Source: an uncultured delta proteobacterium (lineage in GTDB: Bacteria; Desulfobacterota; RBG-13-43-22). From it: a DNA stretch of 64,000 nucleotides. Numbering within the stretch: the first letter of the stretch is position 1; the number at the start of each line of letters is the position of its first letter. The stretch covers positions 32,001-96,000 of the forward strand of contig CAVQFQ010000021.1 of NCBI GenBank assembly GCA_963711835.1, read 5' to 3'. Positions 1 through 64,000 of this stretch are shown piece after piece. The notes beneath the pieces were generated by a model. That model searched no databases and was not told the DNA's origin. It saw nothing but the letters and a program-made list of their open reading frames with translations. Both the position numbers and the translations under genes were made by a program.

Positions 1-155
1 GCTGCGGCAGTTGTCTGGAAATCTGCCCGGAGGTCTTTACCTTAAACGAAGCCCTGGGCAAGGCCTTGGTGGTCAATCCCCAGGGCTGTCCGGAGAGCCG
101 GATTGAAGAAGCCATCGAGATTTGTCCGGTAAATTGTATTCACTGGGAAGAATAG
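1..155 (+). CDS. Ferredoxin (5'-truncated by window edge)
   Basis: Frame from nt 3 reads CGSCLEICPEVF...EEAIEICPVNCIHWEE*, a single-cluster ferredoxin pattern; not in the ORF track. Confidence 0.85.
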   Translation, partial: CGSCLEICPEVFTLNEALGKALVVNPQGCPESRIEEAIEICPVNCIHWEE

Positions 156-192
156 TCGGATAAGGCCAATCGCCCCTTATGAGACGGTCCAT

Positions 193-789
193 ATGAACCT
201 GTCCTTTCCAAGGATTGCCCCCTTTCAGCGGAAGGGCCTTTTTCTTTTTGCCGTCCTGGTCGGGGCTTGTCTGGCTCAGCAGTATTGGGCCTTGTCTCAT
301 AGTCTGAAGCCTGTTCCCGGGCCCGTTGGTTTAAGCAAAGGTTTCTTTGTTGAATTAAGGGGAGACATCCGGCGCCCGAGCCTTATTCACTACGGCAAAG
401 CTCTGCCGGTCTGGCAGGTTATTCAGGATGGCGGAGGATTGGCCTCAAATCGGTCGCTGTTGGCGGTCGAGGCCGCTCAAGTCCTTTCCGAAGATGCGGC
501 CCTCGAAATTGGATATCATCCCGAACAAGGGGCCTTTGTTCGACCAGGGCCTCTTTCCAATCGGGCCCGTTGGATTCTGGGGCGATCCATACCCCTTAAT
601 CAGGCTACGGCCGAAGACCTGGACCGGCTGCCCGGGGTTGGTCCGGGGCTAGCCCGGCGCATCATCGCCTATCGGGAGGCCCAAAGAGGCTTTTCTTCTT
701 TGGAAGAACTGAAACAGGTGGAAGGCCTTAAAGAAAAGACCTTTGACAAAATTAAAAATTTACTGACCCTTTCCGACGAAAAGGCCTAA
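193..789 (+). CDS. comEA: ComEA-family helix-hairpin-helix DNA-binding protein
   Basis: N-terminal TM segment; C-terminal IPLNQATAEDLDRLPGVGPGLARRII...GFSSLEELKQVEG HhH motif. Confidence 0.85.
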   Translation: MNLSFPRIAPFQRKGLFLFAVLVGACLAQQYWALSHSLKPVPGPVGLSKGFFVELRGDIRRPSLIHYGKALPVWQVIQDGGGLASNRSLLAVEAAQVLSEDAALEIGYHPEQGAFVRPGPLSNRARWILGRSIPLNQATAEDLDRLPGVGPGLARRIIAYREAQRGFSSLEELKQVEGLKEKTFDKIKNLLTLSDEKA

Positions 790-826
790 GATCTATTGGA
801 TAAATTATTAGAGGAGGGAATTTCCG

Positions 827-2041
827 ATGGCTTCCATTAAACGGATTGGCGTGATAACCAGCGGCGGCGACTGCGGAGGCCTTAATGCCGTCATCAAAGG
901 CATCGCCCGAGAGGCCTATTCTCTGGGGATTGAATCCGTGGTCATCCCCAACGGCTATGCCGGACTGTATAATCTGGTGGACTTGCCCGAGGTCGTGCTG
1001 CTCAATGCCGACCGGGTCAGCCGTATCGAAGCCTCTTTAGCCGGTTCGGAGGCCGGCCATTCCCGGGTTAAGATCAGCAAGATTGCCGACCCTCGGAAGT
1101 ATGAACGCATAAAAGAAGGACTTAAAAAATTCGGCATCGACGCCCTGATCATCAGCGGCGGAGACGATACCGGCAGTGTGGTGGTGGATTTGAGCGGGCG
1201 GGGAATCCCCTGCGTCCATGTGCCCAAGACCATGGACCTCGATCTTCAACCCTACAGCGTGGGCGGGGATTCGGCCATCAACCGGATAGCCGTGTTCGCC
1301 CGGGACCTGAAGACCACCGGCCTGAGCCACAACCGGATCCTGGTCATCGAGGTCTTTGGCCGCTACGTGGGCCATACCGCCTTCCGGGGCGGCGTCGGAG
1401 CGGAAGTGGATTGCATCCTTATCCCGGAGATCCCCGTGGACTTCGATTGCGTTTATAAACACATGAAAACGACCTATTTCGGCCGGATCGAGCGCAGTGA
1501 TGTCCAGGCCGGAACTTATATCATAGTCGTGTCCGAAGGGATTCAAAACGCCAACGGAGAATTGCTCATTGACGAGTCGGCCGGGGTGGATGCCTTCGGC
1601 CATAAAAAATTAGCCGGAGCCGGCCGCTATGTCCGCCAGCAGTTGGAAAGACGCCTAAAAAAGGATCCCGCCGTTCTGGAATTTATGAAGCGAGTGGGCA
1701 TGTATGCCCCCGGGGTGTACCTGGTCCCTGAGGTTCGAGAGGTCACGCCCGGGCACCTGGTCCGCTCCGGTCATTCTTCGGCCTTTGATGTCATTTTCGG
1801 ACATCGAGCCGGCGCGGTGGCCGTCTTCCTGTTGCTGGAAGGCAAGACCGGCTATACCGTGGTCAACGTCGTCGGCGATAAAATTTATTACATGCCCACC
1901 TCCGAAGCCATCAAGCGTATGGAAGTGGACCTCAACGAAGTGGCCTTGTTCGAATCCCTGGGCACCTGCTTCGGCCGCCCTCCCCGGAAGTATGATTACG
2001 AGTTGATCGAAACCGCCGAACCGAAGAGACGCCATATTTAA
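827..2041 (+). CDS. pfkA: 6-phosphofructokinase, probably PPi-dependent
   Basis: TSGGDCGGLNAVI, GGDDT and PKTMDLDL motifs; RBS gaggaggg. Confidence 0.9.
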   Translation: MASIKRIGVITSGGDCGGLNAVIKGIAREAYSLGIESVVIPNGYAGLYNLVDLPEVVLLNADRVSRIEASLAGSEAGHSRVKISKIADPRKYERIKEGLKKFGIDALIISGGDDTGSVVVDLSGRGIPCVHVPKTMDLDLQPYSVGGDSAINRIAVFARDLKTTGLSHNRILVIEVFGRYVGHTAFRGGVGAEVDCILIPEIPVDFDCVYKHMKTTYFGRIERSDVQAGTYIIVVSEGIQNANGELLIDESAGVDAFGHKKLAGAGRYVRQQLERRLKKDPAVLEFMKRVGMYAPGVYLVPEVREVTPGHLVRSGHSSAFDVIFGHRAGAVAVFLLLEGKTGYTVVNVVGDKIYYMPTSEAIKRMEVDLNEVALFESLGTCFGRPPRKYDYELIETAEPKRRHI

Positions 2042-2135
2042 GGTCGGGATTCGAGGAGTCGGGAGGGTAAGGATTCAAAAGAACGGATAAAAACAAACGA
2101 CGATACAGGATGCTGGATGAAAGCAAAAAGCGATC

Positions 2136-3143
2136 ATGGTAGTCCTCGGCATTGAAACCTCCTGTGATGAAACCGCAGCGGCTGTTCTCGAGGACGGTCA
2201 GAAGAATCCTCTCCAATGTAGTCTATTCCCAGATCGCCCTCCATCGCCCCTACGGGGGGGTAGTTCCGGAGCTGGCCTCTCGAAGGCACTTGGACAAAAT
2301 AGTCCCGGTGGTCGAGGAAGCCCTGTCCCAGGCCGGAATGAGTCTGGAGGCCGTGAAGGTATTGCCGTCACCCGCGGCCCCGGGCTGGTCGGGGCCTTGC
2401 TGGTGGGCTTGTGTTTCGCCAAATCCTTAAGTGTCGTCCGTGAGATCCCCTTCATCGGCGTCAATCACCTGGAGGGACACATCTGCTCTATTTTCTTGGA
2501 ACAAGAGGTCCCCCTGCCTTTTTTATCCCTGACCGTTTCCGGGGGACACACCAGTCTTTTCCTGGTGACGGATATCGGGTCCTATCAATTACTGGGACAG
2601 ACCCGGGACGACGCCGCCGGCGAAGCCTTTGATAAAGTAGCCAAGCTGTTAAATCTGGGCTATCCCGGTGGGGGGGTTATTGAAGCCCTGGCCAGGGAGG
2701 GGACCTCCAGCATCCCCTTCCCCAGGGCCATACCTTCCCGGGATTCCCTGGATTTCAGCTTCAGCGGTCTTAAAACAGCCGTGGTTAATTATGTAAAACG
2801 ATCCGCAGACCCTTCCAACAAAAACCAAATCCTGCCGGTCAAAGATATTGCCGCTTCCTTTCAGACCGCTGTCGTGGAGATGTTGATCAAAAAGGTCATC
2901 CTGGCTCAAAGGGAGTTTAAGATAGGACGTCTGGTCCTTTCCGGCGGGGTGGTTTCCAACGGCTATCTCCGCGACCGCTTTCAAATGTTGGCCGAGGAGG
3001 AAGGTCTGGATTTATATCTGCCTTCCCCGGCGCTCTGCACCGACAATGCGGCCATGATTGCCTGGGTTGGGAATTACTACCTGGAAAGAGGGCGGCAGGA
3101 TTCCCTGGATATCGACGCCTTTTCCCGCTGGAAGCTTGGATGA
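2136..3143 (+). CDS. tsaD: tRNA t6A37 threonylcarbamoyltransferase TsaD, with two compensating frameshifts (~2199 and ~2356)
   Basis: LGIETSCDETAAAV, VNHLEGH, SGGHT, TRDDAAGEAFDK, CTDNAAMI; the conserved YGGVVPELASRRH segment lies in the +1 frame (ORF 2152..2430). Confidence 0.9.
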   Translation: MVVLGIETSCDETAAAVLEDGQKNPLQCSLFPDRPPSPLRGGSSGAGLSKALGQNSPGGRGSPVPGRNESGGREGIAVTRGPGLVGALLVGLCFAKSLSVVREIPFIGVNHLEGHICSIFLEQEVPLPFLSLTVSGGHTSLFLVTDIGSYQLLGQTRDDAAGEAFDKVAKLLNLGYPGGGVIEALAREGTSSIPFPRAIPSRDSLDFSFSGLKTAVVNYVKRSADPSNKNQILPVKDIAASFQTAVVEMLIKKVILAQREFKIGRLVLSGGVVSNGYLRDRFQMLAEEEGLDLYLPSPALCTDNAAMIAWVGNYYLERGRQDSLDIDAFSRWKLG

Positions 3144-3389
3144 TCTTTTCAAAGGTCTCAAAACAGGTGGCCGTTCTTGGAAAGGTCTTTACCGGGAGGA
3201 TCGAAAAGAAATTGACAAGACCTGCCGGTAGAAATAGAGTGATGGGGATTCGCCAGCCGGGAAAAACCGGGCCCATGGTCAATAAGGGGTGGGCTTTGGT
3301 GGCGGCAACCTTTATTGGTTAAGCCCGCCGAACAGCCTTTTGGTTGTCTGGTGAGTTGAAGATTTTGTTAGAAAAAGGAGGAGGTTTGA

Positions 3390-3566
3390 ATGGAGAAGTC
3401 GGAATTGCACCAGCTTAAAGAACAGTTGGAAACCAAAGGGGTTTCCTGGGCTGAGGCTGCGGAAAAGATCAAATTTGATGTCCGGTTGTTAAATCTTTAC
3501 CTGGTTTCCCCGCCTGTCCCTATCAGTGTGATTAATCCTCTCAAAAAATTACTCGAAGCTGCCTGA
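3390..3566 (+). CDS. Small hypothetical protein (58 aa, HTH-like)
   Basis: Strong RBS aaggaggagg, then MEKSELHQLKEQLETKGVSWAEAAEKIKFDVRLLNLYLVSPPVPISVINPLKKLLEAA*; below the ORF-track cutoff. Confidence 0.7.
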   Translation: MEKSELHQLKEQLETKGVSWAEAAEKIKFDVRLLNLYLVSPPVPISVINPLKKLLEAA

Positions 3567-3683
3567 TCGCCCTTATAGGGAGGCCAATGCATCAGGGAAA
3601 TTCGGAAGTCACTACCGGAAGGCAAAAAAGTGAAATCTTAGCATCGTTCAAAAGTTGTGGCACTGGCGCATTATTGCCTGAAT

Positions 3684-3902
3684 AGGGGACCGTAGGTCTT
3701 GATTTCAAGGTTTGTCCAAAGGGTGATCCTTCCCGCCAATCCGGCCCAGATTTCTAAGGTTGCCTTAGAGCCGGGTCTTCACCCAACCGAACAAACAGCT
3801 TTGGTGTAGGCCTACTTAAGGCCTTATCGTCAACCTTCCAGCCCGGTTTTAAAGTGAGGCGTTTATGGTGGACAACCTTGAAATCAAGACCTACGGTCTC
3901 CT
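3684..3902. repeat. ~220-bp element with ~34-bp terminal inverted repeats (MITE or structured ncRNA)
   Basis: 3684-3718 aggggaccgtaggtcttgatttcaaggtttgtcca pairs with 3869-3902 tggacaaccttgaaatcaagacctacggtctcct (one bulge, one G-T); internal nested hairpins. Confidence 0.75.
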
Positions 3903-4001
3903 TCCATCGGGTATCAGAAATATAATGCCCAAACTTTTGAACGGTGCCAAAATCTTAGGCCTTACGGTAGTCCCGGCTTGTGAGTCCCGTGAGAACCTCT
4001 G

Positions 4002-4901
4002 ATGGCAACCGTTCGATCAGCCGGAAGGAAGTGGGACGAGATAGAAATCCACCTGAAACGATCTCTGGAAAGGATGCTCCAGGAGATTCATTCCCCGGCA
4101 TCCTTCCAGGAAGTCTGGCCTATCTTTCAGGCCGAGCCCTCTTTCCGGCAGGCTTTCGGCCAGTGGGCCGGCTGGAGCGAAGACCGGAGAGAAAACCATT
4201 GGCTTGTTTTATCCCGAGCCTTGGAAAGGAGGGCTTACGCAACCCGGCCTTACTGCCTGCGCTGCGGGGAATGCTGCCGAAAGGGCAGCCCGACCTTTTA
4301 CCGGGAAGACATTGAAATAGTGCGCCGGGGGGTTGTTCAGCGGGAACAATTAATCGCTCTGCGGCCGGGCGAGGTCGGTTTTTCCCACGAGGCCCAGGGG
4401 TTGGTAGTCCTGGCCGAGGAAAGGTTGAAAATTCGGGAGAAACCGGATTCCCGGGAATGCCTTTTCTTTCTATCGGCCAGCGGGGATTGTACCATTTATG
4501 ACCACCGTCCTATTCAATGTCAAAATTTGGAATGTTGGAATCCTGATGGGTTTGAGAAACTGACCCCCCTTGTCTTCCTAAAACGAAAGGATCTGATCAA
4601 CCCCGATGATCCCCTGCTGGCCGTGATGGAAAACCACGATACAAAATTTTCTCCCGAAAACCTGAAAAAGGCTCTCAGGAAAATTTCAGATGGAGGGTCT
4701 TCAAACCAGGAAGAAGCCCTGGATATGCTTTCTTTCGACCGGCAGATCCGCCAATTTTTAGGGGAAAAATACGGCCTGAGCCCGGATCGGCTTACTTTTT
4801 TGTTCGGAAGGCCCCTTCTGGACCTTTTGCCCGCCTTGGGTTACAAGATGGAAAAGGGGCCGGAGGCCGGATTGGGGATCGTGTCCTCTTCCCCCATTTG
4901 A
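4002..4901 (+). CDS. YkgJ-family cysteine cluster protein
   Basis: CLRCGECC ... CLFF ... CTIYDHRPIQC motif. Confidence 0.8.
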   Translation: MATVRSAGRKWDEIEIHLKRSLERMLQEIHSPASFQEVWPIFQAEPSFRQAFGQWAGWSEDRRENHWLVLSRALERRAYATRPYCLRCGECCRKGSPTFYREDIEIVRRGVVQREQLIALRPGEVGFSHEAQGLVVLAEERLKIREKPDSRECLFFLSASGDCTIYDHRPIQCQNLECWNPDGFEKLTPLVFLKRKDLINPDDPLLAVMENHDTKFSPENLKKALRKISDGGSSNQEEALDMLSFDRQIRQFLGEKYGLSPDRLTFLFGRPLLDLLPALGYKMEKGPEAGLGIVSSSPI

Positions 4902-4920
4902 TACTACGGCTAATCCTTCC

Positions 4921-5760
4921 ATGTCGCTGAAAAACTATCCGGCCCTGAGATCCCTCAGCCAGAATTTTTTAAAAAGCCCTCTCCTAGCCCAAAAGCTGGT
5001 TGACCGATTGCCCTTGACGACAGCCGATTGCGTGGTGGAATTAGGGGCCGGTCAGGGAGCCCTCACTTTTCTCTTATCGCAAAAAGCAAAGAAGGTCCTG
5101 GCCGTTGAAATCGACGCCGGACACAGCCTCCAATTAAAAGAAAGAATTCGGCAGGCCGGCCAGACCAATATTGAAGTCCTTCATCAGGATATTTTGAAGG
5201 CCGATTGGCAGGAATGGTTTGGGATCCTTAAGGAGCCCTTTTATATTGTCGGCAACCTGCCCTACCACATCTCCACCCCGATTCTGTTCAAGATTATTGA
5301 ACATCGACGCCTCCTGCGGGCGGCCTATGTCATGCTTCAAAGAGAGGTGGCCGATCGTCTTCTGGGGCAACCCGGACATAAAGCCTACGGGGTAATCACC
5401 ATCTTGATCGGTTATTACGCCCGGGTATTTACCATGATGCACTTGGGACCTAATGCCTTTTTCCCAAGGCCTAAAGTCGCTTCCACCTTTGTGGGGATCC
5501 TTTTTGATTCGGACCGCTTTCCCAAGATTGAAGAGGAAGATCTTTTTCAATGGGTTGTCCGGGCGGCTTTCCATCAGCGCCGGAAACAACTCAAGAACGC
5601 CTTAGTCGCCGACGGCCGTCTGGACCCGGAAATGATATTGAAGGTCCTGTCCCAAAACGGTATTGATCCCAAAAACCGAGGGGAAAGGCTGAGTATCAGC
5701 CAATTTGTAGCCCTCTCGAACGGCCTGGCCGGTCTTGCGGGCCAGGACGGCTCCCTATAA
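4921..5760 (+). CDS. rsmA: 16S rRNA m6,2A dimethyltransferase RsmA/KsgA
   Basis: SQNFL, VELGAGQGALT, GNLPYHIST, QREVADR, FFPRPKVAS, FHQRRKQLKN. Confidence 0.95.
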   Translation: MSLKNYPALRSLSQNFLKSPLLAQKLVDRLPLTTADCVVELGAGQGALTFLLSQKAKKVLAVEIDAGHSLQLKERIRQAGQTNIEVLHQDILKADWQEWFGILKEPFYIVGNLPYHISTPILFKIIEHRRLLRAAYVMLQREVADRLLGQPGHKAYGVITILIGYYARVFTMMHLGPNAFFPRPKVASTFVGILFDSDRFPKIEEEDLFQWVVRAAFHQRRKQLKNALVADGRLDPEMILKVLSQNGIDPKNRGERLSISQFVALSNGLAGLAGQDGSL

Positions 5761-5764
5761 CCCC

Positions 5765-6952
5765 ATGAACCTTAAAGTTCTATTTCTATTAAGCCTGGCC
5801 CATCTGGTGGCGGATCTCACCCAGGGGGCGATACCGGCCCTGCTGCCTTTCATGAAGGAAGCTCTGGGACTATCGTATACGGCTGCCGGCGCCGTCCTCC
5901 TGGTTTCCAATCTCACCTCCTCCATCATCCAGCCCATATTCGGTTATTTTTCCGACCGCCGGCCCAAGGTCTGGCTCATTCCTTTAGGGGTTTTTCTTGC
6001 TGCTCTGGGCCTCAGTCTTTTGGGATTGTCCCCTAACTATCCGGTCCTCATTCTTCTGGTAATCGTCTGCGGAATGGGAGTGGCTTCTTTTCATCCGGAG
6101 GGCTTTAAAACCGCCCATTTTTTTATCGGTCAGAAGAAGGCCTCCGGCATGTCTCTGTTTGCCGTGGGTGGAAATTTAGGATTTGCGCTGGGTCCTGTTA
6201 GCATGACCTTTCTGGTCACAAGCTTTTCGCTATCAGGCACCCTGGCCTACATCATTCCCGGGGTGCTCATGGTTTTTTTTATTCTCTACTCCCTCCCGAC
6301 CTTGCGCTACACCCATCCCTCACCCCAGATAAAAACCGGAGAAAAACCCAAGGGCCGGGATTCCTCTTATGGCAAATTGACCCTCTTGATCCTTATCGTG
6401 ACTATGCGCTCCTGGGTTCAAATGGGACTGGTCAGTTTCATCCCTTTTTACTATATCAACTATCTCAAAGGAGATCCGCTGCTGGCCGGCAAGATGGTCA
6501 CCACCTTCCTGGCCGCCGGAACGCTGGGGAGCTTGCTCGGGGCACAACTGGCCGACCGCTGGGGGCATAAGCGTTATCTGTCCCTGACCATGTTGCTTAC
6601 GATCCCAATGCTTTTCCTCTTCCTTCAGGTTAGTGGCTGGTTGGCGTTCCTGGCTCTGGCCTTGGCCGGGTTTGTCCTGATATCCAGCTTTTCGGTGACC
6701 GTGGTCATGGCCCAGGACCTGCTGCCGGGCAAACTGGGCATGGCTTCCGGCCTGATGGTCGGCTTTGCCATCGGCACCGGCGGGCTGGGGGTAACCCTTT
6801 TGGGAATAGTAGCCGATCATTGGGGCGTCCCGGCCGCCCTGCATTCTCTGGCCTTCATGCCCATCATGGGTTTCCTCCTGAGCCTGCTGCTGCCGGCCGC
6901 CCCTTTTCACCGGCCGAAGAAATCTCAAAGTTGCATAAAAATTGATCGATAA
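5765..6952 (+). CDS. MFS transporter (fosmidomycin-resistance Fsr-like)
   Basis: About 12 TM segments; QPIFGYFSDR, FHPEG, FAVGGNLGFALGP, LADRWG. Confidence 0.85.
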   Translation: MNLKVLFLLSLAHLVADLTQGAIPALLPFMKEALGLSYTAAGAVLLVSNLTSSIIQPIFGYFSDRRPKVWLIPLGVFLAALGLSLLGLSPNYPVLILLVIVCGMGVASFHPEGFKTAHFFIGQKKASGMSLFAVGGNLGFALGPVSMTFLVTSFSLSGTLAYIIPGVLMVFFILYSLPTLRYTHPSPQIKTGEKPKGRDSSYGKLTLLILIVTMRSWVQMGLVSFIPFYYINYLKGDPLLAGKMVTTFLAAGTLGSLLGAQLADRWGHKRYLSLTMLLTIPMLFLFLQVSGWLAFLALALAGFVLISSFSVTVVMAQDLLPGKLGMASGLMVGFAIGTGGLGVTLLGIVADHWGVPAALHSLAFMPIMGFLLSLLLPAAPFHRPKKSQSCIKIDR

Positions 6953-7067
6953 ATTGTTTTTTCTAAATTAAAATAGTGTGCTCTAACGATTTCAGAGCTG
7001 AGACCAAAACTCACTCCAGGTGAGGTTTAGGATCCTAAAAAGTATCGATCACTTTTTACCCTTCGGG

Positions 7068-7165
7068 AAAGTCTGGGAAGCCGCATCTCCTTTGTTGTCC
7101 AGGGCTCGCGGTATGCATATACAGCTTCGCCCTGGACGCCTCGGATCTGCAACTTCCGAAACTTT
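7068..7165. repeat. Imperfect ~100-bp palindromic (REP/MITE-like) element between convergent genes
   Basis: gtccagggc (7097) / gccctggac (7129) inner stem with outer aaagt..ggaag / cttcc..acttt arms. Confidence 0.5.
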
Positions 7166-7187
7166 TGCAACATCGAGAGAAACTTGC

Positions 7188-8414
7188 TTAAAGAATAAGA
7201 AATCGCTCATCCGCCAGAGTTAATTTTTCCACCCGGTCCTTATGGATTACAACCGTATTTTCAAATCCTACGGCCCCCTTCTCCAGAACAATTTTGAGCT
7301 CCAGAGCCAGGGTCATGCCTTCACGCAGGGGATAAGTATGGCCGGGGGCCAGAAAGGGATTTTCCGGACTTTCCAGCCCCACCCCATGGCCCACGTAGCG
7401 GATCTTTCTTTCAAGTGGTCCGAGAAACACATCCTCATATCCCAGTTCCCTGCCTTTAGCCAGGGCCAGGGGGAAAAGACTCTCCGCCGGAACCCCCGGA
7501 CGCAGGTGCTGAAGCAGATGGGCTTCGATTTCCATCAAGGCTTCATAGGCCTCCAAATATTCATGGCCTGGTTTTCCAATGGAATACATTCGGGTCTGAT
7601 CTACCTGGTAGCCGGTGTAGCAGGTGCCGAAATCGATCAACACCGGCTCCTTTTCTTGGATAGGTTTCAGGCTGGCCCCCAAAGGAAAGGCCGGACTAAG
7701 GCCCAGCCCTGAAAAGGGGGCGTCTATATTGCTGGGCAGGGTGCCCAACCGGCCGCTGACGACATGCCAGGTATAGATCTCACTGTTGAATCCCCGGCTG
7801 CGCAGGATGTTTTGGTGGCCCTGGCGCATGGCCAGGTAATTCATCCAGCCGGCGATTTCGATCTCAGAGCTGCCGGGACGGATAGTTTCGCAAATTTCCC
7901 GATAAATTTTCCCGCCGATCTCCCCTGCCCTTTTCAACAGACCCAGTTCATATTCAGACTTGGTCTCCCGAAGCGACCTGATCAAAGGCCAGACATCCCG
8001 GGACTGTTCAAATTTGAGAATTTCCTTCAGGAATTGGAAGGTGGAAAAAGGTAGCACGTCCAGCTCCAACCCAAGGCAGGCGGGGATGCGAAGGCCGCAC
8101 CGGCGGATCCCTTCACCCAGGTCGGTTATGGAGGACAGCCATTCAACTCTTTCCAGAGGGCTCTCCGCCTGGGCCCTTTGAAATTCTTTCTTAATTAAAA
8201 GTATTGGTTCCCCTTCCGAAGGAAGGAAAAGAAATCCATTTTGCAGGGTTCCGGTAAAATAATAGAGATCCACATTCTGATAAATAAGGGCCCCTTCGAT
8301 CCCTTCCGTTGACAGGAGCTTCTGAAAAGACAGAATCCTGCGGTTTATCTCCTCAGGCGGCGTTAAGGTGTCCCGGTAAAAAGAGGGGAGAGTAAATTCA
8401 CTGTTAATCGCCAT
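7188..8414 (-). CDS. M24 (Xaa-Pro) peptidase family protein
   Basis: Creatinase-N-like DLYYFTG; D-x10-D (IDFGTCYTGYQVDQTR), GHGVGLE, ALELK, GFENT metal motifs. Confidence 0.85.
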   Translation of the reverse strand: MAINSEFTLPSFYRDTLTPPEEINRRILSFQKLLSTEGIEGALIYQNVDLYYFTGTLQNGFLFLPSEGEPILLIKKEFQRAQAESPLERVEWLSSITDLGEGIRRCGLRIPACLGLELDVLPFSTFQFLKEILKFEQSRDVWPLIRSLRETKSEYELGLLKRAGEIGGKIYREICETIRPGSSEIEIAGWMNYLAMRQGHQNILRSRGFNSEIYTWHVVSGRLGTLPSNIDAPFSGLGLSPAFPLGASLKPIQEKEPVLIDFGTCYTGYQVDQTRMYSIGKPGHEYLEAYEALMEIEAHLLQHLRPGVPAESLFPLALAKGRELGYEDVFLGPLERKIRYVGHGVGLESPENPFLAPGHTYPLREGMTLALELKIVLEKGAVGFENTVVIHKDRVEKLTLADERFLIL

Positions 8415-8548
8415 AATCCAACTCCAATCTTTCAACCTAAAAAACAAACAAAGCCGGTTTTTTAGGTATTAATAATCCCGAAAAGCCTCAACCTTATAGG
8501 TATCCATGATAACAAAAATGGTGGTTTTCCTAAAGGTCATTTTTTTGC

Positions 8549-8649
8549 TTGACAAAATCTTTTCCTAATATTATTAGACTAAGAAAGTTATTAAATTTTA
8601 ATTGGTTATCAATTAAACACCGGTTAATAAAGATAATTATCCTAATTAT
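8549..8649 (+). promoter_or_regulatory. Sigma70-like promoter and candidate TetR operators
   Basis: TTGACA at 8549 with tattag 17 nt downstream; inverted repeats tttaattg-N5-caattaaa (8597-8617) and ataatta-N3-taattat (8633-8649). Confidence 0.5.
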
Positions 8650-8663
8650 ATTAGTTTTTTAAC

Positions 8664-9269
8664 ATGAATAATAAAACCCCCAAAGAAAGCACCAAAGACC
8701 GCATTATAAATTCCGCTAAAAAGCTTTTTGCCGACCAGGGCTATCAAAAGACTACCGTTGTCGACATTTCCAAGCAGGCCGGACTGTCGGAGGCGGCCCT
8801 TTACGAATATTTTCAGGGCAAGGAGGACTTACTGCTGACCATACCCGATCTCTGGGTGGCGGACCTGATCGAAGACCTCAAAGACCAGCTTTTCGGTCTC
8901 AAAGGGGCCTTCAACAAGCTCCGGAAATACCTCTGGTGGAACATGCGACGGATCGAGCAGTCTCCTCTGGATGCCAAGATTGTCTATCTGTTTCTAAAGA
9001 CCAATGCCAATTTCATGAAGACCGAGGTTTACTCCAACGTCAAAATCCTTTATTCTTTCCTGACCGATATCTTTGAGGAAGGAAAGAAGAGCGGGGAAAT
9101 GAAACCGGACCTGGATCCCCTGCTGGCCCGGGCCATCTTTATCGGTGCCATGGACCACCTGGTAACCCGTTGGCTGCTGAAGGACATGTCTTATTCCCTG
9201 TTCGACAACCTGGAAGGGGTCTTTTCCTTAATGGAAGATGCCTTTCGAATTTCGGATTTGAAAACTTAA
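8664..9269 (+). CDS. TetR/AcrR family transcriptional regulator
   Basis: RIINSAKKLFADQGYQKTTVVDISKQAGLSEAALYEYFQGKEDLL HTH. Confidence 0.95.
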   Translation: MNNKTPKESTKDRIINSAKKLFADQGYQKTTVVDISKQAGLSEAALYEYFQGKEDLLLTIPDLWVADLIEDLKDQLFGLKGAFNKLRKYLWWNMRRIEQSPLDAKIVYLFLKTNANFMKTEVYSNVKILYSFLTDIFEEGKKSGEMKPDLDPLLARAIFIGAMDHLVTRWLLKDMSYSLFDNLEGVFSLMEDAFRISDLKT

Positions 9270-9287
9270 ACAAACGAAGGAGGGCAA

Positions 9288-11279
9288 ATGGCAAAGTTAC
9301 TGTTTGAATGGGATTACTCGTCCTACCCGGGGGCCCAACGGTACCCCAACCTTTTCAAGCCGATCCAGATCGGGAATCTGATGATTCCCAACCGGATCAA
9401 GTATGCCGCCACCGAGGACAACTTCAATGACCACAAGGGCTTTGTCACCGATGCCGATGTGGCCTACATGCGGGCCAGGGCCGAAGGCGTCGTCGGCGGT
9501 CTGTGCTTCATGCAGGGGGTGTATATGGATCCGGCCCGCAAGGGCCAGGGCTATGTGGGGCAGGCCGGAGCCTGGGACGACCAATACATCCCCGGCCTGA
9601 AAAGGCTGGCCGATGCCATTCACGGCGAACGGGCCGTGGCCGGCTTTCAGTTGATGGACTGCGGCCGCGTAGGCGCCGTGGAAGTGGAAAGCGGGCATGG
9701 TCCCTCTACCGTCCCCCAACGGCTCCGGGTCTTCAAACCCATGTTTGAGATGACCCATGCCGAAGTAAAGGAGATGATCCAACAACACGTCGAGGCGGCC
9801 ATACGAGGTCTGAAGGCCGGATTCGATATTATCGAGATTTCCGGTATCGTGGGTTATTTGATCTCCAACTTTCTCTCCAGCTATACCAATCGCCGGACCG
9901 ACGAATACGGCGGGGATATCCGCGGCCGGTCTCAGGCCATGATTGAGATCATCCAGGGCGTTAAGGCGGCCGTGGGTCCGGATATCCCGCTGGGCATCCG
10001 CCTTTGCTCCGAAGAACTACTCAATGATGTCCGGGGCAATACACCCGAAGAATCCATGATGACCTATAAGTTCGCCGAAGAAGCCGGGGCCGATTATATC
10101 AGTTGCACCCTGGGCTGGCAGGAATCCATCTTCCCGGTCATCAGCCGCGACATTCCCCAGGGCAACTGGCTCTACCTGGCCAAGCGGGCCAAGGAAAACG
10201 TCAAGATCCCCATCCAGATGGCCTATCGGATTTTCCTCCCCCACTTCCCCGATAGCGCAATAGCCAAAGGAGAACTGGATATTTGGGAGATCTGCCGCTC
10301 TATGATCGCCGATCCCCTGATGCCGAAAAAAGTGGCTGAGGGGCGGGAGGACGAAATCCGCCATTGCGTGGCCTGCAACCTTTGCCTGGCCCGTCTCTTC
10401 CGGGATGCACCCATGACCTGCTACATCAATCCCCTCTGCGCCCATGAACACGATCCGCGCTTTTATCCCCAGCCGGTCAAAGAAGAGGATAAAAAGAAGA
10501 TCATGATCGTCGGGGCCGGTCCTTCCGGACTGGAATGCGCCTATGTGGCGGCCCAGCGGGGCCATGAAGTCCATGTCTATGACAAACGGAACGAGCTGGG
10601 CGGCACCATCCTGGAGGCCTCCAAGGCCCCCTACGGCGACGATGAACTCATGACCTGCATCAACTTTCAAAAAACCCTCTGCAATAAATTCGGGGTCCAG
10701 TTCCACCTGGGAACCGAAGTGACCGATGAAATGATTTCCGACGAACTGCCTGACACCGTGGTCCTGGCTACCGGTCCGATTTATTCCCGCCTTACCGGCA
10801 AGGTAGCTGAGGGGGCCAAAGTGGTCAACATCCTGGATGTCATGGCCGGCAAGGTTGAAGTGGGCGAAAACGTCATCGTTTATGGAAACCGGAAACCGGG
10901 CATCGGCTGCGCCCTTCACCTGTCCAAACAAGGCAAGAAGGTCACCCTGGTCGGCAAAGAAAAGTCAGCCGGCTTTGACGTCAACCCCTCTTTCAAATGG
11001 CGGTATATGATCTACCTCCGGCAACACGGGGTCATGGTCTATAACGACTGCGATCTGGAAGAGGTGAATGCCGGCGAGGTCATTGTCAAAACCTATGACG
11101 GCTACCGATTTCCCTTGAAATGCGACACCATCATCCTTTCCGAACGGCAGGCCAACGAGAGTCTCAAGAAATCCGTCCTGGCGGAGGGGATTGAACATTT
11201 TGTCATCGGAGATGCCTTGGTGCCTCGTAACCTGTCCAGCGCCGTTCATGACGGCTACCGGGTCGGACTCCGGATCTAA
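9288..11279 (+). CDS. OYE-family FMN/[4Fe-4S]/FAD oxidoreductase (2,4-dienoyl-CoA-reductase architecture, atypical active site)
   Basis: LFKPIQIG..NRI, GYLISNFLS..NRRTDEYGG, CVACNLC-x11-C cluster motif, GAGPSG FAD motif. Confidence 0.9.
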   Translation: MAKLLFEWDYSSYPGAQRYPNLFKPIQIGNLMIPNRIKYAATEDNFNDHKGFVTDADVAYMRARAEGVVGGLCFMQGVYMDPARKGQGYVGQAGAWDDQYIPGLKRLADAIHGERAVAGFQLMDCGRVGAVEVESGHGPSTVPQRLRVFKPMFEMTHAEVKEMIQQHVEAAIRGLKAGFDIIEISGIVGYLISNFLSSYTNRRTDEYGGDIRGRSQAMIEIIQGVKAAVGPDIPLGIRLCSEELLNDVRGNTPEESMMTYKFAEEAGADYISCTLGWQESIFPVISRDIPQGNWLYLAKRAKENVKIPIQMAYRIFLPHFPDSAIAKGELDIWEICRSMIADPLMPKKVAEGREDEIRHCVACNLCLARLFRDAPMTCYINPLCAHEHDPRFYPQPVKEEDKKKIMIVGAGPSGLECAYVAAQRGHEVHVYDKRNELGGTILEASKAPYGDDELMTCINFQKTLCNKFGVQFHLGTEVTDEMISDELPDTVVLATGPIYSRLTGKVAEGAKVVNILDVMAGKVEVGENVIVYGNRKPGIGCALHLSKQGKKVTLVGKEKSAGFDVNPSFKWRYMIYLRQHGVMVYNDCDLEEVNAGEVIVKTYDGYRFPLKCDTIILSERQANESLKKSVLAEGIEHFVIGDALVPRNLSSAVHDGYRVGLRI

Positions 11280-11293
11280 GAAGGAGGTGTGCC

Positions 11294-11824
11294 ATGCCAG
11301 TTAATGCGACCAAAGAAATTACGACCTTATGGAGAAATCTCCATGGTGCCCAGGATGAAATCTGCAAAACCTTTTACCGCTGGCGGCAGGCCGCCCTGGA
11401 AGCTGCCGGTCCGGAGGCCAAGCCCCTGGATGTAGCTCTGAAAGCAGCCGAGATCTTCGGCAAGGAAATCGGGAAAAGCTTCCTGCCCCGCCTCAATTGG
11501 CTCAAAGGCAAGGAGGCCTTTATGGGGAGTTTGGCCGGGCTCATAGCCGGTTCTTGGGCCAACGAAGGGGCCGTCACTCAGGTTGAAAAAGGCGAAAAGG
11601 CCAACGAGGTCATCATTAAATGCACCCGGGATCCCTGGCCCAGCTTCGCCAAAGATTACGGCGTTCCCATGGAAGAGGTTGCCCTGACCCGGGAGAAGAT
11701 TCTTCAGACCATCCTGGAAGACGTGAGCGCCTTCTTTTGCATCAAGCTGGGTATTGAAATGCTCAAAGCCATCCCCAGAGGCCACGGCCTTTATATTTTC
11801 AGGCTCTACGAGATCGAAGGGTAA
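11294..11824 (+). CDS. Hypothetical protein, V4R/ATC-hydrolase-like fold (tentative)
   Basis: RBS aaggaggt; helical N-terminus then VIIKCTRDPW...KAIPRG..YIFRL pattern resembling V4R-type domains. Confidence 0.55.
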   Translation: MPVNATKEITTLWRNLHGAQDEICKTFYRWRQAALEAAGPEAKPLDVALKAAEIFGKEIGKSFLPRLNWLKGKEAFMGSLAGLIAGSWANEGAVTQVEKGEKANEVIIKCTRDPWPSFAKDYGVPMEEVALTREKILQTILEDVSAFFCIKLGIEMLKAIPRGHGLYIFRLYEIEG

Positions 11825-11835
11825 GGAGGTTGAAT

Positions 11836-12042
11836 ATGGCAGCTCAAGTGGATCCCAAAAAATGTACGATGTGCGGGGGGACCATGCAGCCGCTCTGCGT
11901 GGAGGTCTGTCCCGATGCCGCCATCCGGGTGCAGGATGGGCGAGTGGTGGTCACGGAATTCATCTGTGAGGACTGCAATGAATGCGGCTGTGTCTGTCCC
12001 GACCAAGCCATCAAGGTGCCTATGGAAAAGGTGACGTTCTAA
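11836..12042 (+). CDS. 2x[4Fe-4S] ferredoxin
   Basis: CTMC-x7-CVEVCP and CEDCNECGCVCP; RBS aaggaggt. Confidence 0.9.
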   Translation: MAAQVDPKKCTMCGGTMQPLCVEVCPDAAIRVQDGRVVVTEFICEDCNECGCVCPDQAIKVPMEKVTF

Positions 12043-12063
12043 CAAGGTGGGTTTGAGATGTCG

Positions 12064-12195
12064 GATACTGGATAAAAACAAAAAACGATACTGGATGCTG
12101 GATAAAGACCCGTTCTGTATTGGTTTGTTTTCATCCAGTATCCAGTATCGGTATTTTATCCAGAATCGGATGCAAAATCCTTGACCCCTTGAATC
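12064..12195. repeat. Inverted heptamer repeat (gatactg/catccag) hairpin plus octamer repeat
   Basis: gatactggat...gatactggatgctggata facing catccagtatccagtatc; same family at 2085, 14701, 32572, 42270. Confidence 0.75.
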
Positions 12196-12276
12196 CTTTG
12201 ATTGCCCACCCTGGTGCAGGTGATCATCAAATGCCCAGAGAATCCATAAGGGACATAATGCCGGAGGAGAAAAGAA

Positions 12277-12714
12277 ATGAAAGTCAACAAAATGGATCAT
12301 ATCTGTATCGCCGTTAAGAATTTGGATGAGGCTCGAAAGACCTGGGAACCTCTTTTGGGAAAAACAGGTCCTGATGATGCCTATATCGACGAACCGGAAA
12401 AGATCAGGGTAGCCCGTTACTGGGTGGGCGAGATCGGCTTTGAGCTCATGGAATCCACCACCCCGGATGGCGATGTGGCCAAGTTCATCGAAAAACGGGG
12501 CGAAGGGGTCATGCTCATCAGTTTTAACGTGGGCAATACCCGGGAAGCGGTCCAGGAGCTTCAGGGAAAGGGGTTTCCCTTTATTCCCGATCCCAAAGGA
12601 GAAATCGCCCGGCCTTTCCGGGACTGCGAGTTTGCCTTTGTCCATCCAAAAAAATTAAACGGCGTTCTGACCGAACTCATTGATTATAAGTGGGATGAGT
12701 TGAAGGGCAAGTAA
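12277..12714 (+). CDS. VOC family protein (methylmalonyl-CoA epimerase-like)
   Basis: MDHICIAVKNLDEA, FELMES, VAKFIEKRGEG, FVHPKKLNGVLTELI. Confidence 0.85.
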   Translation: MKVNKMDHICIAVKNLDEARKTWEPLLGKTGPDDAYIDEPEKIRVARYWVGEIGFELMESTTPDGDVAKFIEKRGEGVMLISFNVGNTREAVQELQGKGFPFIPDPKGEIARPFRDCEFAFVHPKKLNGVLTELIDYKWDELKGK

Positions 12715-12738
12715 TAGACAACCTGACATCTTGGTTTA

Positions 12739-12878
12739 AAATTCGAAATTCGATCCGTCGCCGCGGACGAAACAAACTCAAATGATCAAAATCCAAAACT
12801 CGAAAGGTTTTTGTTTGGAACATTTGAATTTAGAAAATTTGGGTTTGTTTCGGATTTCGTGCTTCGGGTTTCGAATTT
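12739..12878. repeat. ~140-bp intergenic palindrome (REP-like); half copy at 21496-21560
   Basis: aaattcgaaattcg...cgaaacaaa / tttgtttcggatttcgtgcttcgggtttcgaattt; reverse-complement copy cgaagcacgaaatccgaaacaaa at ~21508. Confidence 0.7.
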
Positions 12879-12917
12879 AGAGGTTTTTCCTGTTGAACGA
12901 GTCTGGAAAAATAGTCT

Positions 12918-13124
12918 ATGGCCAAACGAAATGTTTTTGAAGTTTACCTGGTCTACGTTGATCCGGATCGCTGCGACGGCTGCGAGGAATGCATCAAATT
13001 CTGCCCGGTGGACGTCTTTGATATGTTCCACAAGGCCATACCGGCCCGGCCTCGACACTGCCTGGGCTGCCGGACCTGCGAGGGAGTCTGCAAGTCGAAG
13101 GCTATAGTGATTACGGAGATTTAA
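12918..13124 (+). CDS. 2x[4Fe-4S] ferredoxin
   Basis: CDGCEECIKFCP and CLGCRTCEGVC. Confidence 0.9.
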   Translation: MAKRNVFEVYLVYVDPDRCDGCEECIKFCPVDVFDMFHKAIPARPRHCLGCRTCEGVCKSKAIVITEI

Positions 13125-13353
13125 AAAGAGGGGTCAAGTAGGAAATAACCTGCCTGATAAACTCCCGGGGAAATATCGTTGAGGTTCATTCCGCCGAAAG
13201 CCGGAATCTAGTACCTTAAGCCATTTTTGGATCGCAGGTTTTGCGGGAGCGGAAACAATTGGCTCGTTATATGAACGTCTGATGTAATTTTTTTCTGGAC
13301 CCTCGAACCCTTGAATCCTTGACCCCTTGAACCCTGGTATTTAGGACTTCGAT

Positions 13354-14712
13354 ATGAGTGATGCTATTCTGGTAATCGGCGGCGGCATTGCCGGCATCAA
13401 TTGCGCCCTGAACGCCGCCAAATACGGCACCAAAGTCTATCTGGTGGATGATACCCCTAGTATCGGGGGCATGATGGCCCGCCTGGACAAGACCTTTCCT
13501 ACCAATGATTGTTCCATCTGCATCGAATCCCCGGAAATGTACGAGGTAAACAATCACCCGCAAATCGAAATCCTGACCAACACCGAGGTTCGCAAGGTCA
13601 ACCGGGTCAATGGAAACTTCAAAGTCAAACTCCAGAAAAAAGCCAAGTTTATCGATGAAGAAAAATGCACCGGCTGTGGAGCCTGCGTCGAGGCCTGCCC
13701 GGTCAGCTTGCCCGACGTCATGGACGGCAAGATCGGAGGTCGGCGAAAACTGATCTCTCTGGCCTTTCCCCAGGCGGTTCCCAATTGCGTTTACCTCGAT
13801 CCGGACTGCCGTCACGGCCGGAAGCGGGACCAGGGTGCCTGTGTCGGAGGCTGCGTAGTAGACTGCAGCCAATGCCGGGAATGCCCCATCGCCCTCTGTG
13901 TCAAGGCCTGTCAAAAAGAAGGGAAAGATGCGATCCGTCTCTGGCAATCCAACAAAAATCTCGATCTGGAAGTAAAAAGCATCGTAGTCGCCGCCGGGAT
14001 CATGGGCGCCCCTCCTCCCCAAGGTCTCTACGGGTATGATCTGTTTCCTAACGTCATCACCAATATTGAGTTCGAGCGTCTGATGAATGCCGGCGGTCCC
14101 ACGGAAGGCCGGATCATCCGGCCTTCCGATCAGAAGCATGCCCAGCGCATCGCCTGGATCCAGTGCGCCGGCCGGGGACTGGTGACCGGTGTGCCCTACT
14201 GCTCCAAAGTCTGCTGCATGATCGCCGCCAAACAGACTATTATCACCAAGGAACATGACCCGTCGGTGGAAACCACCATCTTTTATAATGACTTGAAAGC
14301 CTATGGGAAAGGCTTTTGGGGTTTTTACCGCAAGGCCCTGGAGAGCGGGGTCCGTTATGTGCGGGCCCGGCCGCATGATGTCTGCGAAGATCCGGAAACA
14401 GCCAATCTGATTCTTCGCTTCGAGGATCTTGAAAGCGGAGATATCCGGACTCAGGAATGTGACCTTTTGGTCCTGTCCACCGGGTTGATCCCCAGCGACC
14501 GCAACGAAAAGCTGGCCAAGGTTCTCGGAATCGAGCTGGATAAATTGGGATACTTTAAAGAGGAAAACCCTCTTAGAGACCCGCTGGCCACCCGGATCGA
14601 AGGCATCTATGTCTGCGGCGGGGCAACCGGCCCCATAGACATTTCCGAATCAGTGGTCCAAGCCACGGCCGCCAGTATGAAAGCGGTATTAAGAAGACAA
14701 GATACTGGATAA
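13354..14712 (+). CDS. hdrA: HdrA-like FAD/Fe-S protein (N-terminal half, QmoA-like)
   Basis: GGGIAG, LDKTFPTNDCSIC, CTGCGACVEACP, WIQCAG, YCSKVCC, GPIDISESV. Confidence 0.9.
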   Translation: MSDAILVIGGGIAGINCALNAAKYGTKVYLVDDTPSIGGMMARLDKTFPTNDCSICIESPEMYEVNNHPQIEILTNTEVRKVNRVNGNFKVKLQKKAKFIDEEKCTGCGACVEACPVSLPDVMDGKIGGRRKLISLAFPQAVPNCVYLDPDCRHGRKRDQGACVGGCVVDCSQCRECPIALCVKACQKEGKDAIRLWQSNKNLDLEVKSIVVAAGIMGAPPPQGLYGYDLFPNVITNIEFERLMNAGGPTEGRIIRPSDQKHAQRIAWIQCAGRGLVTGVPYCSKVCCMIAAKQTIITKEHDPSVETTIFYNDLKAYGKGFWGFYRKALESGVRYVRARPHDVCEDPETANLILRFEDLESGDIRTQECDLLVLSTGLIPSDRNEKLAKVLGIELDKLGYFKEENPLRDPLATRIEGIYVCGGATGPIDISESVVQATAASMKAVLRRQDTG

Positions 14713-14800
14713 AGACAAAAAACGATACTGGATGCTGGATAACTTCTAATACGCTATTTTGGGATTCTCATCCAGTATCCAGTATCCGGCATCCAGTATC
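14701..14800. repeat. Inverted heptamer repeat hairpin
   Basis: gatactggat...gatactggatgctggat / catccagtatccagtatccggcatccagtatc. Confidence 0.75.
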
Positions 14801-14827
14801 GTTTTTTTATCCGGAAAAGGTTTCCAA

Positions 14828-16888
14828 ATGAACGAAGAAATCAGGGTCGGTGTTTTTATCTGTGACTGCGGATCCAATATCGCCGGGGTGGTTAATGTCC
14901 CCGAACTGGTGGAGTACGCCAAAGGGCTTGACCGGGTCGTCTTGGCCGATGAAGGCCGATGGTCCTGTTCGGTGGACTACCTGGCCCGCTTACAGGATTC
15001 CATCAAGGAGCACAACCTCAACCGGGTGGTGATCGCCTCCTGTACCCCGCGCACCCATGAACCCTTATTTAAACAAACGGTCAAAGAAGCCGGGCTTAAT
15101 CCCTATCTCCTGGAATTCGTCAGCATCCGCGAGCAGGTTTCCTGGGTCCACATGAAAGAGCCGCAGAAAGCCACCGATAAGGCCAAGGACCTGGTCCGTA
15201 TGGGTGTGGCCAAGGCCGTCCTCCTGGAAGAAGGGGAAGAGATCCGCCTGCCGGTCGGCAGCGACTGTCTGATCATCGGGGGCGGGATGGCCGGCATGAC
15301 TGCGGCCTTGCAAATCGCCGACCAGGGCTTTCAGGCCATCCTGGTGGAAAAAGAAGCCCGTCTGGGCGGACTGCTCAACAAAATATCCCACATCTCCCAT
15401 GACCACTACAACCTGCCGGCTGAGGAAATCCTTCAGGAGATGATCGCCCGGGTGCAGGCCCATCCCCGTATAAAAATATTTTCCAATGCCGAAATTGAGA
15501 GCTTGGAGGGGTATATCGGGAACTACCGCCTGGTCCTGAAGGCTGACGGCAACCAGGTGAATTTCCCGATTTCCACCGTGATCGTGGCCACCGGCATGAA
15601 GGAGCTTGAACCGATTGGCTTGTTTGAATACGGCCGCGATCCGAAGGTCATCACCCAGCTTCAACTGGAAGAACGATTGAAAGCCGGCGGTTTGGGACCA
15701 ATCAAAGATGTAGTCATGATCAACTGCGTCAATTCCAAAAACGATACCCGGGGCTGTTGTAATGTAGGTTGTCCCATTTCAATAAAAAATGCCCTGGTCC
15801 TTAAGTCCCTCTTTCCCGAGGCCCGCATTCATATTCTTTACCGCGACCTGAGTCTGGTGAAAGAGGAGCATTTCCCTTTGGATGCCGCCAAAGGGGCCGG
15901 CATCAAGTTTATCCGGTTTCCGGACAGCCGCTATCCTGAAGTAAATCAGGTCCATGGGGGGCTGCAGATAAAGGTCTATGATATCTTATTAGGCCGAGAA
16001 CTCTCCCTTCCCTGCGATTTATTGGTTCTGACTACGGCCTTTACCGGTGACGATACGGTGGAAAAGGTCAAAGGACTCCTGAAGGTCTCCAGTAATGCCG
16101 AAGGGTTCTTTCAGGAAAGACATATCAAACTCGGGCCCTTGGATTTTCCGGCCGACGGCATCGCTCTGTGCGGCTGTGCCAAGAATCCCAAAAGCCTCAA
16201 GGAGACCTGTGAAGAAGGCTTAGGGGCGGCCATGCGGGTCTCCATCCCCATGAACAGGGGTTTTATTGAAGCCGAAGGAATCGTAGCCGAAATAGACCCC
16301 TCCCTCTGCAACAACTGCGGCATCTGCTGGAAGCGTTGCCCCTACACGGCCATCAAGGTGACCGAAGCCAAGGAACCGCTGGTCATCAAGGCCCTCTGCA
16401 AAGGCTGCGGCTTGTGCGCCGCCGACTGCCCGAAGGAGTGTATCACTATCGTTCATTATACCGATGCCCAGCTCCAGGCCCAAGTGGAAGCGGCTTTGGC
16501 CGAAAACCCAGGAGAAAAAATCCTGGGTTTTGTCTGCCACTGGTGCGCGCTGGGCGGTGTGGACATGGCCGGTGTCAGCCGCCTCCAATACCCGACTCAT
16601 GCCCGATTGATCCGAGTCATGTGTTCGGCTCGGGTGCCCATCAAGCTGATCGAACGGGCCTTTGAACTGAAGGCCGGCGGCGTACTGGTGGCCGGATGCG
16701 AATTCCCCACCTGTCACTATATTTCCGGCAATTACGCCTGCGAAACACGGGTGAAACGGGCCAAAGGCAAGCTGGCTAAAAAAGGCTACGACCCGGATAA
16801 GCTCTGGAACGTCTGGTGTTCGGCCGCCGACGGCCCCAAGTTCGCCAACACCATGCGGGTAATGTCCAAGCAGTTAGGCCTAACATAA
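14828..16888 (+). CDS. hdrA: HdrA-like protein fused to C-terminal MvhD domain (QmoB-like)
   Basis: GVFICDCGSNIAG, SCTPRTHE, GGGMAG, CNNCGICWKRCP, CKGCGLCAADCP, then GFVCHWCALGGVD...RVMCSARV..AGCEFPTCHY. Confidence 0.9.
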   Translation: MNEEIRVGVFICDCGSNIAGVVNVPELVEYAKGLDRVVLADEGRWSCSVDYLARLQDSIKEHNLNRVVIASCTPRTHEPLFKQTVKEAGLNPYLLEFVSIREQVSWVHMKEPQKATDKAKDLVRMGVAKAVLLEEGEEIRLPVGSDCLIIGGGMAGMTAALQIADQGFQAILVEKEARLGGLLNKISHISHDHYNLPAEEILQEMIARVQAHPRIKIFSNAEIESLEGYIGNYRLVLKADGNQVNFPISTVIVATGMKELEPIGLFEYGRDPKVITQLQLEERLKAGGLGPIKDVVMINCVNSKNDTRGCCNVGCPISIKNALVLKSLFPEARIHILYRDLSLVKEEHFPLDAAKGAGIKFIRFPDSRYPEVNQVHGGLQIKVYDILLGRELSLPCDLLVLTTAFTGDDTVEKVKGLLKVSSNAEGFFQERHIKLGPLDFPADGIALCGCAKNPKSLKETCEEGLGAAMRVSIPMNRGFIEAEGIVAEIDPSLCNNCGICWKRCPYTAIKVTEAKEPLVIKALCKGCGLCAADCPKECITIVHYTDAQLQAQVEAALAENPGEKILGFVCHWCALGGVDMAGVSRLQYPTHARLIRVMCSARVPIKLIERAFELKAGGVLVAGCEFPTCHYISGNYACETRVKRAKGKLAKKGYDPDKLWNVWCSAADGPKFANTMRVMSKQLGLT

Positions 16889-16914
16889 AGCTTTTTTATG
16901 CAATTTTTCTTTTC

Positions 16915-17096
16915 GCCACAGACGGACGCAGACCTTCAAATTGGATCTGGGGCGGTCCGTTATAAACCAAAACGGACCACCCCAGTCTTGCCAGCCCTTT
17001 CGGGCACAAATTCGGCTTTAGCCCGGACAGGATTTTACCGGCCTTAGTCGGCCGGAAAAATATCCCGTCTGCCTTTGTCCGTGTGGGTCTGTGGCA
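16915..17096. repeat. Intergenic inverted-repeat element
   Basis: gccacagacggacgcagac ... gtccgtgtgggtctgtggc arms. Confidence 0.55.
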
Positions 17097-17116
17097 AAAA
17101 AATTGAGGTGTTCTTA

Positions 17117-18838
17117 ATGCCAATGGCTGTAAAAATCGACGGCGTCAACATGTTCCGCACCTGCGAGCAGTGCGGCTATTGCAGCTCGGCCTGCCCGGTT
17201 TCCGGGGTCAACGGTTTTAATATCCGGCGTATCCTCAGGCATGCCGAATTGGATATACTCGATGAATTGGCGCCAACGCCGCTGCCCTGGACCTGCACCA
17301 CCTGCGGACGATGCGAAGGAGTCTGTCCCAACGGCATCGCCATACTGGACATCATCCGTCCCCTTCGTTCCCTGTCCCCTCCGGAGTTTGTTCCAGACGG
17401 TCCGCCCTGCACCCTGGCCTGCCCGGCCGGAATCGATGTACCGGGGTATGTGCGGCTGATTGCCCAAGGAAAGCCCGAGGAAGCCTATGCCCTGATCCTC
17501 GGCAAAGTACCCTTTCCGGGAATCCTGGGCAGGGTCTGCACCCATCCCTGCGAAACCTCCTGCCGGAGAAGGGAAGTGAATCAGCCGATCGCCATCTGCG
17601 CCTTGAAGCGTTTTGCTGCGGATAAAGGAGGCCAAACCCCGGCGAGTTGGCTGACGATTTCTCCCGATACGGGCCGCCGAGTAGCGGTCATCGGCGCCGG
17701 TCCGGCCGGATTGACAGCCGCTTTTTATCTGCGTCGGAAGGGCCACTGGGTCAGCCTGTTCGAAGAAAAACCCAAACCGGGGGGCATGATGCGCTACGGC
17801 ATCCCGGCCTATCGGCTGCCTGAAGATATTTTGGAAAATGAGATCAATCGGGTTTTGTCGGCCGGAATAGAGCTGAAAACCAATCAAGCCTTGGGCCGGG
17901 ACTTCACTTTGGGGCAGTTACAGGCGGATGGATTTGAGGCGGTCTTCCTATCCCTGGGTCTTTCTTCGAGCCGAAAAATCGAGTTGGAGGGGGTCGCCCT
18001 GGACGGAGTCCTCTGGGGGGTGGACTTTCTTAAAGCCGTAAAAGAAGGACAAGCCCCGGACCTGAAGGAGAAAGTCATGGTCATCGGCGGCGGCAATGTG
18101 GCCGTGGATGTGGCCCTGACCGCCCTTCGGCTGGGGGCCAAGGAAGTAACCCTGGCCTGTCTGGAGAAGCGAGAGGAGATGCCGGCCAACCCCTGGGAGA
18201 TCGAAATGGCCCTGGAAGAAGGGGTCAAGATCATGGCTGCCTGGGGGCCCCATAAGATTTTAGGGGATACCGGTCAGGTCAGCGGCATCGAATTGATCCA
18301 ATGCACTTCGGTCTTTGACGCCCAGGGGTATTTCTGCCCCCGGTTCGGGGAGGCCAGAGAATCGCTGCCAATGGATCAGGTCATCCTGGCTGTCGGCCAG
18401 ACAACCGACTTATCCTTTGTTCCGGGAGACCTGTCTCTGGGAATGGAAAAGGGGCTGATCGTTATTGACCCTGAAATCCTTCAAACCAATCTGTCCGGTG
18501 TCTTTGCCGGCGGTGACATCGTCAAAGGACCAGGCACCATCATCGAAGCCATCGCTTCGGGCCGGAAAGCCGCCTCTTCCATCGATCGATTTCTGGGAGG
18601 CGACGGCAATATCGAAGAATCTTTCACCTGGAATCAGGAGTCTGTTGACTATTCCGGTAAAAGGGAACAAGGTTTTGCCGATCAGCGGCGGGAAGAGAAC
18701 CCTGTATTGCCCGTGTCGGAGAGGACCCCCGGCTTTCCCGAAGTGGACCTGCCTTTCACCGACGAACAGGCCTTGAGAGAAGCCGCCCGCTGTCTCCAGT
18801 GCGACTTGGAAATCCGCCTGGCCCTGGCAGAGGGCTAA
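17117..18838 (+). CDS. HdrC-like Fe-S domain fused to GltD-like NAD(P)H:flavin oxidoreductase
   Basis: CEQCGYCSSACP, WTCTTCGRCEGVCP; PCTLACPAGID, GRVCTHPCE, GAGPAG, GIPAYRLP, GGGNVAVD, EAARCLQC. Confidence 0.9.
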   Translation: MPMAVKIDGVNMFRTCEQCGYCSSACPVSGVNGFNIRRILRHAELDILDELAPTPLPWTCTTCGRCEGVCPNGIAILDIIRPLRSLSPPEFVPDGPPCTLACPAGIDVPGYVRLIAQGKPEEAYALILGKVPFPGILGRVCTHPCETSCRRREVNQPIAICALKRFAADKGGQTPASWLTISPDTGRRVAVIGAGPAGLTAAFYLRRKGHWVSLFEEKPKPGGMMRYGIPAYRLPEDILENEINRVLSAGIELKTNQALGRDFTLGQLQADGFEAVFLSLGLSSSRKIELEGVALDGVLWGVDFLKAVKEGQAPDLKEKVMVIGGGNVAVDVALTALRLGAKEVTLACLEKREEMPANPWEIEMALEEGVKIMAAWGPHKILGDTGQVSGIELIQCTSVFDAQGYFCPRFGEARESLPMDQVILAVGQTTDLSFVPGDLSLGMEKGLIVIDPEILQTNLSGVFAGGDIVKGPGTIIEAIASGRKAASSIDRFLGGDGNIEESFTWNQESVDYSGKREQGFADQRREENPVLPVSERTPGFPEVDLPFTDEQALREAARCLQCDLEIRLALAEG

Positions 18839-18856
18839 GTCCTCAAGAGGGTGCCG

Positions 18857-19366
18857 CTAATTTTTATTTACTGTACCCTTTTGGCTTAATGGTCTAACCT
18901 TGGATCCTGGAACTATCTCCAGTCGATCAATGCCATGGACTTCGAATTCTTCCATGTATCTAATACGATATGGTTCTTCTTTCTTGACCCGAGCCATTGG
19001 ATCAAGGGCCAGGTATTTTTTCTCTCCTAATTCACGATAAAGATCCCGTGCTACAAGACGCTCGATCAATTCATCCCAGAAACTGTCGTTTTCAAATTCT
19101 TCAATATAGTCCATCGAAGGATTCGTTTTTTCAAACTCCAGAGTCGGAAAATAGCTCTGCAATTCCGGGTCATAGTCAACCAAGTGGCCGTTTCCAAAGT
19201 CTTTGGCCAGACCGCAAATTTTCTGTTCTAAATCCCGATAGGGCTTGGTCTCCTCCGGCTCATCGATCTTGTGGGCATAGAGGATCCACTCAGCCATTTC
19301 AATCATTTCAAATAGGGTTTTAAATTCACTTTTTGTGATCTCGATTTTCATCTTACTTTTCCTCAT
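18857..19366 (-). CDS. Hypothetical protein
   Basis: 169-aa acidic ORF filling the gap between convergent genes; no motif recognised. Confidence 0.65.
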   Translation of the reverse strand: MRKSKMKIEITKSEFKTLFEMIEMAEWILYAHKIDEPEETKPYRDLEQKICGLAKDFGNGHLVDYDPELQSYFPTLEFEKTNPSMDYIEEFENDSFWDELIERLVARDLYRELGEKKYLALDPMARVKKEEPYRIRYMEEFEVHGIDRLEIVPGSKVRPLSQKGTVNKN

Positions 19367-19428
19367 GAATTGGGAGGGATGAAGTTAGGGCAATTTTTGG
19401 AAACCCACCCCTACCTGTTCATTATTTT

Positions 19429-21453
19429 CTATTTTCTAAATTCCGGCTTCCTTTTTTCCAGAAAGGCCGAGATGCCCTCCCTGGCCGCATCAGTGCAGGC
19501 GATCTCCCCGAAGCCCTGATAACCAATCTCCAGGGCCTCCGCCAGGGTTTCGGCCTTGGCAGCCGCCTGGATCGTTTTCATGGTAATGGCAACGGCCTCC
19601 CTGCTCAAAGGCCGTTTGCCGGCCAGAGGAGGATCGGGAAGCTGAAATTCAGGCAGATCCACCCTGCCCTCGGGAATCCTTTCAATCTTTCCCTGGAGGT
19701 TCTTGACCTCTTCAACAGCCATTTCAATCATCCCGGCATAATCATCGGCCAATTTTTTAACCAGCCCCACCTCCGCGGCCTCCTTGGCCGGGATGGGTCT
19801 GGCCAGGCAGATCATTTCATGAAAAAGCTTTGCCCCCTGAGGCCAGCGGCGATATGGCACGACGCAGCCGCCGATTCCGGGCAGGATGCCCAGGGTAATT
19901 TCCGGGAATTGAAAGGTGGATTTCCGGGTAGCCACGATGCCGTGGCAGCGCAGGGCCACTTCCAGACCGCCGCCCATGGCAAAACCGTTTACCGCAGCTA
20001 CCACCGGCTTGTCCATCTGATCCATGAAGCGTTGGACCTTGGCGCAATCCCGACTATACTGAACTGCGGCCTCCTTGTCGCCCAGCATCTCAGGGAATTT
20101 TCCGATGTCCGCCCCGGCTGAAAAAGCCTGATTTCCATAACCGGTAATGACAAACCCTTTTACTCCCGGATCCTGGCTGTATTTCATAAGGACGGACAGG
20201 ATTTCATCGGTGATTACATCGCTCAGGGCGTTCATAGCCTGAGGCCGGCGGAGGGTAATGATTTTAACGCCTTCTATTTCATCCAGCAGCAGGTAACGGT
20301 TGAAGTCCAGATAATAAGAGAGACCCTGCCTGGCTGAAGGAAACCCCGGCCGGTCCTTCTGAAATCGGCTCATAATGCGATTGACTTCCTTTTCGCCCAA
20401 CTCCGCCATGATATCCAATACCCCTTTCCGAAAGCCGAGGGCTATCTGGCAGCCGAAGTTGAGGTCTTCCCGGGTCCCGATGCCGCGGTCTATGACGTCA
20501 AAGGCTTGCGAGAAAAGGATCCCCAGCAGCCGGTCCCGGATGGTCCCTTTCAAGGCCTCCGGCACCTCCACTTTAGCGCCCGGACGATGGGTCAGCCATT
20601 TCTCCACCGATCCCAGAATGGCAGCCGGTTTATAATGAGCGCCCTCTTCCATCTGGAGGGTGTTGGTTTCGATGATGATCGGATTTCCGTTGGCCAGATT
20701 CAGGACAAAGAACGGACCGGCGGAAACAAAGGCTTCGGCCACCTTGTCGATCTGGCCGGCGTTGGCCTGGTCCAGCAGATAGGCGGCATCGTTGCACCAG
20801 TTGTCGAAGATGCGGTCCAGCATAAAGCAAAGGGCATTATCCGTTACCATCGGGGCCTTGCCGGTAGCGGCAAAAAACCAGCAGAGCCAATCCACGGTAT
20901 CCGGATCGGCCCCCGGCCAGTTGATTACTTCCACGGGAAGGGAACGCCAGGCCGGGGCAAAAAAGTGAGTAATGGTGGTCCGTTCCTGACGTTTCATTTT
21001 GTTAAAGATCCGGTCGGCCGGGATGGAACTGGTATTGGAGGTAATGATCGCCTGGTCGCTGACGATGCCTTCTACTGTCTCAAAGATCTTTTGCTTGATC
21101 GGGATGCGCTCCGTAGCCGCTTCGATAACCAGGTCGCAGTTTTTAATCTGAGCGTAATCCTGGGTATAGAGGATGCCCCCCAGGACTTCCCGGGCCTTTT
21201 CCTCTTTCATCTTCTTCATGTCCAGGGCTTTTTGCACATATCCGGCCAGCCTCTTCTCGGCCTTTTTGAGGGGCTCATCGGCTACATCAACCAGATATAA
21301 CCGGATGCCGGGCAGGGCGCTCTTCAGGTAATAGCCGATGTCCGGGCCGATGGTCCCGGCGCCGATCACGGCGATTTCTTTGGGCAACGGCCTTTTCGGT
21401 TTCAGAAATAAGGGATTAAAAAACGAGGGGTAGAGTTTTTTCACTTGATCCAT
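19429..21453 (-). CDS. 3-hydroxyacyl-CoA dehydrogenase / enoyl-CoA hydratase fusion (HAD-ECH order)
   Basis: VIGAGTIG, VIEAATE, SNTSS, HFFAPA; C-terminal LRRPQAMNAL, FSAGADI, AMGGGLE, PEITLGILPGIGG. Confidence 0.92.
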   Translation of the reverse strand: MDQVKKLYPSFFNPLFLKPKRPLPKEIAVIGAGTIGPDIGYYLKSALPGIRLYLVDVADEPLKKAEKRLAGYVQKALDMKKMKEEKAREVLGGILYTQDYAQIKNCDLVIEAATERIPIKQKIFETVEGIVSDQAIITSNTSSIPADRIFNKMKRQERTTITHFFAPAWRSLPVEVINWPGADPDTVDWLCWFFAATGKAPMVTDNALCFMLDRIFDNWCNDAAYLLDQANAGQIDKVAEAFVSAGPFFVLNLANGNPIIIETNTLQMEEGAHYKPAAILGSVEKWLTHRPGAKVEVPEALKGTIRDRLLGILFSQAFDVIDRGIGTREDLNFGCQIALGFRKGVLDIMAELGEKEVNRIMSRFQKDRPGFPSARQGLSYYLDFNRYLLLDEIEGVKIITLRRPQAMNALSDVITDEILSVLMKYSQDPGVKGFVITGYGNQAFSAGADIGKFPEMLGDKEAAVQYSRDCAKVQRFMDQMDKPVVAAVNGFAMGGGLEVALRCHGIVATRKSTFQFPEITLGILPGIGGCVVPYRRWPQGAKLFHEMICLARPIPAKEAAEVGLVKKLADDYAGMIEMAVEEVKNLQGKIERIPEGRVDLPEFQLPDPPLAGKRPLSREAVAITMKTIQAAAKAETLAEALEIGYQGFGEIACTDAAREGISAFLEKRKPEFRK

Positions 21454-21641
21454 GGTTTGCCTCCTTAATGCACTTTATAAAAAGTTGAGATATATAAATC
21501 CGAAATTCGAAGCACGAAATCCGAAACAAATACAAATGACAAAAATTCAAATGTACTAAACAAGTTGAAGAGCCTGCCACGGAAAATACATTTTGCCCTT
21601 CCCCTTTCAGCTACGAGCTATGAGCTGTGAGCTATCAGCTT

Positions 21642-22556
21642 CTATAAGGCCCTCATCCATTCCGGCCTTAAGCCCACTTCCCCTTTAATGGCCCTGGCGA
21701 TCAAGCCCAGGGCCGGTTCTTTGCCTTCAGGGAAGCGCACCTTAATCGGCAGGTAATTGGAGGCATGGTTGGAATAAAAAAGACCCCGGGAAAGCCGGGT
21801 GGCGGCCAGCATCTCTCCCAACTCCAGCAGCAGTTCTTCCACCGTCAGGGGCTCGAATCTTCCCTCGGCCTGTTCCCGGCCCAGGTCGGTATTGGGTAGG
21901 ATCATAACCGTCAAGGCCCCCACGAAATTCGGATCCATTTCAGTCAACAGGCTGCCGGTAGCCCGGGCGTGTTCCAAGGACATTTCCTTTCCGGCGATAC
22001 CCAAAAGGACGGTGACGGACAGTTTAATCCCGGCTTCTTTGATCCTCTGCCCCTGAAGGATCAAATTCTCACGGCTGCTGCCCTTGCAAATCTTTTTAAG
22101 CAGTTCAGGGTGGCCGGTTTCCACCCCCAGATAAACGATTCCCAGCCCCAGGGCCTTCAGTTGCCGCAGTTCATCATCGCTTTTCATCTTGATGCTTTTG
22201 GCGTTGGCGTAGAGCCCCACCCTCTTGACCCAGGGCAGATGCTCCCTTATCCGTTCCAGAATCCAGACCAGCCTTTTCTGGGGGATAATCAGGGCATCGC
22301 CGTCCATCAGGAAAACCCGGTCCTGGCGCCGGCAGATTCTCGCGGCAAACAGGATATCTTTCAATATCCTTTCTTCGGATTTGATCCGGAAGCGCTTTTC
22401 CTTATAGGTTCCGCAAAAGGAACACTTATTGTGGGAACAGCCGACCGTGACCTGAAGCAGGATGCTGAAGGCCTCGCTCGGCGGCCGGATGACCATGCCT
22501 TCATATTCCATCTCATCGTCTTGTACTTCATCAACCATGGGAGCTTTCTCCTTCAA
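21642..22556 (-). CDS. Radical SAM protein
   Basis: YEGMVIRPPSEA..LQVTVGCSHNKCSFC (CxxxCxxC), SNHASNYL; start may be ~22538. Confidence 0.9.
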   Translation of the reverse strand: MKEKAPMVDEVQDDEMEYEGMVIRPPSEAFSILLQVTVGCSHNKCSFCGTYKEKRFRIKSEERILKDILFAARICRRQDRVFLMDGDALIIPQKRLVWILERIREHLPWVKRVGLYANAKSIKMKSDDELRQLKALGLGIVYLGVETGHPELLKKICKGSSRENLILQGQRIKEAGIKLSVTVLLGIAGKEMSLEHARATGSLLTEMDPNFVGALTVMILPNTDLGREQAEGRFEPLTVEELLLELGEMLAATRLSRGLFYSNHASNYLPIKVRFPEGKEPALGLIARAIKGEVGLRPEWMRAL

Positions 22557-22846
22557 GATGAACTCATTTCACTTCCGATTACTTACCATATCTCCGGGTA
22601 AGGAATAAATAGAATAAGAGGTTCCCCTTTCGATGATTTCATCTTCAGCCGTAACGTAATTTTACTCCGTTAGCCCTCCGCTTGAAGACATTTTTTGTTA
22701 TTTTTCGCAATTTTTTTGTCCCCCGGCGTCCTTGAAGCAACAAAAGTTGGCCTTTGACGAATTCCGTCCTGTTGAAAATGGTTTTGCATTTCTATAACTA
22801 TTCATTATTTCACGTAAATTTACTTATACCGTCCAGTTCTTTTCCT

Positions 22847-22861
22847 TGGTGTTTTTCTTGC
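22847..22861 (+). promoter_or_regulatory. Possible sigma54 (-24/-12) promoter of the pilin operon
   Basis: TGG-N8-TTGC spacing (tggtgtttttcttgc) about 60 nt before the fimT-like ATG; CAC positions not conserved. Confidence 0.35.
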
Positions 22862-22922
22862 AAGGATTTAAGTCGAATCTATTAATTTTTTCAACGCCCT
22901 GGGGTGACTGATCTACAGGTTT

Positions 22923-23495
22923 ATGAATTTTTATCGTAACGAATCCTTATCCCTTGATTTTAGAAATCCTCCCCCAGGCCCACCGATCCTTTCAGGCCGT
23001 GACAACCGGCAAGGCTGGACCCTTATTGAAATGCTGACCATTATTGCGGTCATTGGTATTATCGCCGCTATCGGCATCCCTAATTTTTCAAACTGGATTC
23101 ACAGCTTTCGCTTAAAAAATGCCGCCAGTGATATGATGTCCAATCTTCATAAGGCCCGAATGAGAGCGATCAGTCAGAATAGCAACTGTGTGGTGTCCTT
23201 TGATCTGACCGGTTCCGGGAGTTATCTCCTGTTTATGGACGACGGCGCGGGAGGAGGCACAGCCAAAAACGGCCTAAGAGACGGCTCTGAAGAACTGATC
23301 AAGAGTGTTTCTCCGGCCACCGATAATCCCGGCATTGCCTTAATCGGCGTCACCTTAGACGGGTCCTCCGCCTATGGGTTTACCCCCATGGGGTTGTCTT
23401 TCGCCAACCGCTCCGGATCCGTAGTTTTTCAAAATCAAAGCGGCACAACACGCCAGGTCGATCTTTCGGCCGGGGGAAATATCAGCCTTCATTGA
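22923..23495 (+). CDS. fimT: FimT/GspH-family minor pilin
   Basis: Class III signal RQG|WTLIEML..., LHKARMRAI, GFTPMG. Confidence 0.85.
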   Translation: MNFYRNESLSLDFRNPPPGPPILSGRDNRQGWTLIEMLTIIAVIGIIAAIGIPNFSNWIHSFRLKNAASDMMSNLHKARMRAISQNSNCVVSFDLTGSGSYLLFMDDGAGGGTAKNGLRDGSEELIKSVSPATDNPGIALIGVTLDGSSAYGFTPMGLSFANRSGSVVFQNQSGTTRQVDLSAGGNISLH

Positions 23496-23503
23496 GGTCG
23501 GGT

Positions 23504-23863
23504 ATGGGATTTAGAAAGAAGCGTAACCAAAAAGGATTTACCATATTGGAGGTTTTGATTGCCGTCTCGGTCTTCTCCTTTGCCTTGCTGGCCCTGGCCC
23601 AAATGCAGATTATGGCTATTCAAACCAATGCCACCAGCCAGCAGCGAACCACGGCCATCACCTTGGCCCAGGATAAAATGGAAATTTTAAAAAGGCTTCC
23701 TTATACCCAGATCGGCACCGGCAACGACGTTTCCGGCCTGTTTGCCCGAAGCTGGAATGTACAGAACGATTTCCCATCGAGCGGGATGAAAACCATAAAC
23801 CTCACGGTGAGCTGGGCCGCGGGTTCCAAGGCAGTAACGCTGCAGACCATGGTTACCCAATGA
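23504..23863 (+). CDS. pilV: PilV-like minor pilin
   Basis: QKG|FTILEVLIAV, AITLAQDKMEILK, LTVSW. Confidence 0.85.
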   Translation: MGFRKKRNQKGFTILEVLIAVSVFSFALLALAQMQIMAIQTNATSQQRTTAITLAQDKMEILKRLPYTQIGTGNDVSGLFARSWNVQNDFPSSGMKTINLTVSWAAGSKAVTLQTMVTQ

Positions 23864-24828
23864 AAAAAAGATTTCCTTTTAAACCTGCGGCCATAAAAAA
23901 ATTGTTTAAAAACTCAGGGTTTACCCTGGTTGAATTATTGGTGGCCATGTCCCTGAGCGGGATTATTGTTTCGGCGGTCTATAGCTTATTTATTCATCAA
24001 AACAAGAGTTTCATCGTTCAAGGGCAGGTGACCGAGATACAACAAAATCTCCGAGGTGCTTTGGAGATTATGGGCTTGGATATCAAGATGGCCGGCTTTG
24101 GATTTTCAACGACCGGAACAGCCTCCTACTATAACGGCAGCGGGATTGTCACTTTAAAATCGGTCGTGCCGACCAACAGCACTAACGGCCCGGATAGTAT
24201 TCAAATCAGTTACGGAGATAACGCCCTCAAAACAAAACTAAGCGAACCCGCACTTAAGGCCACCCACTCCGCTCCCCTGTCGGTGGATAATACAGCCGGC
24301 TTTCAGGTGAACGATATCATCCTCCTCAGCGATGGGACCAATGCTTCCTTATTACAGATAACGGGCATCAATACTTCGCAGCTCCTGCATGCCTCGGTCT
24401 CGGGCAATCTCAACCCCCCGGCGGGCATGGATTTTTTTCCCAGGGACTACGTGAAAGGGAGTTGGGTCTATAAATTAAAAAATGGTTCCTATCGGATTAC
24501 TAATGCCAACCCCAACCATCCCCGTTTGGAAGTGAACTGGGGTGGAGCCTGGACCGGCGGAACCTTTCAATCCCTGGCCGAAGATATCGAAGATCTCCAG
24601 ATTGCCTACCGGGATGATGTCGGTATCTGGCATTATACGCTCTCCAACAGCACACCGCCCGGAAATATTCGAGATGTCCGGCTCAATCTGGTCGGCAGGT
24701 CCAGAGGACTGGACCCGGTTTTTTCAGGACGGCGGCCTGCGCTGGAGGACCGTCCCAGCGGTATTTTGGACAACCTGCGCAGGAGAACCTTAACCACCAC
24801 CTTCATGATCAGGAATTTGGGGATTTAG
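23860..24828 (+). CDS. pilW: PilW-like minor pilin
   Basis: NSG|FTLVELLVAM, QQNLRGALEIMGLDIKMAGF, LAEDIEDLQIAY. Confidence 0.85.
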   Translation: MKKRFPFKPAAIKKLFKNSGFTLVELLVAMSLSGIIVSAVYSLFIHQNKSFIVQGQVTEIQQNLRGALEIMGLDIKMAGFGFSTTGTASYYNGSGIVTLKSVVPTNSTNGPDSIQISYGDNALKTKLSEPALKATHSAPLSVDNTAGFQVNDIILLSDGTNASLLQITGINTSQLLHASVSGNLNPPAGMDFFPRDYVKGSWVYKLKNGSYRITNANPNHPRLEVNWGGAWTGGTFQSLAEDIEDLQIAYRDDVGIWHYTLSNSTPPGNIRDVRLNLVGRSRGLDPVFSGRRPALEDRPSGILDNLRRRTLTTTFMIRNLGI

Positions 24829-24830
24829 AG

Positions 24831-26540
24831 ATGAATGACTTCAGGGATTCCAAAGGGTTTAAGACCCTCAACAACAATAAAGGAAGCGCCTTAATCATTG
24901 CTTTGGCCGTCATGACCATCCTGTTGCTGATCGGCGGGGCCGGCCTGTTGATGTCCAATCAGGAGACCCAGATCTCCGGGAACGGGGTCCTGGTTAAAAA
25001 AGCCTTTTATGCCGCCGAAGCCGGAACGGAATATGGCTTGTCCAACCTGCGGGGTTTGCTTCAGAACACCCTCTACCCGACCATTAACATCCCGGCACCG
25101 ACTATGGCGGGCTATGCCATCGAGGATTTTTCAGTCGTTAAACTCAATGCCACTCCCGTTCAGATGGATATTAACCAAGGCACCTATCGAGGCTTACAGG
25201 CCTTCCTCACCCGATACGAAATTAAAACCAAAGCCAGGGTGAACAACTCCAACACAAATGCCAGCGTCGGCCTGCTGGTGGATGATCAGCTTATCCCCAT
25301 TTTTCAATTCGGGATTTTTTATTACAACGACCTGGAAATGATCCCCGGAGCCCGCATGGATTATTCCGGGGGCCGGATCCATTCCAACCATGATATTTAC
25401 CTCCAGGCCAATGGGACCACCTTTAACATTAACGCCCCGATCACCACCGCCGGAGATATCATCAACGGGCAAAAAGACGGCACCGCCCGTTCCACAGGGA
25501 CGGTTCAGATCATGGACGGGAAAAACCCTCCCGCCTATCAAACCCTGAATATCGATAGTCGTACCGCCGATTGGGCCAATCTGGCCATTAACCGATGGGA
25601 TTATCAGGTTCAAACCAAAGACCATGATATCTTTCCGATCACCTTGCCTCTTCCCTCCTCCAGCAACACCATCGATATTATCAAACGAGGACAGGCAAGC
25701 GATCCGTCATTACTCAGAGAAAGCCGGTTGTACTGGAAAGCCGGGTTGAGAATTTTGGATGGGGTGGCCTATGACAAAAATGGAAATGTAGTTAACCTAA
25801 GCTATAATGACAGCGGTGTAATCAAGAATCCCATTTCTACTCATACTATGTATGACCAGCGCGAAGGGAAAACCATGCAGGTCACCCAGGTGGACGTGGA
25901 CATATTGACGAACCCGTTATACCCTTGGCTGGCTAAAATAAATGACCCGCCCAGCGGCGGCGACCCCGGTATTTTTTATATCTCCGAAACCCCCTCGGTC
26001 AACCCGGCTGAAATTAACGCCGTACGCCTGGTTAATGGATCGGTCATCCCGGCCACCGGGCTTACGGTGGCCACCGACAATCCCCTTTATATTCAAGGCG
26101 ACTATAATAACCCCGCCAACAGGCCTGCGGCCGTAGCGGCCGATGCCGTTACGGTCCTTTCCAAAAGCTGGAACAGCACCAGCGATAGCACCTCCAGCTT
26201 TGAAAATAATCTCAGCCACCGGGTTGCTGCCGCCACGACAGTTAATGCCGCTCTGCTCACGGGAAACCGGGAAAGCGCTTCCGGAGGACAATACAGCGGA
26301 GGCATAGAAAATTTCATCCGGTTCCTGGAGAATTGGACCGGGAAGCCCTTTACCTATAAAGGCTCCCTGGTTTGTCTCTGGCAAAGCGAGCAAGTGACCG
26401 GCAATTGGCGATACGGCTCTCCTGTTTATACCGCCCCGAACCGCGTCTGGTCCTATGGTATCGATCCTGCGCATTTGCCTCCGGGCACTCCCCGGGTTCG
26501 CTACATGCAGCGGATCCAGTGGTATCAGACCTTAAATTAG
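24831..26540 (+). CDS. pilX: PilX-like minor pilin with large C-terminal domain
   Basis: KG|SALIIAL (no E5), KAFYAAEAG, IHSNHDIY, YSGGIENFIRFLENW. Confidence 0.8.
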   Translation: MNDFRDSKGFKTLNNNKGSALIIALAVMTILLLIGGAGLLMSNQETQISGNGVLVKKAFYAAEAGTEYGLSNLRGLLQNTLYPTINIPAPTMAGYAIEDFSVVKLNATPVQMDINQGTYRGLQAFLTRYEIKTKARVNNSNTNASVGLLVDDQLIPIFQFGIFYYNDLEMIPGARMDYSGGRIHSNHDIYLQANGTTFNINAPITTAGDIINGQKDGTARSTGTVQIMDGKNPPAYQTLNIDSRTADWANLAINRWDYQVQTKDHDIFPITLPLPSSSNTIDIIKRGQASDPSLLRESRLYWKAGLRILDGVAYDKNGNVVNLSYNDSGVIKNPISTHTMYDQREGKTMQVTQVDVDILTNPLYPWLAKINDPPSGGDPGIFYISETPSVNPAEINAVRLVNGSVIPATGLTVATDNPLYIQGDYNNPANRPAAVAADAVTVLSKSWNSTSDSTSSFENNLSHRVAAATTVNAALLTGNRESASGGQYSGGIENFIRFLENWTGKPFTYKGSLVCLWQSEQVTGNWRYGSPVYTAPNRVWSYGIDPAHLPPGTPRVRYMQRIQWYQTLN

Positions 26541-26566
26541 CCCGGGGGTTCAATCAAGGAGGCAAC

Positions 26567-28531
26567 GTGAAAATTCTGCGTGTTGGCGGTCTTTCTGCTC
26601 TCTTACTCTTGGCCTTCGTTGTTTTGGTGTTTGCGCCGGCGGCGGCCAAGACGTCCGAAAAAGCGACTGCCCACCAGAGACCTGCCGATCTATCGGACCT
26701 GCCGGTCTCAACCCAGGCCCCTATTTCCGCTGCTCTGGGCCAGGATAACCCGGCCTATCATTTTCAGCCCATTGCCGACGGCTGGCGAGCCCGGCAAATG
26801 CGTCAGGGATTGGAAATCGATCTGGAGGCTGACGGTCTGGTGCTGCGCACCGCTGACCACCGATTAGCCCTGAAACTGGTGGCTTGGGGAAACCCTAAGG
26901 GGCTCCGGCTGGTATCGCCGTCCCTGCCCCAGACCACGGCCAATCGCATCGCCTATGCCCATGGCCGGCTGACGGAATGGTACCTCAATGGACCCCTTGG
27001 TCTGGAGCAGGGTTTCAGTATTGAGTGCCCACCGGACACCCCCTCCGGATTATTGGAAGAGGATGGCCGTGGGCTGACCCTGGCCCTGGCCGTTACAACT
27101 GATTTGGACCTCAGGCTGGACGCTGATAAAAAAGGGATTACTTTGAGCCGTCCCCATGGCCCGGCCCTGCTTCGCTACGGAGGGCTGACCGCCTTTGATG
27201 CCGCCGGCAAGGAACTGCCGGCCTGGCTGGAGCTCGAAGGTGAGGCCTCCACAATACTCCATTTACACGTGGACGACCGGGGGGCTGTCTATCCGCTGAC
27301 GATTGACCCCTGGATTCAGTCCGCCAAACTGATTGACCCCAATGGGGCGGACTTCGACCAATTCGGGTACTCGGTGGCCGTCAGCGGAGACACGGCTGTA
27401 GTCGGGGCCTATGGCAACAACCTGTTCCACGGTGCGGCTTACGTCTTTGTTAGGCCCGTCTCCGGATGGGCTTCTATAGCCACTTTCTCCGCCAAACTGA
27501 CCGCCTCCGATGGGGCAGTCAATGATTATTTTGGTGTGTCGGTGGCCGTCAGCGGAGACACCGTTGTGGTCGGAGCGGATGGCAACCTTGGACGCGGTGC
27601 GGCTTACGTCTTTGTTAAGCCCGTCTCCGGCTGGGCCACCACATCCAATTTCTCCGCCAAACTGACCACCTCCGATGGGGAAGACAACGACCGATTCGGG
27701 TACTCGGTGGCTATCAGCGGGGACACCGCCCTGGTCGGAGCCTATGGTGCCGGCCTAATACGGGGTGCCGCTTATGTCTTTGTTAGTCCCGTCTCCGGCT
27801 GGGCCACTACCTCCGCCTTCTCCGCCAAACTGACCGCTTCCGATGGGGTGGAGGATGACAATTTCGGTTTCTCGGCCGCCCTGAGCGGGGACACGGCTGT
27901 AGTCGCGGCCTATGGCCACAATCAGGGCTCCGGCGCCACTTACGTCTTTGTTAAGCCCATCTCCGGCTGGGCCACTACCTCCGCCTTCTCCGCCAAACTG
28001 ACCGCTTCCGATGGGGCCGCTGGGGACAATTTCGGCTTTTCGGCGGCCATCAGCAACGATACCGTCATAGTCGGGTCCCCTTACGATCAAATCATTAGCA
28101 ACTCCAGCCAGGGTTCGGCCTATGTCTTCGTCAAACCTCCAGGTGCCTGGGCCACCACTAATATCTTCAATGCCAAACTGACCGCTTCCGATGGAGCCGC
28201 CTATGACAATTTCGGCGTCTCGGTGGCCATCAGTGGCGACACCGTACTGGTCGGGGCCTACGGCAATGCTCTCAGTCGTGGGGCCGCTTATCTCTTCGAT
28301 AAACCGGTCACCGGCTGGACCACTACCAATAACTTCACAGCCAAGCTAACTGCTTCCGATGGGGCAACTGTTGACAATTTCGGCGTCTCGGTGGCCATCA
28401 GCGGCCTCACTGCCCTGGTCGGGGCCTACTATGATGATATCGGGACGAATACCGATCAAGGCTCGGCCTATGTATTTACATCAGGGACGCCGAGTTTTTT
28501 CTCGCTCTATCTGCCCTTAATTATGAAGTAA
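26567..28531 (+). CDS. Secreted FG-GAP-repeat (beta-propeller) adhesin with C-terminal YLPLIMK motif
   Basis: RBS aaggagg + GTG; signal peptide; EWYLNGPLGLEQGF; seven KLTASDG..D.FG.SVA.SGDT.VVGA...GAAYVF repeats. Confidence 0.85.
   Translation: MKILRVGGLSALLLLAFVVLVFAPAAAKTSEKATAHQRPADLSDLPVSTQAPISAALGQDNPAYHFQPIADGWRARQMRQGLEIDLEADGLVLRTADHRLALKLVAWGNPKGLRLVSPSLPQTTANRIAYAHGRLTEWYLNGPLGLEQGFSIECPPDTPSGLLEEDGRGLTLALAVTTDLDLRLDADKKGITLSRPHGPALLRYGGLTAFDAAGKELPAWLELEGEASTILHLHVDDRGAVYPLTIDPWIQSAKLIDPNGADFDQFGYSVAVSGDTAVVGAYGNNLFHGAAYVFVRPVSGWASIATFSAKLTASDGAVNDYFGVSVAVSGDTVVVGADGNLGRGAAYVFVKPVSGWATTSNFSAKLTTSDGEDNDRFGYSVAISGDTALVGAYGAGLIRGAAYVFVSPVSGWATTSAFSAKLTASDGVEDDNFGFSAALSGDTAVVAAYGHNQGSGATYVFVKPISGWATTSAFSAKLTASDGAAGDNFGFSAAISNDTVIVGSPYDQIISNSSQGSAYVFVKPPGAWATTNIFNAKLTASDGAAYDNFGVSVAISGDTVLVGAYGNALSRGAAYLFDKPVTGWTTTNNFTAKLTASDGATVDNFGVSVAISGLTALVGAYYDDIGTNTDQGSAYVFTSGTPSFFSLYLPLIMK
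27320..28480 (+). repeat. Intragenic ~165-180-bp tandem repeats (FG-GAP units)
   Basis: gccaaactgaccgc(c/t)tccgatggg recurs near 27490, 27655, 27825, 27990, 28170 and 28340. Confidence 0.85.
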
Positions 28532-28788
28532 CCGGGGGTCCCCCGGCAGAAATCGAAGCTGAGGAGATCTCTTAACTCTTCCAAATAGTACAAGTCCCCT
28601 CCCCCCATTCAAAAAAATTTTCATTCTTCTGATCTGTTTGCTGGTCGCCTATCATCCCTAAAAGCAAACCGCTCTATCTTGATTTCTGTTGACATCCTAA
28701 AAATTTTTCGGTAAAGGATAGTGAACTTGTTTGACGGCGATTGTGGATTTGTTCTTTTTGACTGATATCAACTGAATAGGAGGGTAAA

Positions 28789-29475
28789 ATGACTTTTACA
28801 GGCTTTGTCGAAGGCCCCCTGGTCTGGATTGCCTTTCTCACCTTTTTTATCGGGAGCGCCCTGCGACTCCTTTTTTTCTTCACCCTCAGTACCAAAAAAG
28901 ATAAGCCCGTCTATCATTATTACAAATCAAAATGGATGTTCCTTTCCATCTTACGCTGGCTTTTCCCGGTTAATCCGGATCTCAAAAAAAATCCCGTCTT
29001 TTCCATCCTCGGTTATATCTTTCATATCTGTCTTTTAGGCGTGCCCATTTTTTACGGAGCCCACATCTATGAATGGGAGCAAAGCCGTTTTGGCTGGAAA
29101 TGGTGGACCATGCCCGACAAATGGGCCGACTGGATGAGTCTTGTCCTCCTGGCCATCGCCATCTTTTTTATCATTCGCCGCATTGTCCTGGCCGAGGTCC
29201 GGATCATTACCCAGGTTTCCGACTATTTACTGATCCTCATCTGCGCCCTGCCCTTCCTGACCGGGTATGTTAATGCCCACCCGGACGGGACCATCTATAA
29301 CTGGCTTACCGCCCTCATACCCATTTACAGCACCTACCCCAGGGAACTCCATATCCTGACCGGTGCCTTGATGATGATCGTGGTGCCCTTTAGCAAGCTT
29401 TCCCACTGGGTCCTGTTTTTTACGTCCCGTATGGTTACCGGGGTCGAATTCGGCCGACGCAACTATACCGTATAA
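28789..29475 (+). CDS. NarI/DsrM/TmcC-like membrane cytochrome b
   Basis: GYIFHIC..GAH, LPFLTGY, ELHILTG, PFSKLSH heme-ligand histidines; TTGACA promoter at 28689. Confidence 0.88.
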   Translation: MTFTGFVEGPLVWIAFLTFFIGSALRLLFFFTLSTKKDKPVYHYYKSKWMFLSILRWLFPVNPDLKKNPVFSILGYIFHICLLGVPIFYGAHIYEWEQSRFGWKWWTMPDKWADWMSLVLLAIAIFFIIRRIVLAEVRIITQVSDYLLILICALPFLTGYVNAHPDGTIYNWLTALIPIYSTYPRELHILTGALMMIVVPFSKLSHWVLFFTSRMVTGVEFGRRNYTV

Positions 29476-29508
29476 TTTTTCTCATTCATAAAAGGGAGGA
29501 AAAGAATT

Positions 29509-30855
29509 ATGGCCGAACCGCAAGCCAAACCTCAACGCCCGGAAATTCAAATCAATCCTGAAGCCATAAGACAGGCTGTCGATGCCCGGCTGAATGCCCG
29601 GCTTAAGATGTGGATGCGTATCTGCGCCCATTGCGGGCTTTGTGCCGACACCTGTCATTTTTATACGGCCAAAAACAAAGATCCCCGGATGGTGCCATCC
29701 TTCAAGGCCCAAAAATTGAAAAAACTGGTCAAGAAGAAGGGAAACGTCGATCAGGCCTTTATGGACGAACTTTATGATACCGCCTATGGGGAATGCACCC
29801 TCTGCCGCCGCTGTACCCTCTATTGTCCTTTTGGGATCGATATGGCCATGATGGTGGCCACCCTGAGAGGAATCCTGACCTCCCAGGGAATGACGCCGGA
29901 AGGCTTAAAAGCCGCCATCCAAAATTATCTGGAAACGGGCAACCAGATGGCGGTCAGCGAAGAGGACTGGGTGGAAACCCTGAAGTGGATGGAAGAGGAA
30001 CTGCAGGAAGAACTGCCCGGGGCCACCATCCCGATTGATAAAAAGGGCGCCAAGATCATGTACACCGTCAACGCCCGGGAACCCAAATATTATCCCCAGG
30101 ATATCCAGATGGCGGCCAAGATCTTTCATGTGGTCGGGGAGGACTGGACTTTTCCCAGCAAACCGGGTTGGGATGATACCAACCTGGCCATGTTTGCCGG
30201 GGATATCAAAACGGCCGGGTATATCGTCAGCTTAATTAAAGAACAGGCGGAGGCCCTGCAGGTCAAACGTGTCGTCATAACCGAGTGAGGCCACGCGCTC
30301 AGGGCCGTTCAGTTTGAAGGGCCGATCTGGTTAAAAGGCGATTATAAATTCGAGGTGGTTCACAGTGTAAAACTCTTTGCCGAATATATCCGGGAGGGCC
30401 GGCTGAAGTTTACCCGGAAGATGACCGAGCCGATTACTTATCAGGACCCCTGTAACGTATCGCGCAGCGGGGGACTGGCCGACGAAGCCCGGTTTATCAT
30501 CAGCCACATTGCCGAAGACTTCCGGGAAATGACCCCCCACGGGAATGACAACTACTGCTGTTCCGGCGGCGGCGGAGCCATCCCCATGGGCCCCCCTTTC
30601 AAACGGCGCCGTATGGAAGCCGGAAAGGTTAAGGCCGATCAGATCAAGGTCACCGGAGCCAAGATCGTCATCTGCCCCTGTCACAACTGCTACGACCAGG
30701 TCCGGGACCTGGGCAAGGAATACGATCTGGGGATCAAGGTCATGTCCTTCAAAGAGATCTTCGAAGAGATTATGTACATCCCTGAGGAGCTGAAGGCCAA
30801 GGAGGAAGAGGAAGAAGAAGCCGAGGGAGGAAAAGAAGGGGGCGGGGAAGAATAA
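29509..30855 (+). CDS. DsrK/TmcB/HmcF-like (HdrD-type CCG) Fe-S selenoprotein, Sec at codon 260
   Basis: ORFs 29509..30288 and 30355..30855 are in frame across TGA 30286-30288, giving VITE-U-GHALRA (conserved ECGH motif); CAHCGLCADTC, QDPCN, CCSGGGG, PCHNC. Confidence 0.88.
30303..30323 (+). promoter_or_regulatory. Putative bacterial SECIS hairpin
   Basis: ggcc-g-ttca-gtt-tgaa-g-ggcc stem-loop starting 14 nt after the UGA, with G in the apical loop. Confidence 0.6.
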
Positions 30856-30898
30856 AAACAGTTCAAACCTCAAATTTTATAATTCAAATGGCAAAATG

Positions 30899-30940
30899 AA
30901 CAAAAAAGCCGCTTGAATTAGCCAAGCGGCTTTTTTGTTT
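30899..30940. terminator. Bidirectional rho-independent terminator
   Basis: aacaaaaaagccgcttg-aattagc-caagcggcttttttgtt between convergent genes. Confidence 0.9.
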
Positions 30941-30962
30941 CTTCCAGGGAAAAGCTGATGGC

Positions 30963-31889
30963 TCAGTCCACCTGCGGGCGGGGGAGCAGTCCGGCCATCT
31001 CGGCGATCTCAGGGACCCGTTCTTCCCACTCGATGGCCATAATGTGGACTCCGGCGATGCCCTTCATTTCCTTGAGACGTTGAATGGTCTCAATGCAGAT
31101 GGCGATCCCTTCTTTGGCCTGGCTTTTCTTGTCAACGCCCTGAAGCCGCTTGATGAGCGCATCGGGAACATCCATGCCGGGGACCAGATTCTTCATATAT
31201 TTGGCCATACCGACCGACTTCATGGGAGTGACCCCGCCTAAGATATAGACCTTTTCATCCAGCCCCATATCGCGGGCCTGCTGCATGAATTTCTCAAACC
31301 GGTCCATGTTGTAAATGCACTGGGTCTGGACGAAATCCACACCGGCGGCCACCTTCTTTCCAAGTCGTACGGCCCGGAACTCCGCCGGGTCGGCAAAGGG
31401 GTTAGCAGCGGCTCCGATAAACATCTTGGGCGGATATTCGATCTCTTGATCGTTGATAAACTTGCCTTCGTCCCTCATTTTCTTGACGGTCTGGATGAGT
31501 TGCATGGAATCTAGGTCGAAAACATTCTTGGCCGAGGGGTGATCACCAAACTTCTGGTGGTCGCCGGAGAGACAAAGCATATTCCGGACCCCTAAGGCAT
31601 AGGCCCCCAGAATATCACTTTGTATGGCGATGCGGTTCCGATCCCGGACCACCATCTGCAGATTGGGTTCCAGGCCTTCCTGTATCAACAGCAGACAACC
31701 GGCAAAGCTGGACATGCGAACCACTGCCGTTTGGTTGTCGGTGACATTCACGGAATCCACTACGCCCTTAAGATGGGCGGCTTTTTTCTTAATGACTTCC
31801 GGGTCCGCACTCCGGGGAGGACCGCATTCACCGGTAACGGCGAACTGACCGCTGCTTAATATTTTTTCTAACCTGCTTCCTGATTTCAT
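30963..31889 (-). CDS. metF: Methylenetetrahydrofolate reductase MetF
   Basis: VTGECGPP, NVTDNQTA, RDRNRIAIQSD, LSGDH, KKVAAGVDFVQTQ, GVHIMA. Confidence 0.95.
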   Translation of the reverse strand: MKSGSRLEKILSSGQFAVTGECGPPRSADPEVIKKKAAHLKGVVDSVNVTDNQTAVVRMSSFAGCLLLIQEGLEPNLQMVVRDRNRIAIQSDILGAYALGVRNMLCLSGDHQKFGDHPSAKNVFDLDSMQLIQTVKKMRDEGKFINDQEIEYPPKMFIGAAANPFADPAEFRAVRLGKKVAAGVDFVQTQCIYNMDRFEKFMQQARDMGLDEKVYILGGVTPMKSVGMAKYMKNLVPGMDVPDALIKRLQGVDKKSQAKEGIAICIETIQRLKEMKGIAGVHIMAIEWEERVPEIAEMAGLLPRPQVD

Positions 31890-32554
31890 AGCCTCAGATC
31901 CTCCCTGATCATTTTTCTGGGTCCGCCGTCGCGGCTGGTAGTCCAATCCTTACAAGGGATGACCCGGTTCAGCTTGTCTAATTGGCCCAGCCCCTGGAGC
32001 CGGTCATAGATCAATTGCCAGACGCAGTCCACATCCTTGCTGATTTCGCACTTCCCGTTGGCCGATCCCCCGCAGGGCCCATTCAGGAGACTCTTGGAGC
32101 AGCGGGCGATAGGACAAAGGCCGCCGAAATTATGAATCCCGCAGGCCCCGCAGGCCTGGCAGAATTCGGCAAAAACGCCATGCTCCAGAGAACCCCCGAT
32201 AAAAGTGGTATTGAGGCCGGGAAAGACCATCTTGTCCATATAGCGGCCGGCGATGTATTGGGGACCGACGCTGCAGGCGATGGAGATAACGGCATCCCGA
32301 TCCTTGAGCGGCCCTTCGAGTTGGTCGATGTATTCGGGGTCGCATTGACGTTCCAGAGTGATCTCCTGGACATCGGCTTCCTGGCCATCCTTTTTTCGGG
32401 CGATCCGAAGCTCGGAAGCCAGTATTTCCACTTCCTTCTTTCCTCCGGCATTGCAGACCGTCACGCAACCCTTGCATCCGGCCACCAGGATTTTTTTATA
32501 CGGTTCCAGCATGGCCAGGATTTCGCTTAGGGGTTTTCTTTCCGCTACTACCAT
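31886..32554 (-). CDS. metV: Methylene-THF reductase small subunit MetV
   Basis: GCKGCVTVC, RQCD, CQACGAC...GLCPIARCSKSLLNGPCGGS..GKCE..DCVW. Confidence 0.92.
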   Translation of the reverse strand: MVVAERKPLSEILAMLEPYKKILVAGCKGCVTVCNAGGKKEVEILASELRIARKKDGQEADVQEITLERQCDPEYIDQLEGPLKDRDAVISIACSVGPQYIAGRYMDKMVFPGLNTTFIGGSLEHGVFAEFCQACGACGIHNFGGLCPIARCSKSLLNGPCGGSANGKCEISKDVDCVWQLIYDRLQGLGQLDKLNRVIPCKDWTTSRDGGPRKMIREDLRL

Positions 32555-32667
32555 CGTTCTTCCTCCATCTTCTGGATACTGGATGCTGGATACTGGATGT
32601 TAAAACTTTTTTGTTTCTTGTTTACCAGTATCAAGTATCCAGCATCGAGTATCGTTATTATCATTTT

Positions 32668-33096
32668 TCAGGCCGCCTTGGCTGCCGGTCTTATGGGGCT
32701 GGGCCCCAAGGCCCGGATCTTTTCGGTCATTTCCCGGGCGATTTCAGCGAAGCGCGGTCCCTGGGCGGCCGAAAGGTTGTACATGGCCACCCGGTCCTCT
32801 TCGATTCCCAGGTCTTTGAGTATCTTTTTTACGGCCTCCACGCGTTTGCGGGCCTTGATATTTCCGTTAAGATAGTGGCAGTCGCCTTCCAGACAACCGG
32901 CCACATAGACCCCGTCGGCCCCGTCTTCAATGGCCTTCAGCAGGTGGATGACATCCACCCGGCCGGTGCAGGGCATCATAATCACCCGGACATTGGTCGG
33001 GTATTGCAGTCGCATGGAACCTGCCAGGTCCGCAGCGCTGTAGGCTCAGTACTGGCAGCAAAAGGCGACGATTTTGGGTTCGAATTGTTCTGTCAT
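32668..33096 (-). CDS. mvhD: MvhD/FlpD [2Fe-2S] subunit, selenoprotein (Sec17)
   Basis: MTEQFEPKIVAFCCQY-TGA(33046-33048)-AYSAADLAGSMRLQYP...PCTGRV...AGCLEGDCHY, in frame; RBS taaggag. Confidence 0.92.
33016..33031 (-). promoter_or_regulatory. Putative bacterial SECIS hairpin
   Basis: ggacct-ggc-aggt(t)cc stem with bulged U and G-led loop, starting 14 nt after the UGA. Confidence 0.65.
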
Positions 33097-33188
33097 TAAT
33101 AACTCCTTAATAAAAAGGGTTCGAGGATTCAAGGATTCAATCCCGCCAAGGCGGGACTGGAACCCTCGACCCCTTGGCCCCTGTTTTT

Positions 33189-36100
33189 TTAGGCTGCCTC
33201 CATCAGGGCATCCACCTTGGCGATGACCTGCCTGTCGGTGAAATGCTGCAGGGTGATGGCCTTGCCCGGACATTCGGCCACGCAGACCCCGCAGCCCTGG
33301 CACTTGGAGACGTCGATCTCGGCCGCCCCGCTCTCGCCGATCACCGGTACCTTGAAGGGGCAGGCCCGGACGCAGGTCAGGCAAACCGCGCAGAGATCCG
33401 GGTTGACCACGGCCACCACGCCGCCCACCTGGACGGAGTCTTTGGAGAGCAGGGTCAAGGCCCGTCCTGCGGCCGCCTGGGCCTGGGCGATGCTTTCATC
33501 TATCGGTTTGGGATAGTGAGCCAACCCGCAGAGATAGATGCCTTCGGTGGCAAAGTCCACCGGCCGCAACTTCATGTGGGCCTCCAACAAGAACCCCTCG
33601 CTGTTCAAGGACACCTTATAAGCATCCACCAGTTCTTTGACCGGGTTGGGGATGATGGCCGAGGCCAGGGTCAGAAGATCTGCCGAAAGAAGGATGGGTT
33701 CACCCAGCACATGGTCAATGACCTTCACCGTCACCTTATCCCCGGCTACGTGAACTTCGGGCCTGTTCTCCAGGTCAAAGCGGATAAAGAAAACCCCTTT
33801 GTCCCGGGCCTCGCGGTAAAGATCCTCCCGGACCCCAAAGGTCCGGATGTCCCGGTAGATGATATAGATATCGATTTCCGGGTTCAGCTTCTTCAAAGCC
33901 AGAGCGCTCTCCACGCTGTGGGTGCAGCAGACCTTGCTGCAATAGGGGCGCTCCGGTTCTCGAGAACCCACGCATTGTATAAAAACCGCGGTCTGGGCTT
34001 TGCTCACCCGGGGGTCTTGGGCGGTAATAGCCTGATCCAACTCCAGGGCGGTCAGAATCCGTGGATCCTGCCCATAACCGTAGACATCGGGTTTCCATTC
34101 CTGGGCCCCGGTGGCCAGTATGGCCACCCCATGCTCGAATTGCTGGGTTTGACCGCCCTGATTCAGGGTGGTGGTGTAATTCCCTACAAAACCCGAACCA
34201 TGCTCCACCACGGTGTTGTAAAGGACCTGGATCTTCGGATGACTGCTAACCCTGGCGATCAGGTCCCAGACATGGGCCTGGATATCTTCCCCCTTCCAGG
34301 TCTGGCGGAGCTTAAGGGCGTTGCCACCCAGGGTATCGGTTTTTTCGACCAATTTAACCTCATAGCCCTGCTGAGCCAGGTTAAGCGCCCCGGTCATCCC
34401 GGCGACCCCGCCGCCGACCACCAGGGCCGTTTTCTTCAACCCGAAGGAGACCTTGTGCAGGGGCTCCAGCAGGGAAACCCGGGCCACGGCCATCCTCACC
34501 AGATCCTTGGCCTTCCCGGTAGCCGCAACCGGATCACCCTGGTGAACCCAGGTGTCCTGGTCCCGGATATTGGCCATATCAAAAAGGTAGGTATTTAAAC
34601 CAACCTCCCGGATGGTCTGCTGAAAGAGGGGTTCATGGGTCCGGGGCGAACAGGAGGCCACCACCACCCGGTTGATCCCTTTTTCCTGAATGACCTCTTT
34701 CATCTTCTCTTGGGTATCCTGAGAACAGGTGAACAGGTTATCCTCCACATGAACCACATGGGGCAGGGTTTTGGCATACTCCCTGACCGCCGGCACATCG
34801 GCTACCCCGCCGATATTGATACCGCAGTTACAGACAAAGACCCCCACCTTAATGTCTTCTCCAGCGAAGTCTTTTTCAGGGGGGAGGTCCTGGAAGCGGA
34901 TAAGCTGATTGCGGCTCTCGGCAATGCCTTCCGAAGCGGCACAAGCGGCGGCTGAAGCCTCCATCACGGCCTGGGGAATGTCCTTGGGACCGTTAAAGGC
35001 ACCGCAGGTGAAAATGCCCGGCTTTTTAGTGGCTACCGGGGTAAAGCTGCTGACCTGGGCAAATTGGTTTTTATCCAAAGGAATCCCAAGTTTTTCGGCC
35101 AGATCAAGGGCTTCCGGGGAGGTCTCCAATCCTACCGAAAGGACGACCAGATCAAATTCTTCCTGAATCACTTCCCCTTTTTCCGTAACATACTGGATCA
35201 GGAGATTATCGCTTTCGTGGATCGGATCAATGGAATGGATCCGGGACCTGATAAAACGAACCCCCCGCTCTTCCTCGGCCCGGTTATAGTACTTTTCAAA
35301 ATCCTTGCCGTAGGTCCTCATATCCATAAAAAAGATGGCCGTATCCAGGGGATGGGCGCTGTGTTCCTTGGCGATCACCGCCTCTTTGATGGCGTACATA
35401 CAGCAAACCGCCGAACAATAGCCGTGGTCGCAATGGTTGATATCGCGCGATCCGACGCACTGCAGCCAGGCGATCTTTTCCGGCTCCTTATGATCGGAGG
35501 GTCGGATCAGATGCCCCTCGTAAGGACCGGAGGCGGAAAGGATTCGCTCGAATTCCATGCTGGTCACCACATTGGGATGATGGGCATAGCTATAGGCGTC
35601 ATAGAGGGTCGGGTCAAAAGGCTGGAACCCCGGCGCCATAACGATGGATCCCACGTCGATAACCCGTTCCTGGGGACGCATCTCGTGGACCACCGCCTCG
35701 GCCAGACAGGCCTTGACGCACTGATAGCATTCGGAACAAATACCGCATTTCAGACACCGTTCGGCTTCGCTCAAAGACGTTTCTTCGTTGAAGCCCTGGG
35801 CGACTTCCCGGAAGTTTCCTTCCCGGGCGGCCGGGGCAATTTTTTCGATCGCCATCCGGGGCTTTGTCAGGACCCCTTCCGTAGGAGGTTTTTCATAGGA
35901 CCAATCTTCTTCCCGCCCGGCCTTCAGATCGATCCCGTTGAGATACCTTCGGATGCTTTCAGCCGCCTTCTTGCCGCTTTCCACGGCTTCGACCACCGAC
36001 TTGGGTCCGTAAAAAACATCGCCGCCGCAAAATACCCCCGGAATGGAGGTTTCCAGGGAAACGGGATCGCCCTGGAGTCCCCCTCTGGGGGTCACGGATA

Positions 36101-37616
36101 TCCCCTGCCCATCGGCAAAGGCAAGATCGGCCGCCTGGCCAATGGCGACAATAACCGTATCTCCGGTGATAGTGGTCAGGTCGGCTTCATCATAGGTCGG
36201 CCGGAAGGCCCTCTGGGCGTCGAAGACGGCCGTGCAACGTTTGAATTCAATGCCGGAGACGCGGCCGCCCTCCTGGAGGAATTGTTTCGGGCCCAGGCTG
36301 TTGACAATCCGAATCCCCTCTTCCAGGGCCTCTTCAATTTCATAATCCCAGGCCGGCATTTCCTTCCGTTTTTCCAGGCAAATCAGGGTGACTTCCTCCG
36401 CCCCTTTCCGCTTGGCGGTCAGGGCCACATCCACGGCCACGTTACCGCCGCCGATGACCAGGACTTTTTTACCTAAGACAACCGGGTTCCCCAGGGCCGA
36501 GTCCTTGAGATATTCCACCCCTTTGAGCACGCCGGGAAAATCTTCGCCCGGCACATTCAAGCCCCGGCTGACATGGAGGCCGGTAGCCAGGAAGACGGCC
36601 TGGAAGCCGTCGCTCTTCAACGAATCCAGGGTAATATCCTGTCCGAAAGTGACCCCGGTCTTGATCTCCACCCCGAGGGCCTCGATCGTTTGAATCTCCG
36701 CCAGGAGAATGTCCCGGGGCAGGCGATATTCGGGTATGCCGACCGCCATCATGCCGCCGGCGACCGGAAGTTTTTCATAGACCGTTACCGGGTAGCCCTC
36801 CTGGGCCAGGAAATAAGCGGCCCCCAATCCGGCCGGACCGGAACCGACGACGGCGATTTTTTCCGCCTTAGGTTCCTTCATTTTAGGCACATAGCGGTCT
36901 GCCCGGGCCAGGTCCTCATCGGCCAGGAATCGGTGCAGAACCTGGATGGCCAGGGGTTGATCCACATCCCCCCGGGTGCAGATCCCCTCGCAGGGATGGT
37001 GGCAGACCCGGCCGCAAATGCCGGGGAAGGGATGAGCCTCTTTGAAAAGAGCCAGGGCCTCCTGATATTTTTTCTGATTAATAAGGGCGATAAATCCCTG
37101 GACGCTGACATGGGCCGGGCAGGTGGCCTTACAGGGGGCCGTGCCCCGTTTCTCTATGGCATAGGCGCTGGGCATGGCCTGGGGATAAAACTTATAAGCG
37201 GCTCGCCGGCTTCGGAGGCCCATATCGAACAGATTGGACACCTCGATCGGGCAGGCCTTGGCGCATTCCCCACAGGCCGTACACTTGGCCGGATCAATAT
37301 ATCTGGGATGTTCCAGGATCTTGACCTGGAAATTTCCCGGCTGGCCGCTGACGCCCTCGACTTCCGTCAGGGTCAGCAATTCGATATTAAGGTGCCGTCC
37401 GGCTTCCACCAATTTGGGCGAAATAATGCACATGGAGCAGTCGTTGGTGGGGAAGGTCTTGTCTAATTGGGCCATCACCCCACCGATGGCCGACTTCTTT
37501 TCCACCAGGTAGACATAAAAACCGGAATTGGCCAAATCCAAGGCCGTTTGGATTCCGGCAATCCCGGCCCCGACCACCATCACCGATCCTACTTTTTTAT
37601 CTTTGGTTTCTGACAT
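33189..37616 (-). CDS. hdrA: HdrL-type large HdrA (two HdrA halves with inserted GltD-like NAD(P)H-binding domain)
   Basis: GAGIAG, LDKTFPTNDCSMC; PCKATCPAH..GRVCHHPCE..GSGPAG..GIPEYRLP..GGGNVAVD; YCSAVCC, GVFVCNCG, SCSPRTHE, C-terminal 2x[4Fe-4S]. Confidence 0.93.
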   Translation of the reverse strand: MSETKDKKVGSVMVVGAGIAGIQTALDLANSGFYVYLVEKKSAIGGVMAQLDKTFPTNDCSMCIISPKLVEAGRHLNIELLTLTEVEGVSGQPGNFQVKILEHPRYIDPAKCTACGECAKACPIEVSNLFDMGLRSRRAAYKFYPQAMPSAYAIEKRGTAPCKATCPAHVSVQGFIALINQKKYQEALALFKEAHPFPGICGRVCHHPCEGICTRGDVDQPLAIQVLHRFLADEDLARADRYVPKMKEPKAEKIAVVGSGPAGLGAAYFLAQEGYPVTVYEKLPVAGGMMAVGIPEYRLPRDILLAEIQTIEALGVEIKTGVTFGQDITLDSLKSDGFQAVFLATGLHVSRGLNVPGEDFPGVLKGVEYLKDSALGNPVVLGKKVLVIGGGNVAVDVALTAKRKGAEEVTLICLEKRKEMPAWDYEIEEALEEGIRIVNSLGPKQFLQEGGRVSGIEFKRCTAVFDAQRAFRPTYDEADLTTITGDTVIVAIGQAADLAFADGQGISVTPRGGLQGDPVSLETSIPGVFCGGDVFYGPKSVVEAVESGKKAAESIRRYLNGIDLKAGREEDWSYEKPPTEGVLTKPRMAIEKIAPAAREGNFREVAQGFNEETSLSEAERCLKCGICSECYQCVKACLAEAVVHEMRPQERVIDVGSIVMAPGFQPFDPTLYDAYSYAHHPNVVTSMEFERILSASGPYEGHLIRPSDHKEPEKIAWLQCVGSRDINHCDHGYCSAVCCMYAIKEAVIAKEHSAHPLDTAIFFMDMRTYGKDFEKYYNRAEEERGVRFIRSRIHSIDPIHESDNLLIQYVTEKGEVIQEEFDLVVLSVGLETSPEALDLAEKLGIPLDKNQFAQVSSFTPVATKKPGIFTCGAFNGPKDIPQAVMEASAAACAASEGIAESRNQLIRFQDLPPEKDFAGEDIKVGVFVCNCGINIGGVADVPAVREYAKTLPHVVHVEDNLFTCSQDTQEKMKEVIQEKGINRVVVASCSPRTHEPLFQQTIREVGLNTYLFDMANIRDQDTWVHQGDPVAATGKAKDLVRMAVARVSLLEPLHKVSFGLKKTALVVGGGVAGMTGALNLAQQGYEVKLVEKTDTLGGNALKLRQTWKGEDIQAHVWDLIARVSSHPKIQVLYNTVVEHGSGFVGNYTTTLNQGGQTQQFEHGVAILATGAQEWKPDVYGYGQDPRILTALELDQAITAQDPRVSKAQTAVFIQCVGSREPERPYCSKVCCTHSVESALALKKLNPEIDIYIIYRDIRTFGVREDLYREARDKGVFFIRFDLENRPEVHVAGDKVTVKVIDHVLGEPILLSADLLTLASAIIPNPVKELVDAYKVSLNSEGFLLEAHMKLRPVDFATEGIYLCGLAHYPKPIDESIAQAQAAAGRALTLLSKDSVQVGGVVAVVNPDLCAVCLTCVRACPFKVPVIGESGAAEIDVSKCQGCGVCVAECPGKAITLQHFTDRQVIAKVDALMEAA

Positions 37617-37757
37617 ATTGAAAACCCTTGCTAATGATTCAATTGGTATAGGAATTCCATCGGATTGGTCTCATCCCGCCTAATCACCGCTACGGTCGTC
37701 CATCCGGGATGGTAAAAGATCCGCTTCTGGTCGGGAAGGGAGGACAAGGGAGGGTTA

Positions 37758-37802
37758 AAAAAAACGCCAGTGCCCAGGGATCGGGATCCCCGGGCACTGG
37801 GC
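37758..37802 (-). terminator. Rho-independent terminator after fhs
   Basis: ccagtgccc...gggcactgg stem followed by a U-run on the minus strand. Confidence 0.75.
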
Positions 37803-37806
37803 TTAG

Positions 37807-39571
37807 TTAAAAAAGACCCTTGGTCTTCCCGGTTTTAACATCCACGTCGATCCGGCGAAAGGCGGGATCGGAGGAAGTCCCCGGCATCAGGGTGATGGTG
37901 CCGGCCACGGGGCAGAGGAACTTGGCTCCGGAATAGATCAGCACATCCCGGACCGGCAGGGTCCAACCCTTGGGAACGCCCTTCCTGGTCGGGTCATGGG
38001 TGAGGCTCAGGTGGGTCTTGACCATCATGGTGGCATAATCGGCATATTTGGGATTGCCTTCCAGCATTTTGGCCTTGGCTTCTGCTTCAGCAGTCCAGGA
38101 AACACCGTCGGCCCCATAGACTTCCTTGGCCACCTTGGCCACCCGGTCGCGGAGCTTCATTTCCAGGGGATAGAGGAACTTGAACTTAGACTTGTCGTTG
38201 CAGGCATCGATAACCGCATCGGCCAGTTCCAAGGCCCCGTCGCCGCCGTCGGCCCAATGGGTGGACAGGGCGCAGCGGGCGCCGGCTTTTTCGGCGTACT
38301 TCCGCACCATGGCGATTTCATCCTTGGTGTCGGTATGGAAGGCATTGATGCAGACCACCGGGTTCATGCCGGATTTTCGGATGACCTCGATGCAGTGCAC
38401 CATATTGGCTACCCCCTTCTCGACCAGGCCCACGTTTTCCTTGGTATATTCTTCAGGCAGGGCCAGGCCGGCTACGACCTTGGGGCCCCCGCCGTGCATC
38501 TTCAAGGCCCGGATGGTGGTGGTCAGGACCGAGACGTGCGGCTTTAGTCCGCTGTAGCGGCACTTGACATTCCAGAATTTCTCAAACCCGATATCAGCCG
38601 CAAAACCGCTCTCGGTTACGTGATAATCAAACAGCTTCAAACCGACCCGGTCGGCGATAATCGAGGATTGGCCCACGGCGATATTGGCGAAAGGACCGGC
38701 GTGAACCAGGCAGGGCTGGTATTCAGCCGTGCACATCAGGGTCGGGTTAATGGATTGGACCATGAAGGCGGTCATGGCCCCGCCGACCTGAAGGTCGCCG
38801 GTGGTAACCGGGTTGCCTTTCTTGTCGAAGGCGACCGTGATTTCGTCCAGGCGTTTACGCATATCAGCCAGGTCGTTGACAATGGAGAGGATGGCCATGA
38901 CCTCGGAGGAGACGGCGATCCCGAACTTGGACTGCATCATGTAGCCGTCCATCCGGCCGCCGATACCGATGATAATGTTTCGCATGGCCTGGGCGCAGAA
39001 GTCGATGATCCAGCCCATTTCCACCCGGGTAGGATCGATATCCAGCCGCCGCATCCGGGTCAGGCGTTTCAATTGTTCGTCGTTGTAGTTGCGCTCGTGC
39101 TGCATCCGGGCCGTCATGGCCACCATGGCCAGGTTGTGGGCGTTCATAATGTTGTTGATATCGCCGGTGAGGCCCATGGAGAACTCCGTCATCGGTATCA
39201 GCAGGGCGTTCCCGCCGCCGGCCGCCGTTCCTTTGATGTTCATGGTCGGTCCGCCAGAAGGCTGGCGCAAGGCGCCGCCGACATTGACGCCTCGCTTGCC
39301 CAAACCTTCCATAAGTCCGCAGGAGGTGGTGCTTTTCCCTTCTCCCAGGGGGGTGGGGGTAATGGCTGTGACTTCGATATATTTCCCATCCGGCTTGTCT
39401 CTTCAGGCGATCCATGATTTTCATGAAATCCATACGGGCCAGACGGCCGTAAGGGATCAGTTCATCCCGGGTCATTCCCAGCTTTTCCCGCCATTCCTCG
39501 GGACGGGGCATCTTTTTCTCAGCAGCTTCGGAGATCTGCCAGTCCTTCATCTTTACCGCATTGTAGGCCAT
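37807..39571 (-). CDS. fhs: Formate--tetrahydrofolate ligase (one +1 frameshift at ~39400)
   Basis: N-terminus in ORF 38864..39571; removing one base in aagagac restores [25 protein letters not shown] into ORF 37807..39312 ([31 protein letters not shown]). Confidence 0.92.
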
Positions 39572-39820
39572 AGAACCCTACCTCCTTATATTTATAATAT
39601 CGCGCTATTTTATCCCTAATAAACTCGCATTATCTATCACAATGGCCCCTGACCGTCAACCTTTAAATTAGGATATTCGGGAAATGTAATCATGGGAAAA
39701 ATTGGGATTCGGACCAAACCTTTTTTTATTAAACCATTTGATTTTCTTAAACCTTCTTCCCGGGGTCCGCTTACCCATTGCTTTTCCGAACCGGGGCCCT
39801 GGCCTGGGTCCAAGAAAATT

Positions 39821-39849
39821 TTGACAGGATGGATCTTATATGCTAAAAA
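39821..39849 (+). promoter_or_regulatory. Sigma70-like promoter of nfnAB
   Basis: TTGACA-17 nt-TAAAAA with extended TG. Confidence 0.5.
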
Positions 39850-39919
39850 TTTCACGCAACCTCTCTTAGCCTTAGTCGGTCGGGAAACATTAATCTTCAA
39901 AAAATCAAGGAGCGAAACC

Positions 39920-40765
39920 GTGTTCGAAATCTTAGCCAAAGAAGAGCTGGCCCAGGGCACTGTGGTCGGCAATGTCATTAAAGCCCCCCTGATTGCCAAA
40001 AAAGCCAGACCCGGGCAGTTTGTCATCATCAGAGTCAATGAAACCGGGGAACGAATTCCCTTAACCATGGCCGACACGGATCCGGAGGCCGGGACCATTA
40101 CCTTAATTTATCAGGTCGTCGGAAAATCCACGGCCCTGATGAAGAGCCTTAAGGTCGGGGATGGCTACCAGGACATTTGCGGTCCTTTGGGACAACCGAC
40201 CCATCTCGAAAAACTGGGAACCGTCATCTGTGTCGGCGGAGGTACGGGCGTAGCGGTCCTGCACCCCATCACCAAAGGGATGAAGGCCGCCGGAAACCAG
40301 GTCATCGCCATTATCGGAGCCCGGACCAAGGACCTGCTTATCCTTGAGGACAAAATGGGCCAGGCCTCCCATGAGCTGCGGGTTTGCACCGATGACGGCT
40401 CCTATGGCCATCATGGCTTTGTGACCGACGTCCTGAAAGAATACCTGGACAAAAAAGACCCGGTGGCCCTGATTGTGGCCATCGGACCCGTTCCCATGAT
40501 GAAATTTACCTGTAAGCTGACTGCCGCGTATGGGGTTAAGACCCTGGTCAGTTTGAACCCTATCATGGTCGATGGAACCGGGATGTGCGGTTGCTGCCGG
40601 GTTTCGGTCGATGGGGCCACCCGTTTCGCCTGTGTCGACGGACCTGAATTTGACGGTCATAAGGTTAATTTCGATGAATTGATTCAAAGGCAGCGGGCCT
40701 ATCTGGAACAGGAAAAACTCTCCCTGGAAAAATTTCAAGCCCGTCAGTGCCAGTGTCAAGCCTAA
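39920..40765 (+). CDS. nfnA: NfnA (NADH-dependent reduced ferredoxin:NADP+ oxidoreductase, small subunit)
   Basis: GTG after aaggag; PGQFVIIR..GERIPLT, GGGTG, TDDGSYG, DGTGMCGCCRV..CVDGPEF. Confidence 0.92.
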   Translation: MFEILAKEELAQGTVVGNVIKAPLIAKKARPGQFVIIRVNETGERIPLTMADTDPEAGTITLIYQVVGKSTALMKSLKVGDGYQDICGPLGQPTHLEKLGTVICVGGGTGVAVLHPITKGMKAAGNQVIAIIGARTKDLLILEDKMGQASHELRVCTDDGSYGHHGFVTDVLKEYLDKKDPVALIVAIGPVPMMKFTCKLTAAYGVKTLVSLNPIMVDGTGMCGCCRVSVDGATRFACVDGPEFDGHKVNFDELIQRQRAYLEQEKLSLEKFQARQCQCQA

Positions 40766-40845
40766 GAAAAGCTGGGGTCCGGGGGCCAAGTCCCGCCTTG
40801 ACGGGATTGAATCCTTGAACCCTCCTAAATAGTATGGAGGAAAAG

Positions 40846-42261
40846 ATGACTGAGGAAACCAAGAAAAAAGAGAAGATCCCGAGACAAAAAATGCCCGAAC
40901 AGGAACCGAAGGTCCGGGCCCGAAATTTTGAAGAGGTTCCTTTAGGCTATTCGGCCGAAACGGCCCAATTGGAGGCCGGCCGCTGTTTGCAGTGCAAAAA
41001 ACCGACCTGCATCGAGGGCTGTCCGGTTCAGATCGACATTCCGGCCTTTATTAAAAATATCAAGGAAGGGGATTTCTCCGGGGCGATTATGAAGCTCTGG
41101 GAAAAGACCAGCCTACCGGCCGTCTGCGGCCGGGTCTGTCCCCAGGAAAGCCAGTGCGAAGCCCTCTGCATTTTAGGCAAAAAGGATGAACCGGTGGCCG
41201 TCGGGCGTCTGGAACGGTTCGCCGCCGACTGGCAGCGTCTCAAGGGTGAATTTCAACTTCCGGTTAAGGCCGCCCCGACCGGGAAGAAGGTGGCCGTAAT
41301 CGGGTCCGGTCCCTCCGGACTCACCGTAGCCGGGGACCTGATCCTGAAAGGACATGAGGTAACCATCTTTGAAGCCTTCCATAAAACCGGCGGGGTCTTG
41401 ATCTACGGTATCCCTGAATTCCGCATGCCCAAGGCCATCGTTCAGGCCGAAGTGGATACCCTCGAAAAAATGGGGGCCAAGATCGTCTGTAATGCCGTCA
41501 TCGGCCGAACCCAGACCATCGATGAGCTGATGACCGAGGAAGGTTTTGAAGCCGTCTACATCGGGGTTGGGGCCGGACTTCCGATCTTTATGAATATCCC
41601 CGGTGAAAACCTGATCGGTATTTATTCGGCTAATGAATACCTGACGCGCTCCAACCTGATGAAAGCCTATCGTTTCCCGGAATATGACACCCCGATCGTC
41701 CTGGGAAGGAACGTGGTCGTCCTGGGGGCCGGCAACGTGGCCATGGACTCGGCCCGGACCGCTCTGCGTTTAGGGGCCGAAAACGTAAAAATCGTCTATC
41801 GCCGCTCCCGGGATGAAATGCCGGCCCGGGGTGAAGAGATCCATCATGCCGAACAAGAAGGGGTGGAGATGCATTTGTTGACCAATCCCACCCGCTTCAT
41901 CGGCGACGAGCAGGGCCGGGTAGTGGCCATGGAATGTATCAAAATGGAATTGGGCGAACCCGATGCCTCGGGCCGCCGGCGCCCCATCCCTATTCCGGGT
42001 TCTGAATTTACCATGGAAACCGATCTGGCGGTCATTTCCATCGGAGCCGGGGCCAATCCCCTGATCACCGCAACCACCCCGGGCCTCCAGGTCAACAAGC
42101 GGGGCTATATCCTGGCTGATGAGAAGACGGGTAAAACCTTCAAGAAAGGGGTTTGGGCCGGAGGAGATATCGTTACCGGTTCGGCCACCGTTATCCTGGC
42201 CATGGGGGCCGGTCGCCTGGCCGCCAACTCCATCCACGAATATTTGACCATAGGCTGGTAA
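40846..42261 (+). CDS. nfnB: NfnB (GltD-like large subunit)
   Basis: RARNFEEV, RCLQCK..CIEGCPV, CGRVCPQESQCE, GSGPSG, GAGNVAMD, GGDIVTGSATVILAMG; adjacent to nfnA. Confidence 0.9.
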   Translation: MTEETKKKEKIPRQKMPEQEPKVRARNFEEVPLGYSAETAQLEAGRCLQCKKPTCIEGCPVQIDIPAFIKNIKEGDFSGAIMKLWEKTSLPAVCGRVCPQESQCEALCILGKKDEPVAVGRLERFAADWQRLKGEFQLPVKAAPTGKKVAVIGSGPSGLTVAGDLILKGHEVTIFEAFHKTGGVLIYGIPEFRMPKAIVQAEVDTLEKMGAKIVCNAVIGRTQTIDELMTEEGFEAVYIGVGAGLPIFMNIPGENLIGIYSANEYLTRSNLMKAYRFPEYDTPIVLGRNVVVLGAGNVAMDSARTALRLGAENVKIVYRRSRDEMPARGEEIHHAEQEGVEMHLLTNPTRFIGDEQGRVVAMECIKMELGEPDASGRRRPIPIPGSEFTMETDLAVISIGAGANPLITATTPGLQVNKRGYILADEKTGKTFKKGVWAGGDIVTGSATVILAMGAGRLAANSIHEYLTIGW

Positions 42262-42373
42262 ATCCCGAAGATACTGGATACTTGATACTGGATATTGGAT
42301 AAAAACTAGTAATCAAGAGCACAGTCCAGCATTAGCATCCAGAAACCAGTATCCAGAAACTAGTATCCAGAAA

Positions 42374-43147
42374 ATGATCGACGTCCAGAGTCAAAAAGAC
42401 TATCGCCGAATCGAGATCGACAAGGTCGGGGTAAAGAACATCCGCTACCCCATCACGGTCCGGGATAAGGAAAACGGCACCCAACAGACCGTGGCCAGCA
42501 TCAACATGTTTGTCAATCTGCCCCATGACCACAAGGGCACCCACATGAGCCGCTTCGTCGAGGTGTTGAGCGAATACCGCCGCCGGATCAGCCTCCAGAA
42601 TTTCAGCGACATCCTCGAGGAGCTCAAACAGCGCCTTAATGCCGAATCGGCCCACATGGAGATTACCTTTCCTTATTTCATCACCAAAAAGGCCCCCGTC
42701 AGCCAGACCGAAGGCCTGATGGAGTATGTCTGCACCTTTAAAGGTTCGGTCAACCACACCAAGGGCCGGGATCTGGTGATCGATTTGAAGATCCCCATTG
42801 CCACCGTCTGCCCCTGCTCCAAAGAGATCAGCCGCTACGGGGCCCACAACCAGCGCGGGGAAGTCCGGGTCAGCCTCCGTTTTAAAAAATTTGTCTGGAT
42901 CGAGGACATCATCCATCTGGTGGAAGAATCCAGTTCCTGCGAGGTCTTCTCGGTTTTAAAACGCAATGATGAAAAATTCGTTACCGAGAAGGGCTATGAG
43001 AATCCCATGTTTGTGGAGGACGTGGTCCGTGAAATCGCCCGGAAATTGGACGCCGATCCCAATATCACCTGGTTTTCGGTCGACTCCGAAAATTTTGAAT
43101 CCATTCACAACCACAGCGCCTACGCCTATATAGAAAGACAAAAATAA
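42374..43147 (+). CDS. folE2: GTP cyclohydrolase IB FolE2
   Basis: DVQS, KGTHMSRF, TVCPCSKEIS..GAHNQR, NPMFVED, ESIHNH. Confidence 0.95.
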   Translation: MIDVQSQKDYRRIEIDKVGVKNIRYPITVRDKENGTQQTVASINMFVNLPHDHKGTHMSRFVEVLSEYRRRISLQNFSDILEELKQRLNAESAHMEITFPYFITKKAPVSQTEGLMEYVCTFKGSVNHTKGRDLVIDLKIPIATVCPCSKEISRYGAHNQRGEVRVSLRFKKFVWIEDIIHLVEESSSCEVFSVLKRNDEKFVTEKGYENPMFVEDVVREIARKLDADPNITWFSVDSENFESIHNHSAYAYIERQK

Positions 43148-43232
43148 GTGTGCTCATAGCTCACAGCTTATAGGTTTTAGTTTAAAGCTTTTGCTATCAG
43201 CTATGAGCCATCAGCTATCGGCTGGAGTCATC

Positions 43233-44516
43233 ATGGATGATCTGAAAAAAATGTACCGGACCGTCATGGCCGATCACTTCCCGGCCACCCTTTCCATTAC
43301 TCTGAACGATCAGACCCTGATCTTTCGCAAACGCACCTGGAAGCTGCCCCAGGCCGACGGCGTCCTGGAAGAAAAAGGGCTGCGCTACGGCGAGAATCCG
43401 GGGCAGGAGGCCGCCCTGTATGAACTGGTCAATGGGAACCTGGTCCTGGGAGATTGCCGGTTCATCCGGCCCGGCCTGGGAATGGTCTCAGCCATCACCG
43501 AGGCCGAAATGATTCAGGAAGGCAAGCACCCCGGGAAGACCAATCTCACCGATGTGGATAACGCCCTAAATATCCTTAAATTTCTATTGGAAAAACCGGC
43601 GGCGGTCATCGTCAAACACAACAATCCCTGCGGGGTTGCTTATGGCCGGACCCTGGCCGAGGCCTATTTCCGGGCCAACCGGGCCGATCGGATCGCCGCC
43701 TTCGGCGGGGCCGCGGTTTTCAACCGGCCCCTGGATAAGGCCACTGCGGAACTGATTGCCCGAAATTACCTGGAAGTGGTGGCGGCCCCTGACTACGAGG
43801 AAGGTGCGCTTTCCAACCTGACCGGCCGGGGTAACCTCCGGATCCTGAAGGTGCCCGGCATGGACCGCCTGAAAGCCCTGCGCACCATGCGCTTCTTGGA
43901 TTTCAAGAGTCTGCAGGACGGCGGCTTGATCGTTCAACAGTCCCCGATCAATGCCGTTCAGAAAAAAGAGGATTTTAAAATAGCTTCCTGCAGCTTTAAG
44001 GGAAAAGACTACCGGATCGAGCGGCCCCCCACCGAAAAAGAACTGGAAGATATGGTCTTCGGTTGGTCGGTGGAACAGGGCGTGACCTCCAATTCCGTGC
44101 TTTATGTAAAAGATGAATGCACCGTCGGCATCGGCACCGGCGAACAGGATCGGGTGGGCGTGGCCGAGATAGCGGTCTTCAAGGCCCAGACCAAGTATGC
44201 CGATTGGGTCTGTTTTGATGCCTACGGAATTCCCTATAAGGAGCTCGAACTGGCCATTAAAGAGGGTCGAAGGGATCTCCGGGAGAAAGAAGCCGTTGAT
44301 CAAAAAACCAAAGCCGATAGGGCCGGCCTGCCGGGATCGGCCATGATCTCGGATGCCTTTTTTCCCTTCCGGGACGGGCTGGATGTCGGGTTGCAGCAAG
44401 GCATCACCGCTGTGGTCCAGCCCGGCGGATCCCTGCGGGATTACGAAGTCATCGAAGCCTGCAACGAAGCCAAGGCGACCATGGTCTTTACCGGCCAGCG
44501 GGCCTTCAAGCATTAA
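43233..44516 (+). CDS. purH: PurH-like AICAR transformylase (no N-terminal IMP cyclohydrolase domain)
   Basis: LRYGENPGQ, VKHNNPCG, AFGG, SNSV, GEQDRV, SDAFFPFRDG, QPGGSLRD, FTGQRAFKH. Confidence 0.85.
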   Translation: MDDLKKMYRTVMADHFPATLSITLNDQTLIFRKRTWKLPQADGVLEEKGLRYGENPGQEAALYELVNGNLVLGDCRFIRPGLGMVSAITEAEMIQEGKHPGKTNLTDVDNALNILKFLLEKPAAVIVKHNNPCGVAYGRTLAEAYFRANRADRIAAFGGAAVFNRPLDKATAELIARNYLEVVAAPDYEEGALSNLTGRGNLRILKVPGMDRLKALRTMRFLDFKSLQDGGLIVQQSPINAVQKKEDFKIASCSFKGKDYRIERPPTEKELEDMVFGWSVEQGVTSNSVLYVKDECTVGIGTGEQDRVGVAEIAVFKAQTKYADWVCFDAYGIPYKELELAIKEGRRDLREKEAVDQKTKADRAGLPGSAMISDAFFPFRDGLDVGLQQGITAVVQPGGSLRDYEVIEACNEAKATMVFTGQRAFKH

Positions 44517-44539
44517 TCACTTAGGTGGCCCCGGAGCGG

Positions 44540-45205
44540 CTATTTCCCCGCCCGGCAGCTTATTGAGATGCCCTCTCCGCTGCCCCGCTCGACGGTCGTC
44601 CGGAATTCCGGGTCCCGCTTCACAACCTCAAGAAACTTGCGGATGTGGGGATCGTTGCTCCACAAGACGTTATGGGCGCTGAAGCAGCCCTTGGGTGTCA
44701 GCTTGCCTTTCAGATCGAGGAAATATTGCCAATACCAATCCTTGTCCGCGTCACAAAAAACAAGGTCGAAGGGACCTTTGAGAGAGAGGACGAGTTGGTG
44801 GGCGTCGCCGAGACGGGCGTCGATATAGGGCGACACCCCGGCCTTCCTGAAGTTGGCCAGGGCCGTTTCATACCGCTCTTTATTTATCTCAATCGTCGTG
44901 ACCCTGCCCCCTGTTTTAGAGGCCGCCCAGGCCAGCCAGATCGTCGAATGTCCCGTTGAGGTGCCGATCTCAAGGATGTTTTTGAAATGGCCCCGGAGTA
45001 CCAGGGAGTAAAGAATTTTCCCGTCCTCGTAGGGAACGTTCCAGGCCGACCAGGAATGGCGGGCCTCCTCCAGGAAGCGGGATACCCGGAGGTCAAGACC
45101 TCCCGCTTCGTTTGCCGGTTGAGCCGGAGAAGCTCCCGCCAGACAGAGATGGAAAAATACGGCCAGTATGGCCATGATAAACCCGCTGCTCCTATGCCTT
45201 ACCAT
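44540..45205 (-). CDS. Class I SAM-dependent O-methyltransferase with N-terminal signal peptide
   Basis: LEIGTSTGHSTIW, TTIEI, GDA, FDLVFCDADK, AHNV. Confidence 0.85.
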   Translation of the reverse strand: MVRHRSSGFIMAILAVFFHLCLAGASPAQPANEAGGLDLRVSRFLEEARHSWSAWNVPYEDGKILYSLVLRGHFKNILEIGTSTGHSTIWLAWAASKTGGRVTTIEINKERYETALANFRKAGVSPYIDARLGDAHQLVLSLKGPFDLVFCDADKDWYWQYFLDLKGKLTPKGCFSAHNVLWSNDPHIRKFLEVVKRDPEFRTTVERGSGEGISISCRAGK

Positions 45206-45515
45206 TTAGCTTCTCCTGCTGATTCCCGGCCTGTCTACCCCAACCCTCTGCATTATAACCTGGATCCCCTTTGTCCGGATGTGTTTTTTCACCACGGAGC
45301 CCTAAAGGATCCCTCCAACAAGAAAATCTCATTGCACCCCTCTAAGATTAGGATTAGTCTGCCGGTATGATCCCTGCCCCGCTTCTCGAAAAACCCAGGG
45401 CCCGGGTCCCGGTGACCGCCCGGGGGGCGGGTACCGGCATCGAGGGAAATCCCATCCCAATAGAAACAACCTCCCGCCTCCGCTCCTGACGGCAACGGAA
45501 AGGCTTTCAAGGGTT

Positions 45516-46259
45516 ATGAATCTGATCTTGGGTTTGGTAACAGGACTTTCCGGTGGTTTTCTGGGCGGCCTGGTGGGCGTGGGGGGTGCGGTAGTCATGA
45601 TACCGTTTATGACCCGGTTGGCAGGGATGACTCAGCATCAGGCCCACGGAACCAGCCTGGTGGCTATTGTCTTTACAGGCCTGGCCGGGGCAGCCACTTA
45701 CTCTCTCCACGGGGCGGTTGATTGGAGGGCGGCTTTGCTGCTGGCAGCAACCGCCATTTTTTCGGCCCGCTATGGCGCGCTCTACGCCCATTCACTGCCG
45801 GAGAAAAAGCTGAGAAAGGCCTTTGGTGTTTTTCTGGTTGCGGTCTCGCTGCTCCTGGTGGCCAGGAATTTTCTCCCGGGGATAAGCCATGAGCCTGTCT
45901 GGTGGGTGAAAGTCGCCGCCTTTCTTCTCACCGGGGTGGCTTGCGGCTTCTTATCGGGCATGATGGGGGTCGGCGGGGGGGGCATCATGATCCCGCTGAT
46001 GGTCCTCCTGGCCGGTATGGAACAGCACCTGGCCCAGGGCACTTCACTCCTGGTGATGGCTCCGGCCGCCCTGATCGGCGCCTTGACCCATTACCGGCTG
46101 GGGAACGTCCGGTCGGCTATCGTTTGGGGTCTGGCGCCGGGAGCCGTTGCCGGCGGCTACCTGGGGGCCGCCACCGCCAACCTGCTCCCCGGGTTAACCC
46201 TGACGATCGTTTTCTGCGCGATGGGCGCCTGGATGGGGTTCCGGTACATCAGGGCCTGA
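45516..46259 (+). CDS. TauE/SafE family sulfite exporter
   Basis: Duplicated GG(LM)GVGGG..MIP..QH.A.GTSL motifs. Confidence 0.92.
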   Translation: MNLILGLVTGLSGGFLGGLVGVGGAVVMIPFMTRLAGMTQHQAHGTSLVAIVFTGLAGAATYSLHGAVDWRAALLLAATAIFSARYGALYAHSLPEKKLRKAFGVFLVAVSLLLVARNFLPGISHEPVWWVKVAAFLLTGVACGFLSGMMGVGGGGIMIPLMVLLAGMEQHLAQGTSLLVMAPAALIGALTHYRLGNVRSAIVWGLAPGAVAGGYLGAATANLLPGLTLTIVFCAMGAWMGFRYIRA

Positions 46260-46446
46260 GACTCTCTTCAAACATCGCCTGGATCCTTTGACTCGTATCA
46301 GCCTCCGACGGGAACTTGTCTTCCCGGTAACGCACTACCCGGGCAAACCTCTAATAAGTTCACTCAGCACCTACGTACCCTTCGACTCTTTACCCTTTTT
46401 TCGTCAGATCCATGGCAGTCCTCCATCAAAGGCTGAAGAGCGTTCC

Positions 46447-47055
46447 CTATTGTTTTATAAAAGTCGCTTCCAGGACGTGGTCGCCGGTGATTTCCTTGAA
46501 GGTGTAGGTGTTTATGGCGCCCTGCGAAACCTTGTCCACCAGGACCTCGGAAAGCCGGTAGCCGGGCAGGGGGATAATCTGGAACCTCCGCTTCTCCCCA
46601 TGCACCGCTTTTACCGTACCGTAAGGATGGATAACCCCGTTAAACGGGGGGCGGACGTGGATCGTGTACGTTTTCAGGGAAAAGTTGGCGGTGACCGTCA
46701 GGTCAGCTGACAGGATGACCGAACAAGTCCGGAAGGATCCCCCACAGGCCCCACTCCAGCCCTCGAATACGGAATGGGGGGCGGGAATCGCGACCAGGGT
46801 CACCGGCGTTCCTTTTTTAAAGGAGGGCCCGGCGGGGTTCCTTCTCACCTTGCCCTGCCCTTTACCGGTCAGGAGGATCGTCAGGGTATGCTGCGCTATG
46901 GCCGGCGCTTGGTCCGCGGCGGAAGGAAGGTTTGGCCGGGTATCCGGCGCCGCTTTGGGGGTTTCCTGACCGAAAACCCGGTCACCGAAATAGAACAGGA
47001 AGACTGTCAGGCCGAGTACGGGGAGGGCCCACTTCGGCCCGTTGCGCCCTTTCAT
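46447..47055 (-). CDS. Secreted protein with InlB-B/Flg_new-like repeats
   Basis: Signal peptide; VTLVAIPAPHSVFEGWSGAC, PLPGYRLSEVLVD..YTF..ITGDHVLEATF. Confidence 0.75.
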   Translation of the reverse strand: MKGRNGPKWALPVLGLTVFLFYFGDRVFGQETPKAAPDTRPNLPSAADQAPAIAQHTLTILLTGKGQGKVRRNPAGPSFKKGTPVTLVAIPAPHSVFEGWSGACGGSFRTCSVILSADLTVTANFSLKTYTIHVRPPFNGVIHPYGTVKAVHGEKRRFQIIPLPGYRLSEVLVDKVSQGAINTYTFKEITGDHVLEATFIKQ

Positions 47056-47068
47056 AACCTTCCTCCTT

Positions 47069-48073
47069 TTATTCGCGAATGGTTATCGGTCGTCGGTTCT
47101 CCAGCCGCTCCAGAGCGGTTTTGACGCTGGTTCGCATCCGCTCGATCGACTGGCCCAGTCGGGCGACTTCTCCTTCCCCCTCCACATTGACGGCCGCCTC
47201 CAGGTCCCCCATACTGATCCGGTCGGCCGCTTCCGACAGTTGACGGATCGGCCGGACGATGGAAAACGAAAAGGCGTAGATGACCGTCAGCAGCACGGCC
47301 AGGTCGATCAGGACGATGGCCAGGAAAATCAGGAACCGGTTTCTGTACCGCTCCGCGTAAGCGGCCTGCATCCGGTCCACCTTGGCCAGGATGGCGCCAA
47401 CCGGTTTTCCGAATTCGTCTATGTAGGTCGTGGCGGCCACGATCAGGTTCGTGCCTTCCACCGGGGCGCTGAACATGTACTTGGGCCGCACCTTCCCATC
47501 GATGTCCTTCCATTGGTAATAGCCACCCGAAGCCCCTTTCAGCCCCGCTTCCATGACCTTGACGAATTCCGGCAGTTTACCGGCCAGCCGATGCAGGTCG
47601 GTCCCCACGATCTTCGGGTTGACGTGAAAATAGTTGATCCCTTTATTGTTATGAACCGCCGTATAGCCGGTTTCCCCGACCCGCTGGATGGCAATCTCCT
47701 GGAGACGCGGCTGGTTGGCCAGGGCCGCCTCCGACAGGCCCGGATGCGCTTCAAGGTAGATTTCAATCTGCCGGGCCACCCCTTCGGCTTTTTCCTGAAT
47801 AATCTTTTCTCCCAGTTTGTTGAGGGAAGCGACGGATTCTTTGACGCTGGCGGCGCCCAGTTCCTTCAGGCTGTTGGACCCGAGGGCCCGGATGCTGACC
47901 AACGGGCCCACATTGACGAAAAGCAGGCCGGCGATGACCAGGAAGGCGATCAGAATGGGGACGAAGATCCCCAGCAGCAGGGTTCCCTTTAACCCCAGCC
48001 GGTTCATCCGCTGCCTGAACGGTCCCGTTATCCGGTCCAGAAAGCCCCCCTCGCGCTTCGATATTTCCGTCAT
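47069..48073 (-). CDS. Membrane Cache-HAMP sensor protein without output domain
   Basis: RBS aggagg; TM - VGETGYTAV..HVNPKIVG..GYYQW - TM - IVRPIRQLSEAADRISMGDL..EVARLGQSIERMR; ends about 20 aa later. Confidence 0.8.
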   Translation of the reverse strand: MTEISKREGGFLDRITGPFRQRMNRLGLKGTLLLGIFVPILIAFLVIAGLLFVNVGPLVSIRALGSNSLKELGAASVKESVASLNKLGEKIIQEKAEGVARQIEIYLEAHPGLSEAALANQPRLQEIAIQRVGETGYTAVHNNKGINYFHVNPKIVGTDLHRLAGKLPEFVKVMEAGLKGASGGYYQWKDIDGKVRPKYMFSAPVEGTNLIVAATTYIDEFGKPVGAILAKVDRMQAAYAERYRNRFLIFLAIVLIDLAVLLTVIYAFSFSIVRPIRQLSEAADRISMGDLEAAVNVEGEGEVARLGQSIERMRTSVKTALERLENRRPITIRE

Positions 48074-48098
48074 GATCGATCCTCCTGGTTTTGAGTGT

Positions 48099-48926
48099 TT
48101 AACTGGTTTCGAGGGAAGAAAGCCAGGCGACATGCATGGCCTTGCCAAACTTTTCCCGTTTCGGCTCCTCCGTGATCTGGTCACAGACCGTCGAGATGAA
48201 ACTTTGCACCCGGTCCTTTGGGAAGGCCTCCCGGGATTCCTCAAAAGCCGCCAGGGTATCGTTCAGGATGATCCGGGCGATCGGCCCCACCACCTTCTTG
48301 AGTTCCGTCTCGGCGGCCTCGAAAAAGGCCTCGTCAACCATGGCCCTCAGCCCCGCTTTGGGAATATCGGCGGCCTCCGTTTTTTCGACCAGACCTCTTT
48401 CAACCAAGGCGTAGAGGTTGCCCGAAACATCAAACACGGTCCACCCGAGCCGACCGGCCATTTCGGAGACGTTTCGCCTCCCGTTGCACAGGGCGAGTAC
48501 GCCCCACTGTCCGGCCGGGATCACCCGGTCTTCGCCGCCGCTATCACCCACCAGGGAGAAGACGGCCTCGGAGGAAGGCACCAATTGCCTGATCTTCTTC
48601 CACTTCTCCTCCCGTTGGGACCAATTCGACATGACTTGCTCGGTGGGCAGGCGCACCGTGCGTTCCTCCGGCGACGTTCGCCAATTGAAGGTGACCCGGC
48701 CGATGTCCAGGTCCATAATGGGCAGGATCGCTTCTTCTCCGTTCAGGGTGTCGGTCCGGGCATGGACGATCTGGCCCCCCTCAATATATAACTCCGCTAC
48801 CTCCTTACCCTTCTTACCCTTGACCGCCATCAGCCCGGACCTCTTCCCGTCCACCAGAGGTTTTACCAGGTTGAATAAGCTTATTACCGAAAGATCTCCG
48901 ATCAAATCCTTGAACACAGGGTACAC
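48099..48926 (-). CDS. DUF4388 (PatA_N-like) domain protein
   Basis: RBS aaaggagg + GTG; GDLSVISLFNLV..RSGLM..LYIEGGQIVHA..GEEAI; winged-HTH-like middle segment. Confidence 0.8.
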   Translation of the reverse strand: MYPVFKDLIGDLSVISLFNLVKPLVDGKRSGLMAVKGKKGKEVAELYIEGGQIVHARTDTLNGEEAILPIMDLDIGRVTFNWRTSPEERTVRLPTEQVMSNWSQREEKWKKIRQLVPSSEAVFSLVGDSGGEDRVIPAGQWGVLALCNGRRNVSEMAGRLGWTVFDVSGNLYALVERGLVEKTEAADIPKAGLRAMVDEAFFEAAETELKKVVGPIARIILNDTLAAFEESREAFPKDRVQSFISTVCDQITEEPKREKFGKAMHVAWLSSLETS

Positions 48927-49111
48927 AGGCCGCCTCCTTTCCCGCTGCGAGCCCGGGCCTGGTCGGCGGAAGCGCCGACCCAACGAAAGACTCCGACGCC
49001 TAAATGCGTCGCAATAAAATGAAAAGGGTACGTTCGTGCAGAATGTGCTTAGCTAAGGCTTACCCACTGGAATTAGGGTCTATTTTCTTTGCATCAATTT
49101 ATTACGAAAGG

Positions 49112-49274
49112 AAGGCATAATTGCTCAGCTATCACTTCAACCGGCCGATTGGCAGTGGGACTTAATATAAGAACCAGAAATGTTAACTTCACAAAAACGG
49201 GTGACAGGAAGTCAGGAAAAAACCCACGAGGAAATCTAAGGGTAAGTATAGACTCAATTATTTTTGAATGTCAA
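49112..49274 (-). promoter_or_regulatory. Conserved promoter+leader element, copy 1
   Basis: Minus strand TTGACA-18-TATACT; collinear with 54649-54812, including an identical 28-mer gaaatgttaacttcacaaaaacgggtga. Confidence 0.65.
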
Positions 49275-49359
49275 GGTTTTTTTATCAATAAGGAATTCGA
49301 AAAGGGATCCTGGAACTTGGTGGAGCTTAGGAAGTCCTGATGATATACCCACCTGAGGC

Positions 49360-49583
49360 TTAAAAGGAACTCAGATCTTCCAAAAGTCGTGTCAGGGGCA
49401 CACACCGGACCCGGTTCTCTAAAAAAAGGTTCCTTCCCCTGCATGAATGATATTCAGGAGGTCTAATCTTAAGTCTTCCAAGGCGTTTTTCATTGAGGTG
49501 GTAAGACGGGGAGAACTCGTTTTTTTAAATTCAAATCCCAGCCGTTTTCTTCCTCGGATAATGAGGAGGTCCAGCTCGGCCCC
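49360..49583 (-). pseudogene. C-terminal remnant of an AAA_14/DUF4143 ATPase
   Basis: GAELDLLIIRGRKRLGFEFKKTSSPRLTTSMKNALEDLRLD..., paralogous to the C-terminus of 55838..56986; extra frameshift at a T7 run. Confidence 0.75.
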
Positions 49584-49819
49584 AGCTCTCTCCTCTACCC
49601 TTCGATGATTTTAGTAATGTGTCCCCCTAATTCGCAAACTCCTTTTCCTGGCAACCCGGTTAAATTCCTCCGCTCGGGTTTATGAGGCCTGTTTTCCCTG
49701 GGCCACCCTTTCCGATTTTAATTAATGCAACTTAGAACCAACATCCCGCTTTATGAGGGGGACATCCTGAATTAAATCCTCGTTGACCTTCCCGGCCAAC
49801 TCGACTATAAAATCGGCCT

Positions 49820-50779
49820 ATGCCCCCATCCATGTCCACCAAGGGGATGCTGAACCTGATCGTGGTCTATCTGGTCTGGGGCAGCACCTACCTTTTCATC
49901 CGTCTGACCGTCCATGAAGGAAGCGGCTTTCCGCCCTTTGCCATGGCGGCCAGCCGGACGCTGTGTGCCTCGGTGATTCTCTTTGGACTGGCCAGGGGCT
50001 GCGGTTACGGCCTATGGCCTTCGGGGCCGGAGATGCGGGTTCTGTTTGCCTCCGGTCTTCTGTTCTGGCTCGGCGGAAATGGCATGGTCGTCTGGGCCGA
50101 GCGCCATGCCGACTCGAGTTATGCCGCGCTGGTGGTTGGCACCACCCCCATGTGGCCGGTTATTATGGAATCCATCATCGAACGTAAGGCACCCTCTTTT
50201 CTGTTGGTGGTTTCCCTGCTGATCGGATTTGCCGGCCTGGCCGTCCTGGTTGCCCCGGTCCTGCAACAAGGCTTTCGGGCCGATGCCTCAGCCACCGCGG
50301 CCCTCCTGCTGGCCGCCATGGCCTGGTCTGCCGGCTCCCTGCTCCTGCAACGCCGGCCGCCGGGGTCTCCAGCGCTTTTGGTTTCCGCCTACCAGCACCT
50401 GTTCGGAGGGATGGGCTTGACCGCGGCCATGCTGCTGTCCGGCGAACCCTGGCCCCAACCCGCGGCCATGGCCTGGATCGGCTGGGCCTATCTGGTTATT
50501 TTCGGATCCCTGATCAGCTTTACCTCCTATCTCATCGCCGTGCGCACCCTGCCTATCTCCGTGGTCATGACCTACGCCTATATCAATCCGGTCATCGCCG
50601 TTATCCTCGGCTGGCTGGTCCTGGGAGAGCGCATCACCGCCTCGACCGTCTCGGGGATGGCCCTTATCCTGATCGGGGTCTTCGGTGTTTTCTGGAAACG
50701 GTTGCGCCGGGGCGAGTGGATGATTTTAGGTGGGTTTGATCCGTTTCTTTGGAAGGTCCGATTTTTTCCCGCTATTTAA
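49820..50779 (+). CDS. EamA/DMT family transporter
   Basis: VYLVWGSTYLFIR, GFPPF, GGNGMV, YLVIFGSLISFTSY, TYAYINPVIAVILG. Confidence 0.92.
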   Translation: MPPSMSTKGMLNLIVVYLVWGSTYLFIRLTVHEGSGFPPFAMAASRTLCASVILFGLARGCGYGLWPSGPEMRVLFASGLLFWLGGNGMVVWAERHADSSYAALVVGTTPMWPVIMESIIERKAPSFLLVVSLLIGFAGLAVLVAPVLQQGFRADASATAALLLAAMAWSAGSLLLQRRPPGSPALLVSAYQHLFGGMGLTAAMLLSGEPWPQPAAMAWIGWAYLVIFGSLISFTSYLIAVRTLPISVVMTYAYINPVIAVILGWLVLGERITASTVSGMALILIGVFGVFWKRLRRGEWMILGGFDPFLWKVRFFPAI

Positions 50780-50952
50780 GATGCCGCCCCTTCAGTGGAG
50801 TGGACAGCGTCCCCCTCTACTGCTTCTATTCCAAGTTCTTGACAGATGGTCCGGATGGCATATAATATGCCATCTTACCCGGCTGTTTGGAGTTTTCATT
50901 TTAGATCGGCCGGGGATAAATCGCCTCCGTTAGGAGAAAAAGGAGGGGGAAA

Positions 50953-51216
50953 GTGGGAACAGTGAAAACCGCAACCGCCAGGGCTTTAATCGACCCGGAA
51001 GTTAAAAAAGAGGCGGAAGCCATACTTAAGGAAATGGGACTGTCGGTTTCCAATTCGGTGGAACTCTTTTACCGGCAAGTGGTGGCTCAAAGGGGTCTAC
51101 CTTTTGAAATTCATGTCCCGAATGAAAAAACCATGAAGGCCATCAGCAACTCCCGATCAGGGAAAGGGAAGAGGTTTGCCGGTACGGAAGATCTCTTTAA
51201 GGATCTGGGCATCTGA
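50953..51216 (+). CDS. dinJ: RelB/DinJ family antitoxin
   Basis: ARALIDPEVKKEAEAILKEMGLSVS..LFYRQV..GLPFE..PNEKT. Confidence 0.9.
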   Translation: MGTVKTATARALIDPEVKKEAEAILKEMGLSVSNSVELFYRQVVAQRGLPFEIHVPNEKTMKAISNSRSGKGKRFAGTEDLFKDLGI

Positions 51217-51220
51217 GGCC

Positions 51221-51489
51221 ATGCGTTCCATCAGGAGGGATAGCCAGTTCAAAAAAGATGTGAAGGTCCTGTTTAGACGCGGGAAAGACCCGGACAAATT
51301 AAAAAAACTATTGAATGCCTGGCCGCGGCTGAACCGTTGCCCGCTCGAACCAAAGATCATCCCCTCAAGGGAACGCTTAAGGATTGCCGGGAGTGTCCTA
51401 TTGAAGGGGACTGGCTTTTAATCTATCGGATCGAAGGCAGTGAACTTTGTCTGGTCAGGACAGGCTCTCATGCTGATTTGTTCAGGTAA
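51221..51489 (+). pseudogene. yafQ: YafQ family toxin, frameshifted at A7 run (~51301-51307)
   Basis: MRSIRRDSQFKKDVK..., then the -1 frame gives KDHPLKG..RECPIEGDWLLIY..LVRTGSHADLFR*. Confidence 0.85.
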
Positions 51490-51731
51490 TAAGGATTCGC
51501 ACCTGGTCCCCTAAAACTACAAGGTTTGGTCCCGGAATCTCCAATCAGTTTTTCAAGGCGCAGGATAAAAGACCTGGCCTCGCCGGGGCGCTTTTGGAAT
51601 GAAGGTAATTTTAAAGACACCTGCCTGATTTCCGAAATCTTTATCTTTTTATATCCTTGTTAATAAGTTCACTCAGTAACTACGTGCTCTAAAACGTATA
51701 TCGCCCATGACCGACTCCAGCGGTTCCGGAA

Positions 51732-52577
51732 TTAGATCACTCCGCGATAAAAGGCCAGCCGCCGGGCATACGGTGAATAAAGGTCGAGGATCTGTTGTTG
51801 TTCTTCAGGGGATAACGGTTCAAAATGGCGGCCGATCCGGGCCAGGGTTTTTACCTCTTCCGGCGTGGAGCAGCCGACAATGGCCAAGGTGATGGGCTGC
51901 GAAAGGGCAAATCGAATAAGCAACTCGGCTGTTATTCCGGTCTGGGGGATTAAATAATGAGAACCCCCCAAGACCTTCATCCCAATGACCGCCGCTCCTT
52001 TTGCCCGGGCAGCCGGAAGGGTGGAGGTCAGAAACCCTCCCAGGTTCCCCTCTACGGGATTGACGGGTATGAGGACCGAATCTATCGGCCAGGCCTTAAC
52101 GGCCCTGGTCAAAATTTCCGGATCATGATGACCGGTCAGGCCGATAAAGCGGATTTTCCCGCCGGCCTTGGCCTCGATAAAGGCCTCCAAGGCCCCGCCC
52201 GGCCCGGCTATGGTTTGAAAATCTTCTTCAGTCCTTACATCATGGATCTGCCAGAGATCAAGGTAATCGGTTCCCAGGTTGAGCAGGGTACGGTCTAATT
52301 CCTGGAGGGCCTCCCTTTTAGTCCTCATGGCCGATTTGCTGGTCTGAAAGATTCCGGCCCGGTCCTGGGGACGCCGGGTCCAGACCAAACCGTAATAGGC
52401 TTCACTTCCGGCATAGGCCCGGGCGGAATCAAAATAGCCGATCCCCTCGTCCAGGGCGGTCTCGATCACCTTCCGGGCCGTCTTTTCCCTTCCGAAGGTC
52501 CTGAGGACGCCTTCGCCTCCAAGACCGACGACGGTGATTTTCCGGCTGCTATTACCAAAAGATCTTTTTAAAAGCAT
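51732..52577 (-). CDS. Aldo/keto reductase
   Basis: GLGGEG, YFDSARAY..SE, TSK, LGTDYLDLWQIH, GKIRFIGLTGH, IGMKV. Confidence 0.9.
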   Translation of the reverse strand: MLLKRSFGNSSRKITVVGLGGEGVLRTFGREKTARKVIETALDEGIGYFDSARAYAGSEAYYGLVWTRRPQDRAGIFQTSKSAMRTKREALQELDRTLLNLGTDYLDLWQIHDVRTEEDFQTIAGPGGALEAFIEAKAGGKIRFIGLTGHHDPEILTRAVKAWPIDSVLIPVNPVEGNLGGFLTSTLPAARAKGAAVIGMKVLGGSHYLIPQTGITAELLIRFALSQPITLAIVGCSTPEEVKTLARIGRHFEPLSPEEQQQILDLYSPYARRLAFYRGVI

Positions 52578-52580
52578 TTT

Positions 52581-53663
52581 AGGGGACGTTGCTGAAAATC
52601 ATAACTTATTGTTTGATCGTCTGCTCATTTCTTCGGCAGTTCGCTCCACTGCCTTTATGATGGCTGTGGTACTCACCCCCAGGTTTCGGGCAATTTCAGC
52701 ACAACTGATTCCTCTTTCCCGGTTGAGCAGATAGCCCACTTTCGCCCGGACCGCCGAGACCTTTCTTCGCTGGCTGCCCTGCCTGAGTTCCATCTCCAGG
52801 ACCGATTCCTTTTGACACTGTTCCCGGATCACTCGATCAATCAAGTTTCTTCCTCTCACCATTCTTCAACTGCCTTCGAATCCCCGCATCGGCCTCCAGG
52901 ATAATTTGTTCCACAAAATCCCCTCGGCCCAAAACCCGGGGATCATGTTCCCTGCTTTCCCCGCTGTCCCTCAATGACCGGACTTGCGACCATCCCCCAA
53001 GACTCCGAACCAAACCCCCTCCGCTCAAATCATCTCGTCTGCCCCGGCCTTTGGCCTCTTCCACAAAGGTCCGGTAGGCCCTTACCGCCCGTCTCCGGTC
53101 TGGCCCGAATTGTCCCAGGACATAGTCTCGGTCCTGCCAGCCGGCTTGATGACGACCCACCAGGACTGCGTGACCGCTCCAGGGATAGCGGTCTAATTCA
53201 CCGATATGGGCTACTATTCTTCCTCGAAGGGGATTCAAATGGATATACCGTACCAGTTCCAAAAGATAGGGGTCTTCCTCACAGACGATGGACTTATAGC
53301 GGTTTTGGAATAGATGGCCTTTTCTTTTATGTCTCCGGTTAAACCCTGACGGCGTACCCGGTCAAAAGACAACGCATAAACCGGGAAATTCCGCTTGGCC
53401 CGCTGAACAGCAAAAAATGAATATGGTTATCCATTAAAACCCAGGCCAGAATCCGGGTCCCGGTTTTAAGGACCAATCGTTCGATTCGGGCCAGGAGATC
53501 AGCGCGATCCTGATCATCGCGAAAGATCTTCACCCCTTCTATCCCTCGGGCCATGATATGGTGAAGGGTCCCGGGGGCATCTAATCGGGCTTGGCGCGGC
53601 ATAACCCCTCTTATAGCAACTTCCCAATACCTGGTAAAGTTATTTTTTTCATCAACGTCCCCT
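52581..53663 (-). mobile_element. Y1 (HUH) REP-associated tyrosine transposase element bounded by 27-bp inverted repeats
   Basis: 52581-52607 aggggacgttgctgaaaatcataactt vs reverse complement of 53637-53663 aggggacgttgatgaaaaaaataactt (3 mismatches). Confidence 0.75.
52599..53602 (-). pseudogene. RAYT-like Y1 transposase with C-terminal HTH; two +1 frameshifts (~53345, ~52845)
   Basis: MPRQARLDAPGTLHHIMARG, LMDNHIH (HUH), GHLFQNRYKS, RYIHLNP, YPWSGH, EIARNLGVS in three successive frames. Confidence 0.85.
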
Positions 53664-53880
53664 CTTCATGAAACAAACCCAGCAACCGGACTACGCTGAA
53701 ATTAGGTCGCCCGGTTTTGCCATAAAGCATCGCATATCGATCTTCGTTTTTAAACAGTATGGGAAGAACTTCGAATTTAAACAGGTGCGCCCAGGAAGAT
53801 TCTATACGATTACGTAATGAGGCTGAGAGCTGTGTGTCTATACCGAATAACTTTTGTTGGGGAGATGTTTTCTTATACAT
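53664..53880 (-). pseudogene. N-terminal fragment of an IS transposase (IS1182/ISNCY-like)
   Basis: MYKKTSPQQKLF..RIESSWAHLFKFEVLP..LYGKTGRPNFSVVRLLG, cut off at the RAYT inverted repeat. Confidence 0.6.
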
Positions 53881-54648
53881 GACTATGTATAGCATATTCA
53901 TGCAGTTAAAGCAAGTGTTACTTCTCGGGAATCCTATGTGAAAGGCGTCCCCTTTTAACATTTATTAACCGGGAATTGAATAAAGCATATTGGGATGATC
54001 TACTTAAAAGTGAGTTACTTCTCAGGAATCACTTTTTTACGAGCGTCCCCATTTTCATGGGATAAATGTTTGTATGGTTTTGGCATAGCCACTTAGGATA
54101 GCATGTTCCTTCCTGCTTTCCCAAGTGTTGCACTTCGCTATTGAACTGACGAAATCGTTATTTTTCTCAAAATGAAATATTTCCTCTTGACAGGAAGAAT
54201 ATAGGATGTCCCCTAAAACAACTCCTCTGTTAAGAAAATGGGGGTTCTTTGACCCTTAAACAATTCCTTACCTTTACCGTCTTCTCTTCTTTCGGTCATG
54301 CATAACCTTCAAAGGCTTTAGGCGTTGCTGCTTCTCTGTTTCTATCGCGCTGAGTGTTCGTTCTGCGTACTGTTTCATATTCCTTACTATCGATTCCAGT
54401 TATTGAAAAACGTAATTACTTTCATCTGCCCTCCTATAGTTTAGCTTGATGCTTATGCCGGAATGACGCCAATAGTTTCGAATCTAGGCAAAAAGGCTTA
54501 TGTTAACGGCATTGGACCGATCCCCAATCCCTGAGAACCATTTTGCACAGCATGGGCGATGGGCCACCGATAGGCGACCCACCACGGACGTCAGAGAGAA
54601 CTGGCATTTCTGGCGATTCGCCACAGGTCGTGGTTTTGTTCAAAATTA

Positions 54649-54812
54649 AAGGCATATTTGTAAAGCTATCACTTCAACTGGTCATTTGGCCGGGTAACTT
54701 ACTTCAAAAGCAAGGAAATGTTAACTTCACAAAAACGGGTGAAAGGAACTCAGGGGAAAACCCCCGGGGAGTATGTAAGAGTAGGTATATTCAGATAAAA
54801 TGGGAATGTCAA
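54649..54812 (-). promoter_or_regulatory. Conserved promoter+leader element, copy 2
   Basis: Minus strand TTGACA-17-TATACC; collinear (offset ~5538) with 49112-49274. Confidence 0.65.
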
Positions 54813-54876
54813 CCTTTTTTTAAAAGGCGTTCGGAGTTGGGAGTTCGGGGTTCGGCGGATGAAGAAAAAGGGGCTC

Positions 54877-54925
54877 GGATTCAGAGTTCAGGGTTCAGCG
54901 GAAAGGCAAGGTCATAAAAAGACAG
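54877..54925 (+). repeat. 49-bp perfect direct repeat, copy 1 (copy 2 at 57176-57224)
   Basis: ggattcagagttcagggttcagcggaaaggcaaggtcataaaaagacag identical at both sites, embedded in cgttcgg heptamers. Confidence 0.9.
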
Positions 54926-55038
54926 GAGGGGAGGGGGGGGGAAGGACGTTCGGCGTTCGGAGAAGGAAAACAAGGCGGGACAATATGATAAAAGAGTCTG
55001 CCCTTGACTCTTTCTCTGTCTAAAAAGAAATTTTTATC

Positions 55039-55302
55039 TCAATGGCTTCTGGATGCCTTCTCCTGCCTGACGCGATCATATAACCAAACCTTGATCAAAG
55101 CCCCGCGATCCACGCCGATAGATTCTCGGATAGAATCAATTTCATTAACCAGGGACTGGCTGACGTCCAAAGTAATGCGGACTTTCTTGCCGGGTTTGAC
55201 AACCATGGCCTTTGAAAGGTCTATCAATTGATGGATGTCTTCTCCTTGATCAAATCGCCTGTCAAATTCTTCGGTAGTCTTCGCCAAGTTTTTCTTTCTC
55301 AT
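55039..55302 (-). CDS. brnA: BrnA/CopG-type antitoxin
   Basis: EEFDRRFDQGEDI..RITLDVS..EIDS..GVDRGALIKVWL; downstream of brnT. Confidence 0.85.
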   Translation of the reverse strand: MRKKNLAKTTEEFDRRFDQGEDIHQLIDLSKAMVVKPGKKVRITLDVSQSLVNEIDSIRESIGVDRGALIKVWLYDRVRQEKASRSH

Positions 55303-55552
55303 ATAATTCACTCTCTTTCTTCCGGGACCGTCTGACTGAAATGATCCTGATAGTTCCTTTTCTAAAGGTATAAATAGCCGTCCACGGGTGGGAATCGATT
55401 TTCCCGATTAGGATATAACGATCCTCCACAGGATAAGGGGCCATAATTTCAATTCGATCCGGATCATCCCACAAAGGTTTGGCCGCTTCAAAATCGATCC
55501 CGTGTTTTTCCTTATTAGAATGGCTTTTAAGCGGATCCCAATCAAATATCAT
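55262..55552 (-). CDS. brnT: BrnT family toxin
   Basis: FDWDPLKSHSNKEKHGIDFE..EDRYILIG..IRIISVRRSR. Confidence 0.92.
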   Translation of the reverse strand: MIFDWDPLKSHSNKEKHGIDFEAAKPLWDDPDRIEIMAPYPVEDRYILIGKIDSHPWTAIYTFRKGTIRIISVRRSRKKESELYEKEKLGEDYRRI

Positions 55553-55837
55553 GTCAATTTATTACATATTTTAAACAAAATCACAACATATTAGTTAGCA
55601 GTGACTCTCATTCAGCGACCCGGCCAAGATGTGAAGAGATTTGTTACAGGGGGGAGGGAAAGACACGTTCGGCGTTCAACGTTCGGGGTTCGGGGAAAAT
55701 GACATCTCACCGCAAAGACGCAAAGATCGCAAAGAAAAAATCCTTCTCGCATTAAAGCGTCTAACGGCAGAAGGCCTGATGGGGCGGGGAAAGGGATAAA
55801 GAAACGGGACTAATTTCCTGCCGTTAATATAAAGAAT

Positions 55838-56986
55838 CTATAGGAGATCTTTTATATGCTTCGAGACGGCTTTAAGGGGAATGACAGAGATTTTGGCGTC
55901 AAGGATATACTCCTGATGACCGGGATAAACAACCCACAAATGCTCCAGACCCAAATCCTGGATGGCTGTATTCATGGAGCGGGTTCGGCCGGGGGCATCG
56001 GCGTATTTAAACTCGAACCCATAATTTTTTCCGGCCCATCCGATTAACAGGTCGAGCTCGGCGCCGGCATGGGTGGCCCAGAAATAGGTCTCTTGCTTCT
56101 GGAGCACTCCGATAACCTGCTCCAGGGCAAAACCCTCCCAGGATGAACCCACCTTCGGATGGCCTTGCAGGCCTGCCAAGTCAGGTATTTGAAGCAAGGC
56201 GTGCAATATCCCGCTGTCCCGGATATAAATCTTAGGGGACTTAATCTGGCGTTTCCGAAGATTTTCAAACCAGGGGGGGAGGATCCTGACCATATAGGCC
56301 CCAACCAGAATATCAAGATAGCGCCGGGCCGTATTCTCTGAGGTCCCCAGCGACCTGGCAAGCTGGGACGCATTCCAAACTTGTCCATGATAGTGGGCGA
56401 TCATGGTCCAAAAGCGTCTCAGGGTCTCGGATGGAATCGTAATCCCCAGTTGTGGGATGTCCCGCTCAAGAAAGGTGCGCATGAAGTCTTCCCGCCAGCT
56501 CAGACTGGCGGAATCGTCAAAGGCCAGGAAGGATCTCGGAAAACCGCCGCGGATCCAAAGGCTGTTTTGTTGCTCTCCCCCGACCTCCAAGAGATTAAAC
56601 CCGGAAAGATCGACAAAACCAATACGCCCGGCCAGGGACTCCGATACCCCCTTGATCAATCCGGGAGAGGCGGATCCCAGGAGAAGGAATCGAGCCGGAC
56701 TTTGAGGCCGGTCCACAAGAACCCGCAACAATTCGAACAGGTCAGGCCGCCGTTGAACCTCATCGATGACCACCAGTCCGGATAGATCTTCCAGTACACT
56801 CATAGGAGCGGATAGCCGTCGCAAATCTACCGGATTTTCCAAATCGAAATAGGTACAGGGTACCTTTTCGGCAAACATTCTGGCCAGCGTTGTCTTGCCG
56901 CACTGGCGGGGGCCTAAAAGGGCGGCCATCGGATGGACATGGAAGGCATTATCAATTCGTTTAAGCGCGTCAGGTCGTGGGATCAT
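55838..56986 (-). CDS. AAA_14 ATPase with DUF4143 domain
   Basis: GPRQCGKTT, IDEVQ, LGSAS..SESLAGR, RGGFP, KSPKIYIRDSG, GSSWEGF, AELDL; probable leaderless promoter TTGACA-16-TAAGAT-7nt-ATG. Confidence 0.92.
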   Translation of the reverse strand: MIPRPDALKRIDNAFHVHPMAALLGPRQCGKTTLARMFAEKVPCTYFDLENPVDLRRLSAPMSVLEDLSGLVVIDEVQRRPDLFELLRVLVDRPQSPARFLLLGSASPGLIKGVSESLAGRIGFVDLSGFNLLEVGGEQQNSLWIRGGFPRSFLAFDDSASLSWREDFMRTFLERDIPQLGITIPSETLRRFWTMIAHYHGQVWNASQLARSLGTSENTARRYLDILVGAYMVRILPPWFENLRKRQIKSPKIYIRDSGILHALLQIPDLAGLQGHPKVGSSWEGFALEQVIGVLQKQETYFWATHAGAELDLLIGWAGKNYGFEFKYADAPGRTRSMNTAIQDLGLEHLWVVYPGHQEYILDAKISVIPLKAVSKHIKDLL

Positions 56987-57175
56987 AGGTCCTATCTTAA
57001 CATTGAAAATCGTAATGTCAAGTGAGGATTTTCAAGGATTATCATTAGAAGGATCGTCCGCCGGAGCGGGCTTGAAGCATAATAACTCATAGCTCATAGC
57101 AAGAAAACCGTAAGGGGTGAGGGCGCAAGGGGGGGGAAGACGTTCGGCGTTCAGCGTTCGGCGATAAGGGGCTCA

Positions 57176-57224
57176 GGATTCAGAGTTCAGGGTTCAGCGG
57201 AAAGGCAAGGTCATAAAAAGACAG
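57176..57224 (+). repeat. 49-bp perfect direct repeat, copy 2
   Basis: Identical to 54877-54925. Confidence 0.9.
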
Positions 57225-57286
57225 AGGGAGAGAAGACGTTCGGCGTTCAGAGAGAGAACAATAACAGAAAAGATCGGCTATTGACC

Positions 57287-57517
57287 TTATAACTCTGCCA
57301 ATAACCCAAAATACTCATCCCGAGTTAATCCTGCGGTTCGTAGATTGTTCTTAATGATAAACACCGGTACTTCTTTCCAGTCAGGGATGACTACCGGCCT
57401 TGGGACCCCTTCCTTGGTATAAACGAAATGGTCCCCTTCTATTCTCACACATCGGAATCCGGCCTTTTCAAATACCCTTTTAAGACGCTCTGGGGGTATC
57501 GGAGAGATTTTGGGCAT
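57287..57517 (-). CDS. hicA: HicA family toxin
   Basis: VFEKAGFRCVRIEGDHFVYTK..PVVIP..IIKNNLRTAGLT. Confidence 0.9.
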   Translation of the reverse strand: MPKISPIPPERLKRVFEKAGFRCVRIEGDHFVYTKEGVPRPVVIPDWKEVPVFIIKNNLRTAGLTRDEYFGLLAEL

Positions 57518-57518
57518 T

Positions 57519-57785
57519 TTAATAGGCGCTTACCAATTCAGTAGCCACGAGCTTGGGGGGTATCCAGCGTCCAGCAGGGTCTTTCTTGTATCTTGATTCA
57601 TCCAGAATATCTTCAAGGGTCCCCATTTTTTCTGCCTCTTCGACAAAAAGCCTTACCGCGGTTTTCAGCATTTCTTTGGCCTGTTGAATATCCTGGCCGC
57701 AGCTTGAAATATCGAGTTCTGGGCAATAGGCCACGTAAGTATGGTCTTCCTTGAAGACAATGACATCATATTCAATAGGTATCAT
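57519..57785 (-). CDS. hicB: HicB family antitoxin (short form)
   Basis: VIVFKEDHTYVAYCPELDISSCGQDIQQAKEMLKTAV. Confidence 0.88.
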   Translation of the reverse strand: MIPIEYDVIVFKEDHTYVAYCPELDISSCGQDIQQAKEMLKTAVRLFVEEAEKMGTLEDILDESRYKKDPAGRWIPPKLVATELVSAY

Positions 57786-58147
57786 CTTTCCCCCCGTTAA
57801 TTTTAACCGATTTTTTTGGTAGTCGGGATGATTACTAAGTTCAAATATGGATTATTTTATCAGAAAACAGAATAAAAAGCTAAAAAATAAGATAAAAGCA
57901 AAGGGAGGAAGTCAAGGGAAAAAGCATAGGGCATGGGGGATGAAGGAAAGCTCGTAGCTGATAGCTCATAGCTCAAAAAAAACCGTAAGGGGTTATGGCG
58001 CAAGGCGAGGAAGGCTCTTCAGCTGATAGCTCAAGGCTCATGGCAAGATAACCGCGAGGCGGCAGAAGCAAGGCGTAATGGGAGCGGAAAGACATTCGGA
58101 GTTTGAGGAGGACAAAAGGCAAAATAATTTGGCAAAGATACTTTAAT

Positions 58148-58318
58148 TTAACTATCGGTTTCCGTGTTAATCCCCAAATGAAAGCGATGCAGCATTCGAT
58201 GGGCAAAGGGAGCAAGCAGCACGGCCATCACGCCGATAAAAACCAAACCGGAAAAAAGTGCGTAGGCCGAAGCAAAAAGCTTACCGCCCGTGGTATTCAT
58301 AGCATTGACCGGACCCAT
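58148..58318 (-). pseudogene. C-terminal half of a small membrane protein (K+-channel-pore-like hypothetical family)
   Basis: MGPVNAMNTTGGKLFASAYALFSGLVFIGVMAVLLAPFAHRMLHRFHL; the N-terminal TM helix is missing. Confidence 0.55.
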
Positions 58319-58384
58319 AAAAAAGGTTTGTGGCGGCCGACCAGCAGCCGGGTCGGACCAGTTTTCTCCAATCTGGGTCAAACC

Positions 58385-60163
58385 TTACCGGTCGCTTTTC
58401 ACCGCATTATTAAACTGCAACTGATAGAGCCGATAATAATAGCCTTTTTTCTTCATCAGCTCTTCATGGGAACCGTCCTCCTTCAGCCGGCCCTCGTGGA
58501 TGACCAGGATGCGGCTGGCCTGTCTCAAAGTGAAAAGACGGTGGGCGATGATGAGCGAGGTCCGGCCGGCCAGCAATTTTTTGATGGATTCCTGCACCAG
58601 GGCCTCGGATTCGGCATCCACCTGGGAAGTGGCCTCGTCCAGGACCAGAATGGCCGGGTCGCGGACCATCACCCGGGCCAGGGCCACCAACTGCTGTTCC
58701 CCGGCCGAGAGGGCGTCGGCGGATCGATTTTGGATTTTCCTTAAAGGCCAGCCCGCCGGGAGCCTCCCCATCAGGTTCTCCCAGTCCGGTCCGGAAACCT
58801 CCTGCCCCTGGAAAAGGATATTTTCCTTGAGATCCCCGGTAAAAAGAAAGATCTCCTGGGGGACCAGTCCGATGATGGTCCGCAGGACCTTCCGGGGAAG
58901 GGTTCGGATATCCCGGCCGTCGATCCGGATCGCGCCCTTCTGAGGCTGGTAGAACCCTTCCAGGAGCTGGATCAGGGTGCTCTTTCCCGCACCGGTCATG
59001 CCCACGATGGCCACTACTTCTCCGGCGCGAATCGTAAAGGAAAGGTCCCGGAGCACCCAATTCTCCGGCGCATAGGCAAAGCTGACCCGGTCAAAGGTTA
59101 TTTCACCTTTGACCGGAGATGAGCTTTCTTCCTGAAGGGCCGGGGCTTCCTCCTCCGGATGCTCATCAAAGAGGGCGAAGATACGCTCCAGAGAGGCCAT
59201 GGCCGATTGCATGACGCTGTATTTTTCGGTCATCTCCCGGAGGGGCTTAAAGAACATCTGGATATAGGACAAAAAAGCCACCAGGGACCCCAGGCTGAGG
59301 GTCTGCTGGATGACCTGGCCGCCGCCGTACCAGATCAGGAGGGCAATGGCCGCAGCGGAGACGAGCTCCAGCAGGGGCATAAAAAGGGCGAAGACCTGGA
59401 TCTGCTTCATGCCGGCCTGGTAGGCTTTATGATTGACCCCGGCAAAATCCCGGTACCGTTTTTCCTCCCGAACCAGGATCTGGGTCAGGGCCATACCCGG
59501 AATGCTTTCCTGAATGAAGGCATTCACCTGGGAGACCCGGCGCCGCAGGTCCCTGAAGGCGTCCCGGGACTTTTTACTGAAAAGGCGGGCGGTAATAAAA
59601 ATAATGGGAATCAGGGTGAAGGTAACCAGGGCCAGCTTGAGGTCCAGGGTGAGGAGAATGACCAGGATGCCCAGGGCCATCAGAATATCCTTGACCAGGG
59701 TGGCCAGCAGGGACTTGACCATCTCATTCAGATTCTCGATGTCATTGGTGAGCCGGGTCACCAGACGACCGACCGGGTTGTGCTGATAAAAGGGCAAGGG
59801 CAGCGAAAGCAGATGGGCATAGAGTTTGAGCCGCAGGGCATGATTAACCCGCTGCCCCAGCCGCTCCATGATCACCACCTGGAGGTATTGCAGGAAAAAG
59901 CTGATCGTCAGCACCAGCAGCAGCAACAGGGCCAGGAGGCCCAAACCCTTGGCCTCTCCGGCCAGGATGTGGTTGTCGATAACCTGTTTGGTCAGATAAG
60001 GTGGGATCAGATCCAGGATGGTTATACCCAGAGAGAGCAGGAGCCCGACCAGCCACCACTTCCGAAAAGGCCAGAGAAAGGGGAAAATTCTTTTCAACAG
60101 GCCCAGGTCGTAGGGCCGGCCTAACTTTTCCCCTTCGATATAGCCGAAGTCGCCGAAAGGCAT
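58385..60163 (-). CDS. ABC exporter, permease+ATPase (MdlB-like)
   Basis: TM domain; GMTGAGKST, LSAGEQQLV, VLDEATS, IAHRL. Confidence 0.92.
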   Translation of the reverse strand: MPFGDFGYIEGEKLGRPYDLGLLKRIFPFLWPFRKWWLVGLLLSLGITILDLIPPYLTKQVIDNHILAGEAKGLGLLALLLLLVLTISFFLQYLQVVIMERLGQRVNHALRLKLYAHLLSLPLPFYQHNPVGRLVTRLTNDIENLNEMVKSLLATLVKDILMALGILVILLTLDLKLALVTFTLIPIIFITARLFSKKSRDAFRDLRRRVSQVNAFIQESIPGMALTQILVREEKRYRDFAGVNHKAYQAGMKQIQVFALFMPLLELVSAAAIALLIWYGGGQVIQQTLSLGSLVAFLSYIQMFFKPLREMTEKYSVMQSAMASLERIFALFDEHPEEEAPALQEESSSPVKGEITFDRVSFAYAPENWVLRDLSFTIRAGEVVAIVGMTGAGKSTLIQLLEGFYQPQKGAIRIDGRDIRTLPRKVLRTIIGLVPQEIFLFTGDLKENILFQGQEVSGPDWENLMGRLPAGWPLRKIQNRSADALSAGEQQLVALARVMVRDPAILVLDEATSQVDAESEALVQESIKKLLAGRTSLIIAHRLFTLRQASRILVIHEGRLKEDGSHEELMKKKGYYYRLYQLQFNNAVKSDR

Positions 60164-61915
60164 TTAAAAGCTCCCTTGTTTCAATTCCAGTTCTATTCGC
60201 TGCCGGGCGTAAAGACGGGCATACAACCCCTCGGCCTGGATCAACTGCTGGTGGGTCCCGGACTCGCTGATCCGGCCCTCCTCCAGGAGATAGATGCCGT
60301 CCACGCCCTCAAATCCGACCAGGCGATGGGAGATGATGACGGTGATCAGGTCCTTCCGCTGGGTCTGAAGAACCCGCTGGATGGCCCGTTCGGTAGCCAG
60401 GTCCACCGAGGCCAGGGTGTTGTCCAGGATGAGGATGGGCGGGGCATTCAGAAAGGCCCGGGCCAGGGCCAGCCGCTGCTTTTGTCCCCCGGAAAGCAGC
60501 ACCCCTCTTTCGCCGACCACCGTATCCAGACCCTGATCGAACCCCCTGACCTCGGATTCGAAAGAGGCCTGCTGCAGGGCCGCCCATAACTCGGCCTCGG
60601 CGGCCTCCGGGCAGGCAAACAGCAGATTGGCCCGAATGGTGTCGGAGAAAAGAAAAGGTTCCTGGGGAACCAGGGAAACCGTTTTCCGGAGCTGGGCCAG
60701 GGGGATGGTGTGGATTTCATGCCCGCTCAGGAAAAGGGTTTCCGGAGGCGATTCCAGGATCCGGGCCATCAACAGGGCCAGGGTGGTTTTCCCGCAGCCG
60801 GTCCGCCCGGTAATGAGGACCTGCTTCCCGGAAACGAATTGGAAGCTGACTTCCCTGAGAACCGGCTTCCCGGTTCCCGGATAGGCGTAGGTTAACCCTT
60901 CCCCCCGGAAACCGTTTTCTTCAAGCAGTTGCTCTTTAACCCCGGGCCGGTCGGCAATCTCCGGCACCTCCTTCAGGATGCTCTCGATTCGCCCCAGGGA
61001 AACGGCTCCCCTTTTCAGGAGATTGATCACCCAGCCCAGGGCCATCATCGGCCAGGAAAGAAGCCCCAGGTAACTGATGAAAGCCACGAAATCCCCGGCC
61101 GTGATTTCTTTGCTCAAAACCTGTCTCCCTCCCAGCCACAAGACTATGGCCAGGCTCAGGCTGGTCATCAGGGCCGATAAGGGAAATAAGGTCCCGGTGA
61201 TCCGGGCCAGGCTGAGATTCTGGTTCAGGTAGGTCTGGCTTAATTGGGCCAGTCTGGCCTCTTCCCTTTCCTGAAGAGTATAGGCCTTGACTACCGTAAT
61301 TCCGACCAGGCTTTCCCGAACTTTCTCCATAAGTTGGGAAAAGGTGCCCTGCACCTGTTCAAAACGCTGGTGAAGCAGATGGCTGAAGCGTTGGGTCAGG
61401 AAAGCCACCAGCGGCATGGGCAGGAGGGATATCAGGGTCAGCTTGACATTGATGTAGATCATGAAGCCGATGGCCGCCGAGCCTAAGATCAAAGAATCCA
61501 CCAGGGAGACCAGGCCCATGCCCAGGGCCATGCGGACCGCTTCCATATCGTTGGTGGCCCGGGCCATGATGTCCCCGATAGGGGTCCGGAAAAAGAAGGA
61601 CTGGGACAGGGTCAACAGGTGGCCGAATATCCGGTTCCGGAGGGCCTCTTCGATCCTCCGGGCCTGGCCGAAGATGAGACGGCGCCAGATCATTCGCAAA
61701 CCGAAGATCAGAAAGGCGGTGCCGATGATCAGGGCCACGGTTTTCAGCAGGGTGCCCGGCAGGGCCCGGCCGCCGGTTAAGGCATCCACGGCCCCCTTGA
61801 TATAACGGGGGATCAACAGTTGAAGAAAATCCACCAGCAGCAGGAGGAGGATCCCGATGGAAAGGGGAAAAATTCCTTGGCGGAGATAAGGCAGCAGGAA
61901 GCGATAGGCGGTCAT
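60164..61915 (-). CDS. ABC exporter, permease+ATPase (MdlA-like)
   Basis: TM domain; GRTGCGKTT, LSGGQKQRLALAR, ILDN, ISHR. Confidence 0.92.
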   Translation of the reverse strand: MTAYRFLLPYLRQGIFPLSIGILLLLLVDFLQLLIPRYIKGAVDALTGGRALPGTLLKTVALIIGTAFLIFGLRMIWRRLIFGQARRIEEALRNRIFGHLLTLSQSFFFRTPIGDIMARATNDMEAVRMALGMGLVSLVDSLILGSAAIGFMIYINVKLTLISLLPMPLVAFLTQRFSHLLHQRFEQVQGTFSQLMEKVRESLVGITVVKAYTLQEREEARLAQLSQTYLNQNLSLARITGTLFPLSALMTSLSLAIVLWLGGRQVLSKEITAGDFVAFISYLGLLSWPMMALGWVINLLKRGAVSLGRIESILKEVPEIADRPGVKEQLLEENGFRGEGLTYAYPGTGKPVLREVSFQFVSGKQVLITGRTGCGKTTLALLMARILESPPETLFLSGHEIHTIPLAQLRKTVSLVPQEPFLFSDTIRANLLFACPEAAEAELWAALQQASFESEVRGFDQGLDTVVGERGVLLSGGQKQRLALARAFLNAPPILILDNTLASVDLATERAIQRVLQTQRKDLITVIISHRLVGFEGVDGIYLLEEGRISESGTHQQLIQAEGLYARLYARQRIELELKQGSF

Positions 61916-61928
61916 ACGGAAAAGGCTT

Positions 61929-63293
61929 CTATTGTTTCAGGATGATCGGGAGAAACAGGTGAAAACCGAAATTTACTATTTGGCTTTTCTCTTCCACGGT
62001 CAGACATTGCAGGGCCTTCTGGGGAAGATTCATTAGATAATCGGCTTGGGCCGCAGCGGCCGCCTTGGAGGCCTGGCCGGTAACAAAATGCATGACCATG
62101 GCCGTCTGGCCGGGGTCCAATCCGAAGCTATATTCCCAGAAGGGTTCGTCGTTGCCGTTGATAAAAGAAAGGGTACTTATTCCAATTTTCCCTCCCGGGC
62201 CTGAGAACACATGGGCCAGGCGCGGATCAGGGGAGATACCGGCCGTGTAGTTTTCCATGGTGCCCACCCAGTGATCGGTCAATTCCGGGATAAGGTCCCC
62301 GTCGGAAGTAGCGAATAGGATGGTGTCGCCGTCCGAACCCAGGTTATTCGATGTTTTTAGAGTAACCGTTTCACTGGCCGTACCGATATTTTTAACAATC
62401 TCCAGGTGGCGGGCAAAGGCGTCATTATCAGGGATAAATACTTTGCGATAGACTTCAAAATTACCTATGGTTTTTTTCGGATAGACCACCTGGCGGTTTA
62501 TTCCTGAGACCGGTCCCTGGCATTCGGTAAGAGCAGCTCCGTTATTATTATAAACGACTCCGTTTACCATCAGCCCCCCGTAGCCGTCAAAGGCATCGCT
62601 CAGGACCGTAGCCACCGTACCCCCGGCGGCAGTAGTGGCATTAACGGCCCGGGTAAAAGTGGCAGCAGCAATAGCTCCGCTGGCCGAACTGGTCGTTGCA
62701 CTGGTCACATTGGTATTGACCAGCCACATCAATCCGGCGGCATCCACTAATTGCCTTTCGCCGGCACCAATAATAAAACCATCTCCGCTGATCTGCCTTG
62801 AGTTCAAGGTATAGGATCCATCCCGGGTGGGGGCCTTTCGTTTTAAAGGCTTGGCTAAGGAGGCCCCTTTGTTGAAACCGGCCCGCATTTTTAAACCCCT
62901 TCTCCCAAATCCATCTCCCTGGATATCGGCTGAGGGCACAATGATCCCCTCGGAAAAATCGGGTAGATTTTTTGAGGCCCCTCTGGCTGCCTCTTCTCCA
63001 GCGGCTGAGCTGGAACTGATGACTGCCTGGTGAAGAACCGGCCCGCTTATAGGGCTGGCGACTGAGGGTCCGCCGGCAACCGGTCCGGAGAAAGCCGCTC
63101 CGGCCTGGGGGATTGAAAAAAAGCCGCTAACGGCCAGGATCATCCATCTCTTTACCAGGCGGGAGCCGGCCGGCTCGGCCTGCCAATCCAAAGGGCCGTC
63201 CGTTATCCGGACCTCATTCTTTAAGATACGTCCGAGATCGGCCAAATCATTCTCCGCATCGGAGAAAGATCTTAGAAAGTCGCTTCCTTTCAC
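61929..63293 (-). CDS. Secreted beta-rich protein with C-terminal FLPIILKQ motif
   Basis: Ala/Thr-rich; DAFDGYG, VYRKVFIP..FARHLE..N, NNLGSD, LDPGQTAMVMHF. Confidence 0.7.
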   Translation of the reverse strand: MKGSDFLRSFSDAENDLADLGRILKNEVRITDGPLDWQAEPAGSRLVKRWMILAVSGFFSIPQAGAAFSGPVAGGPSVASPISGPVLHQAVISSSSAAGEEAARGASKNLPDFSEGIIVPSADIQGDGFGRRGLKMRAGFNKGASLAKPLKRKAPTRDGSYTLNSRQISGDGFIIGAGERQLVDAAGLMWLVNTNVTSATTSSASGAIAAATFTRAVNATTAAGGTVATVLSDAFDGYGGLMVNGVVYNNNGAALTECQGPVSGINRQVVYPKKTIGNFEVYRKVFIPDNDAFARHLEIVKNIGTASETVTLKTSNNLGSDGDTILFATSDGDLIPELTDHWVGTMENYTAGISPDPRLAHVFSGPGGKIGISTLSFINGNDEPFWEYSFGLDPGQTAMVMHFVTGQASKAAAAAQADYLMNLPQKALQCLTVEEKSQIVNFGFHLFLPIILKQ

Positions 63294-63323
63294 CTGCCCC
63301 CCTTATATGGCTGCCTTCTGCTT

Positions 63324-64000
63324 TTATTGCTCCGGGAAGAGCCTGCCGTACGGCCCGATCGTAACCATCTGCTGGATTTCTTCCGTTTCAAAGCCGATGG
63401 CCCTGGCCCGTCTCACTCCCGGCAGAACCACCACGTCATAAATCTCACCTTCAACCCCTTCGAGGCTTAGCCAGTGGACCAGGTCACCGGAGCGCAGGTC
63501 AAACACAAAAAGCCCCCGGTGGAGGACGGCGCCGTGTTGTTTGATATTTTCTTCCAGGGGTAATCCGGAAAAGAAATTGCTGTGACGGGGCTTGGAAGAC
63601 CCGACCACCGCAAATTCCCCGCTGAAATCCAGTCCTCTTAAAAATCCCGGGGCAAAAGCCAGGGGTTCGAAACAACCTTTCCCGAGATCCACCCGTCCGA
63701 AATGGCCTGTTCCGGAATGGGTTATCCAGAGGTTACCGTTATGAAAGGTGGGCGAATGGGGCATACAGAGGCCGGAGAGGATGACTTCATTGGAGGCCAC
63801 ATCCAGGATGCTCCCTCCTTCCAGCTTTTCATCCCGCCAGCCTTCTGCGGTTTGGGTCCGGCTGAAGCAGGTTACAAAAGCCGGGCGTCCATCCTTCATG
63901 GCCAGGCCGTTCAGGTGGCAGGGATCAGCGGGTTGGAGGTCTTTGATAAACGGCGGCTTCCAGAAAGGGATAAAATTATCCACTTCACTGGCAGCGGCCA
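63324..64000 (-). CDS. TIGR03032/DUF4915 family protein (5'-truncated by window edge)
   Basis: FIPFWKPPFI..DPCHLNGLAM.DGRP, GLCMPHSP, PGFLRGL, EIYDVVVLPGV; frame open to the window edge. Confidence 0.85.
   Translation of the reverse strand, partial: AAASEVDNFIPFWKPPFIKDLQPADPCHLNGLAMKDGRPAFVTCFSRTQTAEGWRDEKLEGGSILDVASNEVILSGLCMPHSPTFHNGNLWITHSGTGHFGRVDLGKGCFEPLAFAPGFLRGLDFSGEFAVVGSSKPRHSNFFSGLPLEENIKQHGAVLHRGLFVFDLRSGDLVHWLSLEGVEGEIYDVVVLPGVRRARAIGFETEEIQQMVTIGPYGRLFPEQ

Follow-up and report, generated by a model that had tools for sequence, protein, structure and literature searches.

The closest described relative of the enzyme at this locus is 2-naphthoyl-CoA reductase (NCR; PDB 6QKG), a class III aryl-CoA reductase built on an Old Yellow Enzyme (OYE) scaffold; what donates electrons to enzymes of this class in nature has only been assumed (PMC6502838). 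Structures of HdrA and BamE place the input at MvhD or BamF and the exit of the high-potential electron on the HdrC side. The anaerobic indoleacetate (iaa) pathway of Aromatoleum shares with the genomes considered here an upstream gene set ending at 2-aminobenzoyl-CoA (anthraniloyl-CoA), including a clustered ETF, which has been reported for strict anaerobes, and the accessible parts of its descriptions do not name an OYE/Hdr operon as the downstream step (PMC8360864, PMC9613470). In the literature searched, we found no identified enzyme for 2-aminobenzoyl-CoA in strict anaerobes. Here we describe an operon that likely fills this gap at the end of the anaerobic degradation of tryptophan and auxin, with the aminobenzoate ring reduced without ATP or tungsten.

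Within the window, the whole 64-kb stretch of DNA that was analyzed, nine plus-strand open reading frames run from 8664 to 18838, from a TetR regulator to an HdrC-GltD fusion, in the order given by the initial annotation, which had called them a co-directional, TetR-led operon. Gene order was counted across 76 related loci, each locus being scored for a gene only if there was room for it. Downstream of the OYE it is kept for the V4R-fold protein (75/75), ferredoxin 1 (71/71), the VOC protein (69/69), ferredoxin 2 (58/59), HdrA-1 (52/52), HdrA-2 (49/49), and HdrC-GltD (34/40), a conservation that the initial annotation had proposed to look for and that confirms that the operon is more than a chance assembly. 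The YsiA/FadR-like TetR gene (8664..9269) is not universal, preceding the OYE in 51 of 65 loci with room. The cluster contains no gene for HdrB, a hydrogenase, or BamB among its ORFs, so the initial annotation was right about this absence for the present locus; as a rule it fails, since HdrC plus HdrB stand at the HdrC-GltD position in five of the six loci that lack HdrC-GltD. The operon is conserved across many uncultured sediment anaerobes, and no cultured strain carries it among the matches listed. RNA contigs of one sediment study span all operon genes; they are strandless and give no transcript unit. The 200- to 350-bp intergenic gaps contain small repeated palindromic elements. Upstream, on the minus strand, lies an M24/creatinase-fold hydrolase (7188..8447), a 34 to 40% homologue of which follows the operon in eight related loci.

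The OYE (9288..11279) is the predicted catalytic subunit of a 2-aminobenzoyl-CoA reductase. Its best PDB match is NCR (E value, 1.6e-135, versus 6.3e-71 for FadH), which also ranked first in a fold search (TM 0.80; 38% identity in the structural alignment). It has three domains with FMN, [4Fe-4S], and FAD sites, and C360, C363, C366, and C378 are invariant in 30/30 sequences. In 75/75 OYEs the CoA and FMN residues are kept, the GxGxxG motif is lost (GNRKPG here), and SGIVGY190, Y89, and R238 are present; E334 is found in 74/75. Residues were mapped by hand from the 6QKG alignment onto published NCR residues: counterparts of NCR Tyr197, Tyr82, Arg245, and Glu341 are present, the His pair at the FMN is absent, and a near-invariant Glu (E43) sits beside the FMN. 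The NADPH site, blocked in NCR by W459, is disrupted instead by GNRKPG, and the W459 position is Leu454 in 74/75 OYEs. Among the acidic FAD surroundings of NCR (E446/E541/D649), only D642 is kept, with T440 and K536 at the other positions. With W459 and two of three acidic residues lost, a very low FAD potential does not follow from these residues. At the positions of the Phe cluster that shields the FMN of NCR (F375/F379/F573), the OYE has L367, F371, and S568/F569, and both helices are present in the model. Taken together, sequence comparison supports an NCR-like enzyme of the class III aryl-CoA reductase type, consistent with the earlier view of the OYE as not using NAD(P)H. Automatic annotation names it a 2,4-dienoyl-CoA reductase. 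A FadH-type enzyme was considered and rejected, as the GxGxxG NADPH motif and the active-site histidines are both absent. Sister OYEs likewise adjoin a ferredoxin gene.

Structure prediction of complexes, an approach put forward in the initial annotation, paired the OYE with the product of the next gene, a V4R/TRAPP-H-NOX-fold (ATC-hydrolase-like) protein (11294..11824). The pair scored an ipSAE of 0.71, against 0.00 for the best control, at a mark reached by 116 of 157 solved pairs and 2 of 215 mismatched pairs; runs agreed to at least 97%, and partner pLDDT was at least 90. Docking is predicted at OYE loops 141-147 and 246-249, making the V4R-fold protein the predicted small subunit of the OYE. 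The VOC protein (12277..12714) resembles methylmalonyl-CoA epimerase (MCE) and lacks the His of its HHIA metal-binding motif, which we take to be a metal ligand. A VMLIS-type motif occurs in 67/69 clustered VOC sequences, the exceptions being one true MCE-type neighbor and one false hit of the pattern. This His-less subfamily adjoins both the OYE operon and the molybdenum enzyme discussed below, and may act as a tautomerase/deaminase or epimerase.

All parts of an HdrA/BamE module are present, spread over three genes that supply an input arm, an inserted ferredoxin exit, and an HdrC exit. HdrA-1 (13354..14712) has a TrxR core with the bifurcating-FAD signature CCMxxxK, the PTNDC cysteines, and an inserted ferredoxin domain as its putative low-potential exit. 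The motif YCSxxCCMxxxK, whose Lys lies at the FAD N5 after the TrxR-domain Cys cluster, occurs in 53/53 HdrA-1 sequences, and PTNDC in 52/53. HdrA-1 is not an N-terminal part of HdrA, as had been proposed; it aligns to residues 145-563 of HdrA (5ODC) and misses the N-terminal domain. HdrA-2-MvhD (likely start, 14828; end, 16888) has an N-terminal domain, a second TrxR core without the inserted ferredoxin, a C-terminal ferredoxin, and a fused MvhD, the putative mobile input arm. Judged by their domains, HdrA-1 and HdrA-2 are a split BamE-like pair, and the module is predicted to bifurcate electrons. The linkage of the OYE to ferredoxins and an HdrA module noted initially is thus conserved, with the bifurcating-FAD Lys in place.

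The last gene (likely start, 17117; end, 18838) fuses HdrC to a GltD/NfnA-like flavodomain with an intact dinucleotide fold and an ACLE motif, probably of NAD type. Because HdrC-GltD swaps with HdrC plus HdrB and high-potential electrons leave on the HdrC side, GltD is better read as a sink that reduces NAD+ than as an entry for NAD(P)H. We propose that a mid-potential donor, probably reduced ferredoxin, would feed the HdrA-2/MvhD arm and thence the FAD of HdrA-1; one electron would pass by HdrC to GltD and reduce NAD+ there (in the variants, HdrB would accept it), and the low-potential electron would leave through the inserted ferredoxin domain to a small ferredoxin and then reach the OYE with its FAD, [4Fe-4S], and FMN. 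Ferredoxin 1 (11830..12042) is the presumptive carrier to the OYE, and ferredoxin 2 (12918..13124) may carry electrons into or out of the HdrA module. This direction of flow, with MvhD as input, GltD as sink, and the OYE as low-potential acceptor, seems to us reasonably probable. The opposite wiring, in which GltD admits NAD(P)H and HdrA bifurcates, as in the initial annotation, and MvhD passes the high-potential electron to an unlinked acceptor, would suit any substrate; as wiring alone it is doubtful. The operon encodes no donor for the MvhD arm, the dinucleotide fold of GltD is intact, and one related operon (G011) has ETF/FixCX genes inside it, but GltD occupies the place of HdrB and the known structures run the other way.

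The genomic setting points to indoleacetate. An iaa hydantoinase ortholog is present in 46 of 50 operon carriers (the locus-derived genomes), versus 43 of a phylum sample of 351 at ≥65% identity. One cluster holds IaaF with its GGG motif, ETF, a CoA transferase, a B12 mutase, and a ligase, as expected of iaa genes, which are present in the source genome; we label members of the cluster provisionally as IaaCE/IJK/P/A. In one genome (G360) an unbroken super-operon runs ETF-IaaF-mutase-TRAP-ligase-XDH-hydantoinase-HAD/ECH-thiolase-OYE, and in G011 the OYE operon is similarly embedded. The HAD-ECH fusion next to our operon (19429..21453, minus strand), which we take to be IaaP-like, adjoins the operon in 11/76 related loci. 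As it is found in the setting of the iaa pathway, which leads up to 2-aminobenzoyl-CoA, it likely helps to make the OYE substrate, and the product processing suggested initially is less likely. The GGG motif, defined in PMC8360864, is present in linked clusters and is not unique to IaaF, as one unrelated ACAD here also has it. The initial annotation had included aryl-CoA, which our comparison supports, among its substrates, had left the range open, and had missed the iaa link.

A second line of evidence comes from an Hcr-like (4-hydroxybenzoyl-CoA reductase-like) Mo enzyme, both subunits of which have 1RM6 as best PDB match. Of the iaa genomes that lack the operon, 36/39 have this enzyme, compared with 3/54 of those with it and 3/41 iaa-negative controls; the genomes are MAGs and their kin, so these counts overstate independence. 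The contrast persists within three families (f1, f69, and f10), and both systems occur in G315, G358, and G387. Such near mutual exclusion suggests displacement at the step after 2-aminobenzoyl-CoA, and it nominates the Hcr-like family for that step as well. Of 12 genomes with sister OYEs that have E43, 11 also have the Mo enzyme, in G240 within one gene run, which fits different steps rather than one. All 25 sites found for a GntR-type operator, a motif derived post hoc, precede OYE, HAD-ECH, iaa, or Hcr-like genes, with none in shuffles; the operator is absent from the source genome.

We therefore regard 2-aminobenzoyl-CoA as the probable substrate. Tentatively, the operon encodes a 2-aminobenzoyl-CoA reductase that finishes anaerobic tryptophan/indoleacetate breakdown by a flavin hydride powered by its own HdrA module. 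Regiochemistry in this OYE subfamily is delta/gamma. Hydride would go to C4 and a proton from Tyr190 to C3, giving 2-aminocyclohexa-1,5-diene-1-carbonyl-CoA; tautomerization and hydrolysis, by the VOC protein, Glu43, or spontaneously, would release ammonia and 6-oxocyclohex-1-ene-1-carbonyl-CoA, whose ring Oah would open, bypassing benzoyl-CoA reductase. Such dearomatization to the Oah substrate is the outcome we favor, though short of even odds. It is conceivable, if not yet an even bet, that an HdrA-powered flavin enzyme breaks the aromaticity of one benzene ring by transferring hydride, with no need for ATP or tungsten, the ortho-amino group giving the Oah substrate directly.

The same substrate could instead undergo reductive deamination to benzoyl-CoA, with hydride at the amino-bearing carbon and Glu43 or the VOC protein aiding ammonia departure, followed by ring reduction by class II benzoyl-CoA reductase. 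Tungsten BamB and BamC/G/H/I are absent from the OYE cluster, and the source genome has a separate bamB-I cluster (C17:729955-740717). BamB is found in 39/54 operon genomes, including the source genome, and in 38/39 Mo-type genomes, the 39th having BzdO, a class I subunit over the cut-off in 2/80 genomes tested. Deamination would fit this benzoyl-CoA reductase in 39/39 genomes of the enzyme with which the operon swaps, the shared VOC subfamily, the defluorination of 6-fluoro-naphthoyl-CoA by NCR in the available text of PMC6502838, and benzoyl-CoA as the anaerobic product in Azoarcus in the accessible part of a review. Among the 15 BamB-negative operon genomes, Oah is over the cut-off in 14 and a Had match is kept in 13, and of all 54 operon genomes 8 lack Had, so assembly gaps may account for many of the missing BamB genes. 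The shortcut past benzoyl-CoA reductase rests mainly on one genome, G380, a one-record chromosome with iaa genes, the operon, and Oah, in which no BamB, BamH, BzdO/BcrB, or Had ortholog was found and had is missing from the oah cluster; deamination would leave it without a route for benzoyl-CoA. By our own reasoning, hydride attack on the amino-bearing carbon is also unfavorable, and by rough estimate the overall reaction releases so much energy that a dedicated bifurcating module would help only kinetically. We consider deamination rather unlikely.

Less probable still is another indole/iaa intermediate (2-aminocinnamoyl-CoA, an indolyl- or oxindolyl-CoA, or a substituted analogue), the Mo enzyme then acting at a related, nonidentical step. 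Neither the iaa linkage nor the shared operator singles out a step, the retained carbonyl-binding residues of NCR would place a longer substrate over the FMN, the para carbon of 2-aminocinnamoyl-CoA overlays naphthoyl C6, and sister OYEs accompany the Mo enzyme; however, genes for all known iaa steps are already in these genomes, and the near exclusion of the Mo enzyme speaks for a substituted benzoyl-CoA. A substrate with no tie to indoles, whether an aryl-CoA or a dienoyl-CoA and either polycyclic or general, with the iaa link due to shared ancestry and habitat, would agree with the 38% identity to NCR, the automatic names, and the four of 50 genomes missing a hydantoinase match. It is very improbable given the embedding in iaa operons, the shared operator, the within-family swaps, and the loss of the FadH NADPH motif.

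With nine genes for a soluble system and a named candidate substrate, the donor question and the 2-aminobenzoyl-CoA step in strict anaerobes become directly testable. Were the HdrA-powered dearomatization real, it would open a third entry to the benzoyl-CoA pathway; the OYE would be the first class III reductase to act on a monocyclic ring, and its HdrA module the first natural donor system of that class. The shortcut, if true, would offer a dearomatization catalyst free of oxygen, ATP, and tungsten. The system would bear on tryptophan/indole carbon turnover in anoxic sediments.

Like NCR (PMC6502838), the operon OYE has three domains, an IVGY proton donor without the His pair, no NADPH motif, and equivalents of Y82, R245, E341, Y320, T280/G282, D569, and D649; it differs at V38 (Glu), H284 (Gln), W459 (Leu), and E541 (Lys). 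NCR is a monomer, whereas the OYE has a predicted V4R-fold subunit, is encoded with ferredoxins and an HdrA module, and probably acts on a monocyclic amino-aryl substrate. With FadH (PDB 1PS9) it shares fold, cofactors, and a CoA-ester substrate; unlike FadH, it lacks the NADPH motif and active-site histidines. The 4-hydroxybenzoyl-CoA reductase family (1RM6), with the putative 4-aminobenzoyl-CoA reductase of Desulfatiglans anilini (PMC7500099), uses low-potential electrons to strip a substituent off the ring of an aryl-CoA, as the operon enzyme would, and a relative fills the operon's genomic slot in other iaa genomes, but the folds are unrelated, Mo replaces flavin, and the product of the OYE route may be the Oah substrate instead of benzoyl-CoA. 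Class II benzoyl-CoA reductase BamB-I (bioRxiv 10.64898/2026.04.10.717634) shares the HdrA pseudo-dimer with one bifurcating FAD, the MvhD/BamF-type input, the HdrC-side high-potential exit, and the driving of aryl-CoA reduction; in the operon, the HdrA pair is split over two genes, a flavin OYE stands in for tungsten BamB, GltD or HdrB takes the place of BamD/ETF, and BamGHI are absent.

All genes that the initial annotation had placed in the plus-strand operon at 8664..18838 were located there. A scan of species genomes returned 107 matches, the best 80 of which fell into 76 loci (72-86% identity), almost all from uncultured Desulfobacterota-type metagenome-assembled genomes. In these best 80 of 107 matches, and with loci that had space for the next gene as denominators, OYE was followed by genes for the V4R-fold protein (75/75), Fd1 (71/71), VOC (69/69) and Fd2 (58/59), and then, in order, by HdrA-1 (52/52), HdrA-2-MvhD (49/49) and HdrC-GltD (34/40); TetR was kept in 51 of 65 loci. 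OYE-Hdr gene order is conserved in nearly all of these loci. Five of the six exceptions to HdrC-GltD among these matches carried HdrC and HdrB instead, so that the absence of HdrB remarked on initially stands for the window operon and fails as a general rule. In an even phylum sample, core OYEs (at least 69% identity) occurred in 6 of 351 genomes, including G000, the genome of the window, and sister OYEs outside the core family (47-49%) in 3 of 351.

Three RNA runs from one study (X1-X3; shares 0.09-0.21) cover the operon as contigs only and show neither strand nor level nor co-transcription. Promoter and terminator scans of the operon performed no better than chance. A window palindrome at ~8600 was rejected as the TetR operator, being conserved in only 2 of 47 upstream regions versus 0.49 in shuffles, and a k-mer search for the operator gave AT-rich words only. 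Gaps within the operon are filled by palindromic or repeated elements (12057-12197, 12768-12852, 13298-13335, 14701-14829, and 16910-17100), one of which occurs twice at 98% identity (12064 and 14701). An 11-bp direct-repeat motif (AGCTACATTAAAGCTA) lies just 3' of a TTGACA box upstream of OYE in seven loci (L016:9918, L018:9921, L027:5091, L029:323, L031:121, L041:9286, and L043:9926). Between the operon and HAD-ECH, an acidic 169-residue open reading frame (18857-19366, minus strand) was not observed in the related loci; it had no family in Pfam or NCBIfam. Elsewhere, the window contains an ordinary type IV minor pilin cluster (FimT/PilV/PilW/PilX-like; 22923-26540).

The closest solved relative of the operon OYE is 2-naphthoyl-CoA reductase (NCR; E = 1.6e-135, compared with 6.3e-71 for FadH), which was likewise the best match in a fold search (TM 0.80). 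Residues named in the accessible text of PMC6502838 were placed by hand on an alignment and counted in 75 full-length orthologs. Tyr190 (in IVGY, without the His pair), Tyr89, Arg238, Thr274/Gly276, Tyr313, Asp564, and Asp642 are retained in 75/75 and Glu334 in 74/75; NCR V38 is replaced by Glu43 in 75/75, and further substitutions are H284 to Gln, W459 to Leu, E446 to Thr, and E541 to Lys. GNRKPG stands where the NADPH glycine motif would be expected. In light of the residues kept and the altered motif, the OYE appears to be a CoA-ester reductase of the NCR neighborhood that is unlikely to bind NAD(P)H. In a quick tree with long branches, in which NCR itself is absent and the OYE of locus L127 serves as a motif-level proxy, the core family (support 100) adjoins a 39-row clade, the E43 sister group (support 93). 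A search of 50% representatives returned no names. The proxy (L127:1498-3432, genome G005) has NCR-like motifs, with Val at the E43 position and Trp at W459, adjoins a hydratase gene, and is a candidate true naphthoyl-CoA reductase. Sister clades L113-L125 and L085-L087 (43-49%) mostly keep E43 and mostly have a glycine-rich GGxGxG-type motif; most are followed by a small ferredoxin gene, and they are enriched in genomes with the anaerobic indoleacetate (iaa) pathway, yet co-occur with the Mo enzyme described below.

The 176-residue protein encoded next to OYE had no family in Pfam or NCBIfam, and its fold is that of ATC-hydrolase/V4R proteins (TRAPP, H-NOX). Complex prediction placed it against OYE loops 141-147 and 246-249 with a score of 0.71 (best control, 0.00); 116 of 157 solved pairs and 2 of 215 mismatched ones attain the mark used. 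Runs shared at least 97% of contacts, and the partner pLDDT was at least 90. The model supports binding of this protein to OYE.

HdrA-1 aligns to residues 145-563 of 5ODC HdrA (FAD core plus inserted ferredoxin), with a Lys motif in 53/53 sequences, and HdrA-2 aligns to residues 2-234 and 320-649, with MvhD at its end; together they would rebuild an asymmetric HdrA dimer. In the available portions of bioRxiv 10.64898/2026.04.10.717634 and PMC12350162, input occurs via the MvhD arm; the inserted ferredoxin domain is the exit of the low-potential electron, and the HdrC side that of the high-potential electron. The GltD domain, initially proposed as the entry point for NAD(P)H, is fused to HdrC and exchanged for HdrB, which makes that role less likely and a high-potential sink more likely. 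Most orthologs have an ACLE motif in this domain, suggesting NAD rather than NADP as cofactor. The operon contains no donor gene for the module; reduced ferredoxin may serve. G000 has another split-HdrA/MvhD set beyond the window (C21:107338-119990), accompanied by GltD-like and HdrD-like genes; it adjoins formate-dehydrogenase-like genes and repeats the split layout, here together with a donor gene. A 1,475-residue HdrA-GltD fusion (HdrL-like; window 33192-37616, minus strand) lies between Fhs-like and MetV/MetF-like genes, as labeled by sequence inspection.

Recurrent neighbors of the OYE operon are genes for hydantoinase A/B, HAD-ECH, indolepyruvate oxidoreductase, TrpB2, and aminotransferases. 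In genome G360, genes for CoA transferase, ETF, acyl-CoA dehydrogenase, B12 mutase, TRAP, PaaK-like ligase, XDH, hydantoinase, HAD-ECH, and thiolase run directly into the operon, and in G011 iaa and operon genes are interleaved. This neighbor set is the iaa pathway set; the IaaF GGG motif was found, and the other genes are presumably IaaCE, IJK, P, and A. Hydantoinase was present in 46 of 50 operon genomes (from 50 of the 76 loci), versus 43 of 351 sample genomes with a match of at least 65% identity. A palindrome noticed in three loci, TGTATAC-N-GTATACA, was then searched across 2.48 Mb: each of the 25 sites precedes an OYE, HAD-ECH, iaa, or Hcr-like gene by at most 450 bp, shuffled sequence yielded no site, and G000 has none. 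These GntR-type sites include L013:7946, L021:9670/9802, L088:13897, L100:1082, and L146:3408. Several iaa clusters contain genes that look GntR-like in sequence. In G000 the iaa cluster, which contains frameshifts, spans C21:188370-205820, and IaaF/ETF are encoded at C17:239138-242427. Frameshifts break up the mutase and hydantoinase genes of the cluster (C21:190107-195589), and tsaD in the window (2136-3143) has an unmatched stretch at residues ~20-74; both probably reflect assembly indels.

The pathway ends at 2-aminobenzoyl-CoA, according to the accessible text of PMC9613470 and PMC8360864. Since genes exist for all known iaa steps, the open slot is 2-aminobenzoyl-CoA, the step that we infer the operon to fill. 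We compared 54 operon genomes, 39 iaa genomes that lack the core operon, and 41 iaa-negative controls. A Mo enzyme, both subunits of which have 4-hydroxybenzoyl-CoA reductase as their closest structure, occurred in 36/39 iaa genomes without the operon, 3/54 operon genomes, and 3/41 controls (Fisher P = 5e-16, calculated with the first 38 operon genomes and overstated because kin are not independent). The swap is visible inside three families, the Mo enzyme stands directly beside iaa genes in four cases, and the His-less VOC subfamily of the operon is also beside it in 7 of 25 loci. Hcr-like genes were proposed to act on 4-aminobenzoyl-CoA in D. anilini (PMC7500099, accessible part), and the Mo enzyme is a candidate deaminating 2-aminobenzoyl-CoA reductase. 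This family is tied to iaa clusters at L106:13049-16915 and also at L136, L137, L141, and L151-L175, often with VOC, saccharopine-dehydrogenase-like, and class III aminotransferase genes 3' of it. Class I benzoyl-CoA reductase (BCR), tried as the substitute in iaa genomes without OYE, was over the cutoff in 1/27 of these and 2/80 genomes overall. Against displacement at a single step, three genomes contain both operon and Mo enzyme, and E43 sister OYEs, found in 12/39 iaa genomes versus 1/41 controls, accompany the Mo enzyme in 11 of those 12. That the OYE acts at another step of the indole network is improbable in our estimate, and an OYE substrate unrelated to indoles more improbable still.

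We tentatively favor ring reduction of 2-aminobenzoyl-CoA, at a confidence somewhat short of probable. Relative to C4, the thioester is para and the amine is meta; C3 would be activated for protonation, and the 3,4-dihydro product would be an enamine of the Oah substrate. The overall couple is roughly estimated, not computed, to lie near -0.45 V. This is close to the NCR FMN potential of -439 to -445 mV (PMC6502838, accessible text). Deamination to benzoyl-CoA is the main alternative, and we consider it rather unlikely. BCR is present in all Mo-type genomes (BamB in 38/39, BzdO in the remaining one), as expected if those genomes make benzoyl-CoA. BamB occurs in 39 of 54 operon genomes, and Oah is over the cutoff in 14 of the 15 BamB-negative ones. 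Had is matched in 13 of these 15 and missing in 8 of 54, so that assembly gaps can account for much of the BamB deficit. The one-record chromosome of G380 (L043, L111, and L190) has iaa, the OYE operon, and Oah, and no ortholog of BamB, BamH, BzdO/BcrB, or Had. A BamD search that lacked a positive control counts as weak support. Replacement of BCR by the OYE was rejected for G000, where bamB-I, had, and oah are all present.

The operon parts are individually known. Their combination and functional assignment, the latter deduced from genomes only, were not found in the literature covered, which consisted mainly of openly accessible papers and included parts of PMC12016498 and PMC4539516. The operon OYE misses two hallmarks of NCR and is not classed as one. 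BamE comprises an asymmetric HdrA dimer with one bifurcating FAD in a single chain (bioRxiv 10.64898/2026.04.10.717634, accessible portion), whereas the operon splits the HdrA pair over two genes.
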